A stretch of 64,000 bases of DNA from Nemertoderma westbladi. Its lineage: Eukaryota > Animalia > Xenacoelomorpha. Shown one piece after another: positions 1 to 64,000 of the stretch. Under the pieces are notes generated by a model that was not told the DNA's origin, did not search any database, and saw only the letters and a list, made by a program, of their open reading frames with translations. A program made the position numbers and the translations under genes. Within the stretch, counting starts at the first letter, position 1, and each line of letters starts with the position of its first letter. Location: contig JAUCBJ010008325.1 of NCBI GenBank assembly GCA_032718475.1, positions 4,772 to 68,771 of the forward strand, read 5' to 3'.

Positions 1-440
1 GAAACTTGAGTTACCGACGCATCCTACTGTATGTGATCTCAAAATCCAGGACAGCCCGTTCAATGGTGCCCTGCCCTGCCCCTGACTTCCGGGTCCATGA
101 TCAAAGGTAGCAAAAGTTATCAAATCAAAAGTCGTGCTCAGGCTTACCATCCTTTGAGCTTATGCTTATACGTTCTGACATTTCCTGAGGACTGAAAAAA
201 TAAACTGTCAGTGTGTCAACATTTTTGTCTTCTCGGAGTTAACAAATAAACCAACACTAGAAGCAACCTGTTCTAATGAGCTGAGTCGGGCTCCCTCTAG
301 TGATTCTGAGAGTACTAACTAAACTAGCCTAGGTCATCCTGAATGCCTACATCAGTTAGGAGCTTGGCTGCGTTTCCTCGACTTCTGGGGCCGGTAGGAG
401 ACAGGGGGTGTTACCATCACCCCATTATTTCAACATGTAG
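1..440 (-). mobile_element. Degenerate RTE-clade LINE RT fragment
   Basis: Clear nucleotide similarity to the RTE copy at ~17300-17720 (e.g. ccaacactagaagca...ttctaatgagctgag; tttcctcgacttctgg). Confidence 0.8.
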
Positions 441-572
441 AGCAAAGAGATTCCAACAAGAAATGAAAAAAATATGTTGGTGCCAATTCCCAAGAAGGGC
501 AATCTAACACATCTATGGTTCTTTTCGAGGTGTTTCATCTTGTTTCTCTGGTTATTTTTGAGATGTTAAACA

Positions 573-1401
573 TTGGTTAACTCACCTACTAATAGGAACG
601 GTGTTCTCTGGCAGCAGTTAACCCACCTACTAATAGGAATGGTGTTCTCTGGGAGTGGTTAACTCACCTACTAATAGGAACGGTGTTCTCTGGCAGTGGT
701 TAACTCACCTACTAATAGGAACGGTGTTCTCTGGCAGTGGTTAACTCAACTACCAATAGGAATGATGTTCTCTGGCAGTGGTTAACTCAACTACCAATAG
801 GAATGGTGTTCTCTGGGAGTGGTTAACTCAACTACTAATCTCTGGCAGCAGTTAACCCACCTACTAATAGGAATGGTGTTCTCTGGGAGTGGTTAACTCA
901 CCTACTAATAGGAACGGTGTTCTCTGGGAGTGGTTAACTCAACTACTAATCTCTGGCAGCAGTTAACCCACCTACTAATAGGAATGGTGTTCTCTGGGAG
1001 TGGTTAACTCAACTACTAATCTCTGGCAGCAGTTAACTCACCTACTAATAGGAACGGTGTTCTCTGGCAGTGGTTAACTCACCTACTAATAGGAACGGTG
1101 TTCTCTGGCAGTGGTTAACTCACCTACTAATAGGAACGGTGTTCTCTGGCAGTGGTTAACTCACCTACTAATAGGAACGGTGTTCTCTGGCAGTGGTTAA
1201 CTCACCTACTAATAGGAACGGTGTTCTCTGGGAGTGGTTAACTCACCTACTAATAGGAACGGTGTTCTCTGGCAGTGGTTAACTCACCTACTAATAGGAA
1301 CGGTGTTCTCTGGCAGTGGTTAACTCACCTACTAATAGGAACGGTGTTCTCTGGGAGTGGTTAACTCACCTACTAATAGGAACGGTGTTCTCTGGCAGTG
1401 G
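573..1401. repeat. 41-bp minisatellite (~20 copies) made from the Cdc42 exon 2 3' end plus splice donor
   Basis: Unit TTAACTCACCTACTAATAGGAACGGTGTTCTCTGGCAGTGG. The rightmost copy overlaps the exon; a few units are shortened. Confidence 0.95.
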
Positions 1402-1549
1402 TGGGTTATCTCCGGGACCCATTTCTCTTTGATATTATCGAAGGATGAAGGCGAAACCACGGAGAAACAAACGAGGAACACGTCGGTCTGTGGGTAGGAG
1501 AGCGGGCGTAGTCGGTCGTAATCCTCCTGTCCCGCCGTGTCGAATAAAC
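1370..1549 (-). CDS. CDC42: Cdc42 coding exon 2 (later exons not found in the window)
   Basis: TAG| acceptor at 1550, then (G)[59 protein letters not shown](G), then a |GTGAGT donor. 180 nt; phase matches exon 1. Confidence 0.96.
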
Positions 1550-2384
1550 CTACATTAATATATTAATATTATTAATTTATCAATTTCAATACCGGTACAG
1601 CGGAACCTATTAATTAATCAATATGCAAATTAGTAAATCCGTCATAAATCAATATATTATATTATATAGGCAAATTTTTACTTTTTCCCAAGAAAAAAGT
1701 TATTACAATAAGTACCGGTAATTTTTTTGTCTTCTCACCAATTTATAATATTATAGCACAAAAAAACTGTAACCCGCTCAGCTGCTCCTTTCCGTTACCG
1801 TAATTTATATTTTAACATTGAGACGAAATGTGATTTCGCCGAGACTGGATGTTATTGATTATGATTATAAATTTTTTTCCTGAAATGCTATAAATTTCAG
1901 GGCCTTCGCGCAGCACGTGAGTGTTTCAACCTTGAAAAATACTTGAAAATTAAAGGATTTTCGCGATTGGGGATACCACACTAGAGGCGTCACTAGAGGG
2001 CCAATAGCAAAAAGTCCGAAATTCAACAAAACTTATTCGATTTGAGCCTCATGACTTAGGGTTAGGGTTAAATTAGGCCTACTGCTTTAATCAAGGTTTG
2101 TGCCTGACCAACAAACCCGAACCTAAAAAACAAAGCAATAGGGCCTACCCCAACCCCACTCAGTACCTACAAATCACCCCAATAACCAAGTCATTAAGTA
2201 ACCCACGACAGCCAAGTAAAATATCGCTATGGTTTCCATATATAAACGTGGCGCATGTAGTGTGATAAAGCCCAAGCCCGCGATTGTGCGACTGCATGAT
2301 GCATAATCACTAATCAGATAATGTGAATGTCCCCTGTAGGCTGTAGGGTTAGGTAGGGGTGAATATATAACAAAGACTCTCTGT

Positions 2385-2560
2385 ACAAAACAAAGAGCAG
2401 AAGAGGTAAAGTCGCGTTAGGTCCCAAAGAGCGTTAAGTCCCAAAGACCTTTAGGTACAAAAGAGCGGTAGGTCCCGTTGCCATATAAAGGAGCAGGTTA
2501 GTAAAGGAGGATGTTCTGAGGTTACAGAGGCCTGTTGGGGGAACCAAAACAATAAACGAT
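2385..2560 (-). repeat. Dispersed short repeat family (MITE/SINE-like)
   Basis: Reverse complement matches cgtttattgttttgg..cccc...aacctgctcctttactaacctg...gggacctaacg at ~34538-34700 and ~43117-43280, with partial copies at 5240, 34008 and 42575. Confidence 0.6.
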
Positions 2561-2880
2561 AGTTAACACATGTGTTTTGTACAGGTCTTTATTATTTGGG
2601 TCTTTGTTTTGTACTCCCCCCGTTAAGTCAACGCGTAGGGTTAGGGTTAGCGTTAGTGGTTAGGGTACAGGGTAGGGGCCATTGTTAGATTGCAGGATTG
2701 TAGGCTAACCTATTTGTACTTGGCAGCTTAGACAGTAGGTATTGCGTGTTGGTACTCGCAGACTAGTACTACCAAACATAAAACGCAAGAAATATCACAT
2801 CGCATAACCAACGCATATACAGATAGTAGTATAAAGTATACAGGTATAGGTATAGCTGTATAGGGCCTACTGATATACAT

Positions 2881-5097
2881 CATGTCCTGGAATATGATGT
2901 TGCTATTCAGGTACATGCCCCCCCCCCCCCAAAAAAAAAAAATTTTTCTACAAATCTTAATGAGATTGCATGAAATTTGAAACAGAGATAGTTTCACCTC
3001 CCTCCTGCTCCTCCTCCGTGGGTGAGCCAGAATTTTTATTTTTGCTTTAAATCTTTAGCTACAAGCGTTTAAAAAAGGTGTCTTCGGTGACGGTGATATT
3101 TAACCAGTTACACTCCAGTTGTTCTTCAACCTTATCCACGAAGCTAAGGAAAATCAACTACTTTCGCTAAGAAAGATTTTCCTTAGCTGAGATGGTGTAT
3201 TCATAGTGGGCTATTTTACTTGTATGAGGCATATTTGTTTTTTTTGATTCCGGAAAAAACTAGCCTTTAAAAGTACCGGTACCCTGAAATTTTGCATGTA
3301 TATACTACTCATCGAGGCGCATCGTGTGGGATGGGTCTCATATCCAGGAAAAATCTGGTTTCTATGGCAACGGACTTAGAAAAAAGTCTATGTATTTCAA
3401 GTCAATATTTATAACTCTATTTGTAGTAAAACTATAATACATATAAACTTGGGGTTTCTCAACTCAACTATAAGGTCCATAGCAGAGCTGATTGAGGTTA
3501 AATAGAAAATCCAGTTACTTTGGCAACCGGGCTAAACAGATGTTAAAATTTATAAAATGATAATTTGAAGCCTAAGGTTAAGGTGTGATGACTTGGGACC
3601 AATCCCTACCCCCACTATATAACTTATTCTGCGTCCGAATTTGATAGTTCTATTTTGCAGTTACCATGACAACCGCTGAAAACAGATGTTTTTAAACAAA
3701 AATAACTCATTTGGACATAGACTTCGCGACAAAATTTTACGAAACTGGATATGAGTTATATGGACCACTAGTTGGAACTTTTAGTGAAACGCAAAACATT
3801 CCAGAAATAGCTACTTACCATGGTAACTGGAGTTTATTAAAGTCTATATCATTCAAGTATATATTCATAACTCTATTTTTAACAAAACTGTAATATATAT
3901 AAACTTGGTTTGCAACTCATCTATAAGGTCCATATCCAAGCCGTTCGAGGTTAATTAGAAAATCCAGTTACCATAGCAACAAGACTAAAAAGATGTTAAA
4001 ATTTATAAAAAGATAATTTGAAGAACAAGTTAATAGTATTATGATTTGGGACCAACACCTACCCCCCCTATATGACTTATTCTTCATCCGAATTAGATTG
4101 TTCTGATTTTCAGTTTCCATGACAACCACTACAAACAGATGCATTTTGATAGAAAATCGGTAATTTGGACATAAACTACAATATTTTCTGAAACTCGGTA
4201 TATGTGTTATCTGAACCACAATCTCTACTAAATCTTTTTTCAAAGGTTAAACAAACATTTCCAGAGAACTCTAGTTTCCATGGGAATGGAAGTTAATTAT
4301 TGGCAAATACTACTAAACTAGGCTAAGCAACGAACCAAAGTGTGGCGGTTTGTTTCATTTTCCTTAGCTTCGTGGTTGCATTTCCTTTAGGAAATGCCTT
4401 TCTAGTAGTGATTTGATGGTACCAATAATAAGCTGCCCATGCAAGGATTCCAAATATGTAAAAACATTTGAATTTGGTTGGGAAATGAGATATGACTGAG
4501 ATATGGGCATTCGAATGTTGCATGTTTATGCTTCCCCCGCAGGCCATTTATTCTATTTAATAAATACACAATAAATACACAATGTTCTAGAACATTTTGT
4601 TTATTCCATACGTAGCTGGGCAACAATGCGATACCTCTTTAATTATACTATTACGTAGCTATTCATAAATAAACAAAATGTTCTAGAATATGGTATTTTT
4701 ATTTAATAGAATAAAATAGCCTTATGCAGATGCAAAACCATGCAACATTTGAACGCTCATATCTCAGCTATTTTTCAACGAAATTTAGATTATGTTACAT
4801 ATTTGGAATCCTTGCATGGCCAGCTTTCCATTGGCACCAACAAACAGCTATAAGGTAGAAGAATAACTGCGGTGTAACTGGTGTAATAGCGCTGGAGACA
4901 CTTCTTTTAAACGCTTGTAGCTAAAGATTGAAAGCAAAAATAAAAATTCTGGCTCACCCACGGAGGAGGAGGGAGGTGAAACTATCTCTGTTTCAACGCA
5001 ATCTCATTAAGATTTGTAGAACATTTTTTTTTTGGGGGGGGGGGGGGGGGGCATGTACCTGAATAACGACACTATATTCCAGGACAGGGTGTAACTC
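2881..5097. mobile_element. Non-autonomous TIR element (MULE-like) in Cdc42 intron 1
   Basis: ~200-bp inverted repeats at 2883-3083 and 4896-5086. Flanked by a near-TSD, GATATACAT (2872-2880) / GATAGACAT (5098-5106). Contains an internal ~460-bp tandem duplication and further inverted repeats. Confidence 0.7.
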
Positions 5098-5555
5098 GAT
5101 AGACATGAACCTGAAAATGGCGCTACGTGGGTGGGTTCTACGTCTACCTGACTACTGCATTGTAATACTGTAATAACCACACCCCAGCACTTATATATGG
5201 TGTTCATAATCATCAATCATGTAGCAGGTTTTAACATTCGTTTATTGTTTTGGTTCCCCAACTCGCCTCTGTCAGTCTGTCTGTCTGTAACCTAGCCTAC
5301 TCATTTAGATTTACTTACCTGTCTACAGCCGCAAGTTTATTTTCAACCTGTCAACCACACGAGATATCAGGATATCGAATGTAAAATGGATTACTGCATA
5401 CTGCTGTACTGAGTTAGCCTACTGTACTGGGGTGTCGTTATAACTGTATAATGCAGTGCAGTGGTGCCCGATACTGCGATACGCGCTACGTGCTGACGAC
5501 CTGACAACCTGTGTAGGCCTACGCTTCGGTATGCCTACCTGTATTGCTGTATTCA

Positions 5556-5762
<207 letters not shown>

Positions 5763-6665
5763 TCAGCCGCAGCCGGTCCTTAATCGAATACAGTAATACT
5801 GCAACTGTAAAGTAGGCCTAATACGGCGCTACTTTTGACTTCTGTACTTCAGTACTTAACCAACCGGGTCGTTCAGTCGTTGGTTGTCCAGTCTGTAGTT
5901 TTGTTCCGTTACCGGTATAACAGGCCAGAGTACTGGATTACAGGAAAAGCATATCAGCATATCCAGGTTATCACATCCAACCTCAGACAATCAGAACCTC
6001 AACCAACAGGGACTAGGTTGGTTGCCTGTGTGTTCTTACTGCTGTACCGGTATTGTTTTTTCTCTAGCTGTCTACAGGTCTAGCGCGATCTGGCAGTCCA
6101 TGCAAATTATTCCATCAGATTAATTTTCACTTCTGCCCATCCAGGAGTAACGACCACGCGACTGGTATGGTAGGGTCACAGGCTGACAGGTATCGGCACG
6201 CTACATGAGTGTCGCACATTGACCGCAAGTATTTTGATATTTCGTATTACTGTATGCTGTATTTATTATTCCAGTATTTTTTGATACAATTCTGATACTG
6301 TAATGTTGAATTAAATTGGTAATCCGATACTGCCAATCAAAGTTTATGTTAATATATTTATTTAGAAGGTGTGGTTTATAGTGTTTTTGAAAAGGTTTAT
6401 CTTAGCTTTTTTATGTTTTAAGTCTGATACAGTATGATGATCGAAATGCCCATACCCATTTAGAATTTTCTCATATGTAAAGAAACGCATTTTATCTGGT
6501 ATTTAGCTCTACCGCGGTTACATCCCTTATGCAGAATTACACTTCACATTATTGGCATTGCCTTACAGGTACGGTACATTTCTTATGATTTAGGATATAC
6601 ATACTGTAGGCCTACTGTAGGAATATTGATAAAATTAATAATGGGGCACACCGAAGGGAACTCAG

Positions 6666-7700
6666 ACAAAATTGCGCCGCCACAACTCCCTATCACCAAT
6701 GCCATTGGCTATATGTCCTTTCAGAAACGTACCAAGAATGTCATGGGCTGTCCGCCATGTTTATTCACTCCATGGGGCTGCCAAAAATCATTTGTGCACT
6801 GGCTGGTCCTCACGGCGAAAGCAATGTCCTGCAAAGTGGAGGCGGCTCTGTTCAAGTGTCAAGCTAGGGGAGACTATTGAAACACCTCCATGTTATATAG
6901 TGTTTGTTTAGAGATGTTTTCAATGTTCTTGACACAATGAACCCGGCGTAGTATGAACTCAGCAGTTATTGTATTGTATTGTAATTTTTATTGCCCATTG
7001 TACATATTACATTATTAGCACAAATGAATATAATTTACATGGTACGTAACAAAATAATACGGGCGCCTATTACCCCAAAATTAAGTTCACGTTAGAAAAC
7101 CGCCCAACAGAATATTCCAACGGTCAATAATAATAGAGGTACTTGTAGAAGTCAAATAACAAGCTCGTACAATAGTATTAGTTGAGGTATTAACTCGAAT
7201 ATATAAAGAGAAAATATTTCTCCGCAGCACAGCCTTAAAATTATATGTTAATTTATGTAGTATATGTTTGTGTTTATGTAGTATGCCAGTTATGTAGTAC
7301 CCAACATAGACTCTCATATGCAGTAGGAGTAGGCCTTACTGGTTCTTATGCTGCACTAAATAAACGAACCTTAAGATTCCGTTGCATTCTATGGGATTTC
7401 CAAAATCTGGACATAATGTACAAGTACAATTCAATGCCACTCATGACTTCCCCTTACGTATCCGAAGGTCTTCACCTGACTTCCGTATCCATGATCCAAA
7501 GTAGCAGAAGTCATCCACATGCTCAAGCAAACCATCCCTGGAACTTCAAATGCTCATACCATCAGACATTTCCTGGGGGCTGTCGATGTTCACGGTCACC
7601 AACATTTTGGTCTTTTTGGAATTTACAAAAAGACCGACACTAGAAGCAGCCTGTTCCAATGAGCTGAAAAGCCTTTTGTCTCCCTCCAGTGATTCTGACA
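6666..7700 (-). mobile_element. Degenerate RTE LINE copy split by another LINE 3' end (~6970-7320)
   Basis: 6666-6968 and 7328-7700 are collinear with RTE 16863-17600. The intervening segment ends in a (CAATA)n tail on the minus strand. Confidence 0.75.
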
Positions 7701-7959
7701 GTAGAGGCCCACGCGTCGTTTGGAATTGCTCAGAACTTGTAGCTCAGAAGAAATTTCCCGGGTTTTATTAGGAACGAGGAGACACTACTACACCTTCCAA
7801 GGAAACGAATTGATTGACTCGCGAAGTTGAGGCTTACAGTATAGATAAACGAATACGGTTAACGAATAAAGGGAGAGACACCTACGCGTAGTTAAAACTT
7901 TCACATTAGGCCTAAATGTTAAGGTTCCGTGTTCGTAAACAATGCACCTGATATCACCA

Positions 7960-8245
7960 CCTTTGGCTTAGTGGTTAAATACGTTGACTTGAATTCATAT
8001 TTTTCCAGAGGTCGTGGATTCTATCCCTACATGGGGGTCTGAGTACTCGATTCGGCACATACTGTATGCTTTAAAGAAACTGGTCAGGTACTAAAGGTAC
8101 TAAAGTACCTTTCGAAAGGTACTAAAGTACCTTTCATCGCATCCTTAAATGGTAGCTAAATGAGTATCAGGGAGTCATTATTCTGGGGGGACCGCGGAAA
8201 TAAGTCGTAAGACTTTGTTCGTTATGGTTGGCCTAACGGACGAAG
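7960..8245 (+). mobile_element. Probable tRNA-derived SINE
   Basis: Box A-like TGGCTTAGTGG (~7964) and box B-like GGATTCTATCCC (~8016), followed by a SINE-core-like catcc...ggtag..aaatgagta motif. Confidence 0.45.
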
Positions 8246-9149
8246 GAAAACTTTACTTTTAAATACCACTAAGCGATTTTAATAAAAGCAATACAATAAT
8301 TATTTATCTGTCTCTATAACGATGCGCCATTACTATCATGGCTTTAGTATTTCTGGCATCTACAAAATACAGTAAATATAGGAACACTAAAAATATTCAC
8401 TCTTTAATATTGAGTAGAACCAAAGTAGGCCTATAACTTATACAATTGCTTACGAACTATTAAATCTACAGTATTCTCATTTTCTGAGTTGTCTAGGTCT
8501 ACGCAGTACAGTCTCTACCGGTACTCCTAAAAGCAATGCAATATGAGTACGGCCTTCACGAAGCCAGTTTATATCACCAAACGGTCGAAGATTTATACAG
8601 TTGCGAAAAGTACTGATGCACGTATAGTCTCATAATGTACTGATGCACTGTATAGTAGTCTCATAAAGTACTGATGCACACTGTAGCAATCTCGTAAAGT
8701 TAGGATATAGGCCTACGTCTGTAGTCCCGAAAAGTACTGATCGATATCAGTTGAGTAAAGGTTTGATGAAGGAGATGGCAATGTAGGCATATACAACAAC
8801 AAGACTATATTATGAAAAAATGTACTCAGAAACAGTTTTGGATGGGCTACAGTAGTACTGTACAATTTCAATAATCAAGGGAAATATATTCTCAGATGTA
8901 AAAACCACTTCTTAGCCCCGCAGAGTCAGTCACTGCACAGTTTCTTCACAGAACATCTGAGACCCAGCTAGCACAGGTCATATTCGAGCTCAATAGATCT
9001 CTCGCTCTTGCTCTAGGAACCCGAACTGGACCCTGCAAAAAGAAGAATTCATCCCGGCCATGCCACCAAGTTCATTAGAAGTTCAGGCTGTATTATGTGA
9101 CATCCAAGCTCGACTTACTGTACAACGATGGAACTCAGAGTAAAGTCAC

Positions 9150-9751
9150 TTAGTTTAGTTTAACATTTATTTTATTGAACATCGAAGTTCACCCAATTGG
9201 GCAACAAGCATAATGCTTATAAGCACCCTTTTGGACCGAGGAATACAAATTAACAAGGAGCACTAGACCCGCACCACTCTAAAATGGAGTACGTTAACAC
9301 TAACTGCAATAAGCCAGCCGAAAAAATGTAAACATAAGATAAAAGTTAACACAATTATTAGAGAAAACAGAACCAATTGAGCCATATGAAACCAGCCACA
9401 AGCACTACATACATACTGTACACCACACATACATACACACACCCACCTACATACACCCATTTCATACTTGCTTACTCATTGGTGCTATTGAACTTTACCA
9501 AGATTATAATATTTTTATTAAGAATATTTTAATTGAATTAATAAAGAATGTTACACACAATATTAGATTTCATTTTGTTTTTGGGTCCATATAATAACAA
9601 TGTCAATGTAGGATTCCCTCCAAGAGATGATAAAGTGTTGTAAAGAACATTTTGTTGATCTGAGTAATTAATACATTCTGTAAAATAATGGAATGCGTCT
9701 TCCCTAGCTTGACCACAAGAACATTTAGGTGACGATTTAACGTGGTTTAAA
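9150..9751 (-). mobile_element. LINE 3' end (C-terminal CCHC-like domain and 3' UTR)
   Basis: ORF 9538-9756 contains SPKCSCGQAREDAFHYFTEC, a typical non-LTR ORF2 C-terminal Cys/His motif. AATAAA and a (TAAAC)n tail lie near 9150-9175 on the minus strand. Confidence 0.7.
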
Positions 9752-10926
9752 TACACGAAGTGGGGCCTTCGCGCAGCACGTGACTTAAATTTAATTTAAG
9801 TACTAATTCGAAAGTATTACTGTATTAGCAAATTTTAAGCAGATTTCGCCTAATCACTTTTTACCTCTTTCATTTCTATTCAGACATTTCTGACTCTAGC
9901 GGTATAGTGAGAACTGAAGATGGATTAGGGTCTCCAGCCCCACAAAGACACAGCCTATGGATGAATAGTACATACGTACATCGGCCAAGTTTCATCTTGA
10001 ATAACGGATAACGAAATGAGAGACGGATCTCACTTTCAGAAATTTCGTCGTATAGCGGCAGACCGACTAAATCCCCCCCCCCCCCCCCCCCCCCCCCACA
10101 AAGACGCAGCATGTAGTCCAGAATATATTGCAAGATTCAGCTTAAACTGATTAAAATCAATGAGACGGGAGAATCTATTCACTTTCAGGCATAAAGTAGT
10201 CCTATAGCGGGTGACTGTTGAACTGATTTTCAACAAAACAAATTTTCAACTTGGCAGCTTTAAATTCGACAAAGTTATAAGCATGTCAATATCATAACGA
10301 CGACAACGATTTCACTTTCAGACATTTGGCCCTCTAGCGGCAGACTGGAGAACTGCAGATGGATTCGCCTCCTTTGAAAGTCACAGCTAATGGTCTAATA
10401 CATATCTGCCAAGTTTCAGCTTAAACGGATTAAAAGCAAAGAAATGGGAGGGCATTTAATGTTTAGACATGTGGCCCTCTAGCGGGAGACCATTGCACTG
10501 ATGGTGTCTGAAAGTCTCTCAAAAATCTCAACTTTAGCTCATATTGATACCTAGAAATTTTCAACTTGGCAGCTTTAAATCCGACAAAGTTATTAGCATG
10601 TCAAAATCGTAACGACGACAACGATTTCACTTTCAGACCTTTGGCCCTCTAGCGGCAGACTGGAGAACTGCAGATGGATTCGCCTCCTTTGAAAGTCACA
10701 GCTAATGGTCTAATACATATCTGCCAAGTTTCAGCTTAAACGGATTAAAAGCAAAGAAATGGGAGGGCATTTAATGTTTAGACATGTGGCCCTCTAGCGG
10801 GAGACCATTGCACTGATGGTGTCTGAAAGTCTCTCAAAAATCTCAACTTTTGCTCATATTGATACCTACAAATTTTCAACTTGGCAGCTTTAAATCCGAC
10901 AAAGTTATTAGCATGTCAAAATCGTA

Positions 10927-10979
<53 letters not shown>

Positions 10980-11057
10980 TATTTGCATAAATTGACCCAC
11001 CCCCTAACAGTGTCAATTCGCTAAGGCTCCGCCAACTTCGTGGCTCGCCCCACAAGT
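9752..11057 (-). mobile_element. Helentron/DINE-like non-autonomous element, copy 1
   Basis: Ends TTGTGGGGCGAGCCACGAAG... and ...CGAAGGCCCCACTTCGTGTAT. Has a (GAC)n microsatellite near the 5' end and internal 315-bp tandem units (10251, 10566, 10881). Confidence 0.65.
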
Positions 11058-11279
11058 CATTATTGAGGGAGGAACAATTACATCTGAATCGTGCAAGAGC
11101 ACCGTTCATTGTGGGTGTTCCTATAGTAATAGGGGACTATTGTTGATATTGTAGTAACTGCTATGGACTCCATTGCCAGACGTTTAAAAACTTAGAAGTA
11201 GCTTGGCGCGTTTCCTCCGAAAGGGTGTTCCATAAACGGACGGTAGATGGTAGAAAGTAATCACGATAAAAGTTAGTCC

Positions 11280-11384
11280 TAGGTAGGTAGGGTAGGTAGG
11301 TAGGTAGGTAGGTAGGTAGGTAGGTAGGTAGGTAGGTAGGTAGGTAGGTAGGTAGGTAGGTAGGTAGGTAGGTAGGTAGGTAGG
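11280..11384. repeat. (TAGG)n microsatellite
   Basis: Direct reading. Confidence 0.95.
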
Positions 11385-11408
11385 GGCGGCCGCAAGTCGT
11401 TTGTATTG

Positions 11409-12233
11409 CTTGTGGGGCGAGCCACGAAGTTGGCGGAGCCTTAGCGAATTGACACTGTTAGGGGGTGGGTCAATTTATGCAAATAGTTGTCGTCGTCGTC
11501 GTTGTCGTCGTCGTTGTCGTCGTCGTTACAATTTTGACATGCTAATAACTTTGTCGGATTTAAAGCTGCCAAGTTGAAAATTTGTAGGTATCAATATGAG
11601 CAAAAGTTGAGATTTTTGAGAGACTTTCAGACACCATCAGTGCAATGGTCTCCCGCTAGAGGGCCACATGTCTAAACATTAAATGCCCTCCCATTTCTTT
11701 GCTTTTAATCCGTTTAAGCTGAAACTTGGCAGATATGTATTAGACCATTAGCTGTGACTTTCAAAGGAGGCGAATCCATCTGCAGTTCTCCAGTCTGCCG
11801 CTAGAGGGCCAAATGTCTGAAAGTGAAATCGTTGTCGTCGTTATGATATTGACATGCTTATAACTTTGTCGAATTTAAAGCTGCCAAGTTGAAAATTTGT
11901 AGGCATCAATATGATCAAAAGTTGAGACGTTTGAGAGACTTTCAGACACCATCAGAGCAATAGTCTCCTGCTAGAGGGCCACATGTCTAAACGTTAAATG
12001 TCCTCCCATTTCTTTGCTTTTAATCCATTTATGCTGAAATTTGGCAGATATGTAATAGACCATAGGCTGTGGCTTTGTAGGGAAACTAATCCTTCCTTCT
12101 TCAGTTACCCAGTCTCCCGCTAGAGGGTTAACGTTTTCCGGGAAAATCTTCTCCTATGTTTTTATAATCCTTTCGAGTTGATACTTAGCATTAACTCATT
12201 TCACGTGCTGCGCGAAGGCCCCACTTCGTGTAT
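11409..12233 (+). mobile_element. Helentron/DINE-like non-autonomous element, copy 2 (inverted relative to copy 1)
   Basis: Same ends, (GTC)n tract and 315-bp units as copy 1, in the opposite orientation. A 3'-end fragment also occurs at ~1900-1920. Confidence 0.65.
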
Positions 12234-13265
12234 TGTATGCACTAGCTGCCCCTACACTCTCTGGTAGTATATCAGTTAAGTGAATTGGCGCTCTCCCTGA
12301 AAACATCCTATGCATTATACATAATTTATGGAGGTTCCTCCTGTCTTGAAGAGTGGGTAAGCCAGAGTCTTTATATAAATTTACAGAGGAGCAGGATATA
12401 GTTAGCCTACAAATTATACGTATAGCCTCTTTGTTTAGCAGTTCTATAGAATCCTTAAGTTCTTTGTATTTGACTGTGCGAAGTAGGGGTAGTTTACGTG
12501 CAGCGGCGGCGACTATTGATTTAATATGAAGATTCCACTTAAGGTCATTTGCAATTAAGCAACCAAGATGTTTATGTTGATGAACAGTAGCGACATGGTC
12601 GATGGTCGTTATTAAGAGTTAATGGAAAATGGTCGTGATGAAGAGATCGCCGGTGAGTTATTAACATGTCTTCAGTTTTAGATGCATTAAAGTTAACCAA
12701 CCATTTCGTCCCCCATTCTGAGATATGGTCGAGGTCTGTTTGCAGAGAAATGGATGATTCTCTTGGCTTACCACACAACACAGCTATGTATATAGCTGTA
12801 TCATCAGCGTAGTACAGACTTATATTGTTTGAAACAATATCGTTTATAAAAACGAGAAGAAGAATAGGTCCAAGAACAGATCCCTGAGGAACGCCTGCTA
12901 AGAAGACTGATCTAGAGCCATTCACCGTTACGCATTGAAAGATGTCCTGTAAATAACTTTGAAGCCACTTAAACATGGCACCGCCGATACCCATGTATTC
13001 GAGTTTATGGAGAAGGCTCCTATCATGGACACTCGATCACTATCAAGGCCTTACTCACGTCCAGAAATACAATGCGGATTTCTTTGCCTTTATCAAGTAA
13101 ACTTACCAAGGCATTGTATGGAGTGATGAGCTGATACACAGTCCCATCTCCATGCGTAAAACCAGATTGATGTTTAGATATAAAATCCCGGATAGGCCTA
13201 AGATTATATAAAATTTTAACTAAAGATCTCTCGAATAATTTTCCCAGATGACTTGTTAAGGAGAA
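12234..13265 (-). mobile_element. Degenerate CR1/L2-like LINE reverse transcriptase fragment
   Basis: ORF 12572-12994 contains GVPQGSVLGP, YADD and WLVNFNASKT; frameshifted on both sides. Confidence 0.9.
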
Positions 13266-14404
13266 ATAATGAAAATAAAAACTACAGTAGTATCTATTAA
13301 TACTGTAGATACTACTGTGGATGCTCCCAAATTTAGTTTATTAAAATTTTTGATTTTATCAAATAAAAATATTAAATATACCCCCGCCCAATCCCAACGC
13401 CTTGATATTGTAGTATTAATGTAGCACACAATACAATATACTGTAGTGAAAAATAATACAGTATAATTTTATCAATATACAGGACGGTGTTGACTCCACC
13501 CAACGTTTTGTTGCATTGATTGATTTTACTGATTGAATTCTATTCTAAGCACTGGGTCGTTCAAATGCTTTATTTGTAAATCTTCAGATTTCCTTACTAC
13601 TGTAAGAAAATCGTGTCCGTCAATCTGTTTGTTTGTTTGTTTTTCACACGAAAGGCTGACGATATTATCCTGTCAATTATGTTGTTTTTAGTACCCACCT
13701 GTAGTGTATGGTCTGAATGGGTGTATAAAGCAATTTACAGAAAAATACAGTCATTAGTTTTTGCACAAAAATTTAATAAACGAAAAGTACCATAGAAGCA
13801 GTGGTAAAATAACACCAATAACAATAACAGCTGGTGTTCATGATGAAAAATGGCTTATGTAATGGATTTCTACACAGGCTTAGTATAAATCGATGAGGTT
13901 GCCAAGATTATTGTACTTAGTACACCCATACTGTTTGCTTAGGCCCTACTTCCTAAACTCCACTCCTATACAAGCTTGAAATTCTTCATAGGGTTAGCAT
14001 TAGTGTGTGTTAATTATTTTTAACAGCTGATAGCCTTCTCAGTCAAGGTATGGCCGAATGTGAATTTATTACTGATTCGTGAATAGGTGAATGAATTTTA
14101 GTAATAATGTAGGCCTTCAACTGTAGGTAATGTTTTGAGAGGGACCCAACTACACTATATGTTTGTCTATGGACGGCCTTCTTATAGCCAGCTTGCTGGC
14201 TTTTTATATATTAACTGTGTTCGTCTCTCAGAAGCAAAGACACCAAACGAATTGCAATAAAAACCGAAAAACTACTAAAAGTACCGAAAATATTCACTGT
14301 ATTGCGGTGAAAATTACTTTATACAGAGCCCAGGACCACGCTGAATGAATCCAACGGTATTTTCCTCATATCGCGAGAGCCAGTAGTTTAGGAGGAGATA
14401 GAGG

Positions 14405-14945
14405 TGTGACGGGATCCAGGAGGGATCCCGATTTATCCGATGTGGTAATTTAGTCCACGCGTCCCCGCCGTGTATAAGGGTGAAATAAAGTAACTGAGTT
14501 CTGAAGTTCGGTGTATAATAATAATAGGGCATAGGATATAGATATAGATATAATGTGTACAAGGCGGGATACGGTAACTAAAGTCCCGTGATCCCCTAAC
14601 TAAACTAATTGACTACTAACCTACGCTAGCACTGCTACACTGAGATAACTGAATCACTGATTAATAGGTTATTGGTTATATTGCACGGTGGCCTTACTGC
14701 TACTCAATCGATGCCATTCCCCCCTCTGATTGGTTAATACCCTTGTTGGCGCCCCGTGGAGTATTCCCGTTCACTCCACCTGTTCTCCCTGGGTTAGGGG
14801 TTTGGCCCCTGACCCTCTATTGTGTGCTTCCTTCCCACTCTTATTGGGATGGCACGAGTTGGTTAATTGCCCAATCTCGTGGCTCCCAATATTGCTTATC
14901 GGCTTATAACTTTATGGGGTGTTGGCGGGATTGAATAAGCTAACA
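14405..14945 (-). repeat. 3' LTR (541 bp, TG...CA)
   Basis: Minus strand reads TGTTAG...GTCACA, preceded by the polypurine tract GGGGGGGAG (14946-14954). Confidence 0.9.
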
Positions 14946-15646
14946 CTCCCCCCCATGCTATCTTCCCGGTAAGAAGATAGCATCAACCTAAAAGTGCGTT
15001 ACAATCCCGCTGGATCCCGATCTAGTATCGGGTGTGGGGTGGAATTCTTTTCTCTCGGGGTCGGCTTTCCAGGCCGCCCCCTATGGGTATGATAACGCTA
15101 CCCTGTGTGCCTGGCGTCTCATGTCGGGCCGATCGCGCTCACCTCCCACGCAACTTTTGTTTCCCCAACATTTTCGCCCTATCTCACCTTCACTCTCACC
15201 CTAACTCTCTCACATTCGGACCTCCTCGTCCCTTACTCAGCCTCTTATTCTCCCCCCCCCACACTGGAATTGCATCGGCACTCTCTCCGCACTCCGCACT
15301 ATTATTCCGTCCCTCAACCTCACTTCGACCGTCTCTTCCCTTCTGACGAATCTCCCCCCCTCTCGTGCCGTCGCACTCAAGAAGTGTGAAATTGTCTGGC
15401 GTCTCGTCCATAGTGCCATAGTCAGTTACCCCCCAGTCCCACTAGCTAGTTGAGAAAGGTTGTATGACTATAGTACTTACTCCGATCGTGTATTTTACTG
15501 CTAATTACTACGTACGTACATACAAATTGCACTTATATGATTGTTTGCATTAATTAAATTTGTACTTAATGGTTCGTACGTTGCATGCGGCGCCTTCCAG
15601 GCGCACCACGTCCCAGTCTCAGTCTCACTCCCTCGTATCTGGGAAC

Positions 15647-18600
15647 TTATCTGTTCCTCCTCACGTCCTCTTCCCTGGCCCGTTTCTTGGTTATCACCGT
15701 TCCTCTGGCATCATCCGCTTTCTGCTTCCGGACCTTCGCCGCCACTTCCTTGCTGATCCCGGTCGTTGGCTCCTTGGGCGCTGGTGTTATTAATGCCCGA
15801 TACCGCTTCGCCGGTGGCCCCTCAGAATGGCCTGGTTGTCTCCCTCGTGTGGCGTCCCATAGGATCATTTTCATTGCCTTTGGTACGTGTTCCGCCAAGA
15901 AATCCCTAAACTCCCTCCGGTTCTCTGGTGTCCACCTGTCCAGGTACCGTTGCGTGTTCATAACTCCGGCGAACGATGCCGCCGTGCTACCTCTTGATAG
16001 GTAAACGGTAACCTTCGCTTTATGATTTCCATGTGGGTCTCCTGGTTTATGAGGAAGAAACCCCACTTGAACTCCTGGGCCTTCATGCGCTGGCGCGTCA
16101 TGGCCCCGACGTCGGCCCACTCCTCGAATCTTGTGAACTTCTCCTCGTCGCTCATCCAGTCGCACTCCCGCCCGTAGTGTCCCCGAAAGTGGCACTTTGG
16201 ACATCGGTTATGCAACCGTGGACACGCCCCCATCCTGTGACTTGGTTCTCTACAGTAGAGACAAAAGGTTCCCCGTTGGAACCGGTATAGGCAGCTGCTT
16301 TCCTGATGGGTCTGTCTCCCACAGTAGTCGCAGCCGAGTACCAATGTCTCCCGTCCCACCTCGTCTTTCGTCCCAAGCGATCTCCGCGGTCTATGGAGTC
16401 GCTGGTAGGCGAACTTCTCTACGTTGCTCTCCCTGTTTACGTCGATCTCTCCGCCCCTCTCGGGCATCGTCTCCCCGAATACTATCCGTGGTGCCGTCCC
16501 CGGTTGCTCGCCCAACCTGATGGTGCTCCCCGCGAAATCCATCGCCGGCTCCTCGTGCACCCAGGTCCGCTTGCCGGATCTGTTCCAGAAGGCCCTCGCC
16601 CCACTGGCTGTCACCACCCTTCCGCCAACCCAGTCCGTGTCCGAGTGGCCTATCCTTTCGATGGGCGGCATCTCTCCGAACTCGTCGCCGTCGTCTTCCT
16701 CTTCTGGTAGTGTTTCCAACCCCGGTATCCCGACGGATCCACTATGTCCCTTCCCGCCTTGGCTCTCGCCCGTAGCTCTCCATCCCTCTAGCTCCCTTAC
16801 TACTACTAGGATCGGCATGCTGCATTGCAGCTGCATTTTTAATAATGCTGTGCCGGCTTGTCAACAAAATTGCACCGCCACAACTCCCTATCACCCATGA
16901 CATTTGCTAGATCATCCGCATCTTTAAGGCCAGTGTCCTTTAAGATGCGTCTCAAGAAAGTCATGGGCTGTCCACCATGCTTATTCACTCCATGAGGCTG
17001 CCAAAGTACAAGATTATGCACTGGCTGGTCCTCACGGCGAAAGCAATGTCCTGCAAAGCGGAGGCGATTTTGTTCTAGTGTCAAGCTTGGGGGAACCAAT
17101 GAGACACCTCCAATGTTATATAGTGTCTGGTTGGAGATGTGTGCATTGTACTTGACACAATGAACCCGGCGTAGCATTCTTGTGAATGTGCCATCCAGAG
17201 ATTTGGTGTCCTCAGCAGTTAGAGCCCAGCATGGACTCCCGTAGAGGAGTACTGGAACTACTGCTGCTCTAAATAATCGGACCTTAAGTTTCCGATTAAT
17301 TCTCGGTGACTTCCAAATCCTGGAAAGCCTATTCAAGGCTGCCCATGCCTTTCCCTTACGTATTCGAAGGTCCTCACCTGACTTCCGGATCCATGATCCC
17401 AGGTAACAGAAGTCGTCGACATGCTCAAGCATACCATCCTTTGAGCTTATGCTCATCCGATCACAGACTTGCTGAGGACTTTCAAAGTTAACTGTCAGAA
17501 TTTTGGTCTTTCTGGAGTTAATAAAAAGACCAACACTAGAAGCAGCATGTTCTAATGAGCTGAGGAGCCGTTGGGCTCCCTCTAATGATTCTGAGAGTAC
17601 TCCTAAGTCATCAGCAAAGTCTAGATCAGTTAGGTACTTGGCAGGATTTCCTCGACTTCTGGAGCCAGTAGGTGGAGTTATCATCACCCCATCATCATTA
17701 TGATGATCTAAGGACATGCGTAGAACATAGTCAACCACAATAATGAATAAGAATGGTGCAAGTGTGTCTCCTTGGAGGACGCCCCATAACACTTCAAATG
17801 GTTCTGTGTCACCGTCAACAGTAGACACAAATGTTGTCGAACCATCGTATACCTATACATCTAGCTCCCTTAGCTTCCTTGGCGGTTGGTCGCCCTCGGC
17901 GCCCGCTGGTATGGGCATCGTTTGCAACCCCGACGTCGACTGTTTCGGCGATCCCAACGTCCATCCCAATTCTCGCCCTAGAGACTCCCCCGAACTCCCT
18001 GACGAAGTCCAATGAAGTTCGTCTAGGCCCGCCTGTTCCTCGAAGCCGTAACTCTGTGCCCTGGCCTCCTCTTCCCTCTCCTCTGCTTCTATCCTCTCCC
18101 GTCTAGCGACTTCTTCCAGTCGCTTTGCTTCTCGTCTGTCCGCCTCTAGCTGCTCCCATCTCTGATACGGTGTATCTGTCTCCCCGTCTACCAGATGTCG
18201 GCTGTTGTAGTACACCGACTTGCCCTTCAGCCCCGGGTGGTCTACCAGACCGTCAAAGGCCGTCTTAAAGGCTCTCCTGTAGCTTAGGGGTGATCCCGAT
18301 AACAGAAATGCCCCTGGTTCCCTTTCGATAACTACGGTCATGAATAAGTTAAGCAAACTTATCATCATCCAGTCCTCCTGCAGGATATATCGCTTCTGAT
18401 ATACCTTTATCGCTCCTCTGCGAAACTGATATACCTCCTGCTTTCCCGGTCTCGCTCCCCACTTCAGCGAGTTCGCTAGTTCTGCTCCGTATTCTTCCCT
18501 AAACTTTCCCCAGTCCATCGGTTTGTGGCATACGAGCCCCAATAATTGGCCCATCGCCACCGCCCCGCATTGGCCTGTGTTCTCGACCACCCCCAATCCA

Positions 18601-19254
18601 TCCGGTGCCATCATAGCCATAAAGACTTTCTGCATATCCAGGAGGTTGGTGGCGTCCTGACCAATGATCCTCTCCGCGTCCTCGCGAATCGCCGATCCCA
18701 CTTTCGTCGTCGACTTCTCTCTTACTAATACTTGTACCGCTTTCGGCAATCGGTCTAATTTCGGCCCATCCCTCTTCCCATACGTCCCTAGGTCGAATAA
18801 GAAGATGTCCCCATTTGGCGCGGCCAAATGCAAGAGTATGGTCCTGGCCGACCCTGCCGTTCCTCGTCTCGAACCCGCTTCATCTTCCACGGTTCCCTCG
18901 TCATCTAGGATCATATATCCTCCTCTGTTGACGGACTCTATGAATCTTTTCCAGTCCTTTCTCGGTGATTCCCTCGGGTACTTCGGAATCCCGAACTTCG
19001 CCTCGTCCCCTTTCACCACGTAGTGGAAGTGTTGGAAGATCGCGTTGTCCAGCGACGGCGTTCCGTAGGTCCCGACCAGCCGCTGCTCGTGCATCTCCCG
19101 GAAGTGGTCCTGCAGCGCTCGTGCCGCGTGACCCCTTTCCAACTTCTCGTAGTATCCTCTCGTCTTCTCCTCCGGGTGTCTTTCGGTGAAATCCACCAGT
19201 ATTTCTTTTCCATTCTGACTCCGCCTTTCTCTTCCTGATCAGCTTACTCGCCAT
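15647..19254 (-). pseudogene. Accessory ORF of the BEL/Pao element: DEDDy-type 3'-5' exonuclease plus 3 CCHC zinc knuckles, interrupted by RTE
   Basis: Exo motifs YMILDDEG, LLHLAAPNGDIFLFDL, LPKAVQVLV...KVGSAIRED and QKRYILQED. Knuckles CDYCGRQTHQESSC, CLYCREPSHRMGAC and CPKCHFRGHYGREC. The frame 19196-15958 is restored (2166 nt) when the RTE and one TSD copy are removed. Probable single-base frameshifts near 19206 and ~15985 would extend both ends. Confidence 0.8.
16800..17859 (-). mobile_element. 5'-truncated RTE-clade LINE with 13-bp TSD
   Basis: ORF 16839-17828 contains GVLQGDTLAPFLF, LDFADD, YLGSW and RLRFAGHC. (TAG)n 3' tail; TSD TCTAGCTCCCTTA at 16787-16799 and 17860-17872. Confidence 0.95.
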
Positions 19255-19762
19255 TCCGAATGCTACACTCGCTCACCTGCAGGGTGGTGCCTTACCAAGG
19301 CGCAATACAGATGAGTGAAGTATTTAAGATGTTTCGTACAGTTCGATAATGGCCTACTTTCTACTTAATTGCGCCTTTCAAGCTAAATTTAGCCTAATTA
19401 ATTTCGGAGCTAGTAAATCAGCCTAATTTACAATTTCCGTCCGTTACTTTTATTATGTTCTAGAACGACTTTCCTTGTGTTGCCACTATTTTTCGATTTT
19501 TAGTCCTATTCTATTTATTTGTTTGTTTGCTTTGATTCTACTGTCCTACTACCTACTACTGCCTATGGGTTTATTCTATTCTCTGATCCATATTCTGGCC
19601 TACTCTGTGGGCCCATGCAGTACAGCAGTATGCGTCGTGTGGCCACACGATTTATCCAGCTGTACTCATATGCCCCCCTCTCGCTACTAACTCTACTTAC
19701 TGCTAACTAATATCTATATCCTTTTTACCCCTTTTACCTCTCACTCTCTCTCTCTAACTAAT

Positions 19763-20803
19763 GGTACTACGTACCCCCTAACTCTAACTCTAACTAGGTA
19801 CCACGCACCTACTAACTCTAACTCTAACTAGGTACTACGTACCTACTAACTCTAACTAACTATTGGTACTACGTACCCTCTAACTCTAACTCTAACTAGG
19901 TACTACGTACCTACTAACTCTCTAACTATCGGTACTACGTACCCTCTAACTCTAACTAGGTACTACGTACCTACTAACTCTAACTAACTATTGGTACTAC
20001 GTACCCTCTAACTCTAACTCTAACTAGGTACTACGTACCTACTAACTCTCTAACTATCGGTACTACGTACCCTCTAACTCTAACTCTAACTAACGGTACT
20101 ACGTACCCTCTAACTCTCTAACTATCGGTACTACGTACCCTCTAACTCTAACTAGGTACTACGTACCTACTAACTCTCTAACTATCGGTACTACGTACCC
20201 TCTAACTCTAACTCTAACTAACGGTACTACGTACCCTCTAACTCTCTAACTATCGGTACTACGTACCCTCTAACTCTAACTAACTATTGGTACTACGTAC
20301 CCTCTAACTCTCTAACTATCGGTACTACGTACCCTCTAACTCTAACTCTAACTAACGGTACTACGTACCCTCTAACTCTCTAACTATCGGTACTACGTAC
20401 CCTCTAACTCTAACTAACTATTGGTACTACGTACCCTCTAACTCTCTAACTAACGGTACTACGTACCTACTAACTAACTAACTCTAGGTACTACGTACCT
20501 ACTAACTAACTAACTCTAGGTACTACGTACCTACTAACTAACTAACTCTAGGTACTACGTACCTGCTAACTCTCTAACTCTAGGCACTACGTACCTACTA
20601 ACTAACTAACTCTAGGTACTGCGTACCTACTAACTAACTAACTCTAGGTACTACGTACCTACTAACTAACTAACTCTAGGTACTACGTACCTACTAACTA
20701 ACTAACTCTAGGTACTACGTACCTACTAACTAACTAACTCTAGGTACTACGTACCTGCTAACTCTCTAACTCTAGGCACTACGTACCTACTAACTAACTA
20801 ACT
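19763..20803. repeat. ~27-36-bp tandem array inside the BEL element, between pol and the accessory ORF
   Basis: Core GGTACTACGTACC plus variable (CTAACT)n spacers; two sub-arrays. Confidence 0.95.
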
Positions 20804-20912
20804 ATTATTTTTATTTTATTTTATTTTTATTTGTGTGGGAAGGGCGTCTCGCCCTCAATCCCACCCCCCTCAGTCCAAAACTTGGACGACTAAACTCCAC
20901 TCTAACTCCAAT

Positions 20913-23900
20913 TTAAGGTGCCCCTTCTAGAAGACAGCATTTACCTACCGCTCTCCTGTAGGTTTTTCTGTCCTTCGCACCTATCTTTCCACCTATCCGC
21001 ACTTCTACCGATCGGACTCTTCCGTCCTCGTCGGAGTAGGTGCCTACAACTCTCGCCAACCGCCACTGGTTGTTGATGATAGTATCATCCGTAACGATTA
21101 CGAGATCTCCTACTTTTAACTCCCGATTCGGTTTCCTCCACTTGCTTCGCTTATGGAGCGTGGGTAGGTATTCTTCTACCCACCTCCTCCAATACTCTGC
21201 GCTTATTGCTTTAGCGACTTTCCAACTCTGGCGGGAATGTATATCATCTGGGTCTACACCCCGCATATCGATGGTCGCTGGCCTTTCCATCAGAAAATGG
21301 CTAGGCGTCAACGCGTCTAATGACTCAGGGTCATCATTCTCCGGGTATAGCGGTCTGCTATTAATGATCCCCTCGCACTTCGCAAGTACTGTCCGTAAAA
21401 CGTCCTCAGTGACCATGTGGGTGTTCATTAACTTCGTCATTAGACGCTTTGAACTGCCCACCAGTCTCTCGACGCATCCTAGTGTATGTGGTGCATACGG
21501 CGTCCTTCTCTCCCACTTTACTTGTCGTCTCCTCATGGCTGCCCTGACTTCTTCTCCCTCCAAGATGTCCAAGGCCTCTGCCATCTCATTCTCTGCGCCC
21601 ACAAAGTTGGTGCCGTTGTCGCTGTATATCACTGCGATCGTCCCACCTTTGCGGTCCCTAAACCTTTCTAAGGCGTTAATGAATGCTGATGCGGTTGCAT
21701 CTTGGGCGAGTTCTATCCCTACCGCCCGCGTATTGTTGCATACGAAGATAATACCGTAGCGTTTCTCCGTGTGTCGCATCACCTTGATCTTTATCGGCCC
21801 GAACATGTCCACACCGCAATGCGTAAATGGCGGGTCGTGCTATCTTACCCTACTCGCCGGTAGTGGCGCCATCTCCTGTACGGCTCGTTCCTTCTTCGCT
21901 CGTCGGCAGGTCTGGCACTGCCCCACTACCGTTTTAACCTTCTTCCTTAGTTGTTTGACCCAATAGGTCCTCCTTATCTCTGTGAGGGTTCGGTTGGTGC
22001 CCCCATGCAATATCGATTTGTGGGAGTCCCATATGATCTGGTGGACTATAGGCAATCCTGTGGGAATGATGATGGGTTTCGGTGGCACGACTATGCTGTT
22101 GTTATATCCCACCCTAGAATTCATTACTAGAATCCCATCGTCGTTGAGTTGCGGCGACAGTGTAATCAACTCGCTGTCCCGTCGGAGGTGCTGTTGGTTG
22201 CCGACACGTTCCACCTCGTCGCCGTAGTTCTTTCGTTGTTCATAGCGGATTATTGCCTTGGCCGCTCCTTCCAGATCTATGGTTTCCCTGGTTTTCTTCT
22301 CCTTATTAACTCCCGCGAGGAAATTCCCGAAAGCTCTCCAGTACGCCACTAATTTCTTGGTCTTGTACCAACTAGAACTGTAGCTGAGGAGTTTGTCCGT
22401 CGGGTTATCGCGTAGTTCTTGCTTTGGTTGCACGTCCCTAATCTCCCTCACCATCTGGGAGTATATCTCTTCTCCCTCTGAGTCTCCCTCTTCTCCCTCT
22501 GATATTGGTTCCGAGCCCGGGTCCACCTTCCTCATCGGCGGCCAGGCCTCCCTATCACTTAGAAATTGTGGCCCATGTTGCCACAATACTTCCTTCTTTA
22601 AGAAAGTGTGGCGTTCCACGCCCCTCGACAGCAAGTCCGCTGGGTTCTCGTCTGTTGGGCAGTAGTGCCACCTTTCCAGTTCTGTGCTCGCCCTTATTTC
22701 GTCCACTCTATTCGCGACGAATATCGGGTATCTCGTCTTTTCGTTGTGTAGCCAACCAAGCACTACCATGGAGTCCGTCCAGTAGTGTGTCTCCACTATG
22801 TTGGGAATTGTATCCACTAGGTAGGCTGTGGCTCTAACTCCTAGTCTCGCAGCTGTCAATTCTAACTTGGGAACAGATGCTGAATCTGGCGGCGTTGACT
22901 TAGCTTTGCTAAAGGCTAGTCTGGGCTTGTGAGCCCCCTCTCGTTGTACTAAATAGAGTGCCGCTCCGTATGCCTCTAACGACGCGTCGGAGAACATATG
23001 TAGGTCCAGATTCGTCATGTTCCCGTCCGGAAAATACACTCGCGGCATGTTGTATGTTCCCATCCTCTCCAAGTCTCCTGTCCATTTGCTCCACTGTTTC
23101 TTGATGTCCTCTGGTACCTCTACGTCCCACTCATCCTTCAATTTATATACTCTCTTGAGTATCTGTTTCCCCGTGACTAGTAATGGGGATGCTAGGCCTA
23201 GGGGATCGTATATCCTTGCTATATACGATACATAACCCCTCTTCGTATGGGTGTCTGCGCCCTCTTGGCTCAGCTGATACTTCAGTTCGTCTGTTCCTCT
23301 ATCCCACACGATTCCCAATGCCTTTTGCTGCGATTGTGTTCTCTTATTCGCCATGTCCTGTCCTTTGGCTGTTGTAGGGTTGTCCATGGTCGATTCCGGT
23401 TTCTTGTCCTCTATTGCCTTGATAAATTCTTCTGAACTGGATTGGAATTTGGTCAGGTTGAAGCCGGATCCTTTCAGGATGTCGCGAACCTCGCGCCCTG
23501 TTTCCAGTATCTCCTCAACCGTATTTCCAGACTCCATACCGTCGTCTACGTAGAAGCCGCGTCGGATCATATCGACGGCCCTACTGCTGTATCTATCTTC
23601 CTTGCCCTTTACCGTGTCTCTCACTGCCATAGTCGTCGTAAATGAGGACGACTTGGCCCCCATGTTTTGTACTACCATCTTATACGCTGGTATTACCGGC
23701 GGTTCTTCTTCGCCGTTATACCATAAGAAGCGTTGACTGTCACTATCTTCTTCCGTTACACGGACCTGGTTGAACATGCCTTCTATGTCACACGTGAAGG
23801 CGTGTTTCCCATTTCGAAATCTAAGTAACACCTCTATGCCCGAATTGTAAATATTTGGGCCTTCCAACAGGTAATCGTTTAAGCATTTTCCGTCGGTCTT

Positions 23901-26900
23901 TGCCGATGCATCGACTACCATCCTAAGTTTACCTTTCTTTGGGTCTAATGCTACGTGGAGTGGCAGGTAGTATGTCCTGTCCGTGTTCGGCTCGTCGACC
24001 GGTAACTCCACGGCCCATCCCTTCTCGACGTACTTCTTAATTGTTTTGTGAATGTACTCGTTCTTCTCGGGGCTCCGTTTTAGTGTTTGTTTCAGCTTAC
24101 GAAGTCTCGTGAGTACCATCCCTCTATTATCGGGTAGCGGTATCTTCGGTAGTTTCCATACCATTCCTATTGTATACCGCCCCTCATCACACGTCATCGA
24201 TTCCTCCACGCTTTGTAGAGCCTGGTTGTCTTCTACCGAGGTCCTGACCCCGGTCTCTTTCAGTCCCTCAAAGTCTTGTCTGAGCAGTCTTTTAAGCTGC
24301 TCCTCTGCTCCCTCATCACCCATTTCCTGCATTGTTCCCACGAACATGCATCCTGATGTCTCCGACATCCTGAATGGTATCTTGCTCTTAATTGGACCAC
24401 TCAGCGTCCACCCGAATGGTGTTAATATAGCCACCGGGTCGCTCTGCTTGTCTTCGCCGAAGACCGTTTGCATTCTTTCGTGGGCCGTCGGGCAGTCCAT
24501 TCCCACTATGATGGATACCTTCCTAACGTCCACGTCTGGGATCGAGAAGTCAATGTTGTCCAGGAATTTGTATTGCTCGATCTCGATGTTGGTTGGCCGC
24601 CTGGCATTGATGTTAATTGACTCTATTACTTGGATGGGGTCGATGGTTGCCCCATAATCGCATCCTGGTGCCACTGCTGCAATTGCGCACCATCCTGTCC
24701 TCATCTCTAGGATCTCATCTTTGCTAGAGATGGTTGTTACCGCCATCCTGCTTGGCCTTGTTCTCAATCCTATTTCTTCGGCTACCCATTCCTCGACTAA
24801 TGTGAAGGCAGCTCCACTATCAACCAGCATTAGTGTTGTTACTGATCGATTGCCTTCCCCGATCACTCGCACCGGTACTACTCCAAGTAACACCGTGCCT
24901 CTCTTCTTCGCCCCTACCGTGCTCGTGCTCGTTGCCATCGTTTGGCCTCTCCTTTGGCCAAACTTGACCGGCTTCTCTTGGCATTCCCTGGCCTTGTGTC
25001 CACTCTTCACACATCGCGAGCAGATTTTATTGCTCGACGCGTAATCTATCTGGTCTTGCCTCGGTAGCGCCTGCCAGTACCTGCAGTTCATGGTTTTATG
25101 AAGCGCATTTGCGTGTAGCTGGCATTTGCTCTTTGGGTCGTAGCCCTCTTTATACAATGCATTGCGTATCGCAGTTATATTCGTACCAAAGTCCCTACTA
25201 TTCTTGTTGACTGGATTTGGCCTACTGGACGTACTGGGGTTATGTTTATTCATGTTGTTATTGTTCCCCTGTCCGTTCCATGATGTAGTCTTGTCTTCGT
25301 TTGCCTGTGGACTTGCTGTCCCCTGGGTCGCTGCGTATGGCAATGATTGCCTGAGTCTCGGCAATGCGTTTGATGTATTGTGCTCTGGTTTCGGCCTGTA
25401 GTGATCTGTCTTTGGTCCCTTTCCCAGGCTATCTTCACTATAGACTGGGTCCGTTATTAGTTCAGCCTCGTAATTTAAGAAGTTTGACATTTCTTCTAAA
25501 CCCGGTTCCGCACCCTTCTTGTCTCGAGTGGAGAAAGCGATCTTCCTCCACTTGTTGCGCAGCCAGTTCGGTAGTGCCTGCGCTATCGTGGTGATGTTGT
25601 TGGACGCATTGAGCTCGTATGGCGCGTCTAGCGTCTTCAACACGATTAGCGCCTTTTCGACTTTGTTAGCAAACGTCTTGATGCTAACGGGGTTATCCTG
25701 TAGGCCACCCGATGTTATGCCTCTCAGCGTCTGCCTGATGATCTTGGCCGGGTGCCCGTATTCCCTATCCAGTGCCCGCCATGCTGTCGTGAAGCCGCCC
25801 TCTATTCCCTGATATTGCCTCACGATGTCGTATGCTGGGCCTCCCGTGTACACTTGTAGATACTTTAGGCACTCCGCCTGCGTCAAGTTTTTTGTTAGTA
25901 TTTCGTTACTATACATTCGCCGAAACTGTAAATATTCTTCCGGCCTACTCCCGTCGAACTTGAATGGTTCCACGGGTGGTAACTCGATCCTCGTTTTCAA
26001 AGCATCGATCAATGTGGCCATCCCTATCGCCTGCGCTTCCAATGGATTCGACGGGTGCTGTATAGTTTCCCCTGTTTGGTGCGTTCCGTCTGTCCTACTT
26101 CTTGACCTTCTCTGGCTTGGGTATGTCATTGGGGGTAGCGGCCCCCTCCATATATCTGTGTCACGCGATCTGTTTTCGTCCAGGGGTCTCGTTGTTCTTG
26201 CTACCATCGGGGTATATTGTTGATATTGTGATGGGGGAATGTCACCCTGCCCCCCCCCCCCCACCGGTATGTTTGGTAATGGGGTTGATGTTAATATGTT
26301 GGGGCCCATGCACCTATCCGCAATAATTCCCCCCTCCCCTGGGTATATGTTATGTCCCTGCATGCTGTAGTCATACTGCTGTGCTGGTACCGGTATAGGC
26401 CTATCAGCTTCTGGCCTACCCGCCGGTATGTACTCCGCGACTTCCGGGTTTAATCCCGTCGTTCGCGCTACCCCATCGCCTACTCTATCTCTCCCAGCAT
26501 GGCCTACGGTATGTGCAGTAAGACCTACAGTATGCCCTACAGTCTGCATGTGTTGCTCGGGATCGAAGTTTATTCTTCTCGAATAATCCTCCCCGCGGCT
26601 ACCGTATTCTCGACCGGTAGGTATATTCCGTCGGAAAGTTTCTCTTCGACCCCCCTCTCTACTGTTTTCATCTTCGTAGTGGTACATCGTGTACCCCTCT
26701 CTCGGCGTGTAATGCGTCTCACCGGATCGCATCCCTCCGGGGCGACGGCAATCTCCCGGAGTCCGACCCCACTGACTCTCCGTTCTCATCTGGACTACCG
26801 ACGGCTCGCTGTCCGTCCTCGCTCTTCTATCGTTTGCGGCGATACTTCTACTACTGTCTTCCTTTCTTCTCCTATCAGTGGAATATTCCCGCTCGCGAGA

Positions 26901-29464
26901 TCTCTCGTCGACCTCCCGGTTAAACCCCACTGTTCTTCTTCCCTCCTCTGATCGGGCCCGACGCTTCGTCCGCCCTCTCGCGACGTCAACCTGTCTCTCT
27001 CTGCTCGATCGCACGCCGCTGGGGATACTCGCGATCCCCCTATTACTTTCCGTCGCCGGTCGTTGCGGTTTACCTATTTCGGCCCTCGCATTATCCGCTG
27101 ACGGCTGTGGGAGACTCCCTGCCCCCCCCCTCTCGCCGCTAACTCCCTGTTGTGGGGTCCTCGTAGCCCCCCCCCACTCGCTACGTCTAACTTAGCTACC
27201 TCTCTCCCCGCTATTATATACCTCTCTAGTCGACACATCAACCCTACTGCGGTCGGGTCCATTCACCCCCGCCTCTCCCTCTGCTATTGCGTGGCCTACC
27301 AGGCCCTCTACTCCCTCCCTACCAACTACGTGGCCTACCAGGCCCTCTGCTCCCTGTCTACTAACTACGTGGCCTACCAGGCCCTCTGCTCCCTGTCTAC
27401 TAACTACGTGGCCTACCAGGCCCTCTGCTCCCTGTCTACTAACTACGTGGCCTACCAGGCCCTCTGTTTCCTGGTTATGCAGGCCCGACGCGTTTACATT
27501 AATAGCACCCATATTGGAAACGGAATTATTTTGTTCGTTTGGAACAAAGTTATTTATATTATTCTGCACGACTACGTTATCTGAATTATTTTGTAAATTC
27601 GGGCATAGGTCATTATTTAAATTATTCGAATTATTTTGCGTAATTGCGTTATTTAAATTATTTTGTAGATTCGAATTTGGGTTATTATTTTGATTATTTG
27701 AATTATTTTGCGTAGCTACATTAATATCAGAATTATTTCCTACATTAATACTAGGGGCGTTCTGATTTAAATTTAAATTACTACCACTATGTAAAGCATT
27801 CCCTGTAATAAAGGTTAGATTAGTGTTGTCCCATACGGTATTATCAATATTAACAACGTCTACTGTACCATTATTATTATTACCCCCCCCCCGCCCGTAC
27901 GGTCGCACCAGTCTTGAGTCTGTCGTGCGGTCCCTGTCAGTGGGGTATTAATAAATGTATCTACGGCCCTCGGCTCCCTAAAAATACTCGAGCCGGCCCC
28001 GCTTTCAGACGGCGACGCTCGCACCAGTTGCAGCTCGTGCGCCCGTCTAATCTTATCTCCCGCAAGCACATTCTGGCGTTTCCTTATTTCTTCCTGCTCT
28101 CGTTCAGCCTCTGCCTTTCTCTTCTCACACTCCTGGGTGTCCCGGGCGGCCGACTCCGGTACACTCCTAATACTCTCCCTTCGTCTCGCCTCTCGCTCCT
28201 GACGTTCCTTTTCCTCCCTTGCCTCACGCTCCTTACGTTCCGCCTCACGCTCCTTGCGTTCCCTTTCCTCCCTTGCCTCACGCTCCTTGCGTTCCCTTTC
28301 ACGCTCCTTGCGTTCCCTTTCACGCTCCTTGCGTTCCCTTTCCTCCCTTGCCTCACGCTCCCTACACTCCCTTTCCTCTATCTCATCATACTCCCTTAGG
28401 CTTTTCAAAGCCCTTTCGGCCCTCTCTCCGGTTTCTTTAAGCAATGCCGTTTCCCTCTCTAACCGCACTCTCCCTTCCTCTAGCCGTTCCTTCATTTCTC
28501 TATGACCTTGCTCTGCCATGCTGAGACGGTATGCGGCACCTATTTCTCTCACCGCTCTTTCTTTCGCGGAGGATGTAACAGACTTATCGGTTACGACGGA
28601 TTTCCCCCGCCTTCCCGACCTACTGACTTTCCCCCGCTTCCCGGAGCTTTCTCCGACCGACGAGGCCGAATCCTCGGGGTTAACCTCGGATTCGCCCCCT
28701 TCGAGTCCCCTCCAACCTACTGGTTTTACTCCCCGGGCATCGACCAAGTATGGCCCTATGTACACTGACGCTACGCTAGGTTCCATACTCCCACATTCCC
28801 ACAGTTCAAACAGTTCCCCGGCAATCTCATGTGCTCTCGTTTCGGCTAGTTCTCTCTGCCCAAAACGTATTAGATAATTAAAGTGTCTATCCGACTCACC
28901 TAGTCGCTTTCTCAGTCTCACCTCGTCTACCTTCGCCCCTTCCTTCTTGGCATCCTTTAGCATCCTCCGGGCCGCGATGTAGGCTCGTCGAAGTCGCTCT
29001 GAAACCCCGACGTCCTCGTCGCCGACCTCTCCTCCGTCCCTCCGGGTTCGACGTCGTACCGGCGGCTCCACCGTCGCCGTTCCGGTGGGCCGTCCGTCGC
29101 CCTCGGCCTGTAGCTGGCCGGCGACATCGGTACCGATCTCTCCTCCGTCTCTTCGCGTCCGGCGTCGCACCGTTGGCCCCACCGTCGCCGTTTCGGTGGG
29201 CCGCTCGTCGCCCTCGGCCGGTAGCTGGCCGGCGACATCGGCGCGCCGTTCTCCGTCTCGTGTCGACTCGTCTCCATCTCCCTCCATCTCGCTCCCTTCC
29301 TCTCTTGGCTCGACTTCGGGTTCCAGACTCTCCTCGTTCTGGACTTCCGGTTCGCCCGTTATCGATGGCTCCGGCGTGGTGGGCCTGTATCGCTTGGTCG
29401 CGGCCTCGCGGATCGTTTGATCTTCGTCCGGGGTCCGCGGCGGTGTCTCGCCCGATTCACTCAT
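20913..29464 (-). pseudogene. BEL/Pao gag-pol polyprotein, disrupted
   Basis: Coiled-coil N-terminus; gag knuckle CSRCVKSGHKAREC; protease LVDSGA; RT FYVDDG; RNase H FSDAS...WTDS; integrase HGG...CQTC and DNGTNFVGA. Lesions: a frameshift in the G-run at ~27883-27892 and in-frame stops TAA (27192-27194) and TAG (21840-21842). Confidence 0.92.
27289..27466. repeat. 39-bp coding tandem repeat in gag (~4.5 copies)
   Basis: Encodes (AEGLVGHVVSRQG)n on the minus strand. Confidence 0.9.
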
Positions 29465-29544
29465 CTCGTCTGGTCGGTGGAGTTCGGCTAGCTAGCAGTG
29501 TAGTTCTTAGAGTTTAACTGGGGCGGCAGCTCGGATTTAGTTAC

Positions 29545-29661
29545 TGTGACGGGATCCAGGAGGGATCCCGATTTATCCGATGTGGTAATTTAGTCCACGC
29601 GTCCCCGCCGTGTATAAGGGTGAAATAAAGTAACTGAGTTCTGAAGTTCGGTGTATAATAA
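29545..29661 (-). repeat. Remnant (U5 end) of the 5' LTR
   Basis: Identical to 14405-14521 over 117 bp, then switches abruptly to unrelated protease-coding sequence. Confidence 0.9.
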
Positions 29662-32600
29662 CGGTCCCCTACCCCGTGCAAAGACCTCAACTCTATTTGT
29701 ATCTCCTCGGCGTCCTGGAAGCTAGAAACAGCTCTCGCCACTTCCTCGTCGATATACGATAATGTGGACGCAGTGTCCAACATCACATATATTCGCTTAG
29801 ACCCCTTATCGCCAGTAAGTTTCACCGGAATCACGCTAAATATTTCCAACGTGGCCGATGATAAATACGTCCGCGCGCTGGTCGATGAACTATCCGCGGT
29901 GAAACCTTGGTAGGTCACCTCTCTTGCGCTCGACTCGCCATCCTCGTCCGACGAACCTGGTTGATAACCATCGTCTTGGATGCCGGTATACGTATTCCTT
30001 CTTATCGATACGGGTTCTTTGCTCCCCTTCCTGTGAGGATTTCGCTGTAAGTAACAGTCCGTTGGGGTATGGAAATCCGCATGTAGCAACTTGTGATGAG
30101 TCTGCCGCATTCCATGCATCCGTCCTTGCTGTTCGGGCACTGCCGCCGTACATGACCTGGCGCAAGACATGCCCAACAGGTGTCCAACGTCCGCACTTGA
30201 ACTCTTCTCTGTTCCGAATTTAATTCTTTGAACCGTCTGCAACTATCTAACTTATGGTCGTCAGATCTTACCTCCTTTAGTAAACAGTATTGGCAACCTA
30301 CAAATCCATCCGGCAACTCCTGTTGCTTTAACCTAGGTCTATCTAACCGCTCACCTGACCATACTCGCGAGTCTGATCTAAAGGCTGGGGTACTCGAATT
30401 ATATCTGTCTACTGAGTTAAATGTCACAGTGGTCCTATCATCGTCAAAACTTACCATAGACTTACCGGTAACAGGTTTAGACTCTCTCATATTCTCTTCT
30501 GAGAAGTTTGATTTCATCTCTGCTACTGCGTCTGTGGCTATCATGTCATGAATATGCTGAAGTGTCAATACTTTACCTTGGCCTTCCAACTTATTCTCTA
30601 ATTTGCGCCATTTCTGTCGGTAACGCATGTTTAGACGTCTTATTACGCTCTTCAAAACTTCGGCGTGATCACCATGATGAGGTAGATTCACCGTCTTCAA
30701 GATGTCCAATGCGTTCGAAATAGCATTCGCTAAGTTCAACAGCTCTAACGGAGTTGTAATCCTTCCGCCCTTACCCAAGTCTTCTACTATCGACTGTGCC
30801 ATCTTGGTTTTATTCCCGTAGATGTCGCTAAGCGTCTTCATCGCTAACTCGAATGCTCTTTCATTGCCGACGAAGTTGTCAGCAATGGCTCTAGGTTCTC
30901 GATGGAGCATCTGAAGCAAATAGTTGAACTTCTCGTTGGGAGTAAAGGTGCTGTTGGTTAGCTGTTCGTCGACATAGGTTTTGAACGTCCTCCAATGCTT
31001 ATGGTTGCCCATAAACTTCTGGGGTTGTTGCGTCGGCAGTCCTTGCCTAGCAGCAAACTTACCTATGTCCCTAAGGGTTGCGTCGTTCCGGGTTAACAAA
31101 TGGTTTAGTTCTGCAGGGTTGTTAAGTCTGGTCCTTTCCCGGGGATTAAAACTTACCTGCTCCGTGTCCGTCCTTCTCTCCTTATAGTTTCGGGACTTCT
31201 GACGTCTCATGTCTTCCTCTTCATCGCTTGATTCGGTGTCAGTCCTTAGCGCTCGCGATGGTTTGCGTGCCGAGGCCCTGACCCATGCATCCTGTATAAA
31301 TTTCTCTGCCGAATTTTCGAAATCGGGATTATGGATATTCGGGACAGGCGTCCTTACCTGAGGTCTATGTGGTATAGTTTCCTCCGATATACGTACTCGT
31401 TGACTAGGCTGGACTTTATCTGACTCAGGCCTGCTAGGATTAGAATTACTTCTTACCTGGGCTGTTTCCTTTAACCGTAGGTTACTAAGCATGTCCGTTA
31501 TAGGTTGGATGTGCGGCGATATAGCTTGCGCTAAACTAGCACTTAACTCATCCCTTGTAATAAATTCCTGGCTAGGGTTCTGTTGTATAGTCGACTCTAT
31601 CTGAGTAATCCGCTGTCTCTCATATGATCCCTCTTCCGGTTTAACCCGGAAGTTCTCCGTCGAACTGGGTCGGCGCTCCGTCCGCGTATTCCAAACCCGC
31701 GGGTTCGGTTCGCCCAATACTCGGCCCGTCGGAGTTTCTCTAAACTCTTCGTTGTCTCGTTATGTAGTGGTGCGGTGTTCTGATGACGTGGATTCTGCGC
31801 GATAGGTGAAGCACTAATACCAACTGGTGTACGATATGTAGAGAACGGTTTAGCGATCCGAGTACTCGTAATAGCTGGACCGGGTATAGGAATTCTGGTC
31901 GTCGTCGACTCGCGTATAGTCGGAGTTCTCGCTTCCTGTTCGGCCTTCTGCAGTGCGAACAGTTCTCGCAACTCGGTCCCTACACTCGCCCCACATTCTT
32001 CGATCATTCGCATCCCCTTCTCGGCGATTTCATTTGCCTTTCTAGTCCGTTCCTCGCTCTCTAGGTTTAATCTCGCACTTTCCAACTGCGCCAGTTTACG
32101 TTCTTCTTCTTCCCTCGCTCGTCTCGCTGCGCTCTCTTCTTCCACACGCGCCTTCTCTTCATACAACGCCCGTCGCTCCCTCTCGCGCTCAAGTTCGCGC
32201 TCCTTGCGCTCGCGTTCGAGTTGGAGTTCGCATCTTCTTTGCTCGCGTTCCTTAGCTTCCCGTTCGCGTTCGAGTTGGAGTTCGCGTTCTTCGTGTTCGC
32301 GTTCGAGTTGGAGTTCTCGTTCTTCGCGTTCGCGTTCGAGTTGGAGTTCTCGTTCTTCCTGTTCGCGCTCCACTTGCTCACGCTTACCTTTGTCTTCCAA
32401 CTCTCGCAACTTTGCGTCTAACTTACGTGTGCGCTCCCGTTCCCGCTCGGCTTCCTTCCGTGCTTCAGATGCACGCAAAACTTCCGCCTGCTGTTCGTCC
32501 AGTCGGCGTCTTCTCTCCTCCGCCGAGTTGTGAGAAACAAGGGATCTAGCACATATAACTTTGGTGACTAACCTGGGAATCGCCACTGTCTCTAGATGCG

Positions 32601-33277
32601 TCGTCGGGTGGAGTTAACGTTCTCTGTTGGATATTGTCCGTCGTCAGCAGCACCTGGCCCGGTACCACCACTCCACTCTGCATCAGCCAGCTGGTAACTT
32701 CCCGTTGATACCTGCGCTCCTCCTTATCCTGCATCTCTTCTCGCTCCACTAAGTTTCTTAACTCTGCGTCACTCACTTGGGTCGCCTGCGCTTGTGATGC
32801 CCATAGCAACCAGTTCTCCGTCCTAACTCGCCGAAATCGCTCCGATAACGCGCGGTGCTCTAGCAAGGCTGCTAAAACCCTGTCGTAAATCCTCGTCGCC
32901 ACGTCGCTCGACTGAGACTCCACTGTTCTCTTTGCTAGGACTGCAAGCTCCTCCGTCTGTTTGAATAACGCTGAGTTGTATCCCTTTCTAATCTCTACTA
33001 ACCCTTCCCTTCCGATGTTCGCTGAGTCGGCTAGCATCTTCCTTACCTTGTCCGCCGTCCGGGTTATATGTCCGGCATGCGCGCGAAGTTTCTTCTTTAT
33101 CGCGATGTCAAATTCTCTTTCGCTTACCTGACTCACACTTGGTGGACTTGAAGGATTATTTCGGGAACTACGGGTACTCCTTATAGCCGCTGGGACCACG
33201 GCACTTACCATACCCACAGGTCTGGAAACCGGGCTCCGGGCTCTCGCTTCTGCTATACTACCCTCCCTATCACTCAT
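29662..33277 (-). mobile_element. Second, distinct BEL/Pao element: frameshifted gag plus protease, truncated
   Basis: Overlapping ORFs in shifting frames: coiled coil, Pao gag core (KFMGNHKHWRTF...EKFNYL), knuckle CWACLAPGHVRRQC then ...HHKLLH, protease YVMLDTAS. No LTR recognised. Confidence 0.85.
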
Positions 33278-33416
33278 CTAATTCAAAATATTCAAAAATG
33301 AATTTGCCACCCAAATATTTCTAACTTTATATATATATAGCTCAAAATCAATGTAATTTTATTTTTAAATATTATTTCTATATCCACTAGCGCGTGGCTA
33401 CACCTTCAGGTTGCGA

Positions 33417-33418
<2 letters not shown>

Positions 33419-33461
<43 letters not shown>

Positions 33462-36400
33462 GATAGCCTATTGCTAGTTGTGCCGACGCACTATTTGTTC
33501 AGAGTTGTGCCCTTTCAGTGGGACTGATTATTTGAAAATTGTGGTGACATCAATTCCTGTGCTACCACTAGGGGGTGTGGTGTATAATGTGAGGGTAATG
33601 TGAGGGAGTGTGATATTGCTTTTTCGTCTTTGGTTATTTATTGATATTAAGTTTCTTTGATTGTAGGCACAACTTGGTGTCCGTAAACATCATATATCGT
33701 GTATAATTGAGGGGAATAACAAATTGAATATTTAAGATCGCGATGTTATATTATAGTGCTTTTAATGAAACATCGAATATCACTAATTTTTAATTGTATA
33801 AGTTGTTGAACTAATTATATGAATGCTGAATGGGAAATTATTCTTATTATATTTTTATTATAAGGTGGTCGATAAAGCAATTTCCAGGCTCAATTTCTTT
33901 GTAAATGTACGGTCTCAGGAATTCTTAGCATGCGAGTATTCCTAGCCCGTGGGTATTCTTAGCCTTGCATTCTTAGCCCATGGGTATTCTTAGCCCGCGA
34001 AACAATAACGTTTATTGTTTTGGTTCCCCCAGTACTCCTCTGAAACCTGCTCCTTTGCTAACCTGCTCTTTTACTAACTCGCGCGCTAAGAACACTCGCG
34101 GGCTAAGAATTCACCCAACAAATGTACTTGTTCAGAGCTGTGAATTCTACATTTCTTCTATATTGAATGTACAGCAAGCAGCAGGGCATTAGAAATTTGA
34201 ATCATTGCTTCACGAAATAAAAGAAAAGGATTATTGTAATATTTCGTTTTATTCCATATCGTAACATCCAATCTTTTAACACCCTATCTCGTATAATCAT
34301 GCTTCCCCCATCTCGTAGCACGTAATGCATTATTGTCAAAAAATTTGCAAAATAAACTTGGTTTCTAATCCGATCTATAGACTCTTGGGTGTCCACAACG
34401 GTATTAGTACATAGAACAACAGTTTGGCAATAATAATTTGCTACAAGCGTGCAATAATAAATACAAAAGGGTGAGTACAAAACAAATACACAAGACCCAA
34501 AAACTTAAGACCTGTACGAAACACATGTGATAACTTTCGTTTATTGTTTTGGCTCCCCCAACTATGACTATGTAACCTGCTACTTTACTAACCTGCTCCT
34601 TTAAATGCCAATGAGACCTAACGCTCTTTGGGACCTAACGCTACTTTACCTCTTAGTTTTGTACGTCCTTGGTCTTTGTTTTGTACTGACCCAGATACAA
34701 GAGCAGAAAACCAGCTATATCGTCCTGCTACAACGTTATTAACTTCAGCAACTGTATCATAGACCTATTTGCCTTTAACACTTTGCGTACCAACACGGTA
34801 CGAGTTCATCACACGTATTGTCACGACACGTACTCGTGTTCATAATGATAATGCCGCCTTTAAATACTGTAATTATAACCTAACCCTCATGGCGGCAGAG
34901 TGCCGCCTTTACATATATTATCCTGACTCCCATGGCGACAGGGTGCCGCCTCTTTATAAAAACCTCTTATAACTTTCTTATAACTATTGGGGCGGATAAA
35001 TGGAGTTCATATTCGTGTTGTGCAGGAAAAACTGGTCTAGAAAAATTAATTTATTGCTTGAAGGGATTCCTGTTGGTTTGATTAATTTTAAATTACATAG
35101 TTTATGCAAATTAATTTCAATTTAGCCAATAATTATGTTACAAATGATTAAGGCTGCAGTGTGCCCCCCGGGGTTCAAATGAAAGATTTATAAATTTCGA
35201 AAATGGTTAAAGGCGGAAGTGTGCCGCCTTTGAGGGTAGGATAAGTAATAATATGGTTATCCTCTTTATATATAACAACAAAATAAACCTTGGTACGATC
35301 AAATATACTTTCTTGGAAGTAAAAATTTACGTAATTTATCTTTGGTACACAAAGGGCTACACTTATTTTCTTAAAATTTAATAATAGTTTGAGTAGGTTC
35401 TCGAGAATTTCGTTGCCATATTCGTAAACATGACGATTGTAATGTTGTGATAGACATAAGAGCATATTGCTTAAAATATATTAAATATAATATAAATATA
35501 ATTTGCTATACAAATTTCTGGCTGCTTATATTGCATGCATATAGTCCAGCAAAATCAAATCAAGTCTCACACTGTTCATAAAGGAATAAGCAATCAAAGT
35601 GTAATCTATGTACCCCTTTCGATATCGCTTAATGCACTGATTCTTAATAATAATATACAATTATTTCTTATATTTAATAAACTGTAATTTTATTAGGAAG
35701 AAATTTCACCTTTCTGTAATATATTATTACTTCAAGAATACACCTCGTTAGTAATAATAATGTTATAATTTTAATTAGATTGTTTACTCGGGTAAATGGG
35801 TGGCTTTTAATATAAATGCTATTTAATTATTTATTTAATACTAAATATTATTACCTTTAACAAAGGATGTTACCCAATACATGAAAACAATTTTTTTGCT
35901 CCAATCATGTCCTGATGAATAAAATATAAAAAAGTAGAAAGTTTCATGGGTGGTGCTAAAAATTCTGGAACATTTAATACAAAAATCGACACACCGGCAC
36001 CATTGGCATGTATAGTACCCTATTAATTAAAAGTATAAAGAGACAAACATTTACTGATAATTAATAGGTAGAGAACTATAGAGAAACCCACCACACAGCA
36101 CAATTAGCTAGTTGCTGCATATGACCTTCCTATCCTGTCTGGCCTTATGGCAGGCAGCCCAGCACCATCTTCCAGTCCAAGCCCACTTCTCCATTTGATG
36201 CGTGACCCACGAACGCAATGGGATGCGCCTCGGATAAGGGCAAACTTGACTCGTGTCCTACTCTTACTGTCTTACTCGGGTAAATTGGTTAGCGCAAATT
36301 TGCGGGATTTCCGGCATCGGGACCGGGATTATCACTCTCGGGATCCCGTCTGCGTAAAACTTAACTATAAATAAACTTCAATAAACACTATATTACGTAA

Positions 36401-37538
36401 CTAACGGTCAAAAGTGAAATTATTCATAAACCACAATATTACTTACAAAATAATAAACTATCTTAATTCAATTTAATACGATGCAGAGAGGTTCCAACCA
36501 CGAAGACTATAACAGTCTACAGTATGAAACCAAGACTTCTCCATTTGGCTGAATATATTGTCTGTTTTGGCAAGTATATAAATATACCTTGCCTGTTTTG
36601 GCAAGTATGTAAGTATGCCTTGCCTGTTTTGGCAAGTATATAAATATACCTTGCCTGTTTTGGCAAGTATGTAAATACACCTTGCCTGTTTTGGCAAGTA
36701 TATAAATACACCTTGCCTGTTTTGGCAAGTATGTAAATGTGCCTTGCCTGTTTTGGCAAGTATATAAATACACCTTGCCTGTTTTGGCAAGTATATAAAT
36801 ACACCTTGCCTGTTTTGGCAAGTATTTAAATATGTATTGCCTGTTCTGGTAAGTATTTGAATTTGATAGAGTATATTATAAATATGATGGAAACTTCCTG
36901 TAAGTTTCACGTGTAAGACAAATGTTGAATAAATTATAAAACAAAATATTATTTTATGGCTTTTTCCCTGGAGCAAAGAGTAGTAACGCAGGAGGAGTAA
37001 ACGAACAAATGTAATATGTCCTCTACTTAAAGTAATTGAATTGCCGTACTACTGTAATGAGAATTTCAAAGATTTTTGAGTCAAATTTTAATAATATCTC
37101 GAAACAGGAAATGTCTACAAGGTAGGCCTACATCCTAAATTTGCATAGAGGATAAAACAAGCAGGAAACGAGCTGTATCAACAAATCAGGCTGATAATAT
37201 AACAAGTATTATCAAGTCAAGTCAAGTTTGTCAAGTCAAGTGATGTCAAGTCAGTATGTCAAATCGTATGGCGCCAAGTCAAACTACTATCAAGTCACGT
37301 GATGTCAATCAAGGCATTAATTATGAAGTAATGTCGAGTCCAATGATGTCAAGTCAAGTGTCATAAAACCAAGTGATATCAAGTCAAATAATTTAAATTG
37401 ATAAAAAGTGTTGTAAAGTCAAGTGAAGTCATATACCATCATGATAAATGACCATGATGTCTGTCACGGTTTTCTAATTATTGAAATGGCTTCCGTCAAT
37501 TTGTTTCACCCACTGCATCGTACCCATCTTGTGAAATT
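33419..37538 (+). repeat. Segmental duplication block A, copy 1
   Basis: Near-identical to 41975-47084 from the (CT)n tract to cccatcttgtgaaatt. Confidence 0.93.
36560..36855. repeat. 31-bp minisatellite (~9 copies)
   Basis: Unit ACCTTGCCTGTTTTGGCAAGTATATAAATAT with an internal CTTGCC/GGCAAG hairpin. Confidence 0.95.
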
Positions 37539-37734
37539 TTGGTGCCATTCAAGTGCCCCAAAACGAAAACTACAAGTAGCACAAAAATTATAAAGTGTTA
37601 AATTTTGACTTTGGTTATAAATATCTATACTGGTTTTCAAAGTCGCTGATTACTACGATATAACTCGTAAAAAATCATTCGTGCTAACGTAACTATCATT
37701 TTTGCTGCTTGTCTGGTGGGACGGATAAATACGG

Positions 37735-37876
37735 ATACTAGAAATATCCCAGGTATCGAAAGTATTAATTGCTATTGCTAAAGGTAAAATAGGAGTACAT
37801 AAGGGAAAAACATTTTCCGATATTGATAATATTGAATTAAGTGATGTTTTATCAGATGATGGTTATCAGATGACAG
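37735..37876 (+). pseudogene. Coding fragment resembling the C-terminal tail of tyrosine-recombinase-like transposon proteins
   Basis: ILEISQVSKVLIAIAKGKIGVHKGKTFSDIDNIEL resembles, from memory, the LAKISKLLLAMEKG...KGKSLDEI motif. Recognised by eye only. Confidence 0.4.
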
Positions 37877-38175
37877 GTTATGCCTTTCTGACTGAAAATT
37901 CTGAAATTGACTTTCTCACATTGCGAAGTTCTATTTATCCTTCGCAGCTAATTAATTAGCCATAGCCATTCCTGGCAAATCTGAAATACGAATAAGGCTA
38001 AATATTAGGCTGATTAAGAGAACAAGAGTTCGTGCTCTTCTATTTAATTTATAGAATTACTATTTATTGTATTTTAGGTGGTAGCAGCAGCGGGGGACTG
38101 ATACCTCCAGGTAAATTATAAATATCACGCGTAATTATATCCGTAGCTGTTCCCATAGTTGGTAGGTGCTAAAAT

Positions 38176-39111
38176 GCACAACGAGCAACAATGACCTACA
38201 GCGAGCAACAATGAGCAACAATGAGCAGCAATGAGCAATAACAAGCAATAATAAAGTACAAGAACGAGCAACAATGAGCAACAACGAACAACTACGAGCA
38301 ACAATGAGCAACAACAAGCAGTAATAAAGTACAAGAACGAGCAACAATGACCAACAGCGAGCAACAATGAGCAACAATGAGCAGCAATGAGCAATAACAA
38401 GCAATAATAAAGTACAAGAACGAGCAACAATGAGCAACAACGAACAACTACGAGCAACAATGAGCAACAACAAGCAATAATAAAGTACAAGAACGAGCAA
38501 CAATGACCAACAGCGAGCAACAATGAGCAACAATGAGCAGCAATGAGCAATAACAAGCAATAATAAAGTACAAGAACGAGCAACAATGAGCAACAACGAA
38601 CAACTACGAGCAACAATGAGCAACAACAAGCAATAATAAAGTACAAGAACGAGCAACAATGAGCAACAACGAACAACAATGAGCAACAACGAACAACAAT
38701 GAGCAACTACGAGCAACAATGAGCAACAACAAGCAATAATAAAGTACAAGAACGAGCAACAATGAGCAACAACGAACAACAATGAGCAACAACGAACAAC
38801 AATGAGCAACTACGAGCAACAATGAGCAATAACAAGCAATAATAAAGTACAAGAACGAGCAACAATGAGCAACAACGAACAACAATGAGCAACAACGAGC
38901 AACAATGAGCAATAACAAGCAATAATAAAGTACAAGAACGAGCAACAATGAGCAACAACGAACAACTACGAGCAACAATGAGCAACAACAAGCAATAATA
39001 AAGTACAAGAACGAGCAACAATGAGCAACAATGAGCAACAACGAACAACAACGAGCAACAATGAGCAATAACAAGCAATAATAAAGTACAAGAACGAGCA
39101 ACAATGAGCAA
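38176..39111. repeat. Compound satellite of GAGCAACAAT/AACGAAC subunits
   Basis: Higher-order units punctuated by AATAATAAAGTACAAGAAC. Confidence 0.95.
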
Positions 39112-39127
39112 CGTAATGCAATGTAAT

Positions 39128-40238
39128 GATATAATGAGTTAAGTGCCGTTATGTAGCCCATTGGAATATCGTTATATAGCCAGTAGGAAAGTCGTTATAT
39201 AATGAGTTAAGTGCCGTTATATAGTCCGTTGGAATATCGTTATATAGCCAATAGGAAAGTCGTTTTATAATGAGTTACGTGCCGTTATATAGTCCGTTGG
39301 AATATCGTTATATAGCCAGTAGGAAAGTCGTTATATAATGAGTTAAGTGCCGTTATATAGTCCGTTGGAATATCGTTATATAGCCAGTAGGAAAGTCGTT
39401 ATATAATGAGTTAAATGCCGTTATATAGTCCGTTGGAATATCGTTATATAGCCAGTAGGAAAGTCGTTATATAATGAGTTAAATGCCGTTATATAGTCCG
39501 TTGGAATATCGTTATATAGCCAGTAGGTAACTCGTTTTATAATGAGTTACGTGCCGTTATATAGTCCGTTGGAATATCGTTATATAGCCAGTAGGAAAGT
39601 CGTTATATAAGGAGTTAAGTGCCGTTATATAGTCCGTTGGAATATCGTTATATAGCCAGTAGGAAAGTCGTTATATAATGAGTTAAATGCCGTTATATAG
39701 TCCGTTGGAATATCGTTATATAGCCAGTAGGAAAGTCGTTATATAATGAGTTAAATGCCGTTATATAGTCCGTTGGAATATCGTTATATAGCCAGTAGGT
39801 AACTCGTTTTATAATGAGTTACGTGCCGTTATATAGTCCGTTGGAATATCGTTATATAGCCAGTAGGAAAGTCGTTATATAATGAGTTAAGTGCCGTTAT
39901 ATAGTCCGTTGGAATATCGTTATATAGCCAGTAGGAAAGTCGTTATATAATGAGTTAAGTGCCGTTATATAGTCCGTTGGAATATCGTTATATAGCCAGT
40001 AGGAAAGTCGTTATATAATGAGTTAAGTGCCGTTATATAGTCCGTTGGAATATCGTTATATAGCCAGTAGGAAAGTCGTTATATAATGAGTTAAATGCCG
40101 TTATATAGTCCGTTGGAATATCGTTATATAGCCAGTAAGGAAAGTCGTTTTATAATGAGTTACGTGCCGTTATATAGTCCGTTGGAATATCGTTATATAA
40201 TGAGTTAAGTGCCGTTATATAGTCCGTTGGAATATCGT
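39128..40238. repeat. 68-bp satellite (~16 copies) made of three CGTTATATA-headed subrepeats
   Basis: Period 68 (e.g. 39941 to 40009). Confidence 0.95.
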
Positions 40239-40698
40239 GTTTCATATTAATTGGATCACAAGGGCGTTTATTTTTGGTAAAATAGTTGCCTGTCAGATTA
40301 TTTTTGAGTATAATGGTAATAACAATAATATATTACTAACTACTACACTGTAACAATTAGATGTTGAGAGTCTAGTACAACTAGGCCCGGATATTTCCAT
40401 TCATATAGTGCAACCCTTGTCTTTCTGTTTTGAAACACTTAACTTGTTTTTCAGTAATCGAGATTATATAATTAGTTAAAATTGTAATTAAATATTTCTT
40501 ATATATTCGGCGAACTCCTGATAAGTGTGTGGGTGGAGGGTCATATTAACAACACGACTCATATCACCGCCTGCCGTTTTTCCATTCATCGCATTATATG
40601 TGCTGTATTTCCCGTACATACATTCGCCTCATTGCTTGATATATGCAAAAGCGTAAAATAAAATATAAAAAAGCGTTAAAAGATTATATACTACACTA

Positions 40699-41972
40699 CT
40701 ACTCTATATACTAATAGCTGCAAACTCAAAATATTATAATTAAAAAAATGTCAAACTAAATAATGTTGTGTTTGGTTTGATAATTCTGAAGGTATACGGG
40801 TTTCCGATGTCGCTGATCAAGATGAAACTAGTTACAAATATTTCTGGTAAAGCAAACCCATTTTTCGTGCCATTCTGGTGCCCCAGAACGAAAAGTACAA
40901 ATAGCACAAAATTATAAACTGTTAAGTTGCCTTGGGTTTGGTAATTCTGAAGCTGTACCGATTTTCAAGGTCGCTGATCACGATACAACTCGTTAATAAT
41001 AATTTGTGGTAACGCAACAATCATTTTTGGTGCTTGTCTGGTGGGACGAAAAATACCAGTTAGCGTAAAATTTCAAACGCCAAAATTCGATTTCTTCGAA
41101 ATTTTGGTTGGATAATAACGATATTTTTGAGTGTCATGTTCGTGATCAGCATCCCAAAAAACCTATATGGTCATCAAATTATTTGGTTTTATTAAGGATT
41201 AATAAATCATGTTTGTAATGCCAAAAATTGATTCAAAATCGAAATACGGCCCTCGCACAGCACAATATATAATATGTATATGAGATCATCCACTGTGTTC
41301 ATCCGTGGGAGTTAGTGTGGAGTGCCCCTTGCCTTGTACGTACAAACAAGAGAAGGAAGCAAGTGAAAGAGTACCCTTAATATTGCCTCCAGTAGTGTTT
41401 CATATTCACAGATAAATTTACATTACCCCGAATTATTATGAACCCGAATTTGTGGGGCAAGGGGCCTTCCTATTCACATCACAAATCAATATCGCCGTAG
41501 TCCGGCTGCCCCATCCATTGCATTAGCTACACTACTGTCTGGCCAGCAGACATATATTCGCCTTCAAGCTCGATATATTGCCTTCTCTAACAATGGCATC
41601 GCCGTTCACTCCATGTAAACAATTAATGTTCCTACAACTCGTGTTATAAATTCCATGAGATAATTTTAATCAATGTTGATGGTGTCATTTGTTTGATGTT
41701 CTCACAACTATTACATGTTAGCAGAACTCTAGTCAATGATTTTTGAATGTTCAAGAAGAGGACGCTAAAGGGATACACGATTTTTTTCCCTCACATTTCA
41801 GGTATTGCAAAGTGGCACTTGTGCTAACATTACAAAGAGTACATGGGGACCCGATCAAAACGTCGGACACATGTCCCTGATCAAATGTCAGCTCAACTTG
41901 TTACCACTATTTTTTTGTCACCACAACTGCCATTTTTGATAGCCAAATGTTAGCACAACTGCCAGTTGGATA

Positions 41973-41974
<2 letters not shown>
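40699..41974 (+). repeat. Duplication block B, copy 1
   Basis: Similar to 47289-48810; both copies end in (CT)n. Confidence 0.88.
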
Positions 41975-42030
<56 letters not shown>

Positions 42031-43857
42031 GATAGCCGATTTCTAGTTGTGCCGACGCACTATTTGTTCAGAGTTGTGCCCTTTCAGTGGGACTGATTAT
42101 TTGAAAATTGTGGTGACATCAATTCCTGTGCTACCACTAGGGGGTGTGGTGTATAATGTGAGGGTAATGTGAGGGAGTGTGATATTGCTTTTTCGTCTTT
42201 GGTTATTTATTGATATTAAGTTTCTTTGATTGTAGGCACAACTTGGTGTCCGGAAACATCATATATCGTGTATAATTGAGGGGAATGACAAATTGAATAT
42301 TTAAGATCGCGATGTTATATTATAGTGCTTTTAATGAAACATCGAATATCACTAATTTTTATTTGTAAAGTTTATGAACAAATTATATGAATGATGAATG
42401 GGAAAATATTCTTATTATATTTTCATTATAAGGTGGTCGATAAAGCAATTTCCAGGCTCAATTTCTTTGTAAATATACGGTCTCAGGAATTCATAGCATG
42501 CGAGTATTCTTGGCCCGTGGGTATTCTTAGCCTTGCATACTTAGCCCGTGGGTATTCTTAGCCCGCGAAACAATAACGTTTATTGTTTTGGTTCCCCCAA
42601 TACTCCTCTGAAACCTGCTCCTTTGCTAACCTGCTCCTTTACTAACCTGATCCTTTACTAACTCGCGGGCTAAGAATACTCGCGGGCTAAGAATTCACCC
42701 AACAAATGTACTTGTTCAGAGCTGTGAATTCTACATTTCTTCTATATTGAATGTACAGCAGCAGGGCATTGGAATTTTGAATCATTGCTTCACGAAATAA
42801 GAAAAGGATTATTGTAATATTTCGTTTTATTACATATCGTAACATCCAATCTTTTAACACCCTATCTCGTATAATCATGCTTCCCCCATCTCGTAGCACG
42901 TAATGCATTATTGTCAAAAAATTTGTAAAATAAACTTGGTTTCTAATCCGATCTATAGACTCTTGGGTGTCCACAACGGTATTAGTACATAGAACAGCAG
43001 ATTGGCAATAATAATTTGCTACAAGCGTGCAATAATAAATACAAAAGGGTGAGTACAAAACAAATACACAAGACCCAAAAGACTTAAGACCTGTACGAAA
43101 CACATGTGATAACTTTCGTTTATTGTTTTGGATCCCCCAACTATGACTATGTAACCTGCTCCTTTACTAACCTGCTCCTTTAAATGCCAATGAGACCTAA
43201 CGCTCTTTGGGACCTAACGCTACTTTACCTCTTAGTTTGTACGTCCTTTGTCTTCGTTTTGTACTGGCCCAGATACAAGAGCAGAAAACCAGTTAGATCG
43301 TCCTGCTACAACGTTACTAACTTCAGCAACTGTATCATAGACCTATTTGCCTTTAACACTTTGCGTACCAACACGGTACGAGTTCATCACACGTATTGTC
43401 ATGACACGTACTCGTGTTCATAATTCATGATAATGCTCATAATGCCGCCTTTAAATACTGTAATTATAACTTAACCCCCATGGCAGTTTACATAGTTTAT
43501 GCAATTTAATTTAAATTTAGCCAATAATTATGTTACAAATGATTAAGGCTGCAGTGTGCCCCCCGTGGTTCAAATGAAAGATTTATAAATTTCGAAAATG
43601 GTTAAAGGCGGCAGTGTGCCGCCTTTGAGGGTAGGATAAGTAATAATATGGTTATCCTCTTTATATATAACAACAAAATAAACCTTGGTACGATCAAATA
43701 TACTTTCTTGGAAGTAAAAATCTTTATCTTTATCTTTGGTACACAAAGGGCTACACTTATTTTCTTAAAATTTAATAATAGTTTGAGTAGGTTCTCGAGA
43801 ATTTCGTTGCCATATTCGTAAACATGACGATTGTAATGTTGTGATAGACATAAGAGC

Positions 43858-44912
43858 TTAGGGCGGTGCGTTTTTTACTTTTTATCGATTTCATTGTTCT
43901 ACCGGTGCACAAATGTTGCCAAATGGTAAAAAAATAAGGCAAAAAAAAATTATTTAAATTTCATCTATATCTTCACGGATCCCAAGAGGGTTGAAATTTT
44001 GTGCCATCGCGATGCACCATAATGAAATTTATAACAATATAACACATTGATGAAAGATCAATGACTCAAAAAAGAACTTCCTGCATGCATCAAATGTCAT
44101 CAAATGGGTCCAAACTTAGTTAGATACCAAAATTTTAACTTTTGGGTCAAGGGAACTAGTGCCACAGGCACATGGCCAGTACCTACCATTTGGCACAAGT
44201 GTTGATTATTCTCAATTTTCGCGATGGCCAACTTTGATTTATCCTACTGCATTCATATTATGCTCATTAGAACCGCAATGGCCGATTTAGTGGGGGTAGA
44301 CACATTCAAAACAAACGTAGAGCGAATAGTTCTTGAGATATCGCAGAAAATGTGAAGTACGGCACAAGTCTACATTACCGCCTTGATGTGATATGGACAA
44401 ATACACAATAAATGATATTTTGAATTATCTCAAGGAATCAAATTCGCTCTATGCTTATTTTGATGGTGTCTACCCCCACTAAATCGGTCATTGCGGTTCT
44501 AATGAGCATAATAATAATGCCGTAGGAGAACTAAAAGTTGTCCATCACCAAAATTGAGAATAATCATCACTTGCGCCAAAGAGTAGGTTCTGGTCATGTG
44601 CCTGTGGCACAACTTCCCTTGTTCCAAAAATTAAAATTTTGGTATCTAACTAAGTTTGGACCCATTTGATGACATTTGATGGATGCAGGAAGTTCTTTTT
44701 TGAGTCATTGATCTTTCATCAATGTGTTATATTGTTATACATTTCATTATGGTGCATCGCGATGGCACAAAATTTCAACCCTCTTGGGATCCATGAAGAC
44801 ATAGACGAAATTTAAAGAAATTTTCTTTGCCTTATTTTTTTTACCATTTGGCAACTTTTGTGCACCGGTAGAACAATGAAATCGAAAAAAAGTAAAAAAC
44901 GCACCGCCCTAA
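43858..44912. mobile_element. 1055-bp foldback MITE with 5-bp TSD
   Basis: Termini TTAGGGCGGTGCG...CGCACCGCCCTAA with ~490-bp inverted arms. TSD AGAGC at 43853-43857 and 44913-44917; empty site in the paralogue at ~35459. Confidence 0.93.
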
Positions 44913-46065
44913 AGAGCATATTGCTTAAAATATATTAAATATAATATAAATATAATTTGCTATACAAATTTCTGGCTGCTTATTGCATGCATATAGTCCA
45001 AAAAATCAAATCAAGTCTCACACTGTTCATATAGGAATAAGCAATCAAAGTGTAATCTATGTACCCCTTTCGATATCGCTTAATGCACTGAATTCTTAAT
45101 AATAATATACAATAATTATTTCTTATATTTAATAAACTGTAATTTTATTAGGAAGAACTTTCACCTTTCTGTAATATAGTATTACTTCTAAGAATACACC
45201 TCATTAGTAATAATAATGTTATAAGTTTAATTAGATTGTTTACTCGGGCAAATGGGTGGCTTTTAATATAAATGCTATTTAATTATTTATTTAATACTAA
45301 ATATTATTACCCTTAACAAAGGATGTTACCCAATACATGAAAACTATTTTTTGCTCCAATCATGTCTTGATGAATAAAATATAAAAAAGTAGAAAGTTTC
45401 ATGGGTGGTGCTAAAAATTCTGGAACATTTAATACAAAAATCGACACACCGGCACTATTAATGGTATAGTACCCTATTAATTAAAAGTATAAAGAGACAA
45501 ACATTTACTGATAATTAATAGGTAGAGAACTATAGAGAAACCCCCCCACACAGCACAAATATCAGTTAAAAATTATAAAATAGAGTTAAGTACAGAAGAG
45601 GCGATGTAGATTAATTAGCTGGTTGCTGCATATGACGTTCCTATCCTGTCTGGCCTTATGGCAGCCCAGCACCATCTTCCAGTCCAAGCCCACTTCTCCA
45701 TTTTTGATGCGTGACCCACGAACGCAATGGGATGCGCCTCGGATAAGGGCAAACTGGACTCGTGTCCTACTCTTACTGTCTTACTCGGGTAATTTGGCTA
45801 GCGCAAATTTGCGGGATTTGCGGCATCGGGACCGGGATTATCACTCTCGGGATCCCGTATGCGTAAAACTTAACTATAAATAAACTTCAATAAACACTAT
45901 ATTACGTAACTAACGGTCAACAGTCAAATTATTCATAAGCCACAATATTACTTACAAAATAATAAACTATCTTAATTCAATTTAATACGATGCAGAGAGG
46001 TTCCAACCACGAAGACTATAACAGTCTACAGTACGAAACCAAGACTTCTCCATTTGGCTGAATAT

Positions 46066-46400
46066 ATATACCTTGCCTGTTTTGGCAAGTATATAAATAT
46101 ACCTTGCCTGTTTTGGCAAGTATGTAAGTATGCCTTGCCTGTTTTGGCAAGTATATAAATATACCTTGCCTGTTTTGGCAAGTATGTAAATATACCTTGC
46201 CTGTTTTGGCAAGTATATAAATACACCTTGCCTGTTTTGGCTAGTATATAAATATACCTTGCCTGTTTTGGCAAGTATATAAATATACCTTGCCTGTTTT
46301 GGCAAGTATATAAATACACCTTGCCTGTTTTGGCAAGTATATAAATACACCTTGCCTGTTTTGGCAAGTATTTAAATATGTATTGCCTGTTCTGGTAAGT
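46066..46400. repeat. 31-bp minisatellite, duplicate (~10-11 copies)
   Basis: Same unit as 36560-36855. Confidence 0.95.
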
Positions 46401-47288
46401 ATTTGAATTTGATAGAGTATATTATAAATATGATGGAAACTTCCTGTAAGTTTCACGTGTAAGACAAATGTTGAATAAATTATAAAACAAAATATTATTT
46501 TATGGCTTTTTCCCTGGAGCAAAGAGTAGTAACGCAGGAGGAGTAAACGAACAAATGTAATATGTCCTCTACTTAAAGTAATTGAATTGCCGTACTACTG
46601 TAATGAGAATTTCAAAGATTTTTGAGTCAAATTTTAATAATATCTCGAAACAGGAAATGTCTACAAAGTAGGCCTACATCCTAAATTTGCATAGAGGATA
46701 AAACAAGCAGGAAACGAGCTGTATCAACAAATCAGGGTGATAATATAACAAGTATTATCAAGTCAAGTCAAGTTTGTCAAGTCAAGTGATGTCAAGTCAG
46801 TATGTCAAGTCGTATGGCGCCAAGTCAAACTACTATCAAGTCACGTGATGTCAATCAAGGCATTAATTATGAAGTGATGTCGAGTCCAATGATGTCAAGT
46901 CAAGTGTCATAAAACCAAGTGATATCAAGTCAAATAATTTAAATTGTTAAAAAGTGTTGTAAAGTCAAGTGAAGTCATATACCATCATGATAAATGACCA
47001 TGATGTCTGTCACGGTTTTCTAATTATTGAAATGGCTTCCGTCAATTTGTTTCACCCACTGCATCGTACCCATCTTGTGAAATTCCACCATAAGAGGCAG
47101 GCAAAGAATCGCAAGTTTTCTTTGTTTTAGCTTTTCCAAGGCTCGTCATTGTTAAAATTGATTTCTAATATTAAGGGGACCATTATCTGATATTCATGAT
47201 TCTGTATATAAAACAAGATTTTTCACAATTTCTCAATTTTGACATTTTCCACTGTCAATTTTTTTATTTTTGTCCAAAAAGTTTGAGT

Positions 47289-48983
<1,695 letters not shown>

Positions 48984-49440
48984 TCGAACTCCTCCAAAAC
49001 GGACGGAGGGATTGCGCTGGAACTTGGCATGTGTGTATAACTTTAACCAGCGGTCGTTATAGGCCACTTTTCGAAAAGTTTAATTCACGTTCGGTACCGG
49101 TACTAGGTACCGGTACGTCAGTAGGCCTATACCGGTACCAGTACGCCAGTAGGCCTATGCCGGTAGCGGGAAATACCGGGTAACATGCCTCGGGTATTGC
49201 CTGCTAGTAATATATAATGAACAAGCCTTGTTAAAATATCAGATCGAGTTAAAAACCAACATCTGTGGCCCAGTAGGTTAGACTGCGATGGTTGTTCGGA
49301 CATTCAAGTAGATGGTACGTTGTGGCATGATTTCCGCACAATTCACAATTTACAGCAATAATCTGTGGAAGCAGCGTGGAACCCGGTAGAATTACATATT
49401 AGATGGTGGAACCCATGGGCAGAATATCTTGTTATGACGT

Positions 49441-52400
49441 GAACTTGAACTTGAACTTGTTTATTAGCGGATTACAAAGTAAAATAAATACAAATCACTA
49501 CAGTTAGGTATATGGCTTGTAGGATAGTTCTTTTTACAGAACACAGCAGAACACAGTAGAACACAGCAGAACACAATAGAATAAAGGCGGAACATAGGCG
49601 AACACAGCTGTAATTAAAATCTACAGCAAAAAATAACACACTTGGGAAAATACCGGACTTAATCATACAACTGTAAGATGTCAATTACATATTTAAATTA
49701 AATGGCGGTTTTACATATCCTCCAAAATAAATTACCTGATCAGAGTTGCCCGATCAGCTGTTCGGTTAGGCCTGTACCTGTTACTAGTCCAGCAGTCTGC
49801 CTGTCAGCCTGTTCCAATACTGCAGTAGGCCTAGTGCTGTAGAGACATGTACAGACTGATAGACTGTACATTGTACAGGCAGATAGATGTAGGCATTTAC
49901 CGGCAATTACCGGGCACAGTGTAGAGTATATTACCAATGTACTGATATAGGCCTACTCAGCTACCGGTACTGTAGTGCTGTAGAACTAACCAACTCTCCA
50001 TGGTTACAGGATAGTGAGAAGTAATTTATTTTGGAGGATATGGAAAACCGCCATTTAATTTAAATATGTAATTGACATCTTACAGTTGTATGATTAAATC
50101 CGGTACTTTCCCAAGTGTGTTATTTTTTGGTGTAGATTTTAATTACAGCTGTGTTCGCCTATGTTCCGCCTGTATTCTATTGTGTTCTGCTGTGTTCTAC
50201 TGTGTTCTGCTGTGTTCTGTAAAAAGATATATCCTGGCTTGTACAACTACAGTACAGTACGACAATCATAGTGCAATTGTTACTGTTTAACACAATATAG
50301 GCAATTTAGTACATAATATAATATACGCAATTTTAGTGTTAAATATTAAAAATTTACAACAATGTTCGATGTCCAGTTAAAATAAAATGAATATAGAAGG
50401 TAATTGATACAGAAATTGTTAAAAACTGATAGGTTAAAAATACACAAAAAAAATTTTCTGAAAAGAATCCACAAGCAAAATTAATATGAATAGACCAGGT
50501 GCATGTAACAAATAAAAATAAGGAACGTTATTGATACTTAATAAAATAACACATAAATACTGCCATTAACAACTTGCAACAAGAAACATATTAAAGTTCC
50601 AAATGAAAAAATACTAGAGAGGTGGAGACTATTTTTCCAAAACTACAGTATCTTGATTGTCTGTGGATGTACGAATTATATTTAAATAAAATAATAAGAA
50701 ATAAATATGGATTCGATCTTGTTTAAAATATCCTAAAAAAGTTAAAATAAACTGACACCACTTTTTTCACCAAATTAACATATTTACACTAACAAAATAT
50801 ATTTAAACTAAAATAATTACAAGATAAAAAGCATGATCCAAGCTTGACGCCCAATGTGTGTAGTGTTATCACCGATAGAAATTAACAAAAAGAAAAAAAA
50901 ATGTAGCCGCTAAGGATAGCCCTAAGAGATAATTACATCTCATTTCCATAGGGATCCCTGTTATAAAAGGTAGATAAAATATAAAGTTTATAAGTAATAG
51001 AAACATAATAAAATCGCTATGTTATTGTGAACACCGAGATATCCGTGGATGCAAGTTTATCTAAAAAGTGTTTCTTCAGGTTGTGTTGGAATACGACAAG
51101 AGATGGCGCTCGAGTTATTGACCCTGGTAGATCATTCCACAACGAGGGCCCGTAGTATGAGAATGTAGACTGGCCGTGGACGGTGTGTCTCTGTGGGATT
51201 TCCGCACGTATATGTGGCCCCCGAAGATTCATTGCACCTTGATTAAAAGAAACTAGCTCCGAGAGGTATGATGGAGCTTGCAAGTGTAAAACTTTATACA
51301 TATACGACAGCATTTTAGAATAGCACCTTTCCCTTAATGGAAGCCAGTTTATATCCTTGAAGTGGACCGGGCCGATGTGATCACGAGACCCCATACCCAG
51401 GCAGAAACGAATGCATTTTCGTTGGAGAGCCTCCAACTGAGTTCGCAATTTGGAAGAGATAGTCAAGAACCAGCAGCTAGAGGCGTAGTCCATATGGGGC
51501 TGGATGAGGGCCATGCAGAGTAGTCGACGGGAATGGCGATCGAGAACTCCTCCATTGCGGTGAAGAAATTTTAGACGGCTGTTTCCCTTTTTAATTATTT
51601 TTTGAGCCATATTCTCACCTGCAAGAGTGTTATCGAGTTCTGCTCCGAGATAGGTCACCGCATCCTTCACCGGTATATCAATGCCGCCGCATTTAACTTG
51701 CAGTTTCGGAGCTGATGCTAACCTCTGATGTGTACCAAAACAAATTGCCTGGGTTTTCTTGAAATTTATGCTAAGGCGATTATCATTACACCAATCGTAC
51801 ACAGCATCCATATTCTCTGACAGGACGCGAGATAGTTCATCCACATCAGAATTTGAGTCCAATAAGCTGGTATCATCGGCAAACATTGGGGCTGCAATTT
51901 CTATAGCTTGTGAAATGTCATTGGTATGGTCACCGAATAAATCGGGCCCCAAAATCGAACCTTGAGGAACTCCAATGTCAATTTGGCTTCTTTCCGATTC
52001 TACACCATTAATACTCACAAACTGCTGTCTACCCGTCAGGTACGATTTCATCCATCTTGTAGTGCTATCAGAGAATCCCATAAGTTTGAGTTTGGCTAGC
52101 AGTGTGGAATGAGCTATGGTGTCGAACGCCTTGCTGAGGTCTATTAGAACCATACCTGTAAGGTGGCCTTTCTCAATACCTTCTCGGATGAAGTTGTCTA
52201 CATAGATTAGGGTAGTCTCAGTCGAATATCCACGCCGAAATCCAGACTGAAGTTTATTAGCGATCCCACTTGTTGCTATATATTCCGCATGCTGGTTGTG
52301 GACGACCCTTTCAAGAATCTTCGATAAAATTGGCAGGAGAGAAATCGGTCTGTTATTTTCCTTTTCTAGAGCATTACTAGAACTTTTTTTAATAGGCTTG

Positions 52401-53095
52401 ACTTTGGCGGTTTTGTAATTTTCAGGAAAAGTGCTGGTTTTGATCGAAGTATTAACTATGTGTGTTATAGGTCCAGTAATGACGTCACAGCAATCCTTTG
52501 TTATTCGTGCTGGAATTCCATCTGCGCCTGTACATTTGCTTGTATCAATTTCCTGGGTAATTGACTCTATTTCTTGTTCAGTTATTTCGGAAAGAGTAAA
52601 TGTTTCCTGACTGGTTCCCATGTTTTGGTAATAATCCCTTGTAGCCTCGTATCCAAATCGTCCTGTAGGAGATGGTAATTTCGATTCCAAGGATTTTGCG
52701 ACATTTGAAAAATACTCGTTAAAACAGTTGCTTATTAGTTTTGGGTCACGTGATATTACACCATCTATTAACAATCCTGGACTGGCAGAATCAGCTGTTT
52801 GTGTCTTTTTGGAAGGCATGCCAAGTGATTTGAAAATTTTCCAAAGGTCTTTGGGATTGTTTTTAGAAGATTGTACTTTTGCTTTGATATATTCTGCTTT
52901 TTTGAAACGTATTAAACTAGTTACTTTATTCCTAATTTTTTTGAAATCATCTTCATTGGCTTTTGCTTGGTGAAAAACAAGTGTAGCTTTGTGGCGTTTT
53001 GTAATGGCATCGCGAACCTCATTATCCATCCATGGCTCGCTTCGGTGTTTAACCCTCACTGATCTTGGCGGCGCTAAACGGTCAATTATAGGTGG
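49441..53095 (-). mobile_element. 5'-truncated CR1/L2-like LINE (ORF2 linker, RT, C-terminus, long 3' UTR)
   Basis: RPISLLPILSKILER, LQSGFR, IDLSKAFD, GVPQGSILGP, FADD; stop at 51017. AATAAA plus (CAAGTT)n tail at 49441-49465. Confidence 0.9.
49522..50234. mobile_element. MULE-like MITE, 713 bp, 9-bp TSD, inserted in a LINE 3' UTR
   Basis: ~210-bp TIRs (GGATA...TATCC); TSD TGGCTTGTA at 49513-49521 and 50235-50243. Confidence 0.9.
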
Positions 53096-53790
53096 ATTGT
53101 GTCTTTGCTTGAAGTTCGCCTTCGTCCAGTCTCGGCTTGTTAGAGCGGGTGTGTTCCAGAATGCGCTGTCAATTTCGGAAATTTTCGCTGTATTGATGTT
53201 TAAATATATTGTAAACTCCTCCGTCTTTGGCAATTTGTGGCTACTTTGGAGTTCTATTGATAGATTGCGTTCCTGCGCGATGGCGATGACCAGGCGATTA
53301 TGTGTGTTTTTGTGTAGACCCAATACACGTTTTAGGTATGATGACTTTATTTTATCGAGAGTAAGGAAATTTGTAGCTGTGAGGTGCGGCCATATTATCC
53401 CGAGGCTGTATGTTACACACGGCCGAATTTTCAGGTTGAACAGTTTTATTGCTGTCTCGAGTGATAACAGTTTGGTATCTTTAATCGAATGAACAGCCGA
53501 AAGCGATTTAGTTACAATTTTCGATATATGCATTGTGAAGCAGAGTGTTGTTTGGAATATTACGCCAAGGTAGGTGTAAGAGTTGGTAACTTTAACTGTA
53601 TCGTTGTTGTAATAAAATTTATCTTCTCTTGACAACCTCCCGCCCTTCCTAAACTTAATAATCTCGGTTTTGGTCAGATTAACCTGTAGTCCGTTGTGAG
53701 CCGCCCACTTTGCTGTTGCATTCAATGCTGTTTGTAGACCTTCTCTGGATTCGCAGTAGATAAGAAGGTCGTCAGCAAAAAGAAATACTA
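53096..53790 (-). mobile_element. Fragment of a different LINE (RT C-terminal half), fused in frame to the downstream LINE
   Basis: LFADDLL...GLQVNLTKT...YTYLGV is a second RT palm/thumb within ORF 51017-53842. Confidence 0.8.
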
Positions 53791-53869
53791 TTACTGCGAT
53801 GGCTGCGCGTTTGATTGCAACGATTAAGTCTAAAATAAACAATATAAATAGGAATGTATAAATAGTAAA

Positions 53870-54945
53870 ATATTGAGAGTAAAATTATCGGTGTAAAAAT
53901 ATCGCAAGTAAAATTATCGAGAGTAAAATTATCGCGAGTAAAAATATCGCGAGTGAAATTATCGAGAGTAAAATTATCGCGAAAATATCGCAAGTTAAAT
54001 TCATTTTTATAGTAGTGTTTAAAAATTACAAAAACTGTAGCTATAAAAATTTATATTTTTTTAAATAAGACAGTGTTTATTTTATTGTTTCTATGGTAGG
54101 CCCTATTACTGCAACTAGTGTTTTCGTGGGTAGCTAGTATTTCATTCCAAAAATCATAGCTAATTTTACTCTCAATATTTTTACTCTCGACTTTTTTCTC
54201 GCACATTTTTACTCTTGCTATTTTTACTTACGATATTTTTACTCTCGATATTTTTGCTCAATATTTTTACTCGTGATATTTTCGATATTTTTACGCTCGA
54301 TATTTTTACTCTCGACATTTTTCTCGCGATATTTTTACTCTTGATATTTTTACTTTCGATATTTTTACTCTCTATATTTTTACTCCCGACATATTCCTCG
54401 CGATATTTTTACTCTTGATAGTTTTACTCTCGACATTTTTTTGCGATATTTTTACTGTTGATATTTTTACTCATCGACATTTTTCTCGCGATATTTTTAC
54501 TCTTGATATTTTTACTTTCGATATTTTTACTCTCGATATTTTTACTCAATATTTTTACTCGCGATATTTTCGATATTTTTATTCTCGATATTTTTACTCT
54601 CGATATTTTTACTGTCGATATTTTTACTCACTATTTTACTCCTGAAAATCTACTCTCGATATTTTTTACTCTCGATATTTTTAAACTCTCAATATTTTTA
54701 CTCTCGATATTTTTACTCCCAATATTTTTACTGTCGATATTTTTACTCACTATTTTACTCCTGAAAATCTACTATCGATATTTTTTACTCTCGTTATTTT
54801 TCAACTCTCGATATTTTTACTCTCAATATTTTTTGAACTCGCGCTAAATTATCGATATTTTTCATCTTGCGATATTTTTACTCTCCATATTTTTCAACAC
54901 TCAATATTTTTAATCGCGATATTTTTCAACTCTCGATAATTTTTA
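53870..54945. repeat. ~15-bp GATATTTTTACTCTC arrays in inverted arrangement
   Basis: The array at 53870-53995 is the reverse complement of the unit in the array at 54163-54945. Confidence 0.9.
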
Positions 54946-55327
54946 AATATAACCAATTATTATTCTGTGACAATGACAAGTGTTACCAATGACAACAGAA
55001 TGCTACTGTAAATTTCACCACATTAATTTATACATACATTGCCAGAATTCCAGTATGTGGGCCTATGTGGGCATTTTTCTGGGCAATGCATGGTGTAGAT
55101 GTAAGCCTGATGTGATAGCTGGCTTATATACCTATAGGACCTTATAGCAGCAACCTTATATGTCATATAACCTGGAACAAATTAACAGTTAGAATGAACC
55201 CTAATGAAATACTGTAGGCCTAGTAACATAAAAACCATATAGGCCTACTATTTACATTATAGGCCTAATATTATATTAGTGTTGAAATTGTAATTAACAG
55301 ATAGTAAGTAGCCTTCTTGGAAATGCA

Positions 55328-58300
55328 ATGCCTGGGAAAAAAGTAGGAGCGCCGCGTAAAAGAGCCAAGTCATCTACTGAAAATATTGTGGGCGTTCCAA
55401 AGAAAAGAGCAAAGAGAACTGAAGGGAAAAAATGTCAACCGCATGTGAAACGAAAACTGAAACCGAAGACACACGTTGTGCCGAAAAGAAAATCCGGAAA
55501 ACACTACACTAAGAGAAAATGTGTAATTAAGTCTAAGATAATAAAAAGTGCAGCAACAAAAAACAAACATCTTGAGAATGTTGCATTGTCATCTAAAGAT
55601 CCCTTCTTTGAAGTCAAATTTAATCATGCGAATATTTCAAATATTAATAAGACCAGGCAGATTTACACTTCAGTGAATATAGCTGATAATGCAAGGCTCA
55701 ATGTTCTTATTAATGATTATGATCATGTGTTTGATGTAACCTTAAACAGAAGTTACTCTGCATCACAAAACCCAACTCAAAATGCTCTCGATCTTGCTGT
55801 GGAACGAGGGAATAGATTTGCAATACAAGCAATATATAATGACATAAATAATCCCAAGAATAGAGCTGCAGCCTTGCCCGCAACTTCATTGGAAACTCAA
55901 GATGTTGGTGTGTACAATTTTAGACTACTAGGACATGCTGTTAGACCACTTACAAGCACCAGGGGAGGGAAGGAAGGCAATTCTGCTCTGTGCAAATCAA
56001 GCGGCAGTTATGTAGTAAGGAATACAATATTGCGAATGTGTCATTTAGGAGTATCACGGGATATCGTTAATTTGGTTAGGGCTCATATGAACAACGATTT
56101 CCAATTTTATTTCCTGGGAATAGAAGCTGCTGTGTCATGTGGCCATCGCAAGTTGGCAGGCTATTTAGTTGAGTTGTCATTGAAATGTTCCATGGGTTTC
56201 AATTTACTACACAAGGAAGTGTTGCTTAATGACACTCAGGAACTCACTCCATTTAAATCTGTCTCAGTGCTAAAGAAACCCCAAACTCGCTTTCGTATAT
56301 CTCCTATACACTGTGCTGCCATAAATCCGAATACAGCATATTTAGAAAAGTTGTTGTCTATTGTACCAGAATATAATGTTTCTGATGTGAAACAAAGAAA
56401 ACCCATTCATTTTGCTGCTGCTTGTGAATCCACAGGACCCCTTCTGCTTCTGCTGGCGAGAGGAGCTAGTGTTAATGAAACGGATAGTCTCGGAAATACA
56501 CCTCTAATATTTGCTGCAAAGGCAGGTCGTGAACAAAATATAGAAGTCATACTAAATGAAATCAGAAATGCCCAATCAATGCAAGTAGTTATCACTGGAG
56601 GAGTTGATAAAGCTAACCGATCTGGCTTTGCACCTATACATTTAGCTACAAAGTTTAGACATCTCAAGTCACTTAAGAAACTTATAGCCGGAGGGGCCAA
56701 TGTTGAGAAAAATTTAACTGCCAGCAGAAACCGGATGACTGCATTGATGATCGCTGCTGAAGTAGGTTCTATTGAAGTATTAAAATGTTTGGTGGACGAA
56801 GGCAATGCAAAAATAGATGCTAAAGATAAGCATAAGAAAACTGCACTTATATATGCTGTTATGAATGGAAACTACAATGCAACAGCATACTTATTATCTT
56901 GTGAGGCCAATATTAATACCAAAGATAATTCTGGAAATGCTATAATTCACTATGCTGCAGCATATGGGTGGTATCATATATCCCAACTCTTAATAGATGA
57001 AGATGTCAATCTAAATGTTATCAACGACTGGAAACTCACACCGTTAGCCATAGCCATGATGAATTCTTATACCGAAGTTGCTGCCCTTTTGATGGATTAT
57101 GGAATTGATGTGAATTATAAGGGTGAAGAAGGAAAAACATTATTGAGTATTATTTGTGCAAAATCAAAACCCAGTAAAATGTTTGTCAAAGGTATCAAAC
57201 AACTTGTTATTCACCGAAAAGCAAATCCAAATATTTGTGATGCATATGGAAATACATGTCTCCATTATTTGGCTGCAAATTACCTTCTTGCGGAAGCAAC
57301 AGATAGTAATTTTGGAATTGAGGTAGCCTTAATCTTGCTACATGGTGGAGCAGATATAACAATTAGAAATAATAAAAAGCAATCCCCGATTTTGATAGCT
57401 GCAGAATCGGGATCAATGAAACTTCTCGAATTTCTTATTAATTCGTCAAATATATTTCAGTGTGAACTGGGAACTGATGATAACACCCTTCTACATTTAC
57501 TAGCATCTCAAAATGTTATTAAAACAGACTTAACATCATTATGGAAGACAATAAAATCAAACATTCCAAATGATGTTCTAAAAGAAATGGGTACATCATT
57601 CAATAGCAGAGGTTTTTGTCCACTACATTTAGCATGTGTTAGCTATGGAGAGCTTAGTGCAAACCAGAGTACCACCTACAAAGTATTGAAGTGTGTTAGA
57701 GAGAATATATCAAATTTAATTGCATCTGTTCCAGTCGTGGTAAACATGCAAGTGGGGAAACGTAAAGTTTTTACAGATGATGAATGTGAATATGATACTG
57801 TGAGGGCCTTTGGGAGTGCCACACATGATTTAAATAATCAATTAGAATATGATGGAGCTTACGGTCTAATGACACCAGTACACATAATTTTATGTTGCCA
57901 TGGTGGTTATGTACCTTTTGGACAAGAAGGTCCACTATCTTCCTCTAAACGACCAGTGCTTGAAATGCTACTCAGGGAATCTCCAAATTTAAATTTCCTT
58001 GATAAAGATGGTCACATGCCCATTTACTATGCTCTCTCTAAATGTAATTCAAAACATAGGAGATGGAGCAATGATGAAATTTCTGCTAGCATGTTAATTA
58101 AGGCAGGCTGTGATGTCAATCAATTTACTGAACTTCTTAATGATGGACATCCTGTAGATAATAATATAAACAATGGCAATGCACGCAAGAGAATAAATCC
58201 ATTAATGATAGCTGCTAAACATTCAATGGTACAAGTTGTAAAGGATTTGCTAAATTATGGTGCAGATATTTGGAGAATCGATGACATTGGTATGACACCT

Positions 58301-61300
58301 TTACATTTTGCATGTTCAGCAGTAACAAATGAAACAAATGCTGTTGAAGTTATAAATATTCTTTTGAAAATGTTAGATTCAGAATTGAAAATAAAGTACA
58401 TCAATATGGTTAATGACTATGGTGAAACAGCTTTACATCTTGTAGTATCAACGAAAACCAATTCTTCGGATACAAGTAATGATATTGAAGACATTCTTGT
58501 AAATAATGGAGCTGATCTAAGTATATTAGACAACAATAAAAGATCAGTCATTCAAAGAGCATTTGTTGAATTAGGAAGTCAAAGTGAGCTAAGTCACATC
58601 GATCCAATTGAGACAGTTATATATTTATCATCACACATGAATGCCATAAATTTATCAAATAGGGATGGATGTGGCCGAACAGTACTCCATTGGTCAGCTT
58701 GTCGAGGTTCTGCTATATCATCTTTACATTTGACAGAACAATATAAAAAACATTCAATTGATCTTAACCTACTTGATAGCGATTATAACACACCACTCGC
58801 ATTGGCTGTAAAAAATAGCCATGATAGTTGTGCTATAATACTTATTCAGCAAGGTTTACATCTTGATATTTCTGTCATTAGCAAAAATATACCTTTAAGT
58901 AAAAATATAGATTATTGGATGTGGAATCCAACTTGTAATGTACTACAACCAGCAGTGAAGCAAAATCATCTTCTTACTGTTGTGGCATCTCTAGAGTGGC
59001 CAGGCATCATGTCATTGATTGTTCAGAAACTGAAGGAGACAGGAATCAGTATGCGGTCTGCGATTGAGTATATCCTGCGTGCAAACAAATTTAATGCAGC
59101 CCTTTCATTATTGCGGAAAATGCGGTCTTCTCAAGTAACGCTTAGTGGCAGAAATGCAATTGGTCAAAACCTGCTTCATATATTATGTTTTACATTGCCT
59201 TCAGATGAAACAACTGCTGTCAAATGCAGAATTATTGATCATTTATTAGAAAGTAATGTTGACATTGGTGCTTGCGATAGTTATGGGAACTCAATATTTG
59301 TTTATTGTGGCATTTCTCGTAACTATGTCTTAGGGAGATATTTACTTGATAAGAATAGTGGGAAAGATATTGTAAATAATACTAGTGTAATTGGAATGAA
59401 TTCAATTTCTGCTGCTATGTTTCCGTATCCCACAAACAAAGATACAAAACTCTATATAAACCAGCTCATTGTTGCTGGAATGATTCCAGCTGCTTTATCA
59501 GTACAAGTGGATTATTCATATGATGAATTGACAGTGTCAAATTTAAATTTTCGAAAATTGTTTTTTGATATATGTTCTCATCTTCCTGTATTGCCGAAAG
59601 ATACTGTAAAAGTACCAATTAATGGTGCTGGAAATTATGTACCAGTCAGATCTATGTCTGTATTTGATTTATCACTACGGAGAAGAGATCATCACATGAT
59701 AAAGTATTATCTTAATAAAACGGATTATTCACATAACTTAGATATGAATATTTTACTTCACAAGACAATCCAGGAAAGTGACACTGAAACTGTACATCTA
59801 ATTTTAGATCCAACATATGAATTTGTTGATGATAATTATAAGAATACTAATTATAATAACACAGAAACCGAGAGTGTAAATGAGTTAGGTGACAACATTG
59901 TTGTTAACAATATCAACGATGATGCTGATGATCACCTGCAATCTGGCAACAGTATATCAGTTCCTCCTACAAAATTAGAAGTCTATAGGGATCCACATGG
60001 AAACAATTTATACCATATACTATGTAGTGAATCACCATTTGGACACTTCGAAACATCTTTAATTTCGATTATGAATTTATTGAAAGATTATGGTTTACCC
60101 ATAAAAATGCTTCAAAACCAAAATAATAAATTACGCACTCCAATCCAGATGGCTGAGAAAATGGGACTAACATTTTTGTCACAAGCTATGGCAGGCATAC
60201 TTAAGATAAATGTGAATGAGAATATTGGTAAAATTGCCAGGATAATTAGATATGAAAAGAAACATGCCAAGGAACAGTTGCTTGATCAAGATTCCAAATC
60301 AATGCTTGACATACTAAAGAAAGATGATATTATTGACACTTCAGATTATGTTCCAAAGATTGATCCTAATTTTAAAATGGGAAACAGGAAGGAATGTGTT
60401 ATAATTACTGACACAGATATAAATTGTCCTTTCGATGTTTTAATGACAAAGGCGGATGTTAAATATGGACGATATGGACAAAACAATTTCTACAAGATGC
60501 AAGTTATTCATGTTAAAGGAAGAGATATTTACGTTTTGTTCACCCGATGGGGATGCCTTGGAAGTACTGGTCAATACCAAGCAACTCCCTTTAATGACAA
60601 ATGCGATGCTGTGCAAGAATTCTGCAAAGTTTACAAATCAAAAACTGGTACCATTTGGTCAAATGTTAATAATTTCCAGAGGCAACCTTCAAAATATATT
60701 CTTATTAAAAATGAGAACCGAAAACAAAAGCAAGCTGTGAAGGGCATCCAATTTGATTTTACAACAGTTAAAACCTCAGCACTACCACAAGACCTTAAAG
60801 AAGTCATGAATGATTGGGCAAACATTACTGCAATGAATCAATCATTGAAATCGATGAACAATATATATAATTCAGAAATACTTCCGTTTGGTCGGCTGGA
60901 TGGAGAAACAATAACTGAGGCTAAAATTATATTGAAAAAGATAGAACAATTAGTCAAAAGTATCGAAAAATCCAAAGACAGTAACATACCAGATCACCAA
61001 AAGCACATATCAGATCTGGAATCGATTTGTCAATTAACAAATCAATATTATCAATTGATACCTCAGAAACATCAAGGGCCTGAAAGACTCCCAGTTCTTG
61101 ATTCAGAGCGCTCTATTTATGAGCAAACCAAACTATTGCATAGCCTGACTGACTTAGAATTTGCAGGTAGATTATTACTTGCGGCTCAATATCGAAGAAA
61201 TGAAATTCATCCTCTAGATTACTGTTACAATGCCATGCCTGCCTCATTGTCTTTACTCAAACGAGATGAAAATGATGCACAAATGATTCTTAAATATATT

Positions 61301-61918
61301 CACAGAAGCGATGAGCATGTGAATGTTCAAGGCATATATACAGTGATCAGATGCGGTGAATCAGAAGCTATACAATCGTTCGAAAATGGAAATAGAATGT
61401 TGCTGTGGCATGGTAGCAAGGCAGTAAACATGCTCAGTATCATGTCTCAAGGTCTGGTAATCGCCCCCTCTAACGTTGACAGAAGAGGCAGTTCTTTTGG
61501 TAGAGGTATATACTTCGCAGACATGTTCTCTAAAAGCAAAATGTACGCTGATTGGAATCTGTCTGATACAAAGGAAAAGCCATCTGGATATATGCTACTT
61601 TGTGAGGTCGCTTTGGGAAAAGTGTGGGAATTTAGAAACCAGTATTATTCGCATCAACTTTCAAGAGGCTCTCGCAATATCCCATGTCGAGAAGGGCGAA
61701 AGGAAGGTTTCGATTCCACATTGGCAATGGGACGACACAGACCAAATCCGACAGAGACGGTGACACTTGCCGATAGTCTAAGAGTACCTTGTGGTTCTAT
61801 TAAGGATTATTCTAATAAGGAAACCGATAGAAATGCCTTCTGCGAACTTTACCAAAACGAGTACATCATTTTCTCTGAAAATCAGTGTCGTATTAGATAT
61901 TTGGTGCGATTTTGTTAG
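55328..61918 (+). CDS. Ankyrin-repeat poly(ADP-ribose) polymerase, PME-5/tankyrase-like (ANK-WGR-PARP regulatory-PARP catalytic), single exon
   Basis: Uninterrupted 2196-aa ORF with many ANK motifs (GNTPLIFAA, GMTPLHFAC, GETALHL). WGR-like region NNFYKMQ...LFTRWG; regulatory domain LPFGRL...YYQLIP; catalytic H-Y-E in LLWHGS, FGRGIYFAD and NEYIIF. Confidence 0.93.
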   Translation: MPGKKVGAPRKRAKSSTENIVGVPKKRAKRTEGKKCQPHVKRKLKPKTHVVPKRKSGKHYTKRKCVIKSKIIKSAATKNKHLENVALSSKDPFFEVKFNHANISNINKTRQIYTSVNIADNARLNVLINDYDHVFDVTLNRSYSASQNPTQNALDLAVERGNRFAIQAIYNDINNPKNRAAALPATSLETQDVGVYNFRLLGHAVRPLTSTRGGKEGNSALCKSSGSYVVRNTILRMCHLGVSRDIVNLVRAHMNNDFQFYFLGIEAAVSCGHRKLAGYLVELSLKCSMGFNLLHKEVLLNDTQELTPFKSVSVLKKPQTRFRISPIHCAAINPNTAYLEKLLSIVPEYNVSDVKQRKPIHFAAACESTGPLLLLLARGASVNETDSLGNTPLIFAAKAGREQNIEVILNEIRNAQSMQVVITGGVDKANRSGFAPIHLATKFRHLKSLKKLIAGGANVEKNLTASRNRMTALMIAAEVGSIEVLKCLVDEGNAKIDAKDKHKKTALIYAVMNGNYNATAYLLSCEANINTKDNSGNAIIHYAAAYGWYHISQLLIDEDVNLNVINDWKLTPLAIAMMNSYTEVAALLMDYGIDVNYKGEEGKTLLSIICAKSKPSKMFVKGIKQLVIHRKANPNICDAYGNTCLHYLAANYLLAEATDSNFGIEVALILLHGGADITIRNNKKQSPILIAAESGSMKLLEFLINSSNIFQCELGTDDNTLLHLLASQNVIKTDLTSLWKTIKSNIPNDVLKEMGTSFNSRGFCPLHLACVSYGELSANQSTTYKVLKCVRENISNLIASVPVVVNMQVGKRKVFTDDECEYDTVRAFGSATHDLNNQLEYDGAYGLMTPVHIILCCHGGYVPFGQEGPLSSSKRPVLEMLLRESPNLNFLDKDGHMPIYYALSKCNSKHRRWSNDEISASMLIKAGCDVNQFTELLNDGHPVDNNINNGNARKRINPLMIAAKHSMVQVVKDLLNYGADIWRIDDIGMTPLHFACSAVTNETNAVEVINILLKMLDSELKIKYINMVNDYGETALHLVVSTKTNSSDTSNDIEDILVNNGADLSILDNNKRSVIQRAFVELGSQSELSHIDPIETVIYLSSHMNAINLSNRDGCGRTVLHWSACRGSAISSLHLTEQYKKHSIDLNLLDSDYNTPLALAVKNSHDSCAIILIQQGLHLDISVISKNIPLSKNIDYWMWNPTCNVLQPAVKQNHLLTVVASLEWPGIMSLIVQKLKETGISMRSAIEYILRANKFNAALSLLRKMRSSQVTLSGRNAIGQNLLHILCFTLPSDETTAVKCRIIDHLLESNVDIGACDSYGNSIFVYCGISRNYVLGRYLLDKNSGKDIVNNTSVIGMNSISAAMFPYPTNKDTKLYINQLIVAGMIPAALSVQVDYSYDELTVSNLNFRKLFFDICSHLPVLPKDTVKVPINGAGNYVPVRSMSVFDLSLRRRDHHMIKYYLNKTDYSHNLDMNILLHKTIQESDTETVHLILDPTYEFVDDNYKNTNYNNTETESVNELGDNIVVNNINDDADDHLQSGNSISVPPTKLEVYRDPHGNNLYHILCSESPFGHFETSLISIMNLLKDYGLPIKMLQNQNNKLRTPIQMAEKMGLTFLSQAMAGILKINVNENIGKIARIIRYEKKHAKEQLLDQDSKSMLDILKKDDIIDTSDYVPKIDPNFKMGNRKECVIITDTDINCPFDVLMTKADVKYGRYGQNNFYKMQVIHVKGRDIYVLFTRWGCLGSTGQYQATPFNDKCDAVQEFCKVYKSKTGTIWSNVNNFQRQPSKYILIKNENRKQKQAVKGIQFDFTTVKTSALPQDLKEVMNDWANITAMNQSLKSMNNIYNSEILPFGRLDGETITEAKIILKKIEQLVKSIEKSKDSNIPDHQKHISDLESICQLTNQYYQLIPQKHQGPERLPVLDSERSIYEQTKLLHSLTDLEFAGRLLLAAQYRRNEIHPLDYCYNAMPASLSLLKRDENDAQMILKYIHRSDEHVNVQGIYTVIRCGESEAIQSFENGNRMLLWHGSKAVNMLSIMSQGLVIAPSNVDRRGSSFGRGIYFADMFSKSKMYADWNLSDTKEKPSGYMLLCEVALGKVWEFRNQYYSHQLSRGSRNIPCREGRKEGFDSTLAMGRHRPNPTETVTLADSLRVPCGSIKDYSNKETDRNAFCELYQNEYIIFSENQCRIRYLVRFC

Positions 61919-64000
61919 TTTTTTTTTGTTCAAGTTTGATTTCCAAAATGTCGACTGAGAGACAACTCATGGCATTCATTTAAAATTTACCCTTAAAAAT
62001 AAATTAAATTACCTTTAAATTTTCTTATAATCTTCTAACAGTAATTAATTTTTCATTTTTTAAATAATTTTTAATTAATTTCTAATACTTTTTGTAAGTA
62101 CCGCAATTATAAATCCCGTTTTCTGGTGTAGTAGTCATAAAATTTGGTGCAAACTTTTTCTATTTTAATGGACTACTAATTTTCCTATTCTAAAATTTCA
62201 TAAATATAATAAGTACATTGTAAAAGCTTCTGTGGGATGTAACTGGCCCTTCGCCCCGCAACCCAGTTTTTCCCCCATACGCTAAAATACTCTGAAACCT
62301 ACTGTAAAGGTTTTTCTGGGATATGACTGATTTGTTTTCTTTGCTAACCAGTTCCCCCCTCCAAGGCGTTGGAATCCTTTAGGAGGGATCTGAGCTGTTC
62401 GATTGGCCAGCCGGCTTGGGAAGGTTGCCCCAGTTACCCATAGCCCTGCGTTGAGTTAGTTCTGATTTCGACCAATCCCGAGCTACTGAACTGAAATTAT
62501 CCTGTCTCACTGCTGATTACATGTGTTGAACGGGATTCTTGGAAAATAAGAGAGCTAAAGTCACGGGACTTTTTGTTAGGATTTTAAGACTTTATTATCA
62601 GTGTTTTAAGACCGTGTTGAAATAGCGAAATGTTTTCTGCCTTTTTATAAGAACATTAGTAGGCTAAATTATAGAAAGCATAGCTATTATCGGTTCAATT
62701 CGCTATTAAAGATTCATATCATTTTAATTCATTGATTTCATTACTTGCAATCTAATTGTATCTTAACCTACCGTCATACTGCTTTTACTGTTCGTAATTT
62801 TGTATCAGTATAATTGGATGTTATTAGTTGAAGAATATCAATAATCAACCCGCATTTTCCCAATATCCTTGATACACTACAGGTTAGAGAGAAGGGTTAT
62901 GTACAACAATTGCGACTTTATTATTGTGTTTGTAGTGAATCTAATGTTGTTTGACAGACACTACCTGAGTCCAGTGCATATCTCTTTATACCTGATCAAA
63001 GTCAGTAACTGTCGGCATATCAGTGAGCAGTGTTGTGCGTTACCGGTAGCGTGCGTGATTGTAAAGTGATTTGGATCTGATAATAAAGCATTCCTAAAGA
63101 ATGCGCCCTATGCTTGAAATTTAAGCCATATCGTTGTGTGTAGTATCAGTCATAACTCTGTTTACATAGGTAGAGCGCCACGTCCTAAAAGGAACTGCTA
63201 ATATTTCCCGAAAGTGAATAATATTTGTCAGAGATTATATATTAGTAATCAATCGAATAATACAGTAGGCTTGACCGCAAATAAATTTAAGCCCACGAAT
63301 CCAGTCTCCCGGTGTTATAAACGGGTCATTTGGACGCGCATGGACTGGCTTCGGCTAATGTTTTTGGTTTGTTTTTGTATTAAATCTTGTCATCTTATAA
63401 AAGGCAGTTTATCAATAAAGACATATAAATTTCGGCAGGTTAAACTGCTGAAGGTCTATAAAAGCGCGTACAATAATAGCTATCGATCTTATTTGCGGTA
63501 AGCAATAAGATTGAAAAGTACCGGTACATCAGAACCGGTACCAGTAGGTCAGTAGGCCCAACTGTCATAACCGGTACTATTACCGTAGGTCCGTAGGCCT
63601 AACTGTCATAACCGGTACTGCTGTACAAGTGCATTAGTATTATTTCGATTGTGATATTATACATTGGTAGGCTGTTTAAGAAATTAGGGACTGTACACCC
63701 CTTGTTTCTTTTGGAGCTTATTTATTTCTGTCAGTTCTTATTTACGTGTAAGTTAGTATTGAGTAGAAGGCGTGTAAGTCTGCTCAGATTGTTCAGATCA
63801 TTGTAGGCTGGACTGTTGTCTGACTGTTGTTAGGCTTGAAGATTACAGCGTGTGTAGAGAGTCTGATAGGTGCCAGTTAGTAAGTTGGGGCAACTCGTAA
63901 GTTGTAAGGTCAACCCCCATAAAGAATAAGCCGCGCTACCTTATTAGCACGCATACTCACTAACAAGTTTCGGAATCTGCATATACTGTGGTTATTTAGG

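Follow-up and report, generated by a model that had tools for sequence, protein, structure and literature searches.

The locus analysed here raises the question of what is encoded by the third open reading frame (ORF3) of a BEL/Pao retrotransposon in Nemertoderma westbladi, and what this protein may do for the element. All coordinates are positions in the window, the whole 64,000-nt stretch analysed, which belongs to contig JAUCBJ010008325.1 (GCA_032718475.1). The host element has the following layout.

29545..29661, minus strand: 5' LTR remnant, the last 117 nt, ending in CA and 100% identical to 14405-14521
29536..29544, minus strand: primer-binding-site (PBS) position, without the initial TGG; 9 nt complementary to 14574-14582 in the LTR
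20913..29491, minus strand: BEL/Pao gag-pol (Gag DUF1759, PR, RT, RNase H/Peptidase_A17, IN, DUF5641)
19754..20857, no strand: tandem array with periods of ~32-68 nt, between integrase and ORF3
14946..14954, minus strand: likely polypurine tract (PPT), a 9-nt purine run followed by TGT
14405..14945, minus strand: 3' LTR, 541 nt, TGT...ACA, start set from the PPT and end from the 5' remnant

Pfam analysis of the minus strand from 29491 to 20913 detected Peptidase_A17 (E 6e-40), DUF1759, Integrase_H2C2, DUF5641 and rve. The order gag-PR-RT-RH-IN and the Pao markers PF03564, PF05380 and PF18701 identify a BEL/Pao element; among the matches listed, PF05380 is carried by 120/120 pol homologues and the identity of pol to any database protein is at most 35%. 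The gag-pol of the window copy is broken into the frames 27860-29491, 27192-27947, 21840-27191 and 20913-21839, and a different BEL/Pao gag-protease fragment adjoins the 5' LTR remnant on its upstream side. The start of the 3' LTR is a deduced one because the 5' LTR is reduced to 117 nt. According to the available text of de la Chaux and Wagner 2011 (PMC3118150), canonical BEL/Pao elements have the same gag-pol order, Pfam markers and an LTR of 0.2-1.2 kb, whereas their length is 4.2-10 kb, as compared to ~14.5 kb here once the LINE insertion described below is left out. As the original prediction, which was made from the DNA letters, also states, canonical elements consist of gag-pol; according to that text a few of them have env in addition, and the word 'exonuclease' occurs 0 times in its main text. 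The predicted position of ORF3, on the sense strand between integrase and the PPT/3' LTR, i.e. in the env slot, is confirmed by the gag-pol matches, the stop-free frames and the PPT.

In the window copy ORF3 is interrupted, and its parts are arranged as follows.

19252..19254, minus strand: likely ORF3 start ATG, out of frame in the window copy
17860..19238, minus strand: ORF3 N-terminal half, made up of a helical N-region, the predicted exonuclease domain, a charged helix and a linker
17860..17872, minus strand: target-site duplication copy 1, 13-nt direct repeat
16800..17859, minus strand: 5'-truncated non-LTR insertion (LINE) splitting ORF3, with an RT frame at 16839-17852
16787..16799, minus strand: target-site duplication copy 2, 13-nt direct repeat
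15958..16786, minus strand: ORF3 C-terminal half (acidic linker, three knuckles, helical tail)
15647..15961, minus strand: 104-codon basic ORF, net charge +12, its ATG overlapping the ORF3 stop

The first half lies in a stop-free frame at 17853-19238 (461 codons; 0/5000 base shuffles were stop-free) and the second in a stop-free frame at 15958-16860. That an insertion splits one gene, as had been proposed, is borne out by the RT fragment at 16839-17852 between the halves (RVT_1, E 4e-10 in Pfam), by the 13-nt duplication, the copies of which share codon phase in both ORF3 frames, and by a LINE-free joint 16786>17860 found in 3/3 DNA runs (X1, X2 and X3, from two samples). This joint is not listed in run X5, which is RNA only by guess, and up to 199 contigs have loose ends at the LINE border. 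We take the LINE to be RTE-like. The codon counts of the two halves add up to the 721 codons expected for in-frame rejoining. No start codon stands at 19196, from which the original prediction counts the ORF, and a likelier start is the ATG at 19254; a one-base indel near 19212 separates the window copy from the other copies. At the opposite end, the ORF at 15647-15961 is either an ORF of its own, coupled to ORF3, or the tail of ORF3 after a frameshift. The length of 721 amino acids is probably too short, because the 104-codon ORF and the ORF3 stop overlap and part of the contig depth carries an indel of one base near 15985. A repeat flanking the ORF3 cassette is attributable to chance (181/500 shuffles).

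ORF3 is a multi-copy gene under purifying selection. Among the variants listed, the change is silent at 21/25 sites polymorphic among copies, against 32% expected (binomial p ~1e-7, pN/pS ~0.09), while the other two minus-strand frames give 5/25 and 2/25; the neutral evolution named beforehand as an outcome against the gene is thus contradicted. None of 37 analysed variants (from 40 of 165 variants) hits a codon for one of the predicted catalytic acids or the tyrosine. Contigs down to ~81% identity cover ORF3, and in runs X1-X3 30/30 bins of positions 14300-22000 are covered. Contig joints connect the ORF3 leader with the tandem array, the length of which differs between copies, and in X1-X3 no single contig covers the span from integrase to ORF3. 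Because no contig bridges the array, the linkage of ORF3 to pol in other copies is deduced only. Third-position GC is 0.64-0.71 in ORF3, 0.57 in the element's pol and 0.42 in the LINE.

The N-terminal half very probably contains a DEDDy-type exonuclease domain, with fold and motif register both predicted, for which the following positions are relevant.

18309..18983, minus strand: predicted DEDDy (WRN/RNase D/EXD-like) 3'-5' exonuclease domain
18903-18905 and 18897-18899, minus strand: ExoI residues D98 and E100
18678-18680, minus strand: ExoII residue D173
18387-18389 and 18375-18377, minus strand: ExoIII residues Y270 and E274, with D275 adjacent (18372-18374)

A home-built HMMER profile, made from 44 stand-alone PF01612 domains of bacteria, gives the ORF3 domain 6.7 bits (single-target E 4.5e-4), a value equalled by 0/2000 shuffles; profiles restricted to RNase D or to PolA are weak, with 15/2000 and 162/2000 shuffles scoring as high. 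Comparison by ESM features gives 0.94 (183/256 shared), with PF01612 in 30/30 named matches and a Werner-like exonuclease at the top; shuffled proteins attain 0.9 in 4 to 10/100 cases. In a MAFFT alignment D98, E100, a lysine, D173, Y270 and E274 fall on columns D, E, K, D, Y and D, which are invariant in 45/45 references, and this match is equalled by 1/309 shuffles. The invariant-column metric was run after a metric over all 19 conserved columns, of which 9 matched (33/291 shuffles equal, not significant); the residues it uses had been named in the original prediction. The ExoI D-x-E, the ExoII D and Y270 are thus in register as predicted, but the ExoIII acid is Glu (E274), the Asp that the original prediction names along with it (D275) being next to it, and by register the catalytic motif would be DEDE-y. 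With hhalign, 8 to 40/60 shuffles scored as high as ORF3. The Pfam check proposed for PF01612 gave no domain match at E up to 10.

Structure prediction was of two kinds. A guided model (pLDDT 77), steered by DEDDy sequences, hence partly circular, and made without a control job, resembles RNase D, NrnC, Nibbler, EXD1 and WRN (Z 11-12.5, rmsd 3.5-4.7, 146-193 residues aligned), whereas single-sequence AlphaFold prediction gave no usable fold (pLDDT 32). The Z-scores to cellular DEDDy proteins are tied as regards the subfamily of origin.

The C-terminal half carries three CX2CX4HX4C knuckles (16291-16332, 16222-16263 and 16162-16203, minus strand), as had been recognized at ~16160-16332. These CCHC knuckles are real: three occur in 0/20000 shuffles, with a Pfam match below cut-off (zf-CCHC_4, E 0.11). 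Binding of single-stranded nucleic acid by CCHC knuckles is established. An env identity of ORF3 was rejected because a transmembrane segment is absent, the best 19-residue hydropathy being 1.3 in the N-terminal and 0.04 in the C-terminal half; ORF3 also matched no viral fusogen or env family.

Sequence searches returned no homologs of ORF3. With the N-terminal half, 0/7994 candidates were homologous, and the sole match among 1.84 billion representatives was spurious, an 18-residue stretch, present in 14 copies, of an unrelated repeat protein. The knuckle region gave 0/54 among longer proteins. Scans of loci yielded 0/596 in metagenomes, 0/21 in viral sequences and 0/108 stretches of genome contigs; for the integrase, viral contigs yielded 0/5. 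Phages gave no match and plasmids two weak ones (E 3), of which the one inspected is antisense to another gene. Nothing significant was found among PDB sequences, and Pfam, NCBIfam and PHROG had no match for the exonuclease domain. The domain had 42 weak matches in 301 bacterial genomes; 15 of the 20 loci fetched are stop-free, and 0/15 contain PF01612. This family is also found in 0/120 pol homologues among the matches listed, and the home-built PF01612 profile matched 0/121 proteins compared. Rotifer ORF3 proteins, discussed below, were not among the returns of searches with ORF3.

Rotifer Juno and Vesta elements are of the Ty3/gypsy type. DEDDy ORF3s have been published for the bdelloid rotifer LTR elements Juno1/2, Vesta2/5 and Athena/Terminon (Rodriguez, Kenefick and Arkhipova 2017, PMC5408684, on which the comparison here rests as far as its text was available). 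Like the BEL/Pao ORF3, these are non-env third ORFs downstream of pol in animal LTR elements, with an RNase D/WRN-like DEDDy domain in which one Asp is replaced by Glu and with no transmembrane segment, and the same functions have been guessed for both, the activities being predicted in each case. The rotifer elements are not BEL/Pao, two words that occur 0 times in that text; their motif is DEED instead of DEDE-y, and no knuckles are described for them, as against three here. Selection tests were reported there for env and GDSL ORFs only, which looked neutral. The original reading of ORF3 as a nuclease gene is supported in part: ORF3 is a gene under purifying selection, very probably with a DEDDy-type domain, and has three knuckles, but DEDDy ORF3s in LTR elements are not new as a kind, the rotifer cases in the available text of PMC5408684 preceding ours. 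No published case was found in BEL/Pao. This superfamily as host looks new, and so do the DEDE-y motif, the presence of three knuckles and the signs of selection.

Cellular DEDDy proteins (WRN-exo, EXD2, Nibbler/MUT-7, RNase D/Rrp6, EXD1, Egalitarian) have in common with ORF3 the predicted fold, the order of ExoI, ExoII and ExoIII, the lysine before ExoII, a D-x-Q strand and a W-x-x-R-P segment. ORF3 differs by an identity of only ~9-19%, insertions after ExoII and before ExoIII, the ExoIII Glu and three C-terminal knuckles, and no HRDC or HEAT region was seen. In plant closteroviruses a WRN-class DEDDy exonuclease is, similar to ORF3, a captured separate gene of an RNA-based mobile genome; its homology is clear (E 6e-40), knuckles are not mentioned in the available text, and reverse transcription is not involved (PMC8297929).

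What the protein does can be addressed tentatively. The reading we prefer, as a possible one, is that of an RNA 3'-exonuclease countering piRNA silencing. ORF3 would be expressed from a separate, probably spliced, message; the knuckles would bind single-stranded RNA, and catalysis would be metal-dependent, with Glu at ExoIII and RNA, not DNA, as the presumed substrate. The nuclease could then trim piRNA precursors or sliced element RNA from 3' ends that lack protection, by which host silencing of the element would be weakened, with the piRNA pathway as the target. In the available text of PMC11347159, the DEDDy relatives Nibbler/MUT-7 trim pre-piRNA 3' ends, and Rodriguez et al. found such ORFs without a clear link to copy number (PMC5408684, available text). 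We regard as doubtful the fuller proposal, in which a deep, unsampled BEL/Pao lineage independently gained an active DEDE-y exoribonuclease with triple knuckle as an anti-piRNA weapon, a Nibbler-like enzyme turned against the host.

Instead, the protein might assist replication: bound to genomic RNA through its knuckles it would enter the particle, and its nuclease would trim cDNA 3' ends or the RNA primer before strand transfer or integration, which we consider rather unlikely. Untemplated or mispaired 3' nucleotides of the cDNA would be removed, or the primer would be cut back to its duplex; the nearest features are WRN-like, the WRN class includes DNA exonucleases (PMC5408684, available text), and DEDDy exonucleases of RNA viruses are read as fidelity aids (PMC8297929, available text). 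The PBS position without TGG and its 9-nt complement inside the LTR (17/2000 shuffles as good) are a weak lead, but the energy of the PBS-LTR duplex is ordinary (122/300 shuffles), most BEL/Pao elements replicate by gag-pol alone (PMC3118150, available text), and ORF3 is a gene apart from gag-pol, with no demonstrated way for its protein to enter particles.

Comparably improbable is a pseudo-nuclease that acts as RNA adaptor like Egalitarian or EXD1, gripping RNA 3' ends or stem-loops without cutting. The Glu at ExoIII would fit, and the ExoI D-x-E-G of ORF3 equals D561-x-E563-G564 of Egalitarian, a protein that keeps all five residues yet needs none and that transports I-factor retrotransposon RNA, EXD1 being inactive (bioRxiv 2025.08.03.668247, available text). 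However, four acids and the tyrosine stay in register despite a divergence that erased detectable similarity, the codons concerned are free of variants (0/37 analysed, as above), and rotifer ORF3s with a Glu variant (DEED) are read as possibly active (PMC5408684, available text). With its fold and knuckles such an adaptor would serve to localise element RNA, to shield it or to package it, or else would sequester silencing factors.

It is very improbable that ORF3 is a selected gene in which the N-terminal domain has a fold other than DEDDy and matches the motif by chance: no curated family matches, hhalign is not significant, the unguided pLDDT is 32 and shuffled proteins reach ESM 0.9 in 4 to 10/100 cases, but the DEDDy family had been proposed before any test, and ESM (30/30), HMMER (0/2000) and the invariant columns (1/309) each recovered it. 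Finally, the view of ORF3 as inert cargo, picked up from the host or inserted separately and carried along without function, is hardly credible even though ORF3 and pol are not joined on one contig in other copies, being largely refuted by the strong silent excess, with copies to ~81% identity covering the ORF and a third-position GC like that of the element's pol and unlike the LINE.

The DEDDy ORF3s of rotifers are the one published class of such genes, and the BEL/Pao ORF3 extends this module to a second LTR superfamily, with purifying selection. Such genes are probably under-counted, because annotation at the level of Pfam or BLAST misses ORF3. The compact domain with its named residues is suited to a direct test of nuclease activity and silencing. 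As a replication helper or RNA adaptor, ORF3 would still be a new accessory gene of BEL/Pao, of narrower interest; if it is an anti-piRNA weapon, exonuclease and knuckle together would, taken with the rotifer cases, form a counter-defence module that recurs in animal LTR elements of different superfamilies.

ORF3, the extra sense-strand gene located between the integrase and the 3' LTR of the BEL/Pao element, is a real accessory gene under selection. The element lies on the minus strand and was identified as BEL/Pao from the following set of Pfam domains, which a repeat array separates from ORF3:

29491-20913, minus strand: Gag DUF1759, protease, RT, Peptidase_A17, integrase and DUF5641 (Pfam)
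19754-20857: tandem array between integrase and ORF3, variable in length

The array is followed by ORF3, then by a short basic ORF and finally by a run of purines with TGT after it at 14945, likely the PPT and LTR start. The array could carry signals that regulate the ORF3 message. It also blocks short-read assembly across the element: no contig spans it, and ORF3 is presumably linked to pol in other copies. No database protein among the 120 listed matches exceeds 35% identity to the RT-RNase H region, which indicates an unsampled BEL/Pao lineage; the named proteins among these matches are from invertebrates, mostly marine. The window copy is dead, as its gag-pol is spread over four frames and its 5' LTR is reduced to 117 nt (identical to 14405-14521). 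This remnant directly adjoins another, different gag-protease fragment of BEL/Pao type (DUF1759 and a knuckle by Pfam; 29662-33420, minus), and the junction looks like a deletion or a recombination between two elements. The PBS position (29536-29544, minus) has no TGG at its start; its 9 nt are complementary to 14574-14582 inside the LTR, a site that TCAGT words at 14643-14660 precede by about 60-85 nt. This exact match, which 17 of 2000 shuffles reached, may point to self-priming; the duplex energy was not significant. A short perfect inverted repeat with an 8-bp stem (14958-14980, minus) was spotted by eye just upstream of the likely PPT.

Elsewhere the window holds an uninterrupted 2206-codon frame (55298-61918, plus) with ankyrin repeats and WGR, PARP regulatory and PARP catalytic domains, intronless over 6.6 kb, which is unusual in an animal gene this large. 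A 955-codon reverse transcriptase frame (51017-53884, minus; RVT_1 E 6e-41) probably belongs to a non-LTR element, and long inverted repeats (10238-12095; up to 610 nt, 94-99%) flank a GGTA microsatellite in a MITE- or foldback-like arrangement.

That a LINE insertion splits ORF3 into halves that rejoin, as originally predicted, was borne out. The two halves, stop-free over 461 and 300 codons, flank an RT fragment of a LINE that has a 13-nt duplication at its borders, in the same codon phase on both sides, and the LINE-free junction occurs in all three DNA runs (public contigs, two samples), which cover all 30 bins of 14300-22000. The rejoined ORF stands; the proposed 721 aa from 19196 is probably too short. 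Because one-base indels set this copy apart from others near 19212 (in almost all of the depth there) and near 15985 (in 17-40% of it for the three runs), the natural protein likely starts at ATG 19254 and may extend into the basic ORF. The latter (15647-15961, minus, 104 codons), whose ATG overlaps the ORF3 stop, may be the true ORF3 tail in some copies. By eye it has lysine/arginine clusters resembling nuclear localisation signals; curated family libraries gave no match for it.

Copies of ORF3 range from near-identical down to about 81% identity. Among the best-supported 40 of 165 variant rows in 18300-19300, leaving out 3 beyond the indel near 19212, 28 of 37 are silent. Sites polymorphic between copies are silent in 21 of 25 cases, where the transition/transversion mix would predict 32% (pN/pS about 0.09; p about 1e-7, overstated because the variants share ancestry, the direction still being clear). 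Read in the other two minus-strand frames, the same sites give 5 and 2 silent changes. The window copy stands nearly alone at 11 sites (7 silent), and one row, found almost only in a further run, belongs to neither group. The C-terminal half offers 5 visible sites, 3 of them silent, too few for testing.

This half carries the three predicted CCHC knuckles, which exceed chance in comparison with shuffles. ORF3 is not an env gene, since a TM segment is absent. The element's own Gag (about 24950-25150, minus) showed only one canonical knuckle in a six-frame scan, and the third motif usual in BEL/Pao Gag is apparently missing; the ORF3 knuckles might compensate.

For the N-terminal half, sequence searches found no relatives and curated libraries gave no family, so the DEDDy hypothesis was tested directly with 93 bacterial PF01612 domains taken from genomes. 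With a profile built from the 44 short, stand-alone domains the region reached 6.7 bits (0/2000 shuffles as high; single-target E 4.5e-4), and with the 93-sequence profile 5.1 bits, likewise above all 2000 shuffles; profiles restricted to RNase D or to PolA performed weakly (15/2000 and 162/2000). With hhalign, none of four PF01612 clusters was significant for the single query; the ExoII segment fell in the expected register in three. By ESM features, a PF01612 cluster scored 0.89 with the longer region (18159-19121, minus); with the trimmed domain the score was 0.94 (183/256 features; 30/30 matches PF01612, counting named clusters only). Three unnamed clusters of eukaryotic proteins, 213-214 aa long, rank first for the longer region (0.89-0.90); they are commonest in Basidiomycota and possibly other mobile-element exonucleases. 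In the MAFFT alignment the six invariant columns were occupied by D98, E100, a lysine, D173, Y270 and E274 (1/309 shuffles; 0/309 with the D-x-Q and tryptophan columns added); over all 19 conserved columns, 9 matched, which is not significant (33/291). AlphaFold reached pLDDT 32 from the single sequence and 77 (pTM 0.75) when guided by a 45-reference alignment. The guided model, partly circular through this input and uncontrolled, matches EXD2, RNase D, Egalitarian, Nibbler, EXD1, WRN and NrnC, with modest TM-scores (0.29-0.55 in one comparison), and also giant-virus 3'-5' exonucleases. Taken together, profile, ESM, register and guided fold uphold the predicted DEDDy-type domain, an assignment we consider very probable. 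The motif residues D98, E100, D173 and Y270 occur in the expected order; the ExoIII acid is E274, making the motif DEDE-y.

The architecture is only partly new. For the rotifer LTR elements Juno and Vesta, and for Athena elements, Rodriguez et al. 2017 (PMC5408684) described DEDDy ORF3s that carry a DEED motif, their activity being untested there; reviews restate this (PMC6431247, PMC6338049). The present ORF3 would work in the same way; it differs in its superfamily (BEL/Pao), the DEDE-y motif and the triple knuckle, and we liken the two by kind rather than place them in one lineage. The main text of a BEL/Pao survey mentions env as the sole extra gene (PMC3118150), and the word 'exonuclease' does not occur there or in the main texts of PMC8556966, PMC8220671 and PMC13524379. 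No BEL/Pao DEDDy ORF3 was found in the literature searched, mostly open papers covered by main text or by listing; an annotation may exist in Repbase or Dfam.

Beyond the env-slot position, the selection on the gene, its knuckles and a predicted DEDDy fold, how ORF3 works is what we infer. Zinc knuckles bind single-stranded nucleic acid and DEDDy enzymes act at free 3' ends. Processing of cDNA or primer ends, at which the odd PBS weakly hints, is a less probable alternative. A role as RNA adaptor is about as probable as that: Egalitarian has kept all five residues, which it does not need, and it transports I-factor RNA (bioRxiv 2025.08.03.668247). Our tentative preference, still short of an even chance, is for an RNA 3'-end trimmer directed against piRNA silencing. 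Nibbler and MUT-7 act at free 3' ends of piRNA precursors (PMC11347159). A trimmer made by the element could over-trim such precursors before they are protected or, alternatively, degrade sliced RNA of the element before amplification can draw on it, and would pay for itself in the germline. Anti-piRNA trimming would also explain the repeated capture of such genes by unrelated retroelements.
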